Positions 1-64,000 of a stretch of 64,000 nucleotides of DNA are shown here, one piece after another. Where the stretch lies: assembly GCA_973895155.1 (NCBI GenBank), contig OZ316897.1, positions 23,349,455 to 23,413,454 on the forward strand, in the 5' to 3' direction. The notes beneath the pieces are model-generated. The model was not told where the DNA came from, ran no database searches, and saw only the letters and a program-made list of their open reading frames with translations. Numbering within the stretch: the first letter of the stretch is position 1; each line of letters starts with the position of its first letter. This DNA comes from Marsupella aquatica. Taxonomy: Eukaryota > Plantae > Marchantiophyta. The position numbers were made by a program, and so were the translations under genes.

Positions 1-1
1 T

Positions 2-1285
2 ATGGAGGATGCATCAAACACTCTAAGGCAAGGGGACGAGGTTGAAATGCTCATTGATGGGTGTTGTGTAGCCCTTGGAGTTATTTTCAAGGTAAATCCA
101 AAGGACCGATGTCACAACATATTACTTGGTGAGTCTCGGATCAGTGTGAAAATCACTGATGTTATTCATGGTAGTAAGGCTTTACCTTACATACACAATG
201 GGGCTGAAACAATTGAAGAGACAAAAGACTCATGGGTTCTCTGGGACTTGGCCGATGTTCATAAAAAAGGTTGGAATGTTGATGAAGGTAGAAAGTCTTC
301 CTCTAAGAAGCAAGGTGATGGCGACGTTTTAATTGAGGAGAGTTTTGTCTCACATTCTCCATCAACAAAATCGACCAAAACTCATTCTGATTATTACCAA
401 CGGTCCAATTGGATGTCAGAGTTGGTCGAATTATACATTGGTTCAGGACGATCGAGTAAGGTTGCCACTGGGACTATCACTGTGCCTCAAGCAACGGCGG
501 CTGTTGATGATGAAATCCTGGGAGAAGACTATGTAGGGGTTGTTGTGAAAGATGTCATGGAATCGCAATACTTTCCAAGCATTCACAAGGGAGTAATTAG
601 TTTGGTTCGATGGCGAATTGATCACACAAAACTAGTAGCAACTGGAAAAATTTTGTCAGACATTCTGGTAGAAGGTACAGAGAATATGGAGTCAATGGAT
701 AGGGATGATCTGAATCCGGATCATGTGGTTGGATCCGCATCCGGATGTCGTCAAAGGCCATATAACTTCAACAAGAGGAATCAAGTTGATCCTGTTGAGA
801 AGAAAAGGAGGCTCTTGCAAACCAAGGCAGTTTCAAAAACAACAGAAGCCGCAATTGATGAGATCAAAAGAGTAAATTGCTGCAAGCATAAATGTTGTCT
901 CATTATGCCAAGGGAAGATATAGAAGATGTTAGGATGGAATTTCACGGGATGTCTAGCGAGTCCAAAACATCACACATTTTCAACCTCTTCCACTACAGA
1001 GAGGATGATGTTCGTGATAAGGGACACCATGTTCTCAAAGGTATGGTCATCTGTAAAGATGCATTTGCAACCATCCATGGTTTTAGTCACACCAAGTATT
1101 ATGATTACAAGAGAAGATACATGGAGGGTTGCAAAATTGGGTTCCATGGGAACACAGGCTTGAAGAAAACAAGGTCAAATACCTTGCATGCGCGAGCTCT
1201 TCTAGAGGCATTTCTGACTCAAAATGCAGAGCCAATGCCTCATATGCCTTATGGAGGGGCCCATGGGACAGACAGCATTGAGTAT
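2..1285 (+). pseudogene. Sola-like (DUF7869-type) DDD/E transposase 1, 5' segment; interrupted by LTR insertions
   Basis: ORF 2..1390 is transposase-like only up to the TSD AGTAT (1281-1285). It has two TNP1/En-Spm-like beta-rich repeats, plus CCKHKCC and ICKDAFATIHG Cys motifs. It joins in frame to 3698 (DSIEY|RLPACYKK) once the solo LTR is removed. The true start may lie upstream of the window. Confidence 0.75.
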
Positions 1286-3692
1286 TGTCACGCGATTGAC
1301 ATGGGTCTTAACACCAAAGACGTCACTATGGGTGCCAAAACCATCTCCTTGTACCTGAGGATCACGAAGGGATGCTGTGAAGGCAGGTAAACACCAATTT
1401 ATGCCCTTAACACCAGAATATCATAACAAGACTCCGTCACACATCACCCAAGCTCAATCCCTAAGAACCAAGGTTGGGAATCAGATCCGCGCTCATGATA
1501 GTTCTGGTGAGAAGGAGTCTTCATATCGGGCCCGTACACACAGGGCCTAGCGCTACGATGCGCATAGGTCTATACGTATGCTTACTGTCATAGGTATGTT
1601 TCTATTCCGCCGCCGGAATGTACCCATAAACCAGTGACTCTTGACTGATTCCCGGCTTAGGGACTTCTAAGCCATTGCCCCACCACTCTGCCATTCCACT
1701 CTCAGCAATCAGAGCTATGACAGTCCTCACCCAGCCCGCTTCAATGCACCCTGTACACCTCTCAGTGGCGCTGCTAGTCCCATCATACACTTAGATTGCC
1801 TCACACACACACACATCCATGAGAGAAATGAGGCTTGAGAGGAAAACTCAATTAGATTCAACAATGTGCACAATAGTTCACTGAGAACACTTGATCCGAA
1901 CAATAGGCCCGAAGGCTGTCTACTCCAGATTGCAGTGTGCTTGCCCCGCAAGCCCCATGCTTGCCATGCAAGCTCAATCCTGAACCTGAGCCCGACTCAC
2001 TCCAGATTGCGACGGCATATTGGACTCAAACCAATCCCGTACTTGCCTTGCAAACTCAATCCTGAACTCAACCTCCTTCACTGCACTTCATTCTTGGGGG
2101 CACATACAGATCTCACACCTCCAATTCAGAACGTCAAGTTACACATACATAGTTGACTCGACTTCAAAGCTGGTACCAGGCCTAACGGCGATCTACCCCA
2201 GACTGCAATGAGGCCCGGCCTCACGCTTGCCCTGCAAGCTCCGCTCTGGCCATAGATCCCTTAGTGCTCTCCACCAGACAAAGGCCGGGACTCCCCATGG
2301 ATCACGTAGCCTTGCCAGACTGAACTGTAAATGCTCCTCCTGCTGCCCCTCAATCAGTGTCTCAGCCTCCCTAATGTGCTCACCACAAATCAAATTGACA
2401 TCCTCCCCACAGTTTACAATCACCAATACATCACCTATCACCAAGGCTCTGTATCGGGGGAAAAGAACCCAGTTGTGCTACTCACTAGAAAGAGCCACAA
2501 TCCAACTCGCAAACCTAGCAACCCGTTGCTGTGAAGCTTGGCTGATTACTCCCTGAGTAATAGCACAACCAAGCTCTCCCCCAACACGCAGCGTCCAAGT
2601 CCAGCCTTGCTTGCACAGAGCTCCTCCCTGCTGCTCAGTCTAAGTGAGATCACACAACTGAAGTCCCCCCCCCCCATCTCTACCGGGGGGCTGCTCTATA
2701 TACTCTCATACTGAGCCCAAATGGCTGGGTACTACGCTGCTGGAGCCCCATCCCAGCCCTAACAGAGCCGCCACTATCTCTAACTACTGAACCCTAACTC
2801 GCAGCTTTATTTCTATCTCGAATTGGCTATGTACTTCGGATTTGGCCCTCCTCCATGGTTTTCGCGAGCTTACGCCTCCTCTCCCGATTTCTGTATTCAA
2901 CCATTTGCTGCGTGGATAGCAGCGTTGGAAGCGGCTTGAGCTCCTCTTTCCAACGAGGTCAATTATAGCCGATTTGGTCAAATACACAGAGAGTTATGCC
3001 CCCGCAACCGAGAGGGGGTACTCACTGCTGCGCTAACCCGAGTTACATAGCTAACCCGAGTTCGGCTAACCTAGCTATCCTATCTAACCCGAGTAGAGCT
3101 AACCCGTGGTCTCGGGTTAGGCCGCTACCCGCTATCCGCTAACCTAGCCTAAGCTGAGCCCGAACCCGAGCTTACCTATGCTAACCTGAGCCCGAGTTTA
3201 GGCTAACCCGAGTTCAATCTAATCCGAACCTAGGTTAAGCCTAAGCTGAAGCTGTGCTGACCTAAGCTAAGCTGAAGCCGTGCTCACCTGAGCTAAGCTG
3301 AAGCCGTGCTCACATAAGCTAAGCCGTGGTCGAGCTTGGGTTAACCCGAAACTTAAGCCGAATCCGCTAATTCCGGCCATAAGTTAACCCGTCACACTAA
3401 TCAGGCCGTATCTCTCTTAATACACCTCCGTTTCCCGAGTGTTTTATATCGATTTTACTCGCCTTGACCAGATCTTTCCAATGCTCTTTACAGATCCGGA
3501 TTTGGTGACATATTGAAAGAGATATGGTCGTCGACCACCCGCGACATAGTTTTTATTTCCCTACTCTTAACGCCATGATTGCCCTTATTCTTGCCATCTT
3601 GCTAATTGTTATGTAATATCAATAGCTACTCCTTGCATACAGCAACCTACTTAATCAGATTACAAAATAAGGACCATGTCATTGGCGTCACA
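1286..3692 (-). mobile_element. Solo LTR, family C (Ty3/gypsy-related), 2407 bp
   Basis: TG...CA termini (TGTCACGC / GCGTCACA) flanked by perfect TSD AGTAT (1281-1285, 3693-3697). Removal restores the host reading frame. The minus-strand start TGTGACGCC resembles family A/B LTR starts, which gives the orientation. Confidence 0.9.
3030..3395. repeat. Degenerate short tandem repeats inside family C LTR (GCTAACCCGAG and CTAAGCTGAAGCCGTG units)
   Basis: Repeated TAACCCGAG motifs at about 3030-3215, then about 25-bp CTAAGCTAAGCTGAAGCCGTGCTCAC units at about 3240-3330. Confidence 0.75.
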
Positions 3693-3697
3693 AGTAT

Positions 3698-4042
3698 CGA
3701 CTTCCAGCGTGTTACAAAAAGTTAGAGATTTTGGAAGATGTGAGAACAAAGATGAAGGAAGAAGGGCTTCCTCCTGTTACGGATAACACTCTCTACAAGA
3801 TATGGAGCACATCATTTGCAAACTTCAGTTTTCACAAGGATGGCGCATTTGCCAAGTGTACGCTTTGTTGTGAATACAAAGACAGTTTGATGCGAGAGAG
3901 AAGGAAAAAAGAACGTGCTGAAATTAAAGAAAAAAGAGCTCAACATCTTCGTGAGCAAATGTCACGTAGATATGTTTACTACGCTCATCGAGTGATGGCC
4001 AAGCAACATCCAGGAGAATATCTTTGCATTATTCATGACAAG
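3698..4042 (+). pseudogene. Sola-like transposase 1, middle segment
   Basis: In frame with both neighbours. FAKCTLCCEY motif; ends CIIHDK at TSD ACAAG and continues as MDQAK at 19599. Confidence 0.8.
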
Positions 4043-7000
4043 TGTGGTGCGTCCCATGGCTCCCTAAACCCAAGAAACCCCCCAGCTCAAGCCGATTCCC
4101 GCAGGTTTCGTGCTTGGCGAGGCCGTTTCCACGGCTTAGCGGCATGGGACGCTGCTAACCTTCTACTACTACTATTAACATTTTACACACATATACTGGA
4201 CAGATCCTTCATCGGGTCATGAGATACGTAGCCGGCCTAATATAGGCCTTCCCCTGTCTTCCCCTGTCTTCCCCTCCGTCTTGTTAGGTATGTTTGGATT
4301 CCGCCACCGGAATGATCCCCAATAGGCTTGGTTAAGCCGCTAAGACCTCTCTCAGCTCGACACATCCAACTCTCACTCCCCTGCTTACTTTCCTTCCTTC
4401 TGTTGATGTGGGCACTCTTCACACAAGTTAATGCGACACACAAATAGCAAAATGACTCATTCTGACTGAGTCATACCATGCACTTGCCATACAAACAGTA
4501 CATCTCATACACAAGTTCTGCGAACTAAGCCGTGAGGCCAACTCTATTAAGCTCTTAGGCATGAGGAAACATGAATATACACAAGGGTCACTGTATGACT
4601 AACCGAGAGCTTCTCGTACTACTTGATCCCAGCCCGGCTGGTGCAAACTAAAAACTTGCTAAAGAAGAGGCCCTGAGCTCCCCGCTGCCCAGGTACTTAT
4701 CCTGGTAGTGGATCCGCCATTCTTTGCATCGTAAGCCTAATCTACTTAACAGTAATCTACTTGCCCGAATCTACCTATGTACAGCAAGGCAGGAGCACAA
4801 GTGTTGCTCCTACCAGTGGGACCGCAATCCCACTAAGCTAAGTGTCAGGGCCGCTCCTGGTTCTGATCCTAATCCTAAACGTGGAGATCCGCGCCCGCCC
4901 TGCCCACTCACGCCTCCTCCCTCCACGTCCGCCCTCCCTAAAAGGAACGGCGACCTTGCACCGTCACGACACCGGTGGTGGATCCTTAATGGACGCCCCC
5001 AACGCTTCCTCCTCAGCCACTGCCGTAGGCTCATTCCTTGACAGATCACCTGCCCTTGACTGAGTCAACTCTCCATCGGCCTGACTGGGTCCACCATCGG
5101 CGTCGGCATCGGCTCGAGAATCGGTTACGGCCTCAGCCTCGGCTACGGTCTCCCCGGCCTGCTCAAGAGGCGGATCTGGAATACTGGCCTCCTTACTGAG
5201 TAGTTCGGCTTGGGCCGCACCATCCCTACCTGTGATCATAGCGGGATCTATTGCCGTATTCATGTCGGAGGATGGTGCTGGTTCTACCTCTTTGGTCACC
5301 ACAGCTTGTGGAGTCGGATTACTCCTTGACCCTGAAGGTTTCCGCTTTTTCTTCTTTTCTGGTTCGGCAGCTGGTCCCTTCCCCTTCCCACTTACCTCCG
5401 GCACTGGTGCAGTTGGCGCGGCTTTTTCTTCGGCCAGTACCACTCCCGGTAACTTGGTTGCCCCAATTGGAGTTGGGCCTGATGAAGACAAGCACCTAAA
5501 TACTGCGGCTTGTTTCTTCAGCCGCTCCGTTTGGTTGTCGGCCCGCCACTGGAGGTTCTCCATCTTCCTCGTGATTTCCTCCAACTCCTCCTGGGTCTCA
5601 TCCAGGTCCTTGCGTGCCTCCTCTAGTTCCTTCTGGGCTTCCTCCCGTTCTTGTTTCAAGGTAGTCCTCTCCTCCTGGGTTGCTTTTAGCTCCTTGTCGA
5701 GCTCTGCAATGATGACAGACTCCATCTGGTTCATCTTGGCGTAAGTCTGTTCGAGCATCTCGTCCTTCTCCCTTAGGTCGGCCTTGAAGCTGGCCGTTAG
5801 GGATGCAAGCTCCTGCTGCAGCGCCATAATCCCTTGATAGGATTTCCCTAACTCGGCCTCCTTCTGCTCAAGGGCTCCGCGGATTTTCTCGAGCTCCCCT
5901 TTCAACGCCCATTCCTTTCTTTGGGTCTCCGCCATGGCCCGGCTGTTGGCTGTTATATGGGCCTCTCTGTATTCTTCAGCTCTTGCTTCCACTTCTCCCT
6001 CTCTTTGATCGTGTCGGCCAACTCTTCCTGCGTCTGAGTCAGTTTATCCTTGATATTCTGATTATCAGCCTGCGCGGTGTCCAACTGCCCCTGCATGATG
6101 TTCAGCTCATGTCGTTTAATCCGCAGTTCATCTTGGGCTTTCTTGGCCGCCCCTAGATCTTCAATCTCGGCTTCCATCCTCCTAAGCCGCCGAATGACCT
6201 CGTCCTTCTTGCTTCTCTCTAAAGCCACCGCTTCTTCTAATTGGTGCTTCTCCAACTGCTCCCTATGGAAAAAGGGTCCTACCTCCAACTCCTCTCCAAA
6301 GATGCCGAGCGCAAGTTCCCCACACATCTCACCATACTCCATGGCTCTATTCTTAGCGTAGGTGGAGTAAGTAGAAGTGATCGGCATCGCCCATCGCGGC
6401 CTCTGCTCCCAAGCCGTCCTGCGGATCTCTTCAATCGTGGCTAGAGGTTTGCTTCCTTTTTTGGCTAGCCGCCTGATGTCCTCCGGCCAATCTCCTCCTG
6501 GTAAATCCTTTTCCTTAGCCAGGGCGGCCTCCTCCTCCTGCTTGATTCGCTCCTGAAATTCCTGCACCGTCTGTTTTATGCCGTCAAAGCTCGGGGGAGC
6601 AACATCTGGTGGGGGAGACTCAGGGCTACTCTGCTGGTTGGGGTCCCCTCGCACTACCCTTGGAAGTGTGGGGACAAACCGGCCACAGGTCCTTACTCCT
6701 GGAACGTGATGGTCCGACCCATAGCCGGAATTATCATGGCTGCAGTCCTCCACTGCCTCCTCTACCTCTTGGACGTCCGGCTTCTCCCTCTCCTCTTCGT
6801 CGGTAGGAGCTTCAGGCAATTCTGCCTCAGATTCGGAGCTTGAGGTTCCCACGTACATTCGAACACCTGGCTTGGATTCCGGCCTGATTCTCTCCTTGTC
6901 TCCAGCAAAGGGGTTTTCTCTTGTGAGCCGGTGTAGGCCTACCTCTGTAGTAGTGTCCTGCATTGTTGCCGTTGCCGTTGTTGTTGCCGATGCCGATTTC

Positions 7001-8710
7001 TTTTCTTTCTCCAGTAGTTTCAGCAGACTCTGCATGCCTGGTTGCTGCATCGGCAAGTCTTCCTTCCTGGGCCTAAACACCTGCTCGATCGTAGGACTAA
7101 CAGGTGGTTGAGGCTTCTCAGCCAACGGCCTCGGCGTTGGAGCTTCCTCGGGTGCCCTTACCTGCAGGGGAAGTACCGGGGCAAAAGTCTGACCTCTGGC
7201 ATACCGGCACAACAGCGGCATGTGATAGCCCAGCCGCGACACGCTCCCCATGCCGATTACCTGCTGCTCCTCCTTTAAGATCTTCTTCAATTGGTTGAGG
7301 AGGTACCCGTTGTAGTCCCGGCTTGGGTCTGGCCTTTCTGCCAGATAGACCTGTGCCTTGCCGATCTCTGCCCTCGGCAAGTTACAATGCATGGTCACCC
7401 GCAAGAAGTCGATCATCTCTTCTATGTGCGGGTTGGTGCAGGTGTTCCGGAAGAAGCCATTCTTCGTTGATGGCCCGGGGAACGACCGGAACTCCTTGTC
7501 AGGCAAGGTCTTCCTGGTATCAACTTTGGTCTTATTGCCTATCGGCAGGCCAAACACTTCGGCAATTACCTTGGGAGTAAGATAGAAATCCTTCCCATAT
7601 ATCCTCGTGCAATTGGTCTCGGGTTCCCATGACCCCACGAATTCTAATAGGTCTGACTCCGGTACCTCCGGCTTCAGCCATGGTAATCTTACAAAGGCCT
7701 CCAAGCCGGATCCGGCCATGAAGCCTTGGTACTTCTTGGTCTGCATGGCCGTAAAGCATGCATCCTCCTCCCGTGCAAAATGTAGTTGCACCTCCACCGG
7801 TAGGATTGCCGCCCAGCCCTTCCAGGTGTCATCCCTGGTTGGAATGGCCTTGATGGGATTGACCTCCTCCTCTTCGGCTTCTCCCTGCCTCCTGTTCTGC
7901 TGCTCGGCTGGCTTCTTTGGTGCCGCCGACCTCGTTCTTTTTGCCGGGGTGGCTTCATCGTTGACGGCTCCCTTCCTCTTCATCTCTGCTGCCGTGGAGG
8001 TTTCTCCTAGCACCGTTGCCTGGGTCCACCTTTCCGTGCTACCCTTTAATTCCCAGTGTATGTCGTTGCAGTTCTTGATGGCCTCTCGGATGCCGACGAC
8101 GCTGTCTTTGCAAAACAGAAGATCGTCGAGTTGATTGGAAGTAGGCGTCCACAGGAACTCGTCCTTGATGAGTTCGCCTCCTAAGAAAGCCGTCTTCTGC
8201 AGCTCCCACAATCGAGCGAGCTCCTGCCATTCTCGAGCTGCCCTTTCTGATTCCTCGTCCTCGTAAGTCTTGATGTACTCAGTTGCCCGTTCGAACAGGC
8301 ATCCCCAGAAATGTGCCGCTTGATTGACGTTGCTCATACCCTCCTTAGGTTGATCGTCGGTATCTACTCTCTCCCCGAGTGCTTGCCTAAGCAGCTGACA
8401 GTAGTTGGCCTCCCGTAGTCGTCTGCCTAGTTCGTGCTCGCAAATGAGCCACCATCTCCTGCAAGCACTCCTTACCCCTCTCCTGTGCCTGTCCTTCTTC
8501 CCGTTGATCCTTCCTAGCCGCCGACGCTTAACGCGCCCTAACCCTAATCGGGTTTTCACCCTCAGCCTTACCTCCGGCCTCTGCCCGGGTTCCATGGTTG
8601 CCCCTAATTGTTTATATTTTCCTTGTTTTGTCCCTATACTAAGGTGTTCCTAGGGTGCCTTCCTGCTTTACCCACTTAACCGGCCGAGTGATTCCTGTCT
8701 AGGCATCACA
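4043..8710 (-). repeat. A1 3' LTR (4668 bp)
   Basis: Direct repeat of 14934-19593. Begins TGTGATGCC immediately after the PPT and ends CACCACA on the minus strand. Confidence 0.95.
4964..8595 (-). pseudogene. LTR-encoded ~1,200-aa ORF (A1 3' LTR), one frameshift
   Basis: ORFs 5953..8595 and 4964..5992 are joined by a 1-bp deletion near 5965 relative to the other LTR copies. Confidence 0.85.
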
Positions 8711-8723
8711 TAGCTCCCCACTT
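8711..8723 (-). other. Polypurine tract of A1 (AAGTGGGGAGCTA)
   Basis: Abuts the TG of the 3' LTR; same motif at 32616-32628 (A2) and 46492-46504 (B2). Confidence 0.85.
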
Positions 8724-11700
8724 AATTGTGAAGCGTCCTCGCGAACAACTTCATCTTCGTCCATATAGTATTTCTTGAGGCGGTCATAATGGATGCGAAC
8801 TAGATATACCTCTCCCGTAATGTTGGCCAATTGTACGGAGCCATTGGGGAACATCATGGTTACTCTAAAGGGTCCTAACCAGCGAGTGTAAAGCTTTCCT
8901 GGAAACCTACTATACCTACTGTCATAAAGTAGCACAAGATCACCGGTATGAATACTAACTACTTTTAACCTTTTATCATACTGCTGCTTCATGATATTCT
9001 GTCTATATTCTACTCTCTCGGCTGAAATCATTCTCGCTTCCTCTAAAGCTTCTAACCTATATTCTCGCTCCTTTAGGCTCTCCTCCGCTGAGGCTCTTTC
9101 CTCAATTGTAACTTGAAATGTCGGTATCTCAAGTTGCATGGGTACCAGGGCTTCTTGTCCAAAGGTTAAGAAGAAGGGTGTATGACCGGTAGTGGATTTA
9201 TAGGCAAGATTGTAAGCAAAAACAACAGCAAACAATTTATCATCCCAATCGAGTTTGTTCTGAGCTACTGTCTTGTTCAATATCTTCCCTATAATTCCGT
9301 TTGCTCGTTCTGTCAACCCGTTTGCCTTTGGATGGTAGGGAGTAGTAGGCCTATGTTTAACTAAATACTGCTCATTTAAACGACTAATTATATCATTCAA
9401 AAAATGGGTTCCTCTATCACTAACTAATTCTAGGGGTGCTCCATACCTGGTGAAGATCTGCTCATACATGAATCTAGCCGTAGTAATTGCATCATCCTTC
9501 GTTGTTGGTCTGGCCTCTACCCATTTAGTTGCATAATCCGTAGCCAGGATTATGTACTTGTTCCATCGAGGGTGGGTCAGTGGTTTCAGAGGTCCAATGT
9601 AATCAATACCCCACTTCTCGAATGGTGCCAGAGGTAGAATAGGGTGCAGTGGATGCCTGGTGGACGCCCTTGGTCCTCCCGCTCGTTGACAAGGATCGCA
9701 TTGTTTGATAAACTGATAGACATCTTTGTGCAAGGTGGGCCACCAGTAACCGGCATTTAATATCTTCTTAGACGTGGTTACTGGGGAAAAATGTCCTCCG
9801 GCCTCCTCTCCATGCATGGCCCGTAGGACTCGTTTTACCTCTCTCTTTTCCAAACATCTTTGAATCGTGCCGTTGATTCCATGCTTGTGCAGTATGCCTT
9901 TAATGCACTGATACTGTCTGACCTTCCGCACAAAGACTGCGGCTTGCTCTCGGCTTAATCCTGGCTGTAATCTGGAAGTGCTGAGAAATTGTAAAATCTC
10001 AGGGTACCATGTACCAGCTATTTCCACAACGAATAGCTCGTCGTCGGGGAATCGATCATCGATGCAATCCGTGGCAGGTTTACCTGTGATCCTTGAAAAG
10101 AAGTCGGCATTGGCATGTAACTTTCCCGGCTTGATCCTCAGCTCATAGTCAAACTCCTGTAATAGCAAAATCCATCTTGCTACTCTGCCTGTAAGGTCCG
10201 GTTTATTGACTAGGTACTTCAAACTTTCATGATCAGTATGAAAGATTACCTTGTACCCTAGTAAATAATGCCTAAACTTTTTACAAGAATAAATGACTCC
10301 TAATGCTTCTCTTTCCGTGGTAGAGTAGTTCTGTTCGGCATCGGCAAGCTGACGGCTTGCGAAGTATATGGGATGGTCCCTTCCTTTCTCATCCAACTGA
10401 CTTAGTACTGAGCCAATACAGAAGCCCGAGACATCTACAAAAACATGAAAATCTTTGTTCCAGTCCGGTGCTATCATGACTGGGGCCTCTACTAACATCT
10501 GCTTCAATTCTACCACCGCTGTGACTCGTTCGGGTGTGGGTTCGAAGTCTGCTCCTGCCTTGAGCATATTGGTTAATGGTAAAGCTAGCTTGGCAAAATC
10601 CTTGATGAACCGGCGATAGTAACCAATGCATCCCAAGAAGGATCTTACATCCTTTATGTTCTTAGGTTGCATGATATCTAGCCATACTGCTAGCTTACCT
10701 TTGTCAATCTCAATGCCCTTCCTTGATACCTTGTGACCTAGTAGCACCCCCTCGGTTACTGCAAAAAAACATTTATCTGGGTGTAACTTGAGACCCACCT
10801 CTCTACATCTCATGAAGGTTTTCCTGAGGTATTTAGCATGTTTCGATGCCTTCCCGAATACTGCAAAGTCATCAATGAAGATTTCCATGAACTTTCTCAA
10901 GTAATCATGAAAAATGTTCACCATTAATCGTTGGAACATAGCTGGTGCGTTGCAGAGTCCAAACGGCATACGATTGAAGACATAGATCCCCCATTCCGTG
11001 ATGAAGACCGTCTTGATTTGGTCTTCCTGCCGAATCCTGATTTGGTTATAACCAGAGTATCCATCCATGAATGAATATAGTTCATGACTGGCTACCATGT
11101 CTAGTACCATATCAGTAAACGGTAAAGGAAAATGGTCTTTTAATGTTGCTTCATTCAGCTTCCTGTAATCCTGACAAACCCGGATCTTGGGTTTACCATC
11201 GGGTCCAGCTTTCTTGGGAACTATCACAATTGGAGACACCCAGTCTGAATGCAGGACTGGAGTGATGAATCCAGCTTCCACTAGTTTGTCGATTTCTGTT
11301 TTGACCAGCAGGGAATACTTCGGGTTCATCCTTCGAATTGGTTGTCGAAATGATTTGGCTCCTAACATGAGATCAATTCGATGTTCCCCTAGTGTTGGAT
11401 CTACTCCCTTTAGATCTTGGTGACTCCATGCAAACACATCCTGAAATTCAATCAATAAGTCACTGATCTCTTTCTCGAGCTCAGGTGCTAGGTTTCTCCC
11501 TAAGTTCAGTTCTCTTCCCTCTCCTAAGTCGAGCTTCCGATATTGCCGTGCTTGGATCATATTAATCTGCTTCTTCAAATTCGGGTCCAGTTCGGCTTCT
11601 AGTCTCTCTAATCTCATACCTCCATAACTGGGATCTCGGCTGGACTAGCCGAGTCAGTCCCTTCCTTGGTGTCCATAGATTGTCCCCTTACCGGTCTATT

Positions 11701-11870
11701 CGGTTTTGAATTAGTGGTCGGCTCCCCTTCCTGCCTTGGCTCTGGATCGTGTCTGTCCATCTCATCCACCTCTTGCTCCTGAGAGTTAGGCCGCTGTGCT
11801 CTCTCGGCTTCTAATAGGGCCTCAATTTGTTTTGCCCTCGTAATCGGCTTGTATGCCGATCCCTTGGTAT

Positions 11871-14864
11871 TTAATTCCTTGCCGATGATCGATGGCGTTG
11901 TGGACCCCGTCGGCTCTGCCACAACGCCTGCAGAAAATCCACTGTCCCTGCTACTGCTCCCCACTTAGCCATTTCATCCAATTGGTCTACATCCTTTACT
12001 TCCTCCGGAATTGCAGCTAAAAAGGTGGATTCTATTGTAAAGCAGTCCTCAACCTCTTCGTCTTCTTCTTCCAAGTCACCTTCCATTGGTTCTTGCCATA
12101 ATCCGCTGGGGGCTACCTCTGGTCCAAAGACACCTTCTTCGGTTAGGTTAGTGAGGCATTCTAACCAACGTACTTCATCGGCTGACTCCAGTCCACTGTC
12201 GTACCCATCTACTTTCCTTATGCTTTTTCTACGGTCATCCTTAGTGTCCCAGGATACTGTGATAGAGGGGGTCCCGAAAGTGAACTGCTTTTTACCCCAA
12301 TCTTCTATTACCTCGGCTAGGTACAGCCATGGCCTACCAATCAATAGCCGGAATGACGTAGGATTTACCGGCTTCATTACTACATAGTTAATGCTAAAGA
12401 AGATACCTCCTATCTCTGTCTTGATGCCGGTTAACACTCCCGTAGGAATGACCTGATATCCATTGGCCATGTTCAACACTCTTCCAGTCATCTCCGGTGT
12501 TAGACCCCACTCTTTTGCTGTTGAATCAATCATAATACATACCCCTGATCCTCCATCGATGGGTACCCGTAGTAATAATTCTCCTTGAATCATTAATGGT
12601 AATGTTGGGGCTCCTTGATCTTCTTCTATCATTAGTACGTCGGATCTGGTTGCTACCTTGGGTAATCTCGGCTTGCCGAGAATAGCCTTCCTTAATTGCT
12701 TCTGGAAGTACGGGCTATTTTTCAATAGTTGACCTATTGTTGCCGAGACTCTAGATTCTAGTACATCTTTAGCCAGGTCATAGGGAACAATCGGCTTCTC
12801 TTCTGGTGGTGTTTCCGTCTTGGATTCGGCCAGTTTTGCCACGCTAGTCTCCACAGCTGTTGGGTCCTCCGAAGCAAACAATGCTTTTGCTCATTTTACA
12901 TCCTTGGCAATGGCTTCGGTATTCTCCAGGGTTTCTAATTCTCTTAGTTGTTCCTTAACACTAGCCGTAACAGAGGGATAGAACAACTTAGGATGATCTC
13001 GATTGAAGTCGCTATCTTGTGAAGGATTGGTTTCACTGGTGGGCTCATGGCTTACTTGTATTGCCGGAGCCCTCCCTTCTCCTTCTGTTGATGTTGACGA
13101 AGAGTCGATCCTTTCCTCCGTAACCTTCCCTTTATTTTTGGCCAGCCCATCCCACCTTTCCTTCCTTCTGGTAGATCGAGTAGAGACCCGGTAGCAATCA
13201 TGATCTAAATCCTCCTCTGAGAAGGTTGATAGGGCTTCGGCCTCATCAGCAGATGGTACGAACTCTGCCTCGGCATCCTCTTGCCATCCTAGTTCGATGT
13301 GGTTGATTTGAACTCCTCCGGGGGTAGTACCTGGCGGTAAGATCTTGATCGGCAAAAGCTTATGATTTGCGGCCAGGCCTGCCAACCAAGTAGGACATTG
13401 CCCTAGCATATGACCTTCCTGTCGGCATCCCATACATAGCTGAGTTGGTTGTCCATCACCCTGTTTGCGTGCATTCGGGCATTCTCTAGCAAAATGGCCA
13501 GGTTGACCACAATTATAGCACGCCGCAAATCTTTGCACATTCGGCCTAGGAGGTACTGACGGGTTCTGAATAATCCGAGGATACATCTCTCCTGGATTGT
13601 TCCTTAACCCTGACCACAGAGATGCAGGTCTGTTGGATAGGTCTCGTGCTCCAGTCTCACTGATGCCGAAAACACTATCAGCGGCATCTCCTAAAAAGTA
13701 CTCTACTTCTCCCTGACATGGTCTGATCTCGGCCACATGCCGAACATGATTAGTATTAAGCTTAGGACACGCATCTTTATGGTGTCCGGTTTTATAACAT
13801 AAGGCACACCATACAGAGCTATCCTCCTGTACTACCTTCTTCTTTGGTTTTACCTCTGCAATGATAGCCTTAAGTTGCTCGGTAAGGGCTACGATGTTAT
13901 CTGGTGGCTTAGCCTCCATCTTGACTTTCGTCTTCCCTCTCCTTCTGCCCTTCCTTTTCCTAGTTTTTTCTTCTTCAGAACTAGAAGATGACTCACTCTT
14001 GCTACTCCCACTATCCGAGCTTGACTTATCACTTCTAGACTTCTTGGGATGTTTCTTCTTCTTATCTTTTTTCTTATGGGGTGATCCCTCCTCTGATGAG
14101 GAACTCTCAGACTTAAGTTGTTTCTTCCGGCTTGTGATATCTGCATTAATGTATAATTGAATATCCTTAATTGCTTCGGCTAAAGTCTCCGGGTTCTCCT
14201 TCCTAATTGCAAAACTCATCTTTTGTGGCAAAGCATTCACCAACCATTGAAGTTGCATACCTTCAGATGCATTGGTCTTTGTACGTCTTACCAGTTTCTG
14301 AAAGCGTTGCAAGAACTTCCTGAAGGATTTGTTCTCCTTGAACCAAAGTTGTCCCAACTTCAGCACTGCTAGTTCTGAAGTTTCAATGGGTCGAAACTCC
14401 TTAACAAAGAGTGTTTTGAAGATATCCCAGATGGCTTGATCTTCCACATCTAATACTCTGTACCAAGGCCTAGCCTCACCCTTGAACAGGCCGGGAAGAA
14501 TCTGCATCTTGATGGCCGATTCTCCATTTGCTGCAGCGGTTCCCTCGAAATCATCCAACCATTCGTCCGGATCCTCATCTCCTCTCCCATGAAATGCCTT
14601 GTAATGTATGCGCGACCGCTGGCTCAATCTGGTCCCTGGCCTCTCGTCTGGCCGTGCCTCTGGTTCCCCCATGTCGGTTGGAGACTCACTTCTCCTTACC
14701 GACTCTTCTTCTGGTATGTCTTCTTCGACGCCACTTCCAGTTTCGGAGCTACCAGCTCTTTCTGCCCCTCTCAGTCGCTGTGTATCATGCCACCCGGCGA
14801 GCTGCTGCAGTCGAGCTCTCTCCCGTTGAATCACTCTTTCTTCCCTCGGCGTAAGGTCAGTCAT
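11871..14864 (-). pseudogene. gag: A1 gag-protease (three CCHC knuckles; DGGS protease), one premature stop
   Basis: FHGRGDEDPDEWL capsid start, knuckles CALCYKTGHHKDAC, CYNCGQPGHFAREC and CMGCRQEGHMLGQC, then PIDGGSG and LLIGRPWL. TGA at 12891-12893 is CGA in A2/A3. Confidence 0.93.
11881..11940 (-). promoter_or_regulatory. Putative -1 ribosomal frameshift signal (A1)
   Basis: G GAT TTT heptamer followed by the 10-bp stem GGCGTTGTGG/CCACAACGCC; identical in A2 (34834-34893) and A3 (60886-60945). Confidence 0.75.
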
Positions 14865-14910
14865 TACCTATGCTTCCGTTCTAACTTCATATCTCACGGC
14901 TTAAGAAATG

Positions 14911-14929
14911 CCCCCTCCATCTAGCGCCA
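14911..14929 (-). other. Primer binding site, tRNA-Asn-like (TGGCGCTAGATGGAGGGGG)
   Basis: 4 nt from the 5' LTR end. Near-complementary to the 3' end of plant tRNA-Asn (...CCCCTCCTTCTAGCG-CCA, recalled) with one mismatch. Confidence 0.8.
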
Positions 14930-14933
14930 AAAA

Positions 14934-17900
14934 TGTGGTGCGTCCCATGGCTCCCTAAACCCAAGAAACCCCCCAGCTCAAGCCGATTCCCGCAGGTTTC
15001 GTGCTTGGCGAGGCCGTTTCCGCGGCTTAGCGGCATGGGACGCTGCTAACCTTCTACTACTACTATTAACATTTTACACACATATACTGGACAGATCCTT
15101 CATCGGGTCATGAGATACGTAGCCGGCCTAATATAGGCCTTCCCCTGTCTTCCCCTGTCTTCCCCTCCATCTTGTTAGGTATGTTTGGATTCCGCCGCCG
15201 GAATGATCCCCAATAGGCTTGGTTAAGCCGCTAAGACCTCTCTCAGCTCGACACATCCAACTCTCACTCCCCTGCTTACTTTCCTTCCTTCTGTTGATGT
15301 GGGCACTCTTCACACAAGTTAATGTGACACACAAATAGCAAAATGACTCATTCTGACTGAGTCATACCATGCACTTGCCATACAAACAGTACATCTCATA
15401 CACAAGTTCTGCGAACTAAGCCGTGAGGCCAACTCTATTAAGCTCTTAGGCATGAGGAAACATGAATATACACAAGGGTCACTGTATGACTAACCGAGAG
15501 CTTCTCGTACTACTTGATCCCAGCCCGGCTGGTGCAAACTAAAAACTTGCTAAAGAAGAGGCCCTGAGCTCCCCGCTGCCCAGGTACTTATCCTGGTAGT
15601 GGATCCGCCATTCTTTGCATCGTAAGCCTAATCTACTTAACAGTAATCTACTTGCCCGAATCTACCTATGTACAGCAAGGCAGGAGCACAAGTGTTGCTC
15701 CTACCAGTGGGACCGCAATCCCACTAAGCTAAGTGTCAGGGCCGCTCCTGGTTCTGATCCTAATCCTAAACGTGGAGATCCGCGCCCGCCCTGCCCACTC
15801 ACGCCTCCTCCCTCCACGTCCGCCCTCCCTAAAAGGAACGGCGCCCTTGCACCGTCACGACACCGGTGGTGGATCCTTAATGGACGCCCCCAACGCTTCC
15901 TCCTCAGCCACTGCCGTAGGTTCATTCTCTGACAGATTACCTGCCCTTGACTGAGTCAACTCTCCATCGGCCTGACTGGGTCCACCTTCGGCTTCAGCCT
16001 CGACACCGGCCTCGGCAATACCCACGGCTTCGGCCTCAGCCACTCCCACGGCTTCGGCTTCAGCCACTCCCTCGGCTTCGGCCTCCCCTTCCCCTAGGGT
16101 AGTTGGATCCTTAGCCGTGACCCTGTCTGGGGTCGGTGCTGGGTCTACCTCCTTGATCACCACGGCCTGTGAAGTCGTATTACTCCTTGACCCTGAAGGT
16201 TTCCGCTTCTTCTTTGTTGGTGGCTCGGCAGCTGGTCCCTTCCCCTTCCCACTTACTTCCGGCACTGGTGCAGTTGGCGCGGCTTGTCCTTCGGCAATTA
16301 CCACCCCTGGTAACTGGTTTGTCCCAACGGGAGATGGACCTGCTGCAGCTAAGCATTTAAATACTGCGACTTGTTTCTTCAGCCGCTCTGTTTGGTTGTC
16401 GGCCCGCCGCTGTAGGTTCTCCATCTTCCTCGTGATTTCCTCCAACTCCTCTTGGGTTTCATCCAGGTCCTTACATGCCCCCTCCAGCTCGTTTTTGGCC
16501 TCCTCCTGCTCCCTGTGGGCTTCCTCCAATTCCTTCTTCAAGGTAGCCCTCTCCTCCTGGGTTGCTCTTAGCTCCTTGTCGAGCTCTGCAATGATGACAG
16601 ACTCCATCTGGTTCATCTTGGCGTAAGTCTGTTCGAGCATCTCGTCCTTCTCCCTTAGGTCGGCCTTGAAGCTGGCCGTCAGGGACGCAAGCTCCTGCTG
16701 CAGCGCCATAATCCCTTGATAGGATTTCCCTAACTCGGCCTCCTTCTGCTCAAGGGCTCCGCGGATTTTCTCGAGCTCCCCTTTCAAGGCCCATTCCTTT
16801 CTTTGGGTCTCCGCCATGGCCCGGCTGTTGGCTGTTATGTGGGCCTCCTCTGTATTCTTCAGCTCTTGCTTCCACTTCTCCCTCTCTTTGATCGTGTCGG
16901 CCAACTCTTCCTGCGTCTGAGTCAGTTTATCCTTGATATTCTGATTATCAGCCTGCGCGGTGTCCAACTGCCCCTGCATGATGTTCAGCTCATGTCGTTT
17001 AATCCGCAGTTCATCTTGGGCTTTCTTGGCCGCCCCTAGATCTTCAATCTCGGCTTCCATCCTCCTAAGCCGCCGAATGACCTCGTCCTTCTTGCTTCTC
17101 TCTAAAGCCACCGCTTCTTCTAATTGGTGCTTCTCCAACTGCTCCCTATGGAAAAAGGGTCCTACCTCCAACTCCTCTCCAAAGATGCCGAGCGCAAGTT
17201 CCCCACACATCTCACCATACTCCATGGCTCTATTCTTAGCGTAGGTGGAGTAAGTAGAAGTGATCGGCATCGCCCATCGCGGCCTCTGCTCCCAAGCCGT
17301 CCTGCGGATCTCTTCAATCGTGGCTAGAGGTTTGCTTCCTTTTTTGGCTAGCCGCCTGATGTCCTCCGGCCAATCTCCTCCTGGTAAATCCTTTTCCTTA
17401 GCCAGGGCGGCCTCCTCCTCCTGCTTGATTCGCTCCTGAAATTCCTGCACCGTCTGTTTTATGCCGTCAAAGCTCGGGGGAGCAACATCTGGTGGGGGAG
17501 ACTCAGGGCTACTCTGCTGGTTGGGGTCCCCTCGCACTACCCTTGGAAGTGTGGGGACAAACCGGCCACAGGTCCTTACTCCTGGAACGTGATGGTCCGA
17601 CCCATAGCCGGAATTATCATGGCTGCAGTCCTCCACTGCCTCCTCTACCTCTTGGACGTCCGGCTTCTCCCTCTCCTCTTCGTCGGTAGGAGCTTCAGGC
17701 AATTCTGCCTCAGATTCGGAGCTTGAGGTTCCCACGTACATTCGAACACCTGGCTTGGATTCCGGCCTGATTCTCTCCTTGTCTCCAGCAAAGGGGTTTT
17801 CTCTTGTGAGCCGGTGTAGGCCTACCTCTGTAGTAGTGTCCTGCATTGTTGCCGTTGCCGTTGTTGTTGCCGATGCCGATTTCTTTTCTTTCTCCAGTAG

Positions 17901-19593
17901 TTTCAGCAGACTCTGCATGCCTGGTTGCTGCATCGGCAAGTCTTCCTTCCTGGGCCTAAACACCTGCTCGATCGTAGGACTAACAGGTGGTTGAGGCTTC
18001 TCAGCCAACGGCCTCGGCGTTGGAGCTTCCTCGGGTGCCCTTACCTGCAGGGGAAGTACCGGGGCAAAAGTCTGACCTCTGGCATACCGGCACAACAGCG
18101 GCATGTGATAGCCAAGCCGCGACACGCTCCCCATGCCGATTACCTGCTGCTCCTCCTTTAAGATCTTCTTCAATTGGTTGAGGAGGTACCCGTTGTAGTC
18201 CCGGCTTGGGTCTGGCCTTTCTGCCAGATAGACCTGTGCCTTGCCGATCTCTGCCCTCGGCAAGTTACAATGCATGGTCACCCGCAAGAAGTCGATCATC
18301 TCTCCTATGTGCGGGTTGGTGCAAGTGTTCCAGAAGAAGCCATTCTTCGTTGATGGCCCGGGGAACGACCGGAACGCCTTGTCAGGCAAGGTCTTCCTGG
18401 TATCAACTTTGGTCTTATTGCCTATCGGCAAGCCAAACACTTCGGCAATTACCTTGGGAGTAAGATAGAAATCCTTCCCATATATCCTCGTGCAATTGGT
18501 CTCGGGTTCCCATGACCCCACGAATTCTAATAGGTCTGACTCCGGTACCTCCGGCTTCAGCCATGGTAATCTTACAAAGGCCTCCAAGCCGGATCCGGCC
18601 ATGAAGCCTTGGTACTTCTTGGTCTGCATGGCCGTAAAGCATGCATCCTCCTCCCGTGCAAAATGTAGTTGCACCTCCACCGGTAGGGTTGCCGCCCAGC
18701 CCTTCCAGGTGTCATCCCTGGTTGGAATGGCCTTGATGGGATCGACCTCCTCCTCTTCGGCTTCTCCCTGCCTCCTGTTCTGCTGCTCGGCTGGCTTCTT
18801 TGGTGCCGCCGACCTCGTTCTTTTTGCCGGGGTGGCTTCATCGTTGACGGCTCCCTTCCTCTTCATCTCTGCTGCCGTGGAGGTTTCTCCTAGCACCGTT
18901 GCCTGGGTCCACCTTTCCGTGCTACCCTTTAATTCCCAGTGTATGTCGTTGCAGTTCTTGATGGCCTCTCGGATGCCGACGATGCTGTCTTTGCAAAACA
19001 GAAGATCGTCGAGTTGATTGGAAGTAGGCGTCCACAGGAACTCGTCCTTGATGAGTTCGCCTCCTAAGAAAGCCGTCTTCTGCAGCTCCCACAATCGAGC
19101 GAGCTCCTGCCATTCTCGAGCTGCCCTTTCTGATTCCTCGTCCTCGTAAGTCTTGATGTACTCAGTTGCCCGTTCGAACAGGCATCCCCAGAAATGTGCC
19201 GCTTGATTGACGTTGCTCATACCCTCCTTAGGTCGATCGTCGGTATCTACTCTCTCCCCGAGTGCTTGCCTAAGCAACTGACAGTAGTTGGCCTCCCGTA
19301 GTCATCTGCCTAGTTCGTGCTCGCAAATGAGCCACCATCTCCTGCAAGCGCTCCTTACCCCTCTCCTCTGCCGGTCCTTCTTCCCGTTGATCCTTCCTAG
19401 CCGCCGACGCTTAACGCACCCTAACCCTAATCGGGTTTTCACCCTCAGCCTTACCTCCGGCCTCTGCCCGGGTTCCATGGTTGCCCCTAATTGTTTATAT
19501 TTTCCTTGTTTTGTCCCTATACTAAGGTGTTCCTAGGGTGCCTTCCTGCTTTACCCACTTAACCGGCCGAGTGATTCCTATCTAGGCATCACA
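14934..19593 (-). repeat. A1 5' LTR (4660 bp)
   Basis: Direct repeat of 4043-8710, adjacent to the PBS and TSD. Confidence 0.95.
15855..19478 (-). pseudogene. LTR-encoded ORF (A1 5' LTR), 1207 codons with one early CGA>TGA stop; 1140 aa remain open
   Basis: ORF track 15855..19277; upstream ATG at 19476-19478 matches the other copies; stop at 19302-19304. Confidence 0.87.
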
Positions 19594-19598
19594 ACAAG

Positions 19599-21416
19599 AT
19601 GGATCAAGCAAAGACATGGATTCCAAAAATGGTTAGTACTCCTAAATCACTTTCGGGTCATGGAATGCCGCTACCTATCGCTCTCACGGGGATGTTGACC
19701 CACGGGAGAGATCCAGGAGTATATGCACACTTTAGTGTCACTGGCCTTTGGCCAGGAGATGCAGATTTCACAGTGACATCCTTGGCTAAGTGTCTTCGAG
19801 ATCTTGAAGAGTACAATGGAGACAAGACAGGTGACATGCTTGATGGCTTGCATTGGGAACCTCACAGACCTTTCTTTCAAGCCCTACTTGACTTTGATGC
19901 ATTTTTGTCAGGATATTTGGAACCAAAGAATATTCAAGTAAATAGGTATATTGGTTCTGAAGATGGAGCTGCCGACAGTCAGACTGAGACCATCCCAACC
20001 CGACAGGATGAGGATGATGGAGGGGACGTGGGTGGTGAGAAGGGCAGTCCGTTGTTCATGCCCTTGCCAAGGCACCTAACATTGCAAATGGATAATTCAG
20101 CAAAGGACAACAAAAACCAAACGGTCATGGCATTTTGCTCGGAGCTTGTGAGTAGAGGAATATTTGAAACTGTTCAAATGTCCTTTCTAATGGTTGGTCA
20201 TACGCACGAAGATGTTGATGCACTATTTTCCAAGGTATCATATCAAGTTCAGCACAAGGAAGTTGCAACCCTTCTTGCACTAATGGCAGAGGTTTGGGAA
20301 TGTGAGAGCATTCATCCAGTTCCAAGATTGATACAAGAAGTTGCATCTTACAAAGAATATCTTCAAAGTTTTAAGGTCAAAGATATTCAAGGTCACTCAA
20401 AACCGGTATCATTTCTTTTCTCTATGAGAGATAATGTACCAATATTTCAGTATAAGTCCCATGTTAAGCAAGCTTGGGCTCCCGTTGGCGGAAGGTGCAT
20501 TTGGGCAACTGATCCAATAACAAATTCTCTTCTTTTACCCAGTGGACAACCCTTAGCTAAATCCATAGGAGAGATACACAAAAAATCAGAAGAGATAATC
20601 CCATTCCTTAACAAGTACCTTGATTTTTTGAGAAGGAGTTGCATTGATGAGACGTCAATAGCATACAAGGAAAGATTTCCTCTTGTTAAATATTGGGAAA
20701 GAATTGTGGAGCTGTTGTCAAATGGGCTTGCAATGGAAGGGGAGGGAAATAATCAATTTCCATTGAAAAATGGATTTTGGCCTAAGACTAACCACAGCAC
20801 TGGTTACAAGGTCAACCAATCGGCATGCGAACAGAGTGGTCCTCTAAGTGAAGATGAGGAGAATGCAGAGATGACAGCTCTTCAAAATGAAGTCTTGGAA
20901 GAGATGGAAGATCAAGCAGCACCATTTGTTGGATCTCGAGCTGAGAGAGAACAAGGACGGTGGATTCCCCTCCAGGATATTTGTGAAGGAAACTTTGTGT
21001 TTCTTCGACCCGAGGATGATTGGGAGAAGAAAAATGGTGGAGGTCATTTCTGGTTGGTGAGAGCTTTGGGTCAGGTGGACCCTAAGCATGAAGTCCCAAT
21101 TGCATCTTCAAGAGACCCTCCTTTGACTCAACAATATGCTCCAATGTTCCCCGTGGAATGGTGGAGGCCTAAACACTCTAAACTTGATGTGAGTGAGAGT
21201 GCTAGGTATCTCAATTGTTTCATGTCCACCAAGACATGGGAACGAGATCCAGGATTTGGTGAGAACACTCAACATTGGCAGTATGCAAATTCTGCAATGT
21301 ATGGTTTTAAATCTGGAATGAAGGAAGAAAACATGGTTGGCAGAGGTTTGAAGATTCCTCGAAATGTTCTACAAACTGTCCAAAGTTATCTCCAAAGGAT
21401 GGACAAGTACACTTAG
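19599..21416 (+). pseudogene. Sola-like transposase 1, catalytic/C-terminal segment (605 aa open)
   Basis: (HDK)MDQ, LQMDNSAKDNKN and FLMVGHTHEDVDALFS motifs typical of Sola/DUF7869-type DDD transposases. Begins immediately after TSD ACAAG. Confidence 0.82.
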
Positions 21417-21636
21417 TTATCACTAGCTAAGATATAATTAGATAGTTACTAGTTTTTATGTAAGAGTTATATATATTGTGAGACCATGCCATTGAGTGTT
21501 TAGTTACTTAGTAGACTATCTACTCATTTTCTAAACTTTTGATTATTATGAATATGAATGTTTATTTTTTCTGCATAATTAAAAATATTTTTTATTAATT
21601 TATTTATTTTAAATGATTACAATAAAAGTTTTCAGG

Positions 21637-21962
21637 AAAATGTACACTTTTTAGGCCAAATGTACTTTTTGTTGCACTCAAAGCTACACTTTCTAGACTA
21701 AATGCACTGAAATGTACACTTTTTAAGCCAAATGTATCCTTTTTTCACTCAAATGTACACTTTCTAGGCCAAATGTACTAAAATGTACACTTTTTAAGCC
21801 AAATGTACATATTTTGATGCTCAAATGTACACTTTTCATTGCCCAAATATACACTCTTTAGACCAATTGTACACTTTTTTATCCCCAAATGTACACTTTT
21901 CATTGGTCAAATGTACACTTTTCCAAGCCCAAAAGTACACTTTTCATTGCCCAAATGTACAT
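21637..21962. repeat. AT-rich array of AAATGTACACTTTT units, probable subterminal repeats of DNA transposon 1
   Basis: More than ten TGTACA-centred units about 20-30 bp apart, starting about 220 bp after the transposase stop. Confidence 0.8.
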
Positions 21963-21984
21963 AAATCAAATAATAATACACTTT

Positions 21985-24900
21985 TAATGAATAGGCTGAT
22001 TGGTCAATAAGGAGAATCCATGTTCGGGCTGGCGGCGGGTCCCATTCGCACGCCCGGGTTGCAAGCGTGTCATGGGCCCTTTTTCCCCCTCCCTTGGGTC
22101 CGTATAACAAACTCCGGAAGGCGGCCACTGACACGAGCTGACCCGGACTGGAGAAGGGGCCGGTACACTACAAGCATGAAAGGCTCAACCTATAAGCGAC
22201 GAGGAGGCGTCGGGCGATCGACGAGCTCTCAGGGTATAAAAAGGGGGCCGATCCTTTGCAGTGCACCAAGCTCTCCAGTCCACGCGCCAGCTTCAATCCC
22301 AGCTCTCTCACTTTTCCTTAGTCACCTGCTATCTCCTCTGAATGTCGCACATGATCCTTTCCAGTTCGGCCATACGATTCTAGACTCAGTTCCTGTCTAT
22401 CGGAGGGCACTTGGCCGACTCATTGAAACACGCCAACCCGCGCTGTTACGAGATTGAACGCGAATACGAGAGAGCCATCCGCCTAGCAGGACGACACCAT
22501 TATCTCCTTAACTTTGAGTACCCATCCCAGAGCGAGCTTTACCGACCCGAAGAGGTATCAGGGTACTTCTTCAATGGAGGCAAATACATCGGCTTCTGGG
22601 AGGCACTGCTTCACCTTGCGGACAAGGTCTTCAATATTCTGGGCACGATCGACTTACAGAGGCACCACTTCGACCACATCCCCGCTCGGGTCCGAGCTAT
22701 CATCAATGGCGAGTTCAACACTACCCGGTCGATAGGACCATCTCCACTTGCTTCATAAAACCTCCACCAGCACTTGCAGAACTTCATGGCAACTCTACCA
22801 TCAACGACTAGTGCCGGCCAACCCGTGCCTGTACCCGCACCTACACCTCCTCGGCCTTCAGCCAAGCCAGTCCCCGCCACCGGTTCCACCACCTCTCCGA
22901 GTACGATCCATGGTGAATGCAGTACATATCAGCTCCGAAGACGAGGAGGCTCACCCTCCTCTGAATCGACGACCGTGGGGTACAAACAACCCCACACCAC
23001 CCCAGCAAGCCCAAGGGAACAACACGGTAACGCTAGCGGCCCCGACACCAATACTCACGGCAGTCGCGCTACCACCACCTGACCGAGAGGATGGAGAGAT
23101 GTCCCCTTCTTCTAGTCACCCTAGGAATCAGTCTCGGGGTAGGAAGAGGAAGGAGCCCGCAACCGTATCCGGGTTGCCTTTGGCCACGGTTGCGGTAGCC
23201 AAGCTGACCATGCATCGCATGGGGGACAACGTTCACAAGAACATCCTCCACCCCAAGCATGCATGCTATTTGAAGACCCAGGGGTTTGAGCACCTCGCCT
23301 CTCTCCCTTGAAACGGGAGCAGGTATTACGGGCAGGATATGACGGAGTTCATTCAGAACTTTGACGAGGCCCGTCAACAAACCCGAGCGCATGGGAGAGT
23401 GATGTGTCTCGATGAGGCACGTCTAAAGATGATTTTTGGCTTACCCGAGGGGATAAACCAGGTAGAGTCACGAGCTCCTGGGGGCAAGGGAGCTAAATAC
23501 CAATCCTCTAGCTTCCTGGCCGAAGGGGTAGTGGACAATGGGTTCTTAATGAGGACGTGCTTCATCCCGGAGGTAGCAGAACGCCTAGAGTTCCAGCGGT
23601 ATGCCCTCCACATGATGGAACCTAGAGGAGAAATATCGGCCGCTCAGGTCATTCAGGTGGAGAACTATCGGCCCAGGAAGTGGGCGTCCTTCTTCGTCAA
23701 GAAGTTCCACGAGGAGATGGAGCGAAGAAGGAAGACTTTGTACCTTGGTGGGAGGGCGTACTTCGCTAGCCACGTCAAAATCATCCTTGAGTGGTACGCT
23801 CGTTTCAACCGCCGGAGCCTCCCGCGTCTCAATGAGCCCGAGCTGACCCCGCCAAAATGGGTGTTCCCAGCCCAGGTAAGGCAACCGTAGCCCCGAGGCC
23901 CGAAGTCTGGCAGCTGCAAGTCCTGCTACCCCGGCCCCGCAACCCGCCGCTACCGCCCTGCCAGGCATACCCATTGACGTTATCGCGACCTTAGACGCGA
24001 TCAATTGGGACAATGCCATCGAAGCCGGGCCGGATGAAGCCGTACCCGAAGCAGATGCCACGGTAGTCGGGGAGATTCCTCCACTCCCCGCGGTGGAGGA
24101 ATCTCCCACCTCCAGTGGAACCAGCCCCTTCGACCGACTTACCTCAAGGGCTGGATGTGTCCACTCCTACTCCCGCACGGATTGGAGTCTGCCCGTGCCC
24201 AAATCCCGAAGGACATAGTCTAGACCATCCGGAACTCTTTGCGCCAGGCACATTTCTGAACGGTTTGTTGGGAGATTTCTCGCAACAGATCTCTCGGGAC
24301 ACCGGGGAATACATGGTCCGGAGGGTGGCCTACTTCTTCAACCAGGAGTTGGTTGCGGCAGTAAGGGCAGGACATGCGCAGACAGAGACCGCGCAGAGAA
24401 TCGAGTGATATCGGGTTGAGTCTGCCTACCTGAAGGACGAAGTGGCAACCCTGAAGGCTGAACTCCAGCAACTATGGCCTCAGGTAACGGCCACAGAAGA
24501 CCAGGTTGCCGAGGCTAGAGCCCAAGCAGCATTGGTAGTACAGGCCGGGCTCGGAAAGGACGCCAAGATTGCGCGGCTCCGAACCAAGATTGACGGTTTG
24601 CAGGGGCAAGCCGTCAGTTGGCAGAAGGATCTAGAGGAAGTTGACTCCAGGTCTCAGCGGGACACAGCCGAGATTGACGCCCTGAAGGCAGAGGTGACAC
24701 GGCTTCAAGGAGAAGCCACGAAATAGGCCGAGTTGGTGGATAAGCTGACGAGCGACACCCAACAACTGGAGGAGGCATGCCAGGAGGCCGCGGAAGAGGC
24801 AGACGCGGCGAAGCGGGAAAACGAATCTCTGCTGGATCAGGTCCAGCTACTCAAGCAGGATGCCGACAGGCTCAGAAGGCAGTGGGATAGCCGTTCCCAC

Positions 24901-25827
24901 TCAGGCGGCTCTGGCAAGCGTGCCAGGCATTAGCGGCGGAGTAGGATTAGAGTAGAGTTAGGAATAGCTCAATTAGGCTATAGGGACAAGCAACTGCCCT
25001 AGTTAGCGCAGCACTGCCATGCTGTACAACCTGCGTAGATTAGGATATTTTAATAAGATAAGTCGTTTTCCGGCCTGACAGCCAGCTTAGTTAGGCCCTT
25101 AGCTAGCGAATCTTCGGGCGCAAGGGCACTCCGTTCCTTGGCCCTTAGTATTTAGTGCACCCCTCGGTAGAGGCGGGGGGGATTTTTAGTCTCAGTGTTG
25201 GACATCCGCGGTATGTGCGGGGAGTCCCAACCTCTGGGAGTGAAAGAGTACCAAGGGGAGGGTGTAGGACTAAGCTCGCTGGGCGAGTGCGGAGCCGGGC
25301 TCCGTTGTAGTGTACACCCTTGGCCTTGGACCTGTTCATTCCAGGGCTTTCGGGTCAACTAAGTGTACGCATATGTCTCCTATGTAGTAAAATCCTTTCC
25401 CACTATTTCCTTCGTGTAAATCGAGGTTGTATGCTTGTGCGTATGTATATGTGTGAATCTCGTGTATAGGTGCCAACGCTTGGCCGAACGCACTACCCAA
25501 GTTGTGCACGGGGTGCAGCTTGCGGGTAAGTGGTTGCGAGCCCGGGTTTAGTACCCATACCATCAAATCCGGATCGAAGGCGGACAACACAAAGGCTTAG
25601 AAGCCCGTAAGCCGGGGTCAATCCTGCTATTGACTGAGGTACGTTCCGGCGGTGGAACACAAATCATACCTAGGAGGTGTCCGTATATGACCATAGGCGC
25701 ACTTAGCGCTAGTTTACGTAAGTTAGGTGCATTCCGTGCATCCCTCCCTGCCCGAACCCTCATTTTGACGAAGGATGTGCCTGTCTAAGCCGAAGCCCGG
25801 GTTAAGGCCTAGGCTGACGACGTGACA
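21985..25827 (+). mobile_element. Family B LTR copy B1 (5'-truncated or interrupted), ORF-bearing
   Basis: Colinear with 46620-50500 and ends GACGTGACA. The first about 120 bp of the LTR are absent, no matching TSD is seen, and no PBS follows. Confidence 0.85.
22342..24933 (+). pseudogene. LTR-encoded ORF of family B (B1), several stops/frameshifts
   Basis: Fragments 22411, 22748, 23339, 24115, 24442 and 24733 align to 46972..49607. TATAAAA at 22235-22241 lies upstream. Confidence 0.8.
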
Positions 25828-25950
25828 CAACAACCCGTGAAAAACTATAAATAGGCTCGTTTATTCAAGACTCTTGGTCATTATTTTGAGGAGATTTGTT
25901 AGATTTTACTGATTTTCTGAGTTTCTTGTCAATTTGCACTAGTTTTTCCA

Positions 25951-27965
25951 ATGGCGGCATGTTATGAATCAGATCATTATTCAGATGGAGTTTCTGATGA
26001 TGTTTCATTGCCGGATGGGCCCTGCACAGTGGTTGGCCCAGATATCCCTGGAATAACTACTATTTTAGATATGCCACCCCCACCCCTATGAGCAAGTTAA
26101 AACATACTCCTTTACGACTTGCAATTAGTGGGAAGAAATCATTGGTCGGTGGTAAGGAGAGGTCAGGGAGCTCCTCTGACTCCTTGGAGAGTATCGGTCC
26201 CCATGGACGTCAAGTTGTGTCTCCTTTGTCACCAACAAAGGACAATTTGGGTAGTAATGTGGAAGGTTCAATGTCTATTGGGATGTCTGGGAAACGGTCT
26301 CATGAATTCATGAAGACTAGGTTTGGAAAGACGAAGAAGGCACTAAGTGGGCCAAATGACGGAGATTTTTGCAGTCTCCAAAGTGTTCAGCGGCTGAAGC
26401 AAATGCCAAAAAGTAAAACCTTTGGTAAGCCAACGTCGGAAACATTTCACAGGGGAATGAGGGAAGAAACTAAACGACTAGTGTTATTGAAAAGTATTCC
26501 AAAAAGGAATTCTAATGTGCGTTCCTCATTTTTACCTGGGAGTCATGGTGTTGGGGCAGGGAGCGGATCAAGTCACGGAAACTCAAACAGGGAAACCAAC
26601 CTGGTGGAGAGGGCCCCTAGGAAAATATTGAAAGGGTCCTTACACGGTAATGGAGGGATTTCTGAAATACGCCCAGGTATTCCAAGGCTGCATAGAGTGA
26701 AGGAAGAGCCTCCATCTCCGAAGGCTGCAGGTCTGGAATCTCGGGATGTTCAGAAGAAAATGTTGGTGACCATTTCATCATCGAATGATAGCAAGTCTTT
26801 GGAGAGTGAGGAGGATGATGATGTTCCAGTGGCATCTAGTTGTTACAAACATACGAGCAACGCCACTTTGTGTGAAACAAAGTTGAAAGAGGAGGATATC
26901 AAGAAAACAAATAGTAAGTACTGTTGTCAGAGTCATTGTCTCCTAAGTCTATCTCCAAAAGAAATTCGTGAGGCGCGTTCTAAATGTTTGAGGCAGAAAT
27001 CTCAGGATTGATCTTTATCTTTGCAGTGGCTTATAAAGTGAGACGGAAATGAAGGAGGGAGGCAGACTATATCTTACACGTTTGGTCAAAAGAGTATTTG
27101 TCGGAAAGCTTTCAAGCTTATATTTTGCATTGGCAATCAGAGATTAAATAGAATTTTGAAATTAGACAACCAAGACTTAGGATATTCTAAACCAGTTGGA
27201 CGCCCTCCATCTGTTAAAAGATTAGTCTTGGTCAATTGGCTTAGGTCATTTTTTGAGACACGCGTGGAAACATTGCCAAAGAAAGAAGTTTCACATTTAC
27301 CGGATAATTATTCAAAGCTGGAGGTATGGAAGATCTATGATTCCAACTATGCCAAGATTGATGAATCATCAAAAATATCCTATCGACAATTCTTGAAATT
27401 TTGGGTTCAAGAATTTGGTCATGTGAAGATTCCTCCAGTCAATCAATTCAGTGCTTGCGCAGATTGCGAGGAGTTCAAATCAATTCGGGACAAAGCTGTC
27501 TCGGAGACCAAAAAAAGTAAATTACTTACAAGTTTGACAAGTTTTTTGTTTCAAGAATATGGCTTAGCACATGATTTCTATTTTTTTTAAGAAACTAACA
27601 AGTTGTTTTTCCAAGGCGAGGGGTGATTATGTTACAAAAACATAGAGACCAACAATCCAAAGAACGTGAGAAACTCGCGAAGCATCATAAGAAATGTTTT
27701 TCAAATCCTGATAAATATTTGGGAGTTGTCATTGATGGGATGGATCAGAAGAAGACAAGGCCTCATTGGCCGCATCCCCCAAAATCGGTGGACAAAACAT
27801 TTTGATCCAAATGCACGTTGTCGGATGCCTGGTTTTCAATGGTGCACTATTTTCAAGAGTATTTCTTAATTATCCTGTATTGCATAATGATGGAAACTTG
27901 ACAGTCACAATCCTGCAAAGGGTGTTTCACGAATGGGAAGAAAAGTGTGGTGGCTTGCCGCCTGT
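25951..27965 (+). pseudogene. Sola-like transposase 2, 5' part (decayed)
   Basis: TATAAATA at 25846-25853. Fragments carry YCCQSHC, ICRKAF, FSACADCEEF and VVIDGMDQKK, with several stops/frameshifts. Possible intron about 27517-27615 (GTAAAT, CTAAC branch-like). Cut at TSD CCTGT. Confidence 0.75.
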
Positions 27966-30900
27966 TGTGGTGCGTCCCATGGCTCCCTAAACCCAAGAAA
28001 CCCCCCAGCTCAAGCCGATTCCCGCAGGTTTCGTGCTTGGCGAGGCCGTTTCCGCGGCTTAGCGGCATGGGACGCTGCTAACCTTCTACTACTACTATTA
28101 ACATTTTACACACATATACTGGACAGATCCTTCATCGGGTCATGAGATACGTAGCCGGCCTAATATAGGCCTTCCCCTGTCTTCCCCTGTCTTCCCCTCC
28201 GTCTTGTTAGGTATGTTTGGATTCCGCCGCCGGAATGATCCCCAATAGGCTTGGTTAAGCCGCTAAGACCTCTCTCAGCTCGACACATCCAACTCTCACT
28301 CCCCTGCTTACTTTCCTTCCTTCTGTTGATGTGGGCACTCTTCACACAAGTTAATGCGACACACAAATAGCAAAATGACTCATTCTGACTGAGTCATACC
28401 ATGCACTTGCCATACAAACAGTACATCTCATACACAAGTTCTGCGAACTAAGCCGTGAGGCCAACTCTATTAAGCTCTTAGGCATGAGGAAACATGAATA
28501 TACACAAGGATCACTGTATGACTAACCGAGAGCTTCTCGTACTACTTGATCCCAACCCGGCTGGTGCAAACTAAAAACTTGCTAAAGAAGAGGCCCTGAG
28601 CTCCCCGCTGCCCAGGTACTTATCCTGGTAGTGGATCCGCCATTCTTTGCATCGTAAGCCTAATCTACTTAACAGTAATCTACTTGCCCGAATCTACCTA
28701 TGTACAGCAAGGCAGGAGCACAAGTGTTGCTCCTACCAGTGGGACCGCAATCCCACTAAGCTAAGTGTCAGGGCCGCTCCTGGTTCTGATCCTAATCCTA
28801 AACGTGGAGATCCGCGCCCGCCCTGCCCACTCACGCCTCCTCCCTCCACGTCCGCCCTCCCTAAAAGGAACGGCGCCCTTGCACCGTCACGACACCGGTG
28901 GTGGATCCTTAATGGATGCCCCCAACGCTTCCTCCTCAACCACTACCGTAGGTTCATTCTCTGACAGATTACCTGCCCTTGACTGAGTCAACTCTCCATC
29001 GGCCTGACTGGGTCCACCTTCGGCTTCAGCCTCGACACCGGCCTCGGCAATACCCACGGCTTCGGCCTCAGCCACTCCCACGGCTTCGGCTTCAGCCACT
29101 CCCTTGGCTTCGGCCTCCCCTTCCCCTAGGGTAGTTGGATCCTTAGCCGTGACCCTGTCTGGGGTCGGTGTTGGGTCTACCTCCTTGATCACCACGGCCT
29201 GTGAAGTCGTATTACTCCTTGACCCTGAAGGTTTCCGCTTCTTCTTCGTTGGTGGCTCGGCAGCTGGTCCCTTCCCCTTCCCACTTACTTCCGGCACTGG
29301 TGCAGTTGGCGCGGCTTGTCCTTCGGCAATTACCACCCCTGGTAACTGGTTTGTCCCAACGGGAGATGGACCTGCTGCAGCTAAGCATTTAAATACTGCG
29401 GCTTGTTTCTTCAGCCGCTCTGTTTGGTTGTCGGCCCGCCGCTGTAGGTTCTCCATCTTCCTCGTGATTTCCTCCAACTCCTCTTGGGTTTCATCCAGGT
29501 CCTTACGTGCCCCCTCCAGCTCGTTTTTGGCCTCCTCCTGCTCCCTGTGGGCTTCCTCCAATTCCTTCTTCAAGGTAGCCCTCTCCTCCTGGGTTGCTCT
29601 TAGCTCCTTGTCGAGCTCTGCAATGATGACAGACTCCATCTGGTTCATCTTGGCGTAAGTCTGTTCGAGCATCTCGTCCTTCTCCCTTAGGTCGGCCTTG
29701 AAGTTGGCCGTCAGGGACGCAAGCTCCTGCTGCAGCGCCATAATCCCTTGATAGGATTTCCCTAACTCGACCTCCTTCTGCTCAAGGGCTCCGCGGATTT
29801 TCTTGAGCTCCCCTTTCAAGGCCCATTCCTTTCTTTGGGTCTCCGCCATGGCCCGGCTGTTGGCTGTTATGTGGGCCTCCTCTGTATTCTTCAGCTCTTG
29901 CTTCCACTTCTCCCTCTCTTTGATCGTGTCGGCCAACTCTCCCTGCGTCTGAGTTAGTTTATCCTTGATATTCTGATTATCAGCCTGCGCGGTGTCCAAC
30001 TGCCCCTGCGCTCATGTCGTTTAATCCGCAGTTCATCTTGGGCTTTCTTGGCCGCCCTTAGATCTTCAATCTCGGCTTCCATCCTCCTAAGCCGCTGAAT
30101 GACCTCGTCCTTCTTGCTTCTCTCTAAAGCCACCGCTTCTTCTAATTGGTGCTTCTCCAACTGCTCCCTATGGAAAAAGGATCCTACCTCCAACTCCTCT
30201 CCAAAGATGCCGAGCGCAAGTTCCCCACACATCTCACCATACTCCATGGCTCTATTCTTAGCGTAGGTGGAGTAAGTAGAAGTGATCGGCATCGCCCATC
30301 GTGGCCTCTGCTCCCAAGCCGTCCTGCGGATCTCTTCAATCGTGGCTAGAGGTTTGCTTCCTTTTTCGGCTAGCCGCCTGATGTCCTCCGGCCAATCTCC
30401 TCCTGGTAAATCCTTTTCCTTAGCCAGGGCGGCCTCTTCCTCCTGCTTGATTCGCTCCTGAAATTCCTGCACCGTCTGTTTTATGCCGTCGAAGCTCGGG
30501 GGAGCAACATCTGGTGGGGGAGACTCAGGGCTACTCTGCTGGTTGGGGTCCCCTCGCACTACCCTTGGAAGTGTGGGGACAAACCGGCCACAGGTCCTTA
30601 CTCCTGGAACGTGATGGTCCGACCCATAGCCGGAATTATCATGGCTGCAGTCCTCCACTGCCTCCTCTACCTCTTGGACGTCCGGCTTCTCCCTCTCCTC
30701 TTCGTCGGTAGGAGCTTCAGGCAATTCTGCCTCAGATTCGGAGCTTGAGGTTCCCACGTACATTCGAACACCTGGCTTGGATTCCGGCCTGATTCTCTCC
30801 TTGTCTCTAGCAAAGGGGTTTTCTCTTGTGAGCCGGTGTAGGCCTACCTCTGTAGTAGTGTCCTGCATTGTTGCCGTTGCCGTTGTTGTTGCCGATGCCG

Positions 30901-32615
30901 ATTTCTTTTCTTTCTCCAGTAGTTTCAGCAGACTCTGCATGCCTGGTTGCTGCATCGGCAAGTCTTCCTTCCTGGGCCTAAACACCTGCTCGATCGTAGG
31001 ACTAACAGGTGGTTGAGGCTTCTCAGCCAACGGCCTCGGCGTTGGAGCTTCCTCGGGTGCCCTTACCTGCAGGGGAAGTACCGGGGCAAAAGTCTGACCT
31101 CTGGCATACCGGCACAACAGCGGCATGTGATAGCCCAGCCGCGACACGCTCCCCATGCCGATTACCTGCTGCTCCTCCTTTAAGATCTTCTTCAATTGGT
31201 TGAGGAGGTACCCGTTGTAGTCCCGGCTTGGGTCTGGCCTTTCTGCCAGATAGACCTGTGCCTTGCCGATCTCTGCCCTCGGCAAGTTACAATGCATGGT
31301 CACCCGCAAGAAGTCGATCATCTCTTCTATGTGCGGGTTGGTGCAGGTGTTCCGGAAGAAGCCATTCTTCGTTGATGGCCCGGGGAACGACCGGAACTCC
31401 TTGTCAGGCAAGGTCTTCCTGGTATCAACTTTGGTCTTATTGCCTATCGGCAGGCCAAACACTTCGGCAATTACCTTGGGAGTAAGATAGAAATCCTTCC
31501 CATATATCCTCGTGCAATTGGTCTCGGGTTCCCATGACCCCACGAATTCTAATAGGTCTGACTCCGGTACCTCCGGCTTCAGCCATGGTAATCTTACAAA
31601 GGCCTCCAAGCCGGATCCGGCCATGAAGCCTTGGTACTTCTTGGTCTGCATGGCCGTAAAGCATGCATCCTCCTCCCGTGCAAAATGTAGTTGCACCTCC
31701 ACCGGTAGGGTTGCCGCCCAGCCCTTCCAGGTGTCATCCCTGGTTGGAATGGCCTTGATGGGATCGACCTCCTCCTCTTCGGCTTCTCCCTGCCTCCTGC
31801 TCTGCTGCTCGGCTGGCCTCTTTGGTGCCGCCGACCTCGTTCTTTTTGCCGGGGTGGCTTCATCGTTGACGGCCCCCTTCCTCTTCATCTCTGCTGCCGT
31901 GGAGGTTTCTCCTAGCACCGTTGCCTGGGTCCACCTTTCCGTGCTACCCTTTAATTCCCAGTGTATGTCGTTGCAGTTCTTGATGGCCTCTCGGATGCCG
32001 ACGACGCTGTCTTTGCAAAATAGAAGATCGTCGAGTTGATTGGAAGTAGGCGTCCACAGGAACTCGTCCTTGATGAGTTCGCCTCCTAAGAAAGCCGTCT
32101 TCTGTAGCTCCCACAATCGAGCGAGCTCCTGCCGTTCTCGAGCTGCCCTTTCTGACTCCTCGTCCTCGTAAGTCTTGATGTACTCAGTTGCCCGTTCGAA
32201 CAGGCATCCCCAGAAATGTGCCGCTTGATTGACGTTGCTCATACCCTCCTTAGGTCGATCGTCGGTATCTACTCTCTCCCCGAGTGCTTGCCTAAGCAGC
32301 TGACAGTAGTTGGCCTCCCGTAGTCGTCTGCCTAGTTCGTGCTCGCAAATGAGCCACCATCTCCTGCAAGCGCTCCTTACCCCTCTCCTCTGCCGGTCCT
32401 TCTTCCCGTTGATCCTTCCTAGCCGCCGACGCTTAACGCGCCCTAACCCTAATCGGGTTTTCACCCTCAGCCTTACCTCCGGCCTCTGCCCGGGTTCCAT
32501 GGTTGCCCCTAATTGTTTATATTTTCCTTGTTTTGTCCCTATACTAAGGTGTTCCTAGGGTGCCTTCCTGCTTTACCCACTTAACCGGCCGAGTGATTCC
32601 TGTCTAGGCATCACA
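27966..32615 (-). repeat. A2 3' LTR (4650 bp)
   Basis: TG...CA termini, adjacent to the PPT; near-identical to the other A LTRs. Confidence 0.95.
28887..32500 (-). pseudogene. LTR-encoded ORF (A2 3' LTR), one frameshift
   Basis: ORFs 29954..32500 and 28887..29999 are split by a 10-bp deletion near 30010. Confidence 0.85.
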
Positions 32616-34893
32616 TAGCTCCCCACTTAATTGTGAAGCGGCGAACAACTTCATCTTCGTCCATATAGTATTGAGGCGGTCATAATGGATGCGAACTGGA
32701 TATACCTCTCCCGTAATGTTGGCCAATTGTACGGAGCCATTGGGGAACATCATGGTTACTCTAAAGGGTCCTAACCAGCGAGTGTAAAGCTTTCCTGGAA
32801 ACCTACTATACCTACTGTCATAAAGTAGCACAAGATCACCGGTATGAATACTAACTACTTTTAACCTTTTATCATACTGCTGCTTCATGATATTCTGTCT
32901 ATATTCTACTCTCTCGGCTGAAATCATTCTCGCTTCCTCTAAAGCTTCTAACCTATATTCTCGCTCCTTTAGGCTCTTCTCCGCTGAGGCTCTTTCCTCA
33001 ATTGTAACTTGAAATGTCGGTATCTCAAGTTGCATGGGTACCAGGGCTTCTTGTCCAAAGGTTAAGAAGAAGGGTGTATGACCGGTAGTGGATTTATAGG
33101 CAAGATTGTAAGCAAAAACAGCAGCAAACAATTTATCATCCCAATCGAGTTTGTTCTGAGCTACTGTCTTGTTCAATATCTTTCCTATGATTCCGTTTGC
33201 TCATTCTGTCAACCCGTTTGCCTTTGGATGGTAGGGAGTAGTAGGCCTATGTTTAACTAAATACTGCTCATTTAAACGACTAATTATATCATTCAAAAAA
33301 TGGGTTCCTCTATCACTAACTAATTCTAGGGGTGCTCCATACCTGGTGAAGATCTGCTCATACATGAATCTAGCCGTAGTAATTGCATCATCCTTCGTTG
33401 TTGGTCTGGCCTCTACCCATTTAGTTGCATAATCCGTAGCCAGGATTATGTACTTGTTCCGTCGAGGGTGGGTCAGTGGTTTCAGAGGTCCAATGTAATC
33501 AATACCCCACTTCTCGAATGGTGCCAGAGGTAGAATAGGGTGCAGTGGATGCCTGGTGGACGCCCTTGGTCCTCCCGCTCGTTGACAAGGATCGCATTGT
33601 TTGATAAACTGATAGACATCTTTGTGCAAGGTGGGCCACCAGTAACCGGCATTTAATATCTTCTTAGACGTGGTTACTGGGGCAAAATGTCCTCCGGCCT
33701 CCTCTCCATGCATGGCCCGTAGGACTTGTTTTACCTCTCTCTTTTCCAAACATCTTTGAATCGTGCCGTTGATTCCATGCTTGTGCAGTATGCCTTTAAT
33801 GCACTGATACTGTCTGACCTTCCGCACAAAGACTGCGGCTTGCTCTCGGCTTAATCCTGGCTGTAATCTGGAAGTGTTGAGAAATTGTAAAATCTCAGGG
33901 TACCATGTACCAGCTATTTCCACAACGAATAGCTCCTCGTCGGGGAATCGATCATCGATGCAATCCGTGGCAGGTTTACCTGTGATCCTTGAAAAGAAGT
34001 CGGCATTGGCATGTAACTTTCCCGGCTTGATCCTCAGCTCATAGTCAAACTCCTGTAATAGCAAAATCCATCTTGCTACTCTGCCTGTAAGGTCCGGCTT
34101 ATTGACTAGGTACTTCAAACTTTCATGATCAGTATGAAAGATTACCTTGTACCCTAGTAAATAATGCCTAAACTTTTTACAAGAATAAATGACTCCTAAT
34201 GCTTCTCTTTCCGTGGTAGAGTAGTTCCGTTCGGCATCGGCAAGCTGACGGCTTGCGAAGTATATGGGATGGTCCCTTCCTTTCTCATCCAACTGACTTA
34301 GTACTGAGCCAATACAGAAGCCCGAGACATCTACAAAAACATGAAAATCTTTGTTCCAGTCCGGTGCTATCATGACTGGGGCCTCTACTAACATCTGCTT
34401 CAATTCTACCACCGCTGTGACTCGTTCGGGTGTGGGTTCGAAGTCTGCTCCTGCCTTGAGCATATTGGTTAATGGTAAAGCCAGCTTGGCAAAATCCTTG
34501 ATGAACCGGCGATAGTAACCAATGCATCCCAAGAAGGATCTTACATCCTTTATGTTCTTAGGTTGCATGATATCTAGCCATACTGCTAGCTTACCTTTGT
34601 CAATCTCAATGCCCTTCCTTGATGTCCATAGATTGTCCCCTTACCGGTCTATTCGGTTTTGAATTAGTGGTCGGCTCCCCTTCCTGCCTTGGCTCTGGAT
34701 CGTGTCTGTCCATCTCATCCACTTCTTGCTCCTGAGAGTTAGGCCGCTGTGCTCTCTCGGCTTCTAATAGGGCCTCAATTTGTTCTGCCCTCGTAATCGG
34801 CTTGTATGCCGATCCCTTGGTATTTAATTCCTTGCCGATGATCGATGGCGTTGTGGACCCCGTCGGCTCTGCCACAACGCCTGCAGAAAATCC
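32604..34893 (-). pseudogene. pol: A2 pol remnant (RT thumb/RNase H/integrase)
   Basis: RT core missing (junction about 34612-34623), stop at 33201-33203, two small deletions near 32640 and 32670. Confidence 0.92.
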
Positions 34894-37817
34894 ACTGTCC
34901 CTGCTACTGCTCCCCACTTAGCCGTTTCATCCAATTGGTCTACATCCTTTACTTCCTCCGGAATTGCAGCTAAAAAGGTGGATTCTATTGTAAAGCAGTC
35001 CTCAACCTCTTCGTCTTCTTCTTCCAAGTCACCTTCCATTGGTTCTTGCCATAATCCGCTGGGGGGTACCTCTGGTCCAAAGACACCTTCTTCGGTTAGG
35101 TTAGTGAGGCATTCTAACCAACGTACTTCATCGGCTGACTCCAGTCCACTATCGTACCCATCTACTTCCCTTATGCTTTTCCTACGGTCATCCTTAGTGT
35201 CCCAGGATACCGTGATAGAGGGGGTCCCGAAAGTGAACTGCTTTTTACCCCAATCTTCTATTACCTCGGCTAGGTACAGCCATGGCCTACCAATCAATAG
35301 CCGGAATGACGTAGGATTTACCGGCTTCATTACTACATAGTTAATGCTAAAGAAGATACCTCCTATCTCTGTCTTGATGCCGGTTAACACTCCCGTCGGA
35401 ATGACCTGATATCCATTGGCCATGTTCAACACTCTTCCAGTCATCTCCGGTGTTAGACCCCACCCTTTTGCTGTTGAATCAATCATAATACATACCCCTG
35501 ATCCTCCATCGATGGGTACCCGTAGTAATAATTCTCCTTGAATCATTAATGGTAATGCTAGGGCTCCTTGATCTTCTTCTATCATTAGTACGTCGGATCT
35601 GGTTGCTACCTTGGGTAATCTCGGCTTGCCGAGAATAGCCTTCCTTAATTGCTTCCGGAAGTACGGGCTATTTTTCAATAGTTGACCTACTGTTGCCGAG
35701 ACTCTAGATTCTAGTACATCTTTAGCCAGGTCATAGGGAACAATCGGCTTCTCTTCTGGTGGTGTTTCCGTCTTGGATTCGGCCAGTTTTGCCACGCTAG
35801 TCTCCACAGCTGTTGGGTCTTCCGAAGCAAACAATGCTTTTGCTCGTTTTACATCCTTGGCAATGGCTTCGGTATTCTCCAGGGTTTCTAATTCTCTTAG
35901 TTGTTCCTTAACACTAGTCGTAACAGAGGGGTAGAACAACTTAGGATGATCTCGATTGAAGTCGCTATCTTGTGAAGGATTGGTTTCACTGGTGGGCTCA
36001 TGGCTTACCTGTATTGCCGGAGCCCTCCCTTCTCCTTCTGTTGATGTTGACGAAGAGTCGATCCTTTCCTCCGTAACCTTCCCTTTATTTTTGGCCAGCC
36101 CATCCCACCTTTCCTTCCTTCTGGTAGATCGAGTAGAGACCCGGTAGCAATCATGATCTAAATCCTCCTCTGAGAAGGTTGATAGGGCTTCGGCCTCATC
36201 ATCAGATGGTACGAACTCTGCCTCGGCATCCTCTTGCCATCCTAGTTCGATGTGGTTGATTTGAACTCCTCCGGGGGTAGTACCTGGCGGTAAGATCTTG
36301 ATCGGCAAAAGCTTATGATTTGCGGCCAGGCCTGCCAACCAAGTAGGACATTGCCCTAGCATATGACCTTCCTGTCGGCATCCCATACATAGCTGAGCTG
36401 GTTGTCCATCACCCTGTTTGCGTGCATTCGGGCATTCTCTAGCAAAATGGCCAGGTTGACCACAATTATAGCACGCCACAAATCTTTGCACATTCGGCCT
36501 AGGAGGTACTGACGGGTTCTGAATAATCCAAGGATACATCTCTCCTGGATTGTTCCTTAACCCTGACCACAGAGATGCAGGTCTGTTGGATAGGTCTCGT
36601 GCTCCAGTCTCACTGATGCCGAAAACACTATCAGCGGCATCTCCTAAAAAGTACTCTACTTCTCCCTGACATGGTCTGATCTCGGCCACATGCCGAACAT
36701 GATTAGTATTAAGCTTAGGACACGCATCTTTATGGTGTCCGGTTTTATAACATAAGGCACACCATACAGAGCTATCCTCCTGTACTACCTTCTTCTTTGG
36801 TTTTACCTCTGCAATGATAGCCTTAAGTTGCTCGGTAAGGGCTACGATGTTATCTGGTGGCTTAGCCTCCATCTTGACTTTCGTCTTCCCTCTCCTTCTG
36901 CCCTTCCTTTTCCTAGTTTTTTCTTCTTCAGAACTAGAAGATGACTCACTCTTGCTACTCCCACTATCCGAGCTTGACTTATCACTTCTAGACTTCTTGG
37001 AATGTTTCTTCTTCTTATCTTTTTTCTTATGGGGTGATCCCTCCTCTGATGAGGAACTCTCAGACTTAAGCTGTTTCTTCCGGCTTGTGATATCTGCATT
37101 AATGTATAATTGAATATCCTTAATTGCTTCGGCTAAAGTCTCCGGGTTCTCCTTCCTAATTGCAAAACTCATCTTCTGTGGCAAAGCATTCACCAACCAT
37201 TGAAGTTGCATACCTTCAGATGCATTGGTCTTTGTACGTCTTACCAGTTTCTGAAAGCGTTGCAAGAACTTCCTGAAGGATTTGTTCTCCTTGAACCGAA
37301 GTTGTCCCAACTTCAGCACTGCTAGTTCTGAAGTTCCAATGGGTCAAAACTCCTTAACAAAGAGTGTTTTGAAGATATCCCAGATGGCTTGATCTTCCAC
37401 ATCTAATGCTCTGTACCAAGGCCTAGCCTCACCCTTGAACAGGCCGGGAAGAATCTGCATCTTGATGGCCGATTCTCCATTTGCTGCAGCGGTTCCCTCG
37501 AAATCATCCAACCATTCGTCCGGATCCTCATCTCCTCTCCCATGAAATGCCTTGTAATGTATGCGCGACCGCTGGCTCAATCTGGTCCCTGGCCTCTCGT
37601 CTGGCCGTGCCTCTGGTTCCCCCATGTCGGTTGGAGACTCACTTCTCCTTACCGACTCTTCTTCTGGTATGTCTTCTTCGACGCCACTTCCAGTTTCGGA
37701 GCTACCAGCTCTTTCTGCCCCTCTCAGTCGCTGTGTATCATGCCACCCGGCGAGCTGCTGCAGTCGAGCTCTCTCCCGTTGAATCACTCTTTCTTCCCTC
37801 GACGTAAGGTCAGTCAT
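34824..37817 (-). pseudogene. gag: A2 gag-protease, premature TGA at 37344-37346
   Basis: Same motifs as A1; 157-aa and 831-aa in-frame ORFs. Confidence 0.93.
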
Positions 37818-37886
37818 TACCTACGCTTCCGTTCTAACTTCATATCTCACGGCTTAAGAAATGCCCCCTCCATCTAGCGCCAAAAA

Positions 37887-40800
37887 TGTGGTGCGTCCCA
37901 TGGCTCCCTAAACCCAAGAAACCCCCCAGCTCAAGCCGATTCCCGCAGGTTTCGTGCTTGGCGAGGCCATTTCCGCGGCTTAGCGGCATGGGACGCTGCT
38001 AACCTTCTACTACTACTATTAACATTTTACACACATATACTGGACAGATCCTTCATCGGGTCATGAGATACGTAGCCGGCCTAATATAGGCCTTCCCCTG
38101 TCTTCCCCTGTCTTCCCCTCCGTCTTGTTAGGTATGTTTGGATTCCGCCGCCGGAATGATCCCCAATAGGCTTGGTTAAGCCGCTAAGACCTCTCTCAGC
38201 TCGACACATCCAACTCTCACTCCCCTGCTTACTTTCCTTCCTTCTGTTGATGTGGGCACTCTTCACACAAGTTAATGCGACACACAAATAGCAAAATGAC
38301 TCATTCTGACTGAGTCATACCATGCACTTGCCATACAAACAGTACATCTCATACACAAGTTCTGCGAACTAAGCCGTGAGGCCAACTCTATTCAGCTCTT
38401 AGGCATGAGGAAACATGAATATACACAAGGGTCACTGTATGACTAACCGAGAGCTTCTCGTACTACTTGATCCCAGCCCGGCTGGTGCAAACTAAAAACT
38501 TGCTAAAGAAGAGGCCCTGAGCTCCCCGCTGCCCAGGTACTTATCCTGGTAGTGGATCCGCCATTCTTTGCATCGTAAGCCTAATCTACTTAACAGTAAT
38601 CTACTTGCCCGAATCTACCTATGTACAGCAAGGCAGGAGCACAAGTGTTGCTCCTACCAGTGGGACCGCAATCCCACTAAGCTAAGTGTCAGGGCCGCTC
38701 CTGGTTCTGATCCTAATCCTAAACGTGGAGATCCGCGCCCGCCCTGCCCACTCACGCCTCCTCCCTCCACGTCCGCCCTCCCTAAAAGGAACGGCGCCCT
38801 TGCACCGTCACGACACCGGTGGTGGATCCTTAATGGACGCCCCCAATGCTTCCTCCTCAGCCACTGCCGTAGGTTCATTCTCTGACAGATTACCTGCCCT
38901 TGACTGAGTCAACTCTCCATCGGCCTGACTGGGTCCACCTTCGGCTTCAGCCTCGACACCGGCCTCGGCAATACCCACGGCTTCGGCCTCAGCCACTCCC
39001 ACGGCTTCGGCTTCAGCCACTCCCTCGGCTTCGGCCTCCCCTTCCCCTAGGGTAGTTGGATCCTTAGCCGTGACCCTGTCTGGGGTCGGTGCTGGGTCTA
39101 CCTCCTTGATCACCACGGCCTGTGAAGTCGTATTACTCCTTGACCCTAAAGGTTTCCGCTTCTTCTTCGTTGGTGGCTCGGCAGCTGGTCCCTTCCCCTT
39201 CCCACTTACTTCCGGCACTGGTGCAGTTGGCGCGGCTTGTCCTTCGGCAATTACCACCCCTGGTAACTGGTTTGTCCCAACGGGAGATGGACCTGCTGCA
39301 GCTAAGCATTTAAATACTGCGGCTTGTTTCTTCAGCCGCTCTGTTTGGTTGTCGGCCCGCCGCTGTAGGTTCTCCATCTTCCTCGTGATTTCCTCCAACT
39401 CCTCTTGGGTTTCATCTAGGTCCTTACGTGCCCCCTCCAGCTCGTTTTTGGCCTCCTCCTGCTCCCTGTGGGCTTCCTCCAATTCCTTCTTCAAGGTAGC
39501 CCTCTCCTCCTGGGTTGCTCTTAGCTCCTTGTCGAGCTCTGCAATGATGACAGACTCCATCTGGTTCATCTTGGCGTAAGTCTGTTCGAGCATCTCGTCC
39601 TTCTCCCTTAGGTCGGCCTTGAAGCTGGCCGTCAAGGACGCAAGCTCCTGCTGCAGCGCCATAATCCCTTGATAGGATTTCCCTAACTCGACCTCCTTCT
39701 GCTCAAGGGCTCCGCGGATTTTCTCGAGCTCCCCTTTCAACGCCCATTCCTTTCTTTGGGTCTCCGCCATGGCCCGGCTGTTGGCTGTTATGTGGGCCTC
39801 CTCTGTATTCTTCAGCTCTTGCTTCCACTTCTCCCTCTCTTTGATCGTGTCGGCCAACTCTCCCTGCGTCTGAGTTAGTTTATCCTTGATATTCTGATTA
39901 TCAGCCTACGCGGTGTCCAACTGCCCCTGCATGATGTTCAGCTCATGTCGTTTAATCCGCAGTTCATCTTGGGCTTTCTTGGCCGCCCTTAGATCTTCAA
40001 TCTCGGCTTCCATCCTCCTAAGCCGCCGAATGACCTCGTCCTTCTTGCTTCTCTCTAAAGCCACCGCTTCTTCTAATTGGTGCTTCTCCAACTGCTCCCT
40101 ATGGAAAAAGGGTCCTACCTCCAACTCCTCTCCAAAGATGCCGAGCGCAAGTTCCCCACACATCTCACCATACTCCATGGCTCTATTCTTAGCGTAGGTG
40201 GAGTAAGTAGAAGTGATCGGCATCGCCCATCGTGGCCTCTGCTCCCAAGCCGTCCTGCGGATCTCTTCAATCGTGGCTAGAGGTTTGCTTCCTTTTTCGG
40301 CTAGCCGCCTGATGTCCTCCGGCCAATCTCCTCCTGGTAAATCCTTTTCCTTAGCCAGGGCGGCCTCTTCCTCCTGCTTGATTCGCTCCTGAAATTCCTG
40401 CACCGTCTGTTTTATGCCGTCGAAGCTCGGGGGAGCAACATCTGGTGGGGGAGACTCAGGGCTACTCTGCTGGTTGGGGTCCCCTCGCACTACCCTTGGA
40501 AGTGTGGGGACAAACCCGCCACAGGTCCTTACTCCTGGAACGTGATGGTCCGACCCATAGCCGGAATTATCATGGCTGCAGTCCTCCACTGCCTCCTCTA
40601 CCTCTTGGACGTCCGGCTTCTCCCTCTCCTCTTCGTCGGTAGGAGCTTCAGGCAATTCTGCCTCAGATTCGGAGCTTGAGGTTCCCACGTACATTCGAAC
40701 ACCTGGCTTGGATTCCGGCCTGATTCTCTCCTTGTCTCTAGCAAAGGGGTTTTCTCTTGTGAGCCGGTGTAGGCCTACCTCTGTAGTAGTGTCCTGCATT

Positions 40801-42550
40801 GTTGCCATTGCCGTTGTTGTTGCCGATGCCGATTTCTTTTCTTTCTCCAGTAGTTTCAGCAGACTCTGCATGCCTGGTTGCTGCATCGGCAAGTCTTCCT
40901 TCCTGGGCCTAAACACCTGCTCGATCGTAGGACTAACAGGTGGTTGAGGCTTCTCAGCCAACGGCCTCGGCGTTGGAGCTTCCTCGGGTGCCCTTACCTG
41001 CAGGGGAAGTACCGGGGCAAAAGTCTGACCTCTGGCATACCGGCACAACAGCGGCATGTGATAGCCAAGCCGCGACACGCTCCCCATGCCGATTACCTGC
41101 TGCTCCTCCTTTAAGATCTTCTTCAATTGGTTGAGGAGGTACCCGTTGTAGTCCCGGCTTGGGTCTGGCCTTTCTGCCAGATAGACCTGTGCCTTGCCGA
41201 TCTCTGCCCTCGGCAAGTTACAATGCATGGTCACCCGCAAGAAGTCGATCATCTCTCCTATGTGCGGGTTGGTGCAGGTGTTCCGGAAGAAGCCATTCTT
41301 CGTTGATGGTCCGGGGAACGACCGGAACTCCTTGTTAGCTAGGCAGGGTCTTCCTAGTATCAACTTTGGTCTTATTGCCTATCGGCAAGCCAAACACTTC
41401 GGCAATTACCTTGGGAGTAAGATAGAAATCCTTCCCATATATCCTCGTGCAATTGGTCTCGGGTTCCCATGACCCCACGAATTCTAATAGGTCTGACTCC
41501 GGTACCTCCGGCTTCAGCCATGGTAATCTTACAAAGGCCTCCAAGCCGGATCCGACCATGAAGCCTTGGTACTTCTTGGTCTGCATGGCCGTAAAGCATG
41601 CATCCTCCTCCCGTGCAAAATGTAGTTGCACCTCCACCGGTAGGGTTGCCGCCCAGCCCTTCCAGGTGTCATCCCTGGTTGGAATGGCCTTGATGGGATC
41701 GACCTCCTCCTCTTCGGCTTCTCCCTGCCTCCTGCTCTGCTGCTCGGCTGGCCTCTTTGGTGCCGCCGACCTCGTTCTTTTTGTCGGGGTGGCTTCATCG
41801 TTGACGGCCCCCTTCCTCTTCATCTCTGCTGCCATGGAGGTTTCTCCTAGCACCGTTGCCTGGGTCCACCTTTCCGTGCTACCCTTTAATTCCCAGTGTA
41901 TGTCGTTGCAGTTCTTGATGGCCTCTCGGATGCCGACGACGCTGTCTTTGCAAAACAGAAGATCATCGAGTTGATTGGAAGTAGGCGTCCACAGGAACTC
42001 GTCCTTGATGAGTTCGCCTCCTAAGAAAGCCGTCTTCTGCAGCTCCCACAATCGAGCGAGCTCCTGCCGTTCTCGAGCTGCCCTTTCTGACTCCTCGTCC
42101 TCGTAAGTCTTGATGTACTCAGTTGCCCGTTCGAACAGGCATCCCCAGAAATGTGCCGCTTGATTGACGTTGCTCATACCCTCCTTAGGTCGATCGTCGG
42201 TATCTACTCTCTCCCCGAGTGCTTGCCTAAGCAGCTGACAGTAGTTGGCCTCCCGTAGTCGTCTGCCTAGTTCGTGCTCGCAAATGAGCCACCATCTCCT
42301 GCAAGCGCTCCTTACCCCTCTCCTCTGCCGGTCCTTCTTCCCGTTGATCCTTCCTAGCCGCCGACGCTTAACGCGCCCTAACCCTAATCAGGTTTTCACC
42401 CTCAGCCTTACCTCCGGCCTCTGCCCGGGTTCCATGGTTGCCCCTAATTGTTTATATTTTCCTTGTTTTGTCCCTATACTAAGGTGTTCCTAGGGTGCCT
42501 TCCTGCTTTACCCACTTAACCGGCCGAGTGATTCCTGTCTAGGCATCACA
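37887..42550 (-). repeat. A2 5' LTR (4664 bp)
   Basis: Adjacent to the PBS and TSD; TG...CA termini. Confidence 0.95.
38808..42435 (-). pseudogene. LTR-encoded ORF (A2 5' LTR), two stops and a 4-bp insertion
   Basis: Stops at 42388-42390 and 39906-39908, insertion near 41336-41340; otherwise matches the consensus. Confidence 0.85.
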
Positions 42551-42555
42551 CCTGT

Positions 42556-43690
42556 TCTCTATCTTCAACTTGATAATACCAGTAGAGAAAATAAAAATAA
42601 TTTACTCTTTGCCTATCTTCATATGTTAATTCAAAGAAAGGTTTTTCGGAAAATCAAACTAGGATTCTTGTTGGTTGGACACACACACGACCAAATAGAT
42701 CAAATGTTCAGTAGATTTTCTAAACGACTAGCAAGGTTTAAGGCATTCACATACAAAAGCCTATGTGATATTATTTGCGAATCATATCAACCCCAACCAA
42801 ATAGCACTCTTTTAAAGGAAACATATGATTTCCGTCAATATGCCTTCTCAGATCCACCTTTAGTCATTGAAAGGATTCAAAATGTTACCTTCCACCACCA
42901 GTACAAATTTGCACTTGACAAGTTGGAAGATCAAGTTCCAACCCAATGGGGGAAGAAGTTTTCCACGGACTCAACTTGGAAACTTGACGGAGGTGTGAAA
43001 TTTTCAAGGGAAGAGGAGCCAGAAAAGGTGATGGGTTGTGCTCCCGGATTACCCCTTTTCAAAAAGGGGGATAAGAACGTTACAAGGACTCAACCAAATA
43101 TGTCTAGTTTTTCAAGAATGACTTTGAAGGAGATGGATGATTCGTTAAATGAGATTCAAAAGGGAATACTTGCAGTTGAAACTTTATTCTCAGAAGAGGA
43201 AGTGAACTGGTGGAGAATGTTTTTTGAAGAACAGCGGGAATTGAATAAATCCTTGCTCCTTGATCAAAGACCATTGATTTTCCCTTTTCAATGGCCACGT
43301 TCCCAAGGGGAGATTGTTGTTGTTGCTGAAGTTCCCAGAGTCCTTGTCAATGAAGAGGAAATTGAAGAGAGAGTATACGGACCTACTAGAGATATATACG
43401 TGGGTCCTTATCGGAATCAAGGAAAGATAGATGCAAAGAAGGAGAATATGGAAGGAGACTTTTTGGATCTTGAAGTCAACACTTATATTTCTGTTGTTGG
43501 AGAAGAATCAGAAACATTTTGGGTGGCCAAGGTGGAAAGAATTGACCAGCGCGACGAGTTCAACATTCCAAAAATGATTTATGTTTTATGGCATGCTGCA
43601 AAAACCGGGTCAGGTCCTTGGAAAGCCAAGTACTTACCAGAAGTCTTAAACTACGAAAAGAAGAAAAGTGGTCGTGGGTTTAGGGTTTAG
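42556..43690 (+). pseudogene. Sola-like transposase 2, 3' part
   Basis: Continues GGLPP|VLYLQLDNTSRENKN and FLLVGHTHDQIDQMFSRFS. The ORF terminates in a telomeric repeat tract. Confidence 0.8.
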
Positions 43691-43703
43691 GGTTTAGGGT
43701 TTA
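43676..43703 (+). repeat. Interstitial telomeric repeat (GGGTTTA)4
   Basis: Four perfect plant-type units. Confidence 0.9.
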
Positions 43704-44561
43704 CAACTTCATGTTGACAAAATCTGATACATTGTACAAAAAGACAGTAGATCAAATCAAAATCCGATTGACTGAATTTTTGGCAGAAGAGAAAGAGCAA
43801 GAACAAGAGAATGGATCAGCTAGAACCCCACTAGGAGATAAATCTAGGATATTTCGTTTCAAGAATTGAGGACTTATGGATCTGAGTAATGAAAAGTAGT
43901 TATTGTTTGTGACATTACCATTGAAAAACATGGATAAGTTGAAAATTTTCAATTTTTCAAATTGCCTTTACCACTTATTCATGAATTCATGGTTAAAGTT
44001 TCTTGAGAAATTTTTAGTTTAATATTTTCTTAGTGGGTTGTGTTTCAATTCAATTAGATGGTGTCATTTCTATCCTCCTTGTCTTCTTTTCACAATAATG
44101 TGTATCAGGCTAAGTTGTAGTAGTTTATTTTCTGGTTTTTAAATGACAATGGCTTTTGGAGGTGATTTAGTTATCGGTTCAAGAGACAGCTCGTGTAATT
44201 GTGAGACCATTGTAGATAATAGTGTTGCATTTGAGGTCATTTATTGGTGGAATGTATTTTCAGATGAATTTGGTCATTTTTAGGCTGTCAAAACATAGCT
44301 AGTTTATGTCATATTTTGTTCGCTTCATATTTTTGTTCTAAAATAGGTGCTTTTTCTGACTTTTTCGTTGTTTTTCTGATTTTTTGGCTAGAGTTCCTAA
44401 AGTATGGGCTTGTTACTCATCATTTAAGGCTTCTTGTTTCCTTTGTATTTTCATGGCGGGACGGTCTTTTTCGGGCACTCGTGGCAAAAAGACCACGAAA
44501 AAGACCACAAAGACCGGGCATTGCGATTGCTAGGCTGCATAAAAATGTATATAATCCCTTA

Positions 44562-44592
44562 AAACCCTAACCCTAAACCCTAAACCCTAAAC
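44562..44592 (-). repeat. Interstitial telomeric repeat (CCCTAAA)n with one CCCTAA unit
   Basis: AAACCCTAACCCTAAACCCTAAACCCTAAAC, at the truncation point of the copia fragment. Confidence 0.88.
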
Positions 44593-45910
44593 ATGTAGGG
44601 TGTTGGCTCGGATGTCTATGAAACTGAGGAGGTTCCTCGCTGCTCTTGGTGCGTAGATTGCTGATTTTATTTGGATAACTGTGCCTCGAGGTAAGATGAT
44701 TGTGGCTGGGCCATATCCTTCTTCGATTTGGTGTTGGCCCATTATGGTGGTGACCCTCCGTTGTGAAGGTGTTATTTCTCTAAAGTAATGTCTATTCCTC
44801 AGGATGGAGTGGGAGGTTCCGCTAATGACAATACATGAGTGTGGGTCATCCAACTCTGGTAGTGTGGGATGGTGTGCTATGAGGTGCATTTCTGGTAATG
44901 TTTATGTGGATTCGAGGAAGAAACCGTGGGTTTTGAATTGTGTTGTGTTCTAACTTTGTTTATATAATGGTGCCAGGTGTGCTAGGGCTCTACAATTTTT
45001 CTGTAAGTGCCCTTTCGTTCCACATTGAAAACAAATTGGAGGGTTTTCGAGTTTATCTCTTGTTGTTGTGGGGTTGTGTCTGTCCTGAGTTCTCGTTCGT
45101 TGTGGGTTGCTAAATTATCTCTTCTCTAGGTATTCTGATAATTGTTGCCGCTGAACCTGGGTCTTCCACGACCCTAAACCCTAAATGTATTGCTTCTGCC
45201 ACCGCGTCTGAAGTTGTTTCCTCGGCCCGTTTGGGGCGCTCTCCCTCTACTGCCCCCTCTCCCAACAAATGAGGTCCCGTTTTCCCTCTCTTGTACATTG
45301 TAATGTGTTTATGTATTTGGTTGTGGTGGGAGTGTGCCTGGGGGTCTTGTTTTTGTGTTCTATAGTAGTAATAGTTGATTTTTTTGGCCAACAGCATATG
45401 TGCAATCAACTCAGAATATTTAGTGAAGTTCATGTTCCTGTATTGTGTGGATAGGACTAGGTTGGTGAAGTGGAATGTGGACAATGTTTTCTCAATTTGC
45501 TCTTCATCTCCCACTGGTTGTCCGCAGATGGCCACAACAATTCTAAATAGTTTGCTGTTGTAATTGACAATAGTTTTGGGGTCTTGAACTCTAAGATTAA
45601 CCCAGTCATGCCTTGTTGCAGGTAGAAAAATTGTGCACGTGTGGTTAAATCTTGAGTGTAGGTCATCCCAGAGGATGCGGGGAATATATTCATACATGTA
45701 CTGGCGTTTTAGGGAGTCTACAAGGTGATGTCTAATTAGAATTAAGGCTTTAGCCTTCTGCTGCAAAGTCGGACCGACATCCGTTAGAATGGTGTCTTGC
45801 AGATCTTTACAAGCAAGGTGTTCTTCGATATCTAGAGACCAAGATAGATAGTTGGATCCATCTATATTCAACGCTTGGAAGTAGAGTTTTTTGATAGTAT
45901 TTGTGGTCAT
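44593..45910 (-). mobile_element. Decayed Ty1/copia (Bianca-like) gag-protease fragment
   Basis: ALNIDGSNYLSWSLDIEEHL gag start, knuckle CFQCGTKGHLQKNC (about 44992-45033), degenerate protease ISGTSHSIL and RNLLSFIDIR. Truncated before integrase. Confidence 0.8.
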
Positions 45911-46068
45911 TGTGGGTGTCCAAAGATTAAAGGGAATTTGTGATTCTCAATTGAATGATCACTGTATGAGATACGGTAAAATGGGAAAGTCACTTATCTT
46001 TTGTAATTTGCGCCTGCACCTTTCTTGTTTCCTTGTCCCAGAGTTATTATTGGTGTGACGCCGCCGGT

Positions 46069-46537
46069 CGAGTTTGAAGTACACACTCCATGGGTCAGCA
46101 TTCGGGATCGCTTGCCCGAACCTGAAAGTTTGTCAGACCGAGCTTATCAGATTGAAGCCTTAGAAGAGGCACGGCTACTAGCATCTCGACACGCCGTAAA
46201 CCAGCAAGCAACTTCTAAGAAGCAGCATGACAAAGGACTACAGAAGGTCAATGTCGTGACAGGCGACCTGGTCCTTCTGTATGATAGTAGGTACATGCAG
46301 TTTCCAGGGAAGCTTCATACCCATTGGTTAGGGCCCTTCCTAGTCAATCAGATCTACCCTAACGGATCTTTGGAGCTTGCGACGTACGCCGGTGATTTAC
46401 TCCCCACGCGAGTCAGTTACAAGCGTGTAAAGAAGTACCACCATCAAGACGACGACGCCGAAAGTGATGTTCGCGAGGACGCTTCACAGTTAAGCAGGGA
46501 GCTATGTGATGCCGCCAGTACGGCGAGTAATGAGTAA
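46069..46537 (+). pseudogene. Integrase C-terminal fragment of family B
   Basis: ALEEARL...GDLVLLYDSRY..FPGKLHTHWLGPF...VREDASQLSRELCDA, homologous to the family A pol end. Confidence 0.9.
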
Positions 46538-49500
46538 TTCAGTCTAAACCGTGCTTAGCACGCACGTTAGGGGTATCTTAGGCCGCTATTATTAGCATAA
46601 CGATAGTATTTAGGTAACCATTATGAGTAGGAAATCATTAGTCAATAAGGGGAATTCATGTTCGGACTGGCGGCGTGTCGCCATTCACACGCCCGGGTTG
46701 CGAGCATGGAGGGGCCCCTCCCTCGAGTCCGTATAACAAACTTAGGGAAGCGGCCACTGACACGCGCTGACTTAGACCGGCAGAGTGGCCGGTACACTAC
46801 AAGCGTGAACGGTTCAGCCTATAAGCAACGAGGAGACGTCGGGTGATCGACGAGCCCTCAAGGTATAAAAAGGGGGCTGACCCTTTGTAGTGCACCAGTC
46901 CATCAGTCCACACGCCAGCTTCAACCCCAGCCCTCTCGTTCTCTCGTAGTCGCCACTGCTATCTCCTCTGAATGTCGCACATGATCCTCTCCATTTTGGC
47001 CATTCGATTCTGGACGCAGTTCCTATCTGCCGGAAGACACTTGGCCGACTCATTGAAACACGCCAACCCGCGCCGATACAAAATCAAACGCGAGTATGAG
47101 AGAGCCATCCGCCTAGCAGGACAACACCACTATATCCTTAACTTTGACTACCCGTCTCAGAGCGAGCTTAACCGACCAGCAGAGGTATCTGGGTACTTCT
47201 TCAACGGAGACAAATATATCAGTTTTTGGGAAGCATTGCTTCGGCTTCCGGACGAGGTCTTCAATATCCCGGGTATGATCGACTTGCAACGGCATCACTT
47301 TGACCACATCCCTGCTCAGGTTCGGGCTATCATCAACAGCGAGTCCAACACTACCCGTTCGACAAGGCCGTCTGCACTTGCTTCGGAGAACTTCTACCAG
47401 CACCCGTAGAGCTTCATGGGGACTAGACCCTCAACCGCCGGCGCCGGCCCAGTCGACCCCATACCCGTACCCGCACCAACGCAGACTCAGGCTCAGCTTC
47501 AGTCTCAGCCTCAGCCTAGCCAACCCACACTGCCGATCGCCCCGCTAGTACAAGTACGCTCTGTCATCAACGCTGTGGACCTTAGCGACGACGACGAGGC
47601 TACCCCACCCTTGCTTAGGCGGCCCAGAGGAGCAAACACTCAAGGGGCGAACACTACATTGTCCCCTCCCCATGTCCGGACCCAAGGAGCGGCTCCAGCA
47701 GACAACACGGTGACCGTGGCCACCCCGAGCCCAATACTAATGGCGGTAGCACTACCTATGGCCGATCGAGAGGATGGGGAGGTGTCACCCTCCCCGAGCC
47801 AGTCACGGGGGAAGAAGAGGAAGGAACCCACTGCTGCATCCGGGTTACCAATGGCCACGGTAGCTGCGGCCAAGGTGACAATGCACCGCATGGGGGAAAA
47901 CATGCATAAAAACATCCTCCATCCCAAGCATGCGGTGTACCTAAAAACTCAGGGATTCGAGCACCTTGCCTCTCTCCCCTGGAACACTTGCAGGTACTAC
48001 GGGGAGGACATGAAGGAATTCATCAAGAATTATGATGACGCACATCAACATACTCGGCTGCGGGGAAGGAATATGTCCCTTACAGAAGAACGGCTCAAGA
48101 TGATCTTTGGGTTACCCGAAGGTGACCACCGAGTTGAATCACGGGCTCCCGGGGGCAAGGGAGCCAAGTACCAATCCTCGAGTTTTCCCTCCGAGGGATC
48201 AATGGACAACGGGTTCATGATGAGGACCTGCCTCATCCCCGAGATAGCTAAGCGACTGGAGTTCCAAAGGTACGCCCTCCACATGATGGAACCCCGTGGG
48301 GAGATCTCCGCTGCCCAGATTATCCAGGTCGAGAACTATCAACCTAGGAAGTGGGCGTCGTACTTCGCTAAGAAATTCCATGAAGAGATGGAGCGGCGAA
48401 GAAAGACGCTATACATTGGCGGGAAGGCGTATTTCGTTAGCCACATCGAGATCATTCTTGAGTGGTACGCTCGGTTTGATCGACAAACCCTTCCCCGTGT
48501 CAACGTAACAAAGCTGGTCCCAGCTAGGTGGGTTTTCCCGGCCTTGGAGAGACAGCCCCAACCCGAGGCCCAAAGTCCAGCGGCCACGCAGGCTTCACCC
48601 ACCCCACCTCCACAAGTAGCTGTAGCCGTGGCCACGGAGGTACCGGATGGGTCGGTAATCGCAACTGTAGATGCGATCAACCAGGCCGGGCCAAGTACAG
48701 AAGTCGGGACAGCCGAGGCCTTACTCAAGCCCGGGTCTCCCAAAGACCCACCGGTGGCTATTTCGGAGGACCGGACATTGTTGGAGGAGGACACTCCAAC
48801 CCCTTCCAACACTACGTCCCCAGGGCTGGATGTCACTGCCCTGGCCCCCGCGCGTGTTGACGTCTGCCCGTGCCCAACTCTGGACAGGCACAACCTGGAC
48901 CACCCGGAACTCTTCATACCGGGTACATTTCTGAACGGGCTTCTGGGAGATTTCTCTCATCAAATTGCCCGGGATATCGGGGAGTTCATGGCCCGGAAGG
49001 TAGCCTGTTTCTTCAATCAGGAGTTGGTTGCCGCAGTAAAGGCAGGTCGGGCCCAGTCAGAGGCCCTTCAGAGGATAGAGCGGTACCGGGTGGAGTCCGT
49101 ATACTTAAAGAACAAAGTTGTGGCTCAAGAGGCTGAGCTTCTGCAACTACGACCCAAAGTTGCAGCCACCGATGAGTTGTTAGCAAAGGCGCACACCCAT
49201 ACCGCCCTAGCCGAACAGGCCAAAGCTGGGAACGAGGCCGAGATTGCACGACTCCGGAACCAGATTGACAGTTTGAAGAATCAAACTGTCATCTGGCAGA
49301 AAGACCTGGAGGAGGCCAAAGAACGGGCCCAGCGGGACACTGCGGAGATAGCCACGCTACAGGCCAAAGTAGCGCGGCTCCAAACTGAAGCCGAGAAGCA
49401 AGACCAGTTGGCGGGCAAGCTGACGAGCGACGCCCAATAGCTGGAGGAGGCATGCCAGGAGGCAGCGGAGGAGACGGATGCGCAAAGCGAGAGAACAAAT

Positions 49501-50500
49501 CTCTGCTAGACCAGGTCCAACTCCTCAAGGCGGACAACGACAGACTTTGTAAGCAGCGGGATGGCCGCTCCCACTCGGGCGGCTTTGGCAAGCAAGCCAG
49601 GCATTAGCGGCGGAGTAGGAATAGTATAGGGTTAGGAATAGCTAAATCAGGGTATGGGGACAGGAACCTGCCCTAGTTAGAGCAGCACCGCCATGCTATC
49701 CAGCCTGCGTAGGTTAGGATCTTCTAATAAGACACAACTGTTTTTCGGCCTGACAGTCAGATTAGTTAGGACCTAAGTCAGCGAATCTTCGGGCGGGAGG
49801 ACACTCCGTTCCTCGGCCCTTAGTATTTGGTGCACCCCTCGGTAGAGGCAGGGGGTTTTAGTCTTAGTATTGGACGTCCACGGTATGTGCGAGGAGTCCC
49901 GACCTCTGGGAGTGAAAGAGTACCAAGGGGAGGGTGTAAGACTAAGCTCGTTGGGCGAGTGCGGAGCCGGGCTCCGTTGTAGTGTACACCCTCGGCCTCG
50001 GACCTGTTCACTCCAGAGCATTCGGGTCAACTAAGTGTACTCGTATGTCTCTTATGGAGTAAAATCCCTTCCCGTTATTTCCTTCATGTAAATCAAGATT
50101 TTATGCTTGTGCGTATGTATGTGTGTGAATCTCGTGTATAGGTGCCAACGCTTGGCCGAACGCACTACCCAAGTAGTGCACGGGGTGCATCTTGCGTGTA
50201 CGTGGTTGCGACCCCGGGTTGAGCACCCATATCATCAAAATCTGGATCGAAGGCGGACAATACGAAGGCTTAGAAGCCCTTAAACCGGGGTCGATCCTGC
50301 TATCGATTGAGGTACGTTCCGGCGGTGGAACACAAATCATACCTAGGAGGTGTCCGTATATGACGATAGGCGCACTTAGCGCTATTTTACGTAAGTTGGG
50401 TGCATTCCGTGCCTCCCTCCCTGCCCGAACCCTCATTTTGACAAAGGATGTGCCTGTTTAAGCCGAAGCCCGAAGTAAGGCCAAGGCTGATGACGTGACA
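46505..50500 (+). repeat. Family B LTR (3996 bp)
   Basis: TGTGATGCC directly after PPT AAGCAGGGAGCTA; ends CA at the TSD; homologous to 21985-25827. Confidence 0.9.
46972..49607 (+). pseudogene. LTR-encoded ORF of family B (B2), about 870 codons, two TAG stops and a late frameshift
   Basis: In-frame ORFs 46972..47409 and 47416..49440. TATAAAA at 46864-46870. The central domain aligns with the family A LTR ORF; C-terminal coiled coil. Confidence 0.85.
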
Positions 50501-52299
50501 ATTGGGTAGACATTTCTCGCTCAGCTGTTTGTAGTAGCATTCAATGCTGTCCGGATTTGAGGATTGGCTGCCTTGGATGTGCTCGGGGAGATTGCTCGGA
50601 TGTTCAATTGTATCCTTGAATAAAGTTATGGAGATTGGTGAAATTGGTTGGCAATATCATTAGGCGTTGAACGTTTGGTGGGATGGAATCGCTTATGTGG
50701 GAAATGGACTAATTTGCAATCCAAATCTCATGCCAATTTTTGACAGAAAATTTACAGAGATCTGTGTATAATTTTGTAAGGAGACCCCTCCACATCTAAT
50801 TCTCACTTCTAAAGGAAAAAATTGAATGTAAGGAGAAACCTCCACATCTAATTTTGGGTCATTGTAGCGTGCAAGGAAACAGTATAAAATTTCCTCGCAC
50901 GGGATCATTTTCTCCTTGGAATACCCAAAATTTGGCACAAAAACAACCTCGCTAGCATAAAGGACTCTCGCTAGCCTAAAAGGAACCTTCTATTCCACCT
51001 ATTTATTTAACTCCCGTTGGGTTTAAAAAGCAATCCCGACTATGCATTGGTACATATTACGTATTCCCCGGACACAAACGGTCATCGACGGCACCATAAT
51101 ACAATATATAATTCCAACGTACATCAGGCCAGCGAAGTTGCTAGCCATAACTCTGCCCATCATTCTCGCACAAAATACTCCGTGCGGTCATGACCCACAC
51201 AAAAAGCACTCATTAGAAAGCATGGGTGTAAACGATTGCAGCAACAGCACTACACCGGATCATATCACGACAGAATCCAATGTCCCCTTCCTCATGAGTG
51301 AAGTGTGAAATGCGAAACCATTTCAGAGGATCCAAAGCTCCCAAAATGCACTATATGTCATTCGGACCTCTCGACTCATCTCCATTCCTAACAGTGTTCT
51401 CATTATTTGACTTTCATCGTCTCCTCACTCTTTTGCGATCGTCTTCGCATCGCAAGGTAACTTCAATCGAGCTTGTGTTGTCATATTTGCAGGCGAGGAG
51501 GGGATCTGGTGTTCTTGGGTGTGTCGCATTCTCGCAAAGTTTTTGTCGCACAAGGAGATGTAAGTTGGATACCGGGAGACCTCTTCACAGCAAGTAGCAT
51601 TATTGTTAATGAGAAAGTCTGGTTTTCCCAGTTCTATTTTCCTTCTCGTAGTTTTGCGCATTTTGACTCGATGAGCTTGGATGTTTTGAAGGTGACTGTT
51701 TCTATTTGGTAAACACATGTTGAGAAAGTAATCTGATACACAACAGCGTTTGTTACAGACAGAAATGGCAAAGGACGATGACTCTTCCGCTCCAAAACCC
51801 AAATGGGTTCTAGAGGTCCGCCGCTACAATGTCGAAACTGACAGCCCAGTGGACTCGCCACCAAGCTCTCCTCCGGCAAGGAAGAGTGTACCCCCTCTGC
51901 TCAAGACTGGATCATCATCCAGTCGGGTCCCGCCTATTGTATGTGCTTCAACTCAGCGACCTGCACCGCCAAAGGAAACAACTTCAAACGTTGTTTCCAG
52001 AGCACCAATGTTTTTCTCGCACAAACGTATCCGTTTCTAAGATAGTTTCAGAGAAGCGGAAGAGAGAGGAGGAGGAGTCTTACTAGAGGGACATTGACAT
52101 ACACAACTACTGGACATCCGACATCCTAGCTTTGTCTGATTATGATACGGATTCGGACACAGATTCAGACGCCTACAAGGTAGCATCTCCATGAATAGTA
52201 CCCTAGACGACAATCACTCCGCGTTTTGAACCCCCGTAGTTTTACAGTTAATCTCTGTCAAGTCCGTGACCTTACAATGAAATGATTGGTAGGACACGG

Positions 52300-53256
52300 T
52301 GTGGTGCGTCCCATGGCTCCCTGAACCCAAGAAACCCCCTGCACAAGCCGATTCCCACAGGTTTTGCTCTTGGCGAGGCCGGTTTCGCGACTTAGCAACA
52401 TGGGACGCTGCTAACTTCGACTAACATTTTACACACATATACTGGACAGATCCTTCATCGGGTCATGAGATGTGTAGCCGGCCTCTTCTATGCCTTCCAT
52501 TGTCCTCCTCTTCTGGTCTCCCTTTAGGTATGTTTGGATTCCGCCGCCGGAATGATCCCCAATTGGTTTGGTTAAGCCGCTAAGACCTCTCTCAGCTCGA
52601 CACATCCAACTCTTACTACCTTGCTTACTCCCTTCTTGGTTGATGTGGGCAATCTTCAAACAAGTTAATGCAACACACAAATACCAAAATGACTCCTTCT
52701 GACTAAGTTATACCATGCACTTGCCATACAAACAGTACTTCTCATACACAAGATCTGCGAACTAAGCTGTGAGGCCAACTCTATTCATCTCTTAGGTATG
52801 AGGAAACATGAATATACACACGGGTCACAGCATAACTAACCGAGAGCTTTTTTAACCACTTGATCCTAGCCCTGCTGGTGCACTAAAAACTTGCTAAGGA
52901 AGAAGGCCCTGAACCCCCCTGCTGCCCAGGTACTTATCTTGGCAGTGGATCCGCCCAATTCCTTGCAGCATAAGCCTAATCTAACCTGACTGTAATCTAC
53001 CTATGTATAGCGAGGCAGGAGCACAAGTGTTGCTCTTACCAGTGGATCCGCAATCCCACTAAGCTAAGTGTCAGGGCTGCCTCCCGGTCCTGATCCTAAT
53101 TCTAAACTTGGAGATCTCAGCCCGCCCTTCCCACTCACACCTCCTCCCTCCACGTCCGCCCTCCTTAAAAGGAGCGGCCCTCCACCACCGTCATGGTAGT
53201 GGTGGCTGATACTCAATGGACGCCCCCAATACTTCCTCCGCAGCCACTACCGTAGG
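52300..53256 (-). mobile_element. Older, diverged family A-like LTR (3' end), interrupted by A3
   Basis: Starts TGTGGTGCGTCCCATGG and is colinear with 4043-5030 but with many substitutions and indels. No PBS beside it; predicted TSD CACGG. Confidence 0.88.
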
Positions 53257-56200
53257 TGTGATGCCTAGACAGGAATCACTCGGCCGGTTAAGTGGGTAAA
53301 GCAGGAAGGCACCCTAGGAACACCTTAGTATAGGGACAAAACAAGGAAAATATAAACAATTAGGGACAACCATGGAACCCGGCCAGAGGCCGGAGGTAAG
53401 GCTGAGGGTGAAAACCCGATTAGGGTTAGGGCGCGTTAAGCGTCGGCGGCTAGGAAGGATCAACGGGAAGAAGGACCGGCAGAGGAGAGGGGTAAGGAGC
53501 GCTTGCAGGAGATGGTGGCTCATTTGCGAGCACGAACTAGGCAGACGACTACGGGAGGCCAACTACTGTCAGCTGCTTAGGCAAGCACTCGGGGAGAGAA
53601 TAGATACCGACGATCGACCTAAGGAGGGTATGAGCAACGTCAATCAAGCGGCACATTTCTGGGGATGCCTGTTCGAACGGGCAACTGAGTACATCAAGAC
53701 TTACGAGGACGAGGAGTCAGAAAGGGCAGCTCGAGAACGGCAGGAGCTCGCTCGATTGTGGGAGCTGCAGAAGACGGCTTTCTTAGGAGGCGAACTCATC
53801 AAGGACGAGTTCCTGTGGACGCCTACTTCCAATCAACTCGACGATCTTTTGTTTTGCAAAGACAGCGTCGTCGGCATCCGAGAGGCCATCAAGAACTGCA
53901 ACGACATACACTGGGAATTAAAGGGTAGCACGGAAAGGTGGACCCAGGCAACGGTGCTAGGAGAAACCTCCACGGCAGCAGAGATGAAGAGGAAGGGGGC
54001 CGTCAACGATGAAGCCACCCCGGCAAAAAGAACGAGGTCGGCGGCACCAAAGAGGCCAGCCGAGCAGCAGAGCAGGAGGCAGGGAGAAGCCGAAGAGGAG
54101 GAGGTCGATCCCATCAAGGCCATTCCAACCAGGGATGACACCTGGAAGGGCTGGGCGGCAACCCTACCGGTGGAGGTGCAACTACATTTTGCACGGGAGG
54201 AGGATGCATGCTTTACGGCCATGCAGACCAAGAAGTACCAAGGCTTCATGGCCGGATCCGGCTTGGAGGCCTTTGTAAGATTACCATGGCTGAAGCCGGA
54301 GGTACCGGAGTCAGACCTATTAGAATTCATGGGGTCATGGGAACCCGAGACCAATTGCACGAGGATATATGGGAAGGATTTCTATCTTACTCCCAAGGTA
54401 ATTGCCGAAGTGTTTGGCTTGCCGATAGGCAATAAGACCAAAGTTGATACCAGGAAGACCTTGCCTGACAAGGAGTTCCGGTCGTTCCCCGGGCCATCAA
54501 CGAAGAATGGCTTCTTCCGGAACACTTGCACCAACCCGCACATAGGAGAGATGATCGACTTCTTGCGGGTGACCATGCATTGTAACTTGCCGAGGGCAGA
54601 GATCGGCAAGGCACAGGTCTATCTGGCAGAAAGGCCAGACCCAAGCCGGGACTACAACGGGTACCTCCTCAACCAATTGAAGAAGATCTTAAAGGAGGAG
54701 CAGCAGGTAATCGGCATGGGGAGCGTGTCGCGGCTTGGCTATCACATGCCGCTGTTGTGCCGGTATGCCAGAGGTCAGACTTTTGCCCCGGTACTTCCCC
54801 TGCAGGTAAGGGCACCCGAGGAAGCTCCAACGCCGAGGCCGTTGGCTGAGAAGCCTCAACCACCTGTTAGTCCTACGATCGAGCAGGTGTTTAGGCCCAG
54901 GAAGGAAGACTTGCCGATGCAGCAACCAGGCATGCAGAGTCTGCTGAAACTACTGGAGAAAGAAAAGAAATTGGCATCGGCAACAACAACGGCAACGGCA
55001 ACAATGCAGGACACTACTACAGAGGTAGGCCTACACCGGCTCACAAGAGAAAACCCCTTTGCTGGAGACAAGGAGAGAATCAGGCCGGAATCCAAGCCAG
55101 GTGTTCGAATGTACGTGGGAACCTCAAGCTCCAAATCTGAGGCAGAATTGCCTGAAGCTCCTACCGACGAAGAGGAGAGGGAGAAGCCGGACGTCCAAGA
55201 GGTAGAGGAGGCAGTGGAGGACTGCAGCCATGATAATTCCGGCTATGGGTCGGACCATCACGTTCCAGGAGTAAGGACCTGTGGCCGGTTTGTCCCCACA
55301 CTTCCAAGGGTAGTGCGAGGGGACCCCAACCAGCAGAGTAGCCCTGAGTCTCCCCCACCAGATGTTGCTCCCCCGAGCTTCGACGGCATAAAACAGACGG
55401 TGCAGGAATTTCAGGAGCGAATCAAGCAGGAGGAGGAGGCCGCCCTGGCTAAGGAAAAGGATTTACCAGGAGGAGATTGGCCGGAGGACATCAGGCGGCT
55501 AGCCGAAAAAGGAAGCAAACCTCTAGCCACGATTGAAGAGATCCGCAGGACGGCTTGGGAGCAGAGGCCACGATGGGCGATGCCGATCACTTCTACTTAC
55601 TCCACCTACGCTAAGAATAGAGCCATGGAGTATGGTGAGATGTGTGGGGAACTTGCGCTCGGCATCTTTGGAGAGGAGTTGGAGGTAGGACCCTTTTTCC
55701 ATAGGGAGCAGTTGGAGAAGCACCAATTAGAAGAAGCGGTGGCTTTAGAGAGAAGCAAGAAGGACGAGGTCATTCGGCGGCTTAGGAGGATGGAAGCCGA
55801 GATTGAAGATCTAAGGGCGGCCAAGAAAGCCCAAGATGAACTGCGGATTAAACGACATGAGCTGAACATCATGCAGGGGCAGTTGGACACCGCGCAGGCT
55901 GATAATCAGAATATCAAGGATAAACTGACTCAGACGCAGGAAGAGTTGGCCGACACGATCAAAGAGAGGGAGAAGTGGAAGCAAGAGCTGAAGAATACAG
56001 AGGAGGCCCACATAACAGCCAACAGCCGGGCCATGGCGGAGACCCAAAGAAAGGAATGGGCGTTGAAAGGGGAGCTCGAGAAAATCCGCGGAGCCCTTGA
56101 GCAGAAGGAGGTCGAGTTAGGGAAATCCTATCAAGGGATTATGGCGCTGTAGCAGGAGCTTGCGTCCCTGACGGCCAGCTTCAAGGCCGACCTAAGGGAG

Positions 56201-57892
56201 AAGGACGAGATGCTCGAACAGACTTACGCCAAGATGAACCAGATGGAGTCTGTCATCATTGCAGAGCTCGACAAGGAGCTAAGAGCAACCCAGGAGGAGA
56301 GGGCTACCTTGAAGAAGGAATTGGAGGAAGCCCACAGGGAGCAGGAGGAGGCCAAAAATGAGCTGGAGGGGGCACGTAAGGACCTGGATGAAACCCAAGA
56401 GGAGTTGGAGGAAATCACGAGGAAGATGGAGAACCTACAGCGGCGGGCCGACAACCAAACAGAGCGGCTGAAGAAACAAGCCGCAGTATTTAAATGCTTA
56501 GCTGCAGCAGGTCCATCTCCCGTTGGGACAAACCAGTTACCAGGGGTGGTAATTGCCGAAGGACAAGCCGCGCCACCTGCACCAGTGCCGGAAGTAAGTG
56601 GGAAGGGGAAGGGACCAGCTGCCGAGCCACCAACGAAGAAGAAGCGGAAACCTTTAGGGTCAAGGAGTAATACGACTTCACAGGCCGTGGTGATCAAGGA
56701 GCTAGACCCAGCACCGACCCCAGACAGGGTCACGGCTAGGGATCCAACTACCCTAGGGGAAGGGGAGGCCGAAGCCGAGGGAGTGGCTGAGGCCGAAGCC
56801 GTGGGTATTGCCGAGGCCGGTGTCGAGGCTGAAGCCGAAGGTGGACCCAGTCAGGCCGATGGAGAGTTGACTCAGTCAAGGGCAGGTAATCTGTCAGAGA
56901 ATGAACCTACGGCAGTGGCTGAGGAGGAAGCGTTGGGGGCGTCCATTAAGGATCCACCACCGGTGTCGTGACGGTGCAAGGGCGCCGTTCCTTTTAGGGA
57001 GGGCGGACGTGGAGGGAGGAGGCGTGAGTGGGCAGGGCGGGCGCGGATCTCCACGTTTAGGATTAGGATCAGAACCAGGAGCGGCCCTGACACTTAGCTT
57101 AGTGGGATTGCGGTCCCACTGGTAGGAGCAACACTTGTGCTCCTGCCTTGCTGTACATAGGTAGATTCGGGCAAGTAGATTACTGTTAAGTAGATTAGGC
57201 TTACGATGCAAAGAATGGCGGATCCACTACCAGGATAAGTACCTGGGCAGCGGGGAGCTCAAGGCCTCTTCTTTAGCAAGTTTTTAGTTTGCACCAGCCG
57301 GGCTGGGATCAAGTAGTACGAGAAGCTCTCGGTTAGTCATACAGTGACCCTTGTGTATATTCATGTTTCCTCATGCCTAAGAGCTGAATAGAGTTGGCCT
57401 CACGGCTTAGTTCACAGAACTTGTGTATGAGATGTACTGTTTGTATGGCAAGTGCATGGTATGACTCAGTCAGAATGAGTCATTTTGCTATTTGTGTGTC
57501 ACATTAACTTGTGTGAAGAGTGCCCACATCAACAGAAGGAAGGAAAGTAAGCAGGGGAGTGAGAGTTGGATGTGTCGAGCTGAGAGAGGTCTTAGCGGCT
57601 TAACCAAGCCTATTGGGGATCATTCCGGCGGCGGAATCCAAACATACCTAACAAGACGGAGGGGAAGACAGGGGAAGACAGGGGAAGGCCTATATTAGGC
57701 CGGCTACGTATCTCATGACCCGATGAAGGATCTGTCCAGTATATGTGTGTAAAATGTTAATAATAGTAGTAGAAGGTTAGCAGCGTCCCATGCCGCTAAG
57801 CCATGAAAACAGCCTCGCCAAGCACGAAACCTGCGGGAATCGGCTTGAGCTGGGGGGTTTCTTGGGTTTAGGGAGCCATGGGACGCACCACA
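53257..57892 (+). repeat. A3 5' LTR (4636 bp)
   Basis: TGTGATGCC...CACCACA followed by the PBS. Confidence 0.95.
53372..56971 (+). pseudogene. LTR-encoded ORF (A3 5' LTR), single CAG>TAG stop
   Basis: 926 aa open, TAG at 56150-56152, in-frame continuation to 56971; lacks one 24-bp AEAEAVGV repeat. Confidence 0.87.
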
Positions 57893-57896
57893 TTTT

Positions 57897-57915
57897 TGGC
57901 GCTAGATGGAGGGGG
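57897..57915 (+). other. Primer binding site of A3 (tRNA-Asn-like)
   Basis: TGGCGCTAGATGGAGGGGG, 4 nt after the LTR. Confidence 0.8.
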
Positions 57916-57961
57916 CATTTCTTAAGCCGTGAGATATGAAGTTAGAACGGAAGCGTAGGTA

Positions 57962-60955
57962 ATGACTGACCTTACGTCGAGGGAAGAAAGAGTGATTCAA
58001 CGGGAGAGAGCTCGACTGCAGCAGCTCGCCGGGTGGCATGATACACAGCGACTGAGAGGGGCAGAAAGAGCTGGTAGCTCCGAAACTGGAAGTGGCGTCG
58101 AAGAAGACATACCAGAAGAAGAGTCGGTAAGGAGAAGTGAGTCTCCAACCGACATGGGGGAACCAGAGGCACGGCCAGACGAGAGGCCAGGGACCAGATT
58201 GAGCCAGCGGTCGCGCATACATTACAAGGCATTTCATGGGAGAGGAGATGAGGATCCGGACGAATGGTTGGATGATTTCGAGGGAACCGCTGCAGCAAAT
58301 GGAGAATCGGCCATCAAGATGCAGATTCTTCCCGGCCTGTTCAAGGGTGAGGCTAGGCCTTGGTACAGAGCATTAGATGTGGAAGATCAAGCCATCTGGG
58401 ATATCTTCAAAACACTCTTTGTTAAGGAGTTTTGACCCATTGGAACTTCAGAACTAGCAGTGCTGAAGTTGGGACAACTTCGGTTCAAGGAGAACAAATC
58501 CTTCAGGAAGTTCTTGCAACGCTTTCAGAAACTGGTAAGACGTACAAAGACCAATGCATCTGAAGGTATGCAACTTCAATGGTTGGTGAATGCTTTGCCA
58601 CAGAAGATGAGTTTTGCAATTAGGAAGGAGAACCCGGAGACTTTAGCCGAAGCAATTAAGGATATTCAATTATACATTAATGCAGATATCACAAGCCGGA
58701 AGAAACAGCTTAAGTCTGAGAGTTCCTCATCAGAGGAGGGATCACCCCATAAGAAAAAAGATAAGAAGAAGAAACATTCCAAGAAGTCTAGAAGTGATAA
58801 GTCAAGCTCGGATAGTGGGAGTAGCAAGAGTGAGTCATCTTCTAGTTCTGAAGAAGAAAAAACTAGGAAAAGGAAGGGCAGAAGGAGAGGGAAGACGAAA
58901 GTCAAGATGGAGGCTAAGCCACCAGATAACATCGTAGCCCTTACCGAGCAACTTAAGGCTATCATTGCAGAGGTAAAACCAAAGAAGAAGGTAGTACAGG
59001 AGGATAGCTCTGTATGGTGTGCCTTATGTTATAAAACCGGACACCATAAAGATGCGTGTCCTAAGCTTAATACTAATCATGTTCGGCATGTGGCCGAGAT
59101 CAGACCATGTCAGGGAGAAGTAGAGTACTTTTTGGGAGATGCCGTTGATAGTGTTTTCGGCATCAGTGAGACTGGAGCACGAGACCTATCCAACAGACCT
59201 GCATCTCTGTGGTCAGGGTTAAGGAACAATCCAGGAGAGATGTATCCTCGGATTATTCAGAACCCGTCAGTACCTCCTAGGCCGAATGTGCAAAGATTTG
59301 CGGCGTGCTATAATTGTGGTCAACCTGGCCATTTTGCTAGAGAATGCCCGAATGCACGCAAACAGGGTGATGGACAACCAGCTCAGCTATGTATGGGATG
59401 CCGACAGGAAGGTCATATGCTAGGGCAATGTCCTACTTGGTTGGCAGGCCTGGCCGCAAATCATAAGCTTTTGCCGATCAAGATCTTACCGCCAGGTACT
59501 ACCCCCGGAGGAGTTCAAATCAACCACATCAAACTAGGATGGCAAGAGGATGCCGAGGCAGAGTTCGTACCATCTGATGATGAGGCCGAAGCCCTATCAA
59601 CCTTCTCAGAGGAGGATTTAGATCATGATTGCTACCGGGTCTCTACTCGATCTACCAGAAGGAAGGAAAGGTGGGATGGGCTGGCCAAAAATAAAGGGAA
59701 GGTTACGGAGGAAAGGATCGACTCTTCGTCAACATCAACAGAAGGAGAAGGGAGGGCTCCGGCAATACAGGTAAGCCATGAGCCCACCAGTGAAACCAAT
59801 CCTTCACAAGATAGCGACTTCAATCGAGATCATCCTAAGTTGTTCTACCCCTCTGTTACGGCTAGTGTTAAGGAACAACTAAGAGAATTAGAAACCCTGG
59901 AGAATACCGAAGCCATTGCCAAGGATGTAAAACGAGCAAAAGCATTGTTTGCTTCGGAAGACCCAACAGCTGTGGAGACTAGCGTGGCAAAACTGGCCGA
60001 ATCCAAGACGGAAACACCACCAGAAGAGAAGCCGATTGTTCCCTATGACCTGGCTAAAGATGTACTAGAATCTAGAGTCTCGGCAACAGTAGGTCAACTA
60101 TTGAAAAATAGCCCGTACTTCCGGAAGCAATTAAGGAAGGCTATTCTCGGCAAGCCGAGATTACCCAAGGTAGCAACCAGATCCGACGTACTAATGATAG
60201 AAGAAGATCAAGGAGCCCCAGCATTACCATTAATGATTCAAGGAGAATTATTACTAAGGGTACCCATCGATGGAGGATCAGGGGTATGTATTATGATTGA
60301 TTCAACAGCAAAAGGGTGGGGTCTAACACCGGAGATGACTGGAAGAGTGTTGAACATGGCCAATGGATATCAGGTCATTCCGACGGGAGTGTTAACCGGC
60401 ATCAAGACAGAGATAGGAGGTATCTTCTTTAGCATTAACTATGTAGTAATGAAGCCGGTAAATCCTACGTCATTCCGGCTATTGATTGGTAGGCCATGGC
60501 TGTACCTAGCCGAGGTAATAGAAGATTGGGGTAAAAAGCAGTTCACTTTCGGGACCCCCTCTGTCACGGTATCCTGGGACACTAAGGATGACCGTAGGAA
60601 AAGCATAAGGGAAGTAGATGGGTACGACAGTGGACTGGAGTCAGCCGATGAAGTACGTTGGTTAGAATGCCTCACTAACCTAACCGAAGAAGGTGTCTTT
60701 GGACCAGAGGTACCCCCCAGCGGATTATGGCAAGAACCAATGGAAGGTGACTTGGAAGAAGAAGACGAAGAGGTCGAGGACTGCTTTACAATAGAATCCA
60801 CCTTTTTAGCTGCAATTCCGGAGGAAGTAAAGGATGTAGACCAATTGGATGAAACGGCTAAGTGGGGAGCAGTAGCAGGGACAGTGGATTTTCTGCAGGC
60901 GTTGTGGCAGAGCCGACGGGGTCCACAACGCCATCGATCATCGGCAAGGAATTAA
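57962..60955 (+). pseudogene. gag: A3 gag-protease, premature TGA at 58433-58435
   Basis: Three CCHC knuckles, DGGS protease; same stop as A2. Confidence 0.93.
60886..60945 (+). promoter_or_regulatory. Putative -1 frameshift signal: GGATTTT + H-type pseudoknot (A3)
   Basis: Heptamer 60886-60892 is in the correct phase. Stem 60898-60907/60923-60932; loop GCCGA 60912-60916 is complementary to TCGGC 60941-60945. pol is in the -1 frame. Confidence 0.78.
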
Positions 60956-63900
60956 ATACCAAGGGATCGGCATACAAGCCGATTACGAGGGCAGAACAAA
61001 TTGAGGCCCTATTAGAAGCCGAGAGAGCACAGCGGCCTAACTCTCAGGAGCAAGAAGTGGATGAGATGGACAGACACGATCCAGAGCCAAGGCAGGAAGG
61101 GGAGCCGACCACTAATTCAAAACCGAATAGACCGGTAAGGGGACAATCTATGGACACCAAGGAAGGGACCGACTCGGCTAGTCCAGCCGAGATCCCAGTT
61201 TATGGAGGTATGAGATTAGAGAGACTGGAAGCCGAACTGGACCCGAATTTGAAGAAGCAGATTAATATGATCCAAGCACGGCAATATCGGAAGCTCGACT
61301 TAGGAGAGGGAAGAGAACTGAACTTAGGGAGAAACCTAGCACCTGAGCTCGAGAAAGAGATTAGTGACTTATTGATTGAATTTCAGGATGTGTTTGCATG
61401 GAGTCACCAAGATCTAAAGGGAGTAGATCCAACACTAGGGGAACATCGAATTGATCTCATGTTAGGAGCCAAATCATTTCGACAACCAATTCGAAGGATG
61501 AACCCGAAGTATTCCCTGCTGGTCAAAACAGAAATCGACAAACTAGTGGAAGCTGGATTCATCACTCCAGTCCTGCATTCAGACTGGGTGTCTCCAATTG
61601 TGATAGTTCCCAAGAAAGCTGGACCCGATGGTAAACCCAAGATCCGGGTTTGTCAGGATTACAGGAAGCTGAATGAAGCAACATTAAAAGACCATTTTCC
61701 TTTACCGTTTACTGATATGGTACTAGACATGGTAGCCAGTCATGAACTATATTCATTCATGGATGGATACTCTGGTTATAACCAAATCAGGATTCGGCAG
61801 GAAGACCAAATCAAGACGGCCTTCATCACGGAATGGGGGATCTATGTCTTCAATCGTATGCCGTTTGGACTCTGCAACGCACCAGCTATGTTCCAACGAT
61901 TAATGGTGAACATTTTTCATGATTACTTGAGAAAGTTCATGGAAATCTTCATTGATGACTTTGCAGTATTCGGGAAGGCATCGAAACATGCTAAATACCT
62001 CAGGAAAACCTTCATGAGATGTAGAGAGGTGGGTCTCAAGTTACACCCAGATAAATGTTTTTTTGCAGTAACCGAGGGGGTGCTACTAGGTCACAAGGTA
62101 TCAAGGAAGGGCATTGAGATTGACAAAGGTAAGCTAGCAGTATGGCTAGATATCATGCAACCTAAGAACATAAAGGATGTAAGATCCTTCTTGGGATGCA
62201 TTGGTTACTATCGCCGGTTCATCAAGGATTTTGCCAAGCTGGCTTTACCATTAACCAATATGCTCAAGGCAGGAGCAGACTTCGAACCCACACCCGAACG
62301 AGTCACAGCGGTGGTAGAATTGAAGCAGATGTTAGTAGAGGCCCCAGTCATGATAGCACCGGACTGGAACAAAGATTTTCATGTTTTTGTAGATGTCTCG
62401 GGCTTCTGTATTGGCTCAGTACTAAGTCAGTTGGATGAGAAAGGAAGGGACCATCCCATATACTTCGCAAGCCGTCAGCTTGCCGATGCCGAACGGAACT
62501 ACTCTACCATGGAAAGAGAAGCATTAGGAGTCATTTATTCTTGTAAAAAGTTTAGGCATTATTTACTAGGGTACAAGGTAATCTTTCATACTGATCATGA
62601 AAGTTTGAAGTACCTAGTCAATAAGCCGGACCTTACAGGCAGAGTAGCAAGATGGATTTTGCTATTACAGGAGTTTGACTATGAGCTGAGGATCAAGCCG
62701 GGAAAGTTACATGCCAATGCCGACTTCTTTTCAAGGATCACAGGTAAACCTGCCACGGATTGCATCGATGATCGATTCCCCGACGAGGAGATATTCGTTG
62801 TGGAAATAGCTGGTACATGGTACCCTGAGATTTTACAATTTCTCAGCACTTCCAGATTACAGCCAGGATTAAGCCGAGAGCAAGCCGCAGTCTTTGTGCG
62901 GAAGGTCAGACAGTATCAGTGCATTAAAGGCATACTGCACAAGCATGGAATCAACGGCACGATTCAAAGATGTTTGGAAAAGAGAGAGGTAAAACGAGTC
63001 CTACGGGCCATGCATGGAGAGGAGGCTGGAGGACATTTTGCCCCAGTAACCACGTCTAAGAAGATATTAAATGCCGGTTACTGGTGGCCCACCTTGCACA
63101 AAGATGTCTATCAGTTTATCAAACAATGCGATCCTTGTCAACGAGCGGGAGGACCAAGGGCGTCCACCAGGCATCCACTGCACCCTATTCTACCTCTGGC
63201 ACCATTCGAGAAGTGGGGTATTGATTACATTGGACCTCTGAAACCACTGACCCACCCTCGACGGAACAAGTACATAATCCTGGCTACGGATTATGCAACT
63301 AAATGGGTAGAGGCCAGACCAACAACGAAGGATGATGCAATTACTACGGCTAGATTCATGTATGAGCAGATCTTCACCAGGTATGGAGCACCCCTAGAAT
63401 TAGTTAGTGATAGAGGAACCCATTTTTTGAATGATATAATTAGTCGTTTAAATGAGCAGTATTTAGTTAAACATAGGCCTACTACTCCCTACCATCCAAA
63501 GGCAAACGGGTTGACAGAACGAGCAAACGGAATCATAGGAAAGATATTGAACAAGACAGTAGCTCAGAACAAACTCGATTGGGATGATAAATTGTTTGCT
63601 GCTGTTTTTGCTTAAAATCTTGCCTATAAATCCACTACCGGTCATACACCCTTCTTCTTAACCTTTGGACAAGAAGCCCTGGTACCCATGCAACTTGAGA
63701 TACCGACATTTCAAGTTACAATTGAGGAAAGAGCCTCAGCAGAGGAGAGCCTAAAGGAGCGAGAATATAGGTTAGAAGCTTTAGAGGAAGTGAGAATGAT
63801 TTCAGCCGAGAGAGTAGAATATAGACAGAATATCATGAAGCAGCAGTATGATAAAAGGTTAAAAGTAGTTAGTATTCATACCGGTGATCTTGTGCTACTT

Positions 63901-64000
63901 TATGACAATAGGTATAGTAGGTTTCCAGGAAAGCTTTACACTCGCTGGTTAGGACCCTTTAGAGTAACCATGATGTTCCCCAATGGCTCCGTACAATTGG
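60886..64000 (+). pseudogene. pol: A3 pol (RT-RNase H-integrase), premature TAA at 63613-63615
   Basis: 917-aa ORF with all RT, RNase H and integrase core motifs; homology continues in frame to the window end. Confidence 0.95.

Follow-up and report, generated by a model that had tools for sequence, protein, structure and literature searches.

We found that Ty3/gypsy retrotransposons of the liverwort Marsupella aquatica carry a conserved accessory gene wholly within their 4.0-4.7 kb LTRs, in two families, A and B, of a 64-kb window (the whole stretch of DNA analysed; coordinates count from its first letter). The LTR limits, the position of the gene, purifying selection on it, the homology of two of its domains between the families and its decay in family B are directly established. 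The protein is predicted to have a VANC21-like core, a coiled-coil tail and basic NLS-like motifs, and to be without a transmembrane segment. Because of this predicted fold, we think it somewhat more probable than otherwise that the protein binds DNA of its own element, sustains its transcription and so keeps the element active.

The family A copies are:
14934..19593, minus strand: A1 5' LTR, 4660 bp (element TSD CTTGT)
15855..19220, minus strand: intact homologous accessory ORF of 1121 aa, inside the A1 5' LTR
4043..8710, minus strand: A1 3' LTR, gene frameshifted
27966..32615, minus strand: A2 3' LTR, gene frameshifted (element TSD ACAGG)
37887..42550, minus strand: A2 5' LTR, gene frameshifted and also interrupted by a stop
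53257..57892, plus strand: A3 5' LTR with a single stop in its gene; PBS and gag-pol come next

Family A displays the hallmarks of Ty3/gypsy elements: a TG...CA LTR pair with 5-bp TSDs, gag, the RT-RNaseH-integrase order and a PBS as well as a polypurine tract (PPT). A1 and A2 are TSD-bounded with 4.65-kb TG...CA repeats; the PBS lies 3 nt 3' of the 5' LTR, the PPT adjoins the LTR, gag starts 70 nt past the LTR end and the pol stop codon falls within the LTR. The Pfam order is zf-CCHC, RVT_1, RT_RNaseH, Integrase_H2C2 and rve; in the A3 pol, part of which lies beyond the window, Pfam profiles, none of them aRH-specific, detected a single RNase H region, the Tat clade being marked by an additional archaeal-type RNase H (aRH). 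The accessory gene is broken in four of the five young copies, the sole intact one being that in the 5' LTR of A1, a two-LTR element.

Family B is represented by the following segments:
46049..46053, plus strand: B2 left TSD ATTGG, 5 bp, same as 50501-50505
46054..46065, plus strand: remnant of the B2 5' LTR start, 12 nt, at a deletion junction; 11/12 identical to LTR positions 1-12 at 46505
46066..46504, plus strand: B2 integrase C-terminal tail to the PPT; aligns to the family A integrase at 48% identity (131 aa, E=1e-47)
46505..50500, plus strand: family B LTR, copy B2 (3' LTR), 3996 bp, TG...CA
50501..50505, plus strand: B2 right TSD ATTGG, matching the left TSD
21981..25827, plus strand: B1, the other copy of the family B LTR, truncated at its 5' end; gene disrupted by 5 stops and by frameshifts

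The B2 LTR begins with TGTGATGCC at 46505, directly 3' of a PPT that overlaps the integrase end (a 46-nt junction that shares 93% identity with family A), and the integrase reading frame extends into the LTR. It ends with ...GTGACA at 50500, an ending shared by B1 at 25827. In contigs from public runs, the match stops at 50500 in four of four runs with heterogeneous loose ends (agreement 0.52-0.62), where the matches listed include no PBS; contigs of runs X2-X4 join the B2 left flank straight to 50501, giving the empty site. B2 (46054-50500 within its ATTGG TSDs) is a dead, internally deleted element, in which a deletion fused the first 12 nt of the 5' LTR to the integrase tail. It is no solo LTR: 451 nt of LTR remnant, integrase and PPT separate the left TSD from the LTR. 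In B1 the 5' end of the LTR, some 115-125 nt, is lost, and no PBS was found 3' of the LTR end. The original prediction had described both copies as LTR-only remnants, which fails for B2, with ~440 nt of integrase retained inside its TSDs, and is not confirmed for the truncated B1. Of the family B internal region, the integrase tail and PPT alone are seen in the window, and no full-length B element was found within its 64 kb.

The family B gene lies wholly within the 4.0-kb LTR, as laid out in B2:
46864..46871, plus strand: TATA box candidate, TATAAAAA, at LTR position 360, 108 nt upstream of the start codon
46972..49607, plus strand: accessory gene of ~878 codons, now a pseudogene (stops at 47407 and 49438; 1 nt lost near 49482)
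46972..47340, plus strand: N-terminal domain, ~115 aa, no known family; dN/dS 0.155
47863..48480, plus strand: core domain, ~205 aa, predicted VANC21-like fold; dN/dS 0.067
48841..49607, plus strand: C-terminal helical, coiled-coil-like region; weak Pfam coiled-coil match; dN/dS 0.174
49608..50500, plus strand: 3' non-coding part of the LTR; candidate region for polyadenylation and for the promoter of the genomic RNA

The gene was under purifying selection, since dN/dS between B1 and B2 is 0.17 (95% CI 0.13-0.21; 801 codons) and 0.07 in the core; shifted frames, used as a control, gave 1.2 and 1.9. The 3' non-coding part (49608..50500) is conserved far above synonymous sites, with a B1/B2 distance of 0.11 against a dS of ~1.1. 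Both family B genes are dead: that of B1 has five in-frame stops plus frameshifts, and the lesions of the two copies are private stops, for the most part transitions, as decay after insertion is expected to look. Thus, of the proposal that both copies keep a TATA box and an ORF, the TATA candidate stood in B1 and B2, and the ORF, broken by stops and frameshifts in both, did not. The further proposal that the LTR gene is old and under selection is supported by the dN/dS of 0.17, by A/B identity down to 27% and by relatives in other liverworts.

The LTRs of the two families were said to be unalignable as DNA, and one 40-nt motif is indeed the sole stretch that aligns. At the protein level, the cores share 27% identity over 185 aa (E=8e-18), with a pairwise score of 181 against a shuffle maximum of 47 (0/1000 shuffles as high); this significant alignment supports the core homology first noticed by eye. 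A coiled-coil-like C-terminus in both families was likewise recovered, by weak Pfam coiled-coil matches and an A/B score of 78 that none of 300 shuffles reached, a control that is weak for coiled coils. The N-terminal match quoted in the original prediction is at chance level (E=2.8; 226/1000 shuffles as good), and its register was discarded, the quoted A segment sitting upstream of the conserved start. With family A left out of the profile, Met1 of B instead aligned with the second Met of A, which is codon 87 in the open frame, scoring 10.7 bits where the best of 1000 shuffles scored 4.8. By this profile alignment the N-terminal domain is common to A and B in another register, so that the proposed common architecture holds for the core, the coiled-coil-like region and the N-domain and breaks down at the quoted N-terminal register. 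We did not accept the first ATG in the A frame, at LTR position 116, as the start codon, since it follows the TATA-like site by 21 nt and is without an equivalent in the relatives, and since two of the five copies carry stops between it and the conserved Met.

A profile search recovered 75 relatives at E<=0.001. Organism names were obtained for 13 of the 30 looked up, and 12 of these 13 are liverwort proteins. The N-domain is present in 11 of 99 fetched proteins, and together with the core in 8 of the 99; it had no match in Pfam and returned unrelated bacterial leads only in the ESM Atlas. None of the 75 relatives reached the Pfam curated cut-off for Transposase_32, ATHILA ORF1 or PMD, and four matched PF20167 below it (17-32 bits against 45; best E 1.6e-7). 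When compared by hhalign with a 4-sequence group around the two best PF20167 matches, the core profile aligned over 164 columns (96.8%, E 2.7e-10); this is a bridge and no independent test, because the PF20167-like group was found with the core's own profile. None of the 57 members of alignment A4 attained the DUF1985, PMD, ATHILA or Transposase_32 cut-off, and DUF1985 is absent from the matches of the window proteins and from the 25 families listed for those members. P0060 of Orobanche, which has a DUF1985 match, was dropped as a relative at E 1e3 with the deeper profile. For the core, the ESM Atlas gave DUF1985, ATHILA, PMD and Transposase_32 (score 0.80) as leads only; word-based protein searches yielded nothing for either the B or the A core and, for the alignment, just two matches that were already known, and no related locus was found in viral_contigs or metagenome_contigs. 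These remote links suggest that the accessory gene belongs, as a distant member, to the PMD/DUF1985/Transposase_32 group of accessory domains found in transposons.

The AF2 model of the core is confident (pLDDT 90.9, pTM 0.87), an earlier fold from a 3-sequence alignment having been discarded at pLDDT 33. Foldseek placed the VANC21-DNA structure 9lnj_A at rank 1 (E 2.4e-3, prob 1.00, TM 0.53, 243 columns), the next match being at E 1.5, and VIA-align recovered VANC21 9lnk_A as the sole chain of 48,161 with Z>=2 (Z 7.7, rmsd 4.5, 212 aligned). The core is thus predicted to have the VANC fold, the match being moderate, with a Z below 8, an E value greater than 0.001 and an identity of 9-10%. A BFVD structure search gave no clear match and a PDB sequence search none. 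Basic residues are conserved at positions R96, R133, R138 and R147, and NLS-like basic motifs are predicted in A (KKKRK) and B (RGKKR). No transmembrane segment was found (maximum hydropathy 1.0 and 1.5), which rules out an envelope-like protein.

As to the layout, the gene most likely lies in U3 with its own TATA promoter close to the LTR start, and the genomic RNA would start within the conserved last few hundred bases of the LTR. Such an arrangement may have arisen by a shift of plus-strand priming to the purine tract at the integrase end, which would have absorbed an Athila-type 3' accessory region into U3. With the whole gene in the LTR, each insertion would carry two copies, and any solo LTR would retain one. 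The sole sense-strand TATA(A/T)(A/T) match of the B LTR, at 46864, is conserved in B1 at 22235, and the best match in family A is at LTR position 95. Near the end of the B LTR no second clear TATA box was found, a result that weakens a layout with two promoters. A sigma-70 promoter scan was set aside as inapplicable to a eukaryote.

A serious possibility, which we still hold to be the less probable, is that there is a single promoter, the TATA box close to the LTR start, which would put the gene in an R region more than 3 kb long; transcripts polyadenylated in the 5' LTR would then be the accessory mRNA, and read-through with splicing would yield the genomic/gag RNA. The position of the only sense TATA in B upstream of the gene (360; best A match at 95) favours it, as do UG-rich stretches 3' of the gene, which are typical of plant 3' ends. 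However, a gag start only 70 nt past the LTR end fits a promoter near that end, family A has TATA-like sites also at 4124 and 4459, and pol continues straight into the LTR, as the absorption of a 3' region would predict.

The proposed role of the protein builds on VANC, which is described as sequence-specific and as demethylating its own element (PMC5735166), as structurally like PMD (10.1101/2024.09.27.615353, PMC13547354) and as dicot-specific (PMC13547354). VANC21 of Arabidopsis VANDAL21 (PDB 9lnj/9lnk) resembles the LTR protein in its predicted core fold (TM 0.53, Z 7.7) and in being a transposon-encoded accessory protein with a conserved domain, variable regions and a coiled coil. In contrast, its host element is a Mutator-like DNA transposon (VANDAL) rather than a gypsy LTR element, identity is 9-10%, and the LTR protein has an extra N-terminal domain and no DUF1985 match. 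VANC21 binds tandem-repeated motifs, whereas no clustered 6-8-mer VANC-type target motifs are enriched in the non-coding LTR parts (~1.3 kb per family). One 5-mer is borderline in the family A non-coding LTR (P=0.02, uncorrected for 8 tests), and the VANC21-target-like TAGTATT, with three copies in B non-coding DNA, was rejected as not above shuffles. Against an anti-silencing role also stand the want of any family cut-off among the 57 A4 members and the fact that a fold alone shows no function, MAIN/MAIL1 of the same fold group acting in silencing (PMC5418596); that four of five young family A copies are already broken weighs against our explanation as a whole. We advance only tentatively the fuller version, that a liverwort gypsy lineage encodes its own VANC-type sequence-specific anti-silencer in its LTR and that a solo LTR would be a self-contained gene reactivating relatives in trans. 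If true, this would be the first VANC-type anti-silencing system in an LTR retrotransposon, and the VANC/PMD anti-silencing fold would reach back to early land-plant retroelements.

It appears rather doubtful that the protein is instead a structural or targeting accessory (a particle component, or a factor in nuclear import or in tethering the integration complex to chromatin) and not a silencing regulator. The long coiled-coil tail, the N-terminal domain without known family and the lack of target-motif clusters are in line with such a role, and Athila-domain and VANC proteins are predicted to form oligomers via coiled coils and to have numerous contacts with the host (PMC13547354). Nevertheless, the sole solved fold match is a DNA-bound anti-silencing factor, and without a transmembrane segment the protein is not envelope-like.

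Very improbable is the original prediction's view of the B remnants as solo LTRs that persist as functional cassettes of promoter and gene and that the host may have retained. Both copies do hold a TATA box and nearly the whole gene region, and the anatomy implies that a solo LTR would keep the whole gene, yet there is no intact example in the window and no demonstrable solo LTR among the B copies. For B1 and B2 this view is already contradicted by the broken genes, whose lesions look like post-insertion decay, by the integrase tail and deletion junction inside the B2 TSDs and by the truncation of B1. LTRs this large are rare (up to ~5 kb; PMC6317226), but the idea that these repeats of 4-4.7 kb are instead duplications, nested elements or artefacts of assembly has next to no probability. 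It is refuted by the perfect 5-bp TSDs that bound the repeats in two independent insertions and by the adjacent PBS and PPT, and the B end confirmed in 4/4 public runs also speaks against it.

Also among the closest known systems are the extra ORFs of Athila/Ogre/Retand (ATHILA ORF1 PF03078, Transposase_32 PF20167, PMD PF10536, Transposase_28 PF04195), which these sources place internally, either ahead of gag or in the stretch from pol to the 3' LTR (PMC6317226, PMC7264820, PMC11963269, PMC11728184). They are likewise conserved accessory ORFs of non-chromovirus-type gypsy elements, commonly with a coiled coil and a predicted nuclear/DNA-binding role, and the LTR gene has its remote profile link to PF20167. 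The present elements differ in having no 3' internal region, with the gene wholly in the LTR, twice per element, and reaching no Pfam cut-off. Accessory genes of this kind are thus described from internal regions, and against these accounts the location inside the LTR is new. The Phygy/Selgy non-chromoviruses of moss and Selaginella (PMC6317226) resemble the present elements, in which Pfam detected no chromodomain or second RNase H and whose polyprotein occupies nearly all of the internal region; unlike the present elements, they are described there as short and without extra ORFs, and Phygy as preferring NCGN insertion sites, whereas none of the three TSDs here (CTTGT, ACAGG, ATTGG) has a central CG.

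What the extra ORFs of plant gypsy elements do is described as unsettled (PMC7264820, PMC11963269), and PMC12844716 leaves unanswered whether any protein encoded by LTR elements influences the methylation of those elements. The intact 1121-aa protein, with its confident predicted VANC21-like core in a young high-identity element, offers a testable candidate. The liverwort branch also bears on the debate over VANC/PMD origin, set out as host capture versus retrotransposon origin (PMC5418596, PMC13547354). Further, the usual arithmetic of LTR decay is altered, because LTR-LTR recombination would not remove the gene, and LTR finders or extra-ORF surveys restricted to internal regions would miss such genes. 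Coding genes in or overlapping the LTR occur in U3 of vertebrate retroviruses, namely MMTV sag, partly HIV nef and foamy-virus bel. These encode much shorter, unrelated proteins, whereas the liverwort gene has 880-1120 codons and fills most of the LTR.

The long repeats of the Ty3/gypsy families A and B are real LTRs. Those of family A measure 4636-4668 bp, start with TGTGATGCC and end in CACCACA, with a purine tract (PPT) immediately upstream of each 3' copy and a PBS-like TGGCGCTAG located 3 nt downstream of each 5' copy. Target-site duplications (TSDs) surround two of the elements, namely CTTGT around A1 and ACAGG around A2. As the family A pol stop codon is located within the LTR, this family has no 3' internal region. 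The two family B copies, B1 (21981-25827) and B2 (46054-50500), share the same terminal base, and the contig matches from all four public sequencing runs stop at 50500 with heterogeneous flanks beyond. The 46-nt junction of the PPT and LTR start at 46468-46513 is 93% identical between B and A, and the integrase tails show 48% amino-acid identity; the junction takes in the end of integrase, the PPT and the LTR start, and the two families are otherwise unalignable as DNA. Within the LTRs, the sole A/B DNA match is a 40-nt motif (80%, E=0.001; 50306-50345 and 57612-57650) with a small hairpin, 150-280 nt upstream of the LTR end.

The LTRs of both families enclose an accessory gene. That of family B starts at 46972, 108 nt downstream of the sole sense TATA match in its LTR, and ends at 49607. 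The original prediction that the A and B proteins share an architecture holds for the core, which aligns with 27% identity over 185 aa (E=8e-18), a score reached by none of 1000 shuffles. In contrast, the N-terminal match as then written is at chance level; the N-terminal domain (N-domain) is, on profile evidence, common to both families in another register. A profile of seven non-A sequences, aligning from its first position to the second Met of A, scored 10.7 bits against a maximum of 4.8 in 1000 shuffles. Together with the LTR limits (TSD, PBS, PPT) and the B1-B2 dN/dS of 0.17 (CI 0.13-0.21; 801 aligned codons), the core alignment bears out a real and conserved LTR-internal gene.

By part, this ratio is 0.155 for the N-domain, 0.067 for the core, where dS is near saturation, and 0.174 for the C-terminal region, compared to 1.2 and 1.9 in shifted-frame controls. 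Neither copy retains the ORF once attributed to both: the frame is broken in B1 by five nonsense codons together with frameshifts, and in B2 by two nonsense codons and the loss of 1 nt, the missing base being present in contigs of all four runs compared (12, 17, 1 and 2 contigs). Each stop lies opposite a sense codon in the other copy. Selection on the gene thus operated while both B lineages were active, with decay following insertion. In family A, the gene is intact from the conserved Met in one of five LTR copies (A1 5', 1121 aa), the remaining four ending at 280-840 aa.

B2 was earlier taken for an LTR-only remnant. A solo LTR is ruled out by its left end, where 12 nt matching the LTR start (11/12) are followed by integrase, all between the ATTGG duplications flanking 46054-50500. 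Contigs from three runs (X2, X3, X4) join its left flank directly to 50501, representing the empty site. B2 is therefore most simply read as a single insertion from which a deletion removed the 5' LTR, gag and the greater part of pol, the alternative being a product of aberrant cDNA. B1 lacks the first ~115-125 nt of the LTR, adjoins a tandem repeat of its host element and shows no PBS downstream of its 3' end; it may be a solo LTR or a 3' LTR. Both being dead copies, B1 and B2 do not demonstrate the proposed solo-LTR promoter-gene cassette.

The B1/B2 distance in the non-coding LTR ends is 0.18 (46630-46971) and 0.11 (49620-50500) versus a gene dS of about 1.1, which might reflect either strong cis-element constraint or subfamily recombination. 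In the A1 3' LTR, a ~750-nt patch at about 4950-5750, within the region encoding the C-terminal part, diverges strongly from the 5' LTR, at 91 of 252 codons. Outside it the two LTRs are over 99% identical, and the A1 TSD is intact; gene conversion from another subfamily is likely. A2 and A3, though separate insertions, share a TGA at gag codon 158 (58433-58435, plus strand; about 37344-37346, minus strand) that is a sense codon in A1, suggesting either that a single defective template was mobilised in trans or that the stop codon is read through.

A three-sequence profile run against 1.84 billion representatives recovered 75 relatives (E<=0.001). Organism look-up for 30 of these gave 10 from Calypogeia fissa, two weak and distant matches from Riccia sorocarpa, one Orobanche minor protein, later rejected as a relative, and 17 without an organism name. 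Since the named relatives are nearly all liverwort proteins, the host is probably a liverwort-type plant. The N-domain and core occur together in 8 of 99 fetched proteins. Some relatives without an organism name (P0006, P0013, P0033, P0048) recur at the same length in more than one contig, so that they may represent copies that are intact or have been domesticated.

The core was modelled with pLDDT 90.9 from 57 aligned sequences, including 54 of 89 fetched proteins picked for coverage. Its top Foldseek PDB match is DNA-bound VANC21, the Arabidopsis VANDAL21 anti-silencing factor (E 2.4e-3, probability 1.00, TM 0.53; runner-up E 1.5). In a Foldseek-independent structure search, VANC21 was the sole chain among 48,161 with Z>=2 (Z 7.7, rmsd 4.5 A, 212 residues). 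The match of the predicted fold is of moderate strength, but it is isolated and domain-wide. None of the 75 relatives reached transposon-family Pfam cut-offs; four weakly matched Transposase_32 (PF20167). Profile comparison bridges the core to a pair of these, along with the proteins clustered with them, at 96.8%; as they had been recovered with a profile from this analysis, the bridge is not independent. The Atlas leads, treated only as such (DUF1985, ATHILA, PMD, Transposase_32), fall in the same group as this bridge. PMD and VANC are described as structurally alike (10.1101/2024.09.27.615353, PMC13547354).

The fold, the conserved basic residues and NLS-like motifs, and the absence of any membrane segment in the protein tip the balance modestly towards a nuclear DNA-binding regulator of its own element, most likely anti-silencing or transactivating. 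Against this reading, no clustered target motif was found in the non-coding LTR parts (about 1.3 kb per family), and relatives by fold such as MAIN/MAIL1 function in silencing (PMC5418596).

Retroviral U3 genes are precedents for an LTR-borne gene. In Athila elements, another purine tract lies downstream of pol. The gene would, in the favoured layout, lie within U3 under its own promoter, since gag starts 70 nt downstream of the LTR and pol extends into it; a giant R region with a single promoter is a less probable arrangement. Extra ORFs of plant gypsy elements are described from internal regions (PMC7264820, PMC6317226, PMC11728184, PMC11963269), and LTRs reach about 5 kb (PMC6317226). The text consulted in these papers and in PMC12885004, PMC1142308, PMC5735166 and PMC12844716 contains no plant gypsy gene lying entirely within an LTR, and exact-phrase searches of an open-access library returned no paper on one, going by titles. 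With its modelled VANC-like core, the gene falls among the known accessory ORFs but differs from those described in its LTR-internal position.

Self-comparison and ORFs show the window to consist of nested transposons: three elements of family A and two repeats of family B, besides host elements that encode DUF7869 proteins (2-4222, 19575-21416, 26001-27590, 42494-43690) and a copia gag fragment. Both A1 and A2 are inserted into DUF7869 ORFs. Tandem repeats of the AAATGTACACTTTT type lie at 21637-21961 and plant telomere-type repeats at about 43676-43700 and 44560-44590. Two further features are:

44590-45946, minus strand: copia-type gag and pol beta-barrel fragment, adjoining the B2 insertion site on the left
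52299-53256, minus strand: end portion (950 nt) of an LTR from an older subfamily of family A, 87% identical

A3 is inserted into the latter in the opposite orientation.

Follow-up and report, generated by a model that had tools for sequence, protein, structure and literature searches.

The LTR that spans positions 53257..57892 (+) raises the question of whether a plant retrotransposon can carry a gene of its own between its LTR ends, and what the protein of such a gene might do. The window, that is, the whole 64-kb stretch of Marsupella aquatica DNA that was analysed, was used to answer it.

LTR limits and the three families

Family A was represented in the window by five Ty3/gypsy LTRs of 4668, 4660, 4650, 4664 and 4636 bp, located at 4043-8710(-), 14934-19593(-), 27966-32615(-), 37887-42550(-) and 53257-57892(+), each beginning with TG and ending with CA. 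Element 1 (4043..19593, - strand) was full length at 15.5 kb and was flanked by the TSD CTTGT, while element 2 (27966..42550, - strand; TSD ACAGG) had an internal deletion of about 950 bp. The 4,636-bp LTR at 53257..57892 (+; TG..CA) is the 5' LTR of element 3 and has directly on its 3' side a PBS (57897..57914, +), which we take to be of the tRNA-Asn type. The PBS was identical behind all three 5' LTRs, and the PPT was identical ahead of both 3' LTRs. The LTR limits given in the preliminary description, based on TG/CA ends, PBS, PPT and TSDs, were thus confirmed, with 5-bp TSD pairs round elements 1 and 2. A short true LTR accompanied by a duplicated neighbouring gene was ruled out, because the TSDs flank the full 4.65-kb units.

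In element 3, the gag-protease frame (57959..60955, +) contains a stop after codon 158 that is shared with element 2, and it is overlapped by the RT-RNase H-integrase frame (60862..64000, +). A single RNase H was found in elements 1 and 3, and the pol frame gave no Pfam match to a second RNase H or to a chromodomain. In element 1, the PPT lies within the integrase coding sequence and the stop codon of pol is reached 12 nt into the 3' LTR, so the internal region has no space for an extra gene. Element 3 is inserted within an older family A LTR, the 3' part of which (52299..53256, - strand; 85% identical) retains the last 21 codons and the stop of the LTR gene. The window holds three A elements together with a pair of B LTRs and a single C LTR, clustered and nested.

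The preliminary description had overlooked a homologous LTR ORF in family B of the same window. The 3,996-bp 3' LTR of this family (46505..50500, +) follows an integrase end and a PPT motif, a junction that is the same as in family A, and its ORF homologous to the A gene (46972-49607) is broken. The other B LTR (21999..25827, +) is 5'-truncated, and its homologous ORF (22342-24933) is broken as well. The ORF is missing from family C, whose LTR measures 2.4 kb.

Start of the LTR gene and purifying selection

It had been proposed that the ORF starts 115 nt into the LTR, covers nearly 80% of it and has an intact consensus of 1,207 codons. A frame of 1,207 codons does run from the ATG at LTR +116, and all five LTRs carry it with 1-3 lesions each, differing between the copies, as had been claimed. 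The coding part, however, begins at the second ATG (53630; LTR +374) and comprises 1,121 codons, or 72% of the LTR, because those homologues whose N-terminus is complete start immediately ahead of a conserved FW motif, which corresponds to this ATG, and because the variants upstream of it are mostly non-synonymous. Among the variants listed from public sequencing runs, 20 of 24 after the second ATG were synonymous, compared with 2 of 16 before it (Fisher p = 1.3e-5). A gene start at LTR +116 was rejected accordingly, with 14 of the 16 listed upstream variants non-synonymous against 4 of 24 downstream. The first 86 codons of the longer frame (53372..53629, +), where a 1-nt deletion polymorphism and two listed stops (codons 16 and 59) also lie, behave as a non-coding leader, judging from the variant pattern.

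The copy in the 5' LTR of element 1 (15855..19220, - strand) is open from ATG to stop over 1,121 codons. The element 3 copy (53630..56971, +) has one private stop at 56150-56152, where another reading made up 96-100% of the summed depth in all four public runs. Upstream, the only TATAAA of the LTR (53351..53356, +; LTR +95) is likely to be the promoter of the LTR gene, and the TGTA/U-rich zone 3' of the stop (57150..57450, +) probably holds its 3'-end signals; five of the ten TGTA words of the LTR fall at +3896 to +4186. A TATA word at LTR +4435 was rejected as a conserved gag-pol promoter, since it is missing from the older A copy.

The two family B copies differed at 175, 133 and 366 first, second and third codon positions, and their dN/dS was 0.17-0.30 over 800 codons, well under 1 and not near it; shifted frames gave 1.2-2.4. 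The value was 0.07-0.16 in the core, and the acidic tail was under weak selection (0.41-0.63). Moreover, 25 of 56 non-stop variants among the family A copies were synonymous (p 0.0002-0.019, depending on the transition weight). The LTR gene is under purifying selection in two families and is located between the LTR ends; an LTR-borne accessory gene, as originally suggested, is supported by dN/dS in B and by the synonymous excess in A. A gene that was functional in ancestors and is now merely copied with the LTR would also account for the stops or frameshifts present in every A copy but one and in the two B copies, and for the ORF-less 2.4-kb LTR of family C. But the lesions are private, the stop in the 53257..57892 copy being outvoted in the public runs, and gag-pol is broken as often as the LTR gene. 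Furthermore, variants segregating among present subfamilies are mostly synonymous, and the indels of the divergent patch are all multiples of three. Such a decaying passenger is consequently considered quite improbable.

Protein features, core fold and candidate role

The conserved N-terminal helical domain (53630..53959, +) had no clear fold match; its model (pLDDT 79.9) reached a best Z of 6.3 against ferritin-like bundles, which is treated as a common helical arrangement. The long coiled coil (approximately 55740..56490, +) is a proline-free charged stretch with weak coiled-coil Pfam matches. Basic patches and an acidic tail were present, and no membrane helix was detected (best 19-residue hydropathy mean 0.98), in agreement with the features read earlier.

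The core domain (54110..54790, +) was modelled by AlphaFold2 with pLDDT 84.7 and pTM 0.82. The top Foldseek match was VANC21 bound to DNA (9LNJ; probability 0.75), with the next at no more than 0.04 among the matches listed. Comparison with VANC21 by VIA gave Z 8.8 and rmsd 4.0 over 210 of 227 residues, and a PDB structure scan found VANC21 as the only one of 48,161 chains at Z of at least 2 (Z 8.6; rmsd 4.0-4.1, about 210 residues), values to be read with the aligner's warning that Z below about 13 may reflect a common helical arrangement. Identity to VANC21 was 8-9%, with a Foldseek E of 0.17 and TM of 0.45. ESM features of the A core and of the B core alike pointed to DUF1985 (0.88) and PMD (0.87), as leads only. 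No Pfam score was obtained for PF03078, PF10536, PF20167 or PF09331 with the window cores and the 19 first homologues at E 1, and in a further scan PF10536 and PF09331 were not among the 25 of 61 families listed. Pfam matches of the whole protein were coiled-coil noise only; profile searches of PDB sequences missed VANC21 and returned nothing relevant, and BFVD viral structures gave no match at E 0.001. The resemblance to Athila ORF1 and PMD-like proteins that had been noted by eye is supported on the PMD side by the VANC21 structure match, whereas the proposed comparison with PF03078, PF10536 and PF20167 scored nothing. The core is predicted to belong with the DUF1985/PMD fold.

Word-indexed searches for homologues of the LTR protein gave 0 of 1,976 candidates, 0 of 7,991 longer candidates and, in a third search, 9 matches. 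All named homologues came from the liverwort Calypogeia fissa. Searches of viral and metagenome contigs, by protein as well as by DNA pattern, turned up no related locus.

The DUF1985 domain of VANC21 is reported to resemble PMD, and VANC21 to bind motifs of its own family and remove methylation. PMD-C proteins are described as countering Polycomb silencing and resembling DUF1985, and MAIN/MAIL1 as using the same fold in host silencing. A shared fold by itself shows no function. As VANC21 was the sole PDB match, anti-silencing is favoured over integration targeting, the two roles guessed at first. We give roughly even chances to the reading that the protein, encoded by 1,121 selected codons and with a predicted VANC21/DUF1985/PMD-type core, recognises a DNA motif specific to the family that encodes it and protects this family from host silencing. 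The LTR would then be a cassette of TATA box, leader, gene and U-rich 3'-end zone, so that the protein would be made from each of the two LTRs of an element as well as from solo LTRs. Nuclear entry would depend on the basic patches and multimerisation on the coiled coil, as has also been predicted in VANC and Athila proteins, and the protein would work in trans on LTRs throughout the family. Counting against anti-silencing are the 8-9% identity, the Foldseek E and TM values, the moderate Z, the missing Pfam score, the failure of profile searches to reach VANC21, the absence of evident target arrays, the use of the same fold by MAIN/MAIL1 in silencing, the weak selection on the acidic tail, and a reading frame that is intact in just one of five A copies and in neither B copy.

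It is unlikely that the protein is instead a chromatin tether or a factor of the element's life cycle, one that binds LTR DNA or cDNA and would steer nuclear import or integration with silencing marks unchanged. Such a role would suit a pol frame without a chromodomain match and the clustering and nesting of A elements, B LTRs and the C LTR within 64 kb, and extra ORFs have been suggested to act in the nucleus during the retrotransposition cycle (PMC7264820). However, no structural relative with this role was found, the single fold match being an anti-silencing protein, and the clustering is also expected from selection against insertions elsewhere.

The 3' end of the LTR bears on another possibility. 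Families A, B and C all retain, close to the 3' end of the LTR, a stem-loop or palindrome motif (57616..57650, +) that is followed by a TATA-like word. Changes in the motif preserve G-U pairs on the sense strand across only three independent families, and no Rfam family matched the 3' end of the LTR. Direct regulation of the LTR promoter, either by Tat-like activation of gag-pol or by MAIN/MAIL1-like repression limiting copy number, could use this site. The gene dose grows with each LTR, which would suit feedback control, and PMD proteins are described as acting in silencing too. Nevertheless, the palindrome is also present in the ORF-less family C, and the G-U-preserving changes in these three families would fit either a DNA site or an RNA hairpin; such a regulator seems rather improbable.

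An env-like membrane or movement protein would suit a sense ORF immediately behind pol, the position of env-like ORFs (PMC7264820). This role, hardly credible for a protein without a hydrophobic segment whose fold match is a DNA-binding protein, was rejected for lack of a transmembrane segment.

Relation to known elements and implications

VANC21 of VANDAL21, an Arabidopsis Mutator-like DNA transposon (PDB 9LNJ/9LNK; PMC5735166), shares with the LTR protein the predicted core fold, a coiled coil and the status of a transposon-encoded accessory protein. Its gene lies in a VANDAL DNA transposon, whereas the LTR gene lies inside a gypsy LTR and, judging from the named homologues, outside angiosperms. 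The target sites of VANC proteins form tandem arrays outside coding sequence. In LTR A, the only repeat within non-coding sequence was a 10-bp unit in 2.8 copies, which the older copy lacks; LTR B held none, and arrays occurred in the ORF-less LTR C.

Family A has the gag-PR-RT-RH-INT order, TG..CA LTRs, PBS, PPT and TSD of Ty3/gypsy elements. The PMD-A ORFs carried by Ogre and further gypsy elements (PMC6317226, PMC5418596) are gypsy-borne accessory genes of the PMD/DUF1985-type fold, the fold predicted for the LTR protein. For Ogre, a lineage with a second RNase H, they are listed as ORFs on the 3' side in reverse orientation, with 431 hits, or on the 5' side in forward orientation, with 3 hits, and the descriptions come from angiosperms; the family A ORF is in sense orientation inside both LTRs, with no second RNase H and no PF10536 match. 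The additional archaeal-type RNase H that marks Tat/Ogre/Retand was not found by Pfam in the pol frames of elements 1 and 3. The 5-bp TSD and the lack of an extra RNase H and of a chromodomain are Athila-like, and the 3' extra ORF of Athila (PF03078, 'env-like') is also in sense, directly behind pol and with a coiled coil. Athila elements have a PBS for tRNA-Asp or tRNA-Asn; that of family A is tentatively assigned to tRNA-Asn. The Athila ORF, however, lies between pol and the PPT, while in family A the PPT sits inside integrase and precedes the ORF, and the family A protein had no PF03078 match and no membrane segment. The long ORF-bearing region between pol and the 3' LTR of Athila has no counterpart, since pol ends 12 nt into the LTR. 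Phygy/Selgy elements are short, with 4-bp TSDs and no extra ORF, unlike the 15.5-kb element with 5-bp TSDs found here. Retrosat2, FRetro3 and RIRE3 of rice (PMC3485330) also combine LTRs > 3 kb with an extra ORF; in the part of that source available, their ORF0 is upstream of gag-pol, once per element, and no LTR gene is indicated. The LTR gene may have originated as a sense extra ORF behind pol that was absorbed into the LTR when plus-strand priming shifted to a purine tract inside the integrase end.

Accessory genes in or overlapping the LTR are found in animal retroviruses, namely MMTV sag and HIV nef, which are much shorter than the LTR gene and encode unrelated proteins. In plant LTR elements, extra ORFs are reviewed as sitting in the internal region, with function unknown (PMC7264820, PMC6317226). 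PMD has been described only from angiosperms (PMC8616336), and its origin, from gypsy elements or host genes, has been called fully open (PMC5418596). PMD ORFs of gypsy elements have been reported before, though from the internal region and from angiosperms; no LTR-borne case was found in the literature.

A selected gene of kilobase scale inside the LTR is a different architecture, with two doses per element and persistence in solo LTRs. In repeat annotation, such genes are masked or end up classed with those of the host, and the 'unnamed' Calypogeia proteins may be an instance of this. The fold link connects the LTR gene to the only well-studied transposon anti-silencing system, making its function testable, and a liverwort gypsy relative bears directly on whether PMD arose from gypsy elements or host genes. 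Tentatively, a bryophyte-level gypsy lineage might have turned its LTR into a self-contained anti-silencing gene, so that each LTR, even a solo one, would encode a protein of the VANC/PMD fold by which LTRs of the same family escape silencing. Recombination that deletes the element would then leave its counter-defence gene behind, and the fold would be older than angiosperms, having been retrotransposon-borne before the host MAIN/MAIL and VANC proteins.

LTR limits and start of the gene in family A

Self-comparison of the window revealed five copies of a 4.64–4.67-kb repeat, bounding three Ty3/gypsy elements, here called family A. Element 1 (4043-19593, minus strand) and element 2 (27966-42550, minus strand) were flanked by the TSDs CTTGT and ACAGG, respectively, and element 3 continued beyond the window edge. 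All five LTRs began with TG and ended with CA; the PBS was identical after all three 5' LTRs, and so was the purine tract (PPT) before both 3' LTRs. In the internal region, gag-protease was followed by an overlapping RT-RNase H-integrase frame, and Pfam found no chromodomain or second RNase H there. The integrase frame crossed the PPT and stopped 12 nt inside the 3' LTR. Together with the termini, TSDs, PBS and PPT, this indicates that the LTR limits of the preliminary description were right and that the long sense ORF lies inside the LTR. The LTR-borne architecture is well supported as real. In elements 2 (37344-37346, minus strand) and 3 (58433-58435, plus strand), but not in element 1, gag was interrupted by a stop following codon 158, which is either a lesion inherited by both or a site of read-through.

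A 1,207-codon frame from the ATG at LTR position +116, covering nearly 80% of the LTR and with lesions private to each copy, had been proposed. The frame and the private lesions were borne out, but the gene begins at the second ATG (53630, LTR +374), and it is therefore 1,121 codons long, or 72% of the LTR. In homologues with a full N-terminus, the protein starts a few residues ahead of an FW motif, and this motif aligns with the second ATG. Contigs from four public runs were also compared with 53330-53930, where 40 of 47 variant sites were listed. Among these 40, synonymous variants made up 2 of 16 upstream of ATG 53630 and 20 of 24 downstream (Fisher p = 1.3e-5, which is optimistic because the sites are partly linked in subfamilies), and third-position variants 2 of 16 and 18 of 24, respectively. 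From this ATG, the 5' LTR copy of element 1 was open to the stop, and the other four copies broke after 794, 762, 280 and 840 codons. The stop in the element 3 copy (53257..57892, plus strand) was private, as 96–100% of the summed depth differed there in all four runs.

Over codons 1-940, family A carried 25 synonymous, 31 non-synonymous and 4 stop variants, with synonymous variants in excess of expectation (p 0.0002-0.019). The divergence within LTR pairs was about 0.6-0.75%, except in the 3' LTR of element 1, where an 800-bp patch (about 4950-5700) diverged by about 15% from its counterparts in the other four, likely through gene conversion from a divergent subfamily. Over the acidic tail, this patch gave a dN/dS of only 0.41-0.63, and its four indels were all multiples of three, hence in-frame.

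Related LTRs in families B and C

In the window, the core of the encoded protein matched 23183-23803 (E 2e-11) and 47926-48474 (E 1e-16) at 25-27% identity. The second match lies in a family B LTR, B2 (46505-50500, plus strand; 3,996 bp, TG..CA), which is preceded by an integrase end 51% identical to that of family A, and whose PPT and LTR start are almost the same. The first sits in a 5'-truncated copy, B1 (21999..25827, plus strand). The family B ORF has about 870 codons and the layout of family A: N-terminal domain, linker, core, linker and coiled coil. The LTR DNA of the two families can no longer be aligned; since the ORF is homologous in both, the LTR-borne gene predates their split.

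For B1 versus B2, dN/dS over 800 codons was 0.17, 0.26 and 0.30 at transition weights of 1, 4 and 8, and 0.07-0.16 in the core, with 175/133/366 differences at the three codon positions. The two shifted frames gave 1.2-2.4. The LTR gene is therefore under purifying selection. The non-coding 3' parts of these LTRs differed by 9% and the synonymous sites of the ORF by about 60%; the low 3' divergence may reflect either strong constraint or LTR-end exchange between subfamilies.

A family C solo LTR (1286-3692, minus strand; 2,407 bp, TSD AGTAT) is a third relative, with terminal words and a cis motif in common with A and B. It held no long ORF and is therefore a natural control; tandem arrays of 16-33-bp units occupy 3032-3324. 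A stem-loop motif (57616-57650, plus strand; 50310-50345; 25637-25672; 52552 and 1618, minus strand) was kept in all three families, 180-330 nt before the 3' end of the LTR. One of its 10 predicted pairs showed two-sided change, two retained G-U on the sense strand, and no Rfam match was obtained.

Regarding the neighbouring DNA, a copia-type gag fragment (45110-45946, minus strand) splits the integrase remnant of B2, and 21-bp units form an AT-rich array (21637-21961) immediately upstream of B1. The retroelements are embedded in another element, probably a DNA transposon, whose copies (19575-21416, 42494-43690, 26001-27590 and 1-4042) carry DUF7869 ORFs (Pfam E 5e-44, 3e-40). Short plant telomere-type repeats occur on opposite strands at 43676-43703 and 44562-44592, about 900 bp apart.

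Predicted fold and possible function

A search of 1.84 billion representatives returned 20 matches at E <= 0.001, 19 of them to the N-terminal domain or core. Among 10 homologues checked, the three named were all from Calypogeia fissa, a leafy liverwort, as were all nine matches of a profile search. The window itself probably stems from a liverwort or another non-seed plant. The N-terminal domain had no clear structural match.

The core had been likened to the plant-mobile-domain (PMD) group. Pfam did not recognise it, and the support comes from the predicted structure (AlphaFold2, 27 sequences; pLDDT 84.7, pTM 0.82). The best PDB match in Foldseek was VANC21, the anti-silencing protein of the Arabidopsis DNA transposon VANDAL21, in complex with its target DNA (E 0.17, probability 0.75, TM 0.45). 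In VIA-align, VANC21 was the sole chain of 89 with Z >= 2 (Z 8.8, rmsd 4.0, 210 residues aligned), and an independent scan, covering 48,161 chains, again matched it alone (Z 8.6, rmsd 4.1, 209 residues). Against this stand the identity of 8-9%, a Z value that is moderate given how rich the domain is in helices, and a query that is itself a predicted model. Language-model features, alike for the A and B cores, gave DUF1985 (0.88) and PMD (0.87, on 14% of the PMD cluster) as leads.

According to passages in PMC5735166, the binding sites of VANC21 are short motifs of its own family, and the protein removes DNA methylation. PMD-C proteins, which resemble its DUF1985 domain, are described in part of bioRxiv 2024.09.27.615353 as opposing Polycomb silencing, and coiled-coil multimerisation is predicted for VANC and Athila proteins in a section of PMC13547354. 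These activities and coiled coils favour an anti-silencing role, and by analogy there is an even chance that the LTR-gene protein would be a family-specific factor of this type. Neither LTR A nor LTR B yielded a clear target array, and host PMD proteins also act in silencing (passages in PMC5418596 and PMC8616336).

Each LTR may form an expression cassette, with TATAAA before the ATG (279 nt in A, about 107 nt in B; a single TATAAA per 4.6 kb is insignificant by itself) and TGTA words clustered 3' of the stop. Two anatomies appear about equally probable. In one, U3 would contain the gene and a second promoter would sit close to the 3' end of the LTR; in the other, a giant R region would contain the gene and gag-pol would be expressed via read-through and splicing. 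The summed contig depth of the LTR was about 3.5 times that of the internal region in two runs; such depth gives no copy number, and the excess would fit many solo LTRs.

Comparison with known accessory genes

MMTV sag and HIV nef are known LTR-associated genes. In plants, the text of REXdb sorts extra ORFs by position (5' or 3') and orientation (forward or reverse), assigns PMD to Ogre and PF03078 to Athila, and gives LTRs of up to about 5 kb (PMC6317226); that text yielded no gene inside a plant LTR, and its element table or sequence file could hold one. Extra ORFs were placed in the internal region in a passage of a review (PMC7264820). Retrosat2 also has long LTRs, but its ORF0 lies upstream of gag-pol (part of PMC3485330). 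Portions of the bryophyte papers PMC12885004, PMC10508981 and PMC7466625 contained no LTR ORF, and full-text searches of openly accessible articles, as distinct from Repbase, GyDB and subscription journals, listed no account of a gene carried inside a plant LTR. The predicted link to VANC21 goes beyond the earlier likening to the PMD group. PMD/VANC-type accessory genes of gypsy elements are of a known kind, and the gene described here would represent this kind relocated into the LTR, outside angiosperms.
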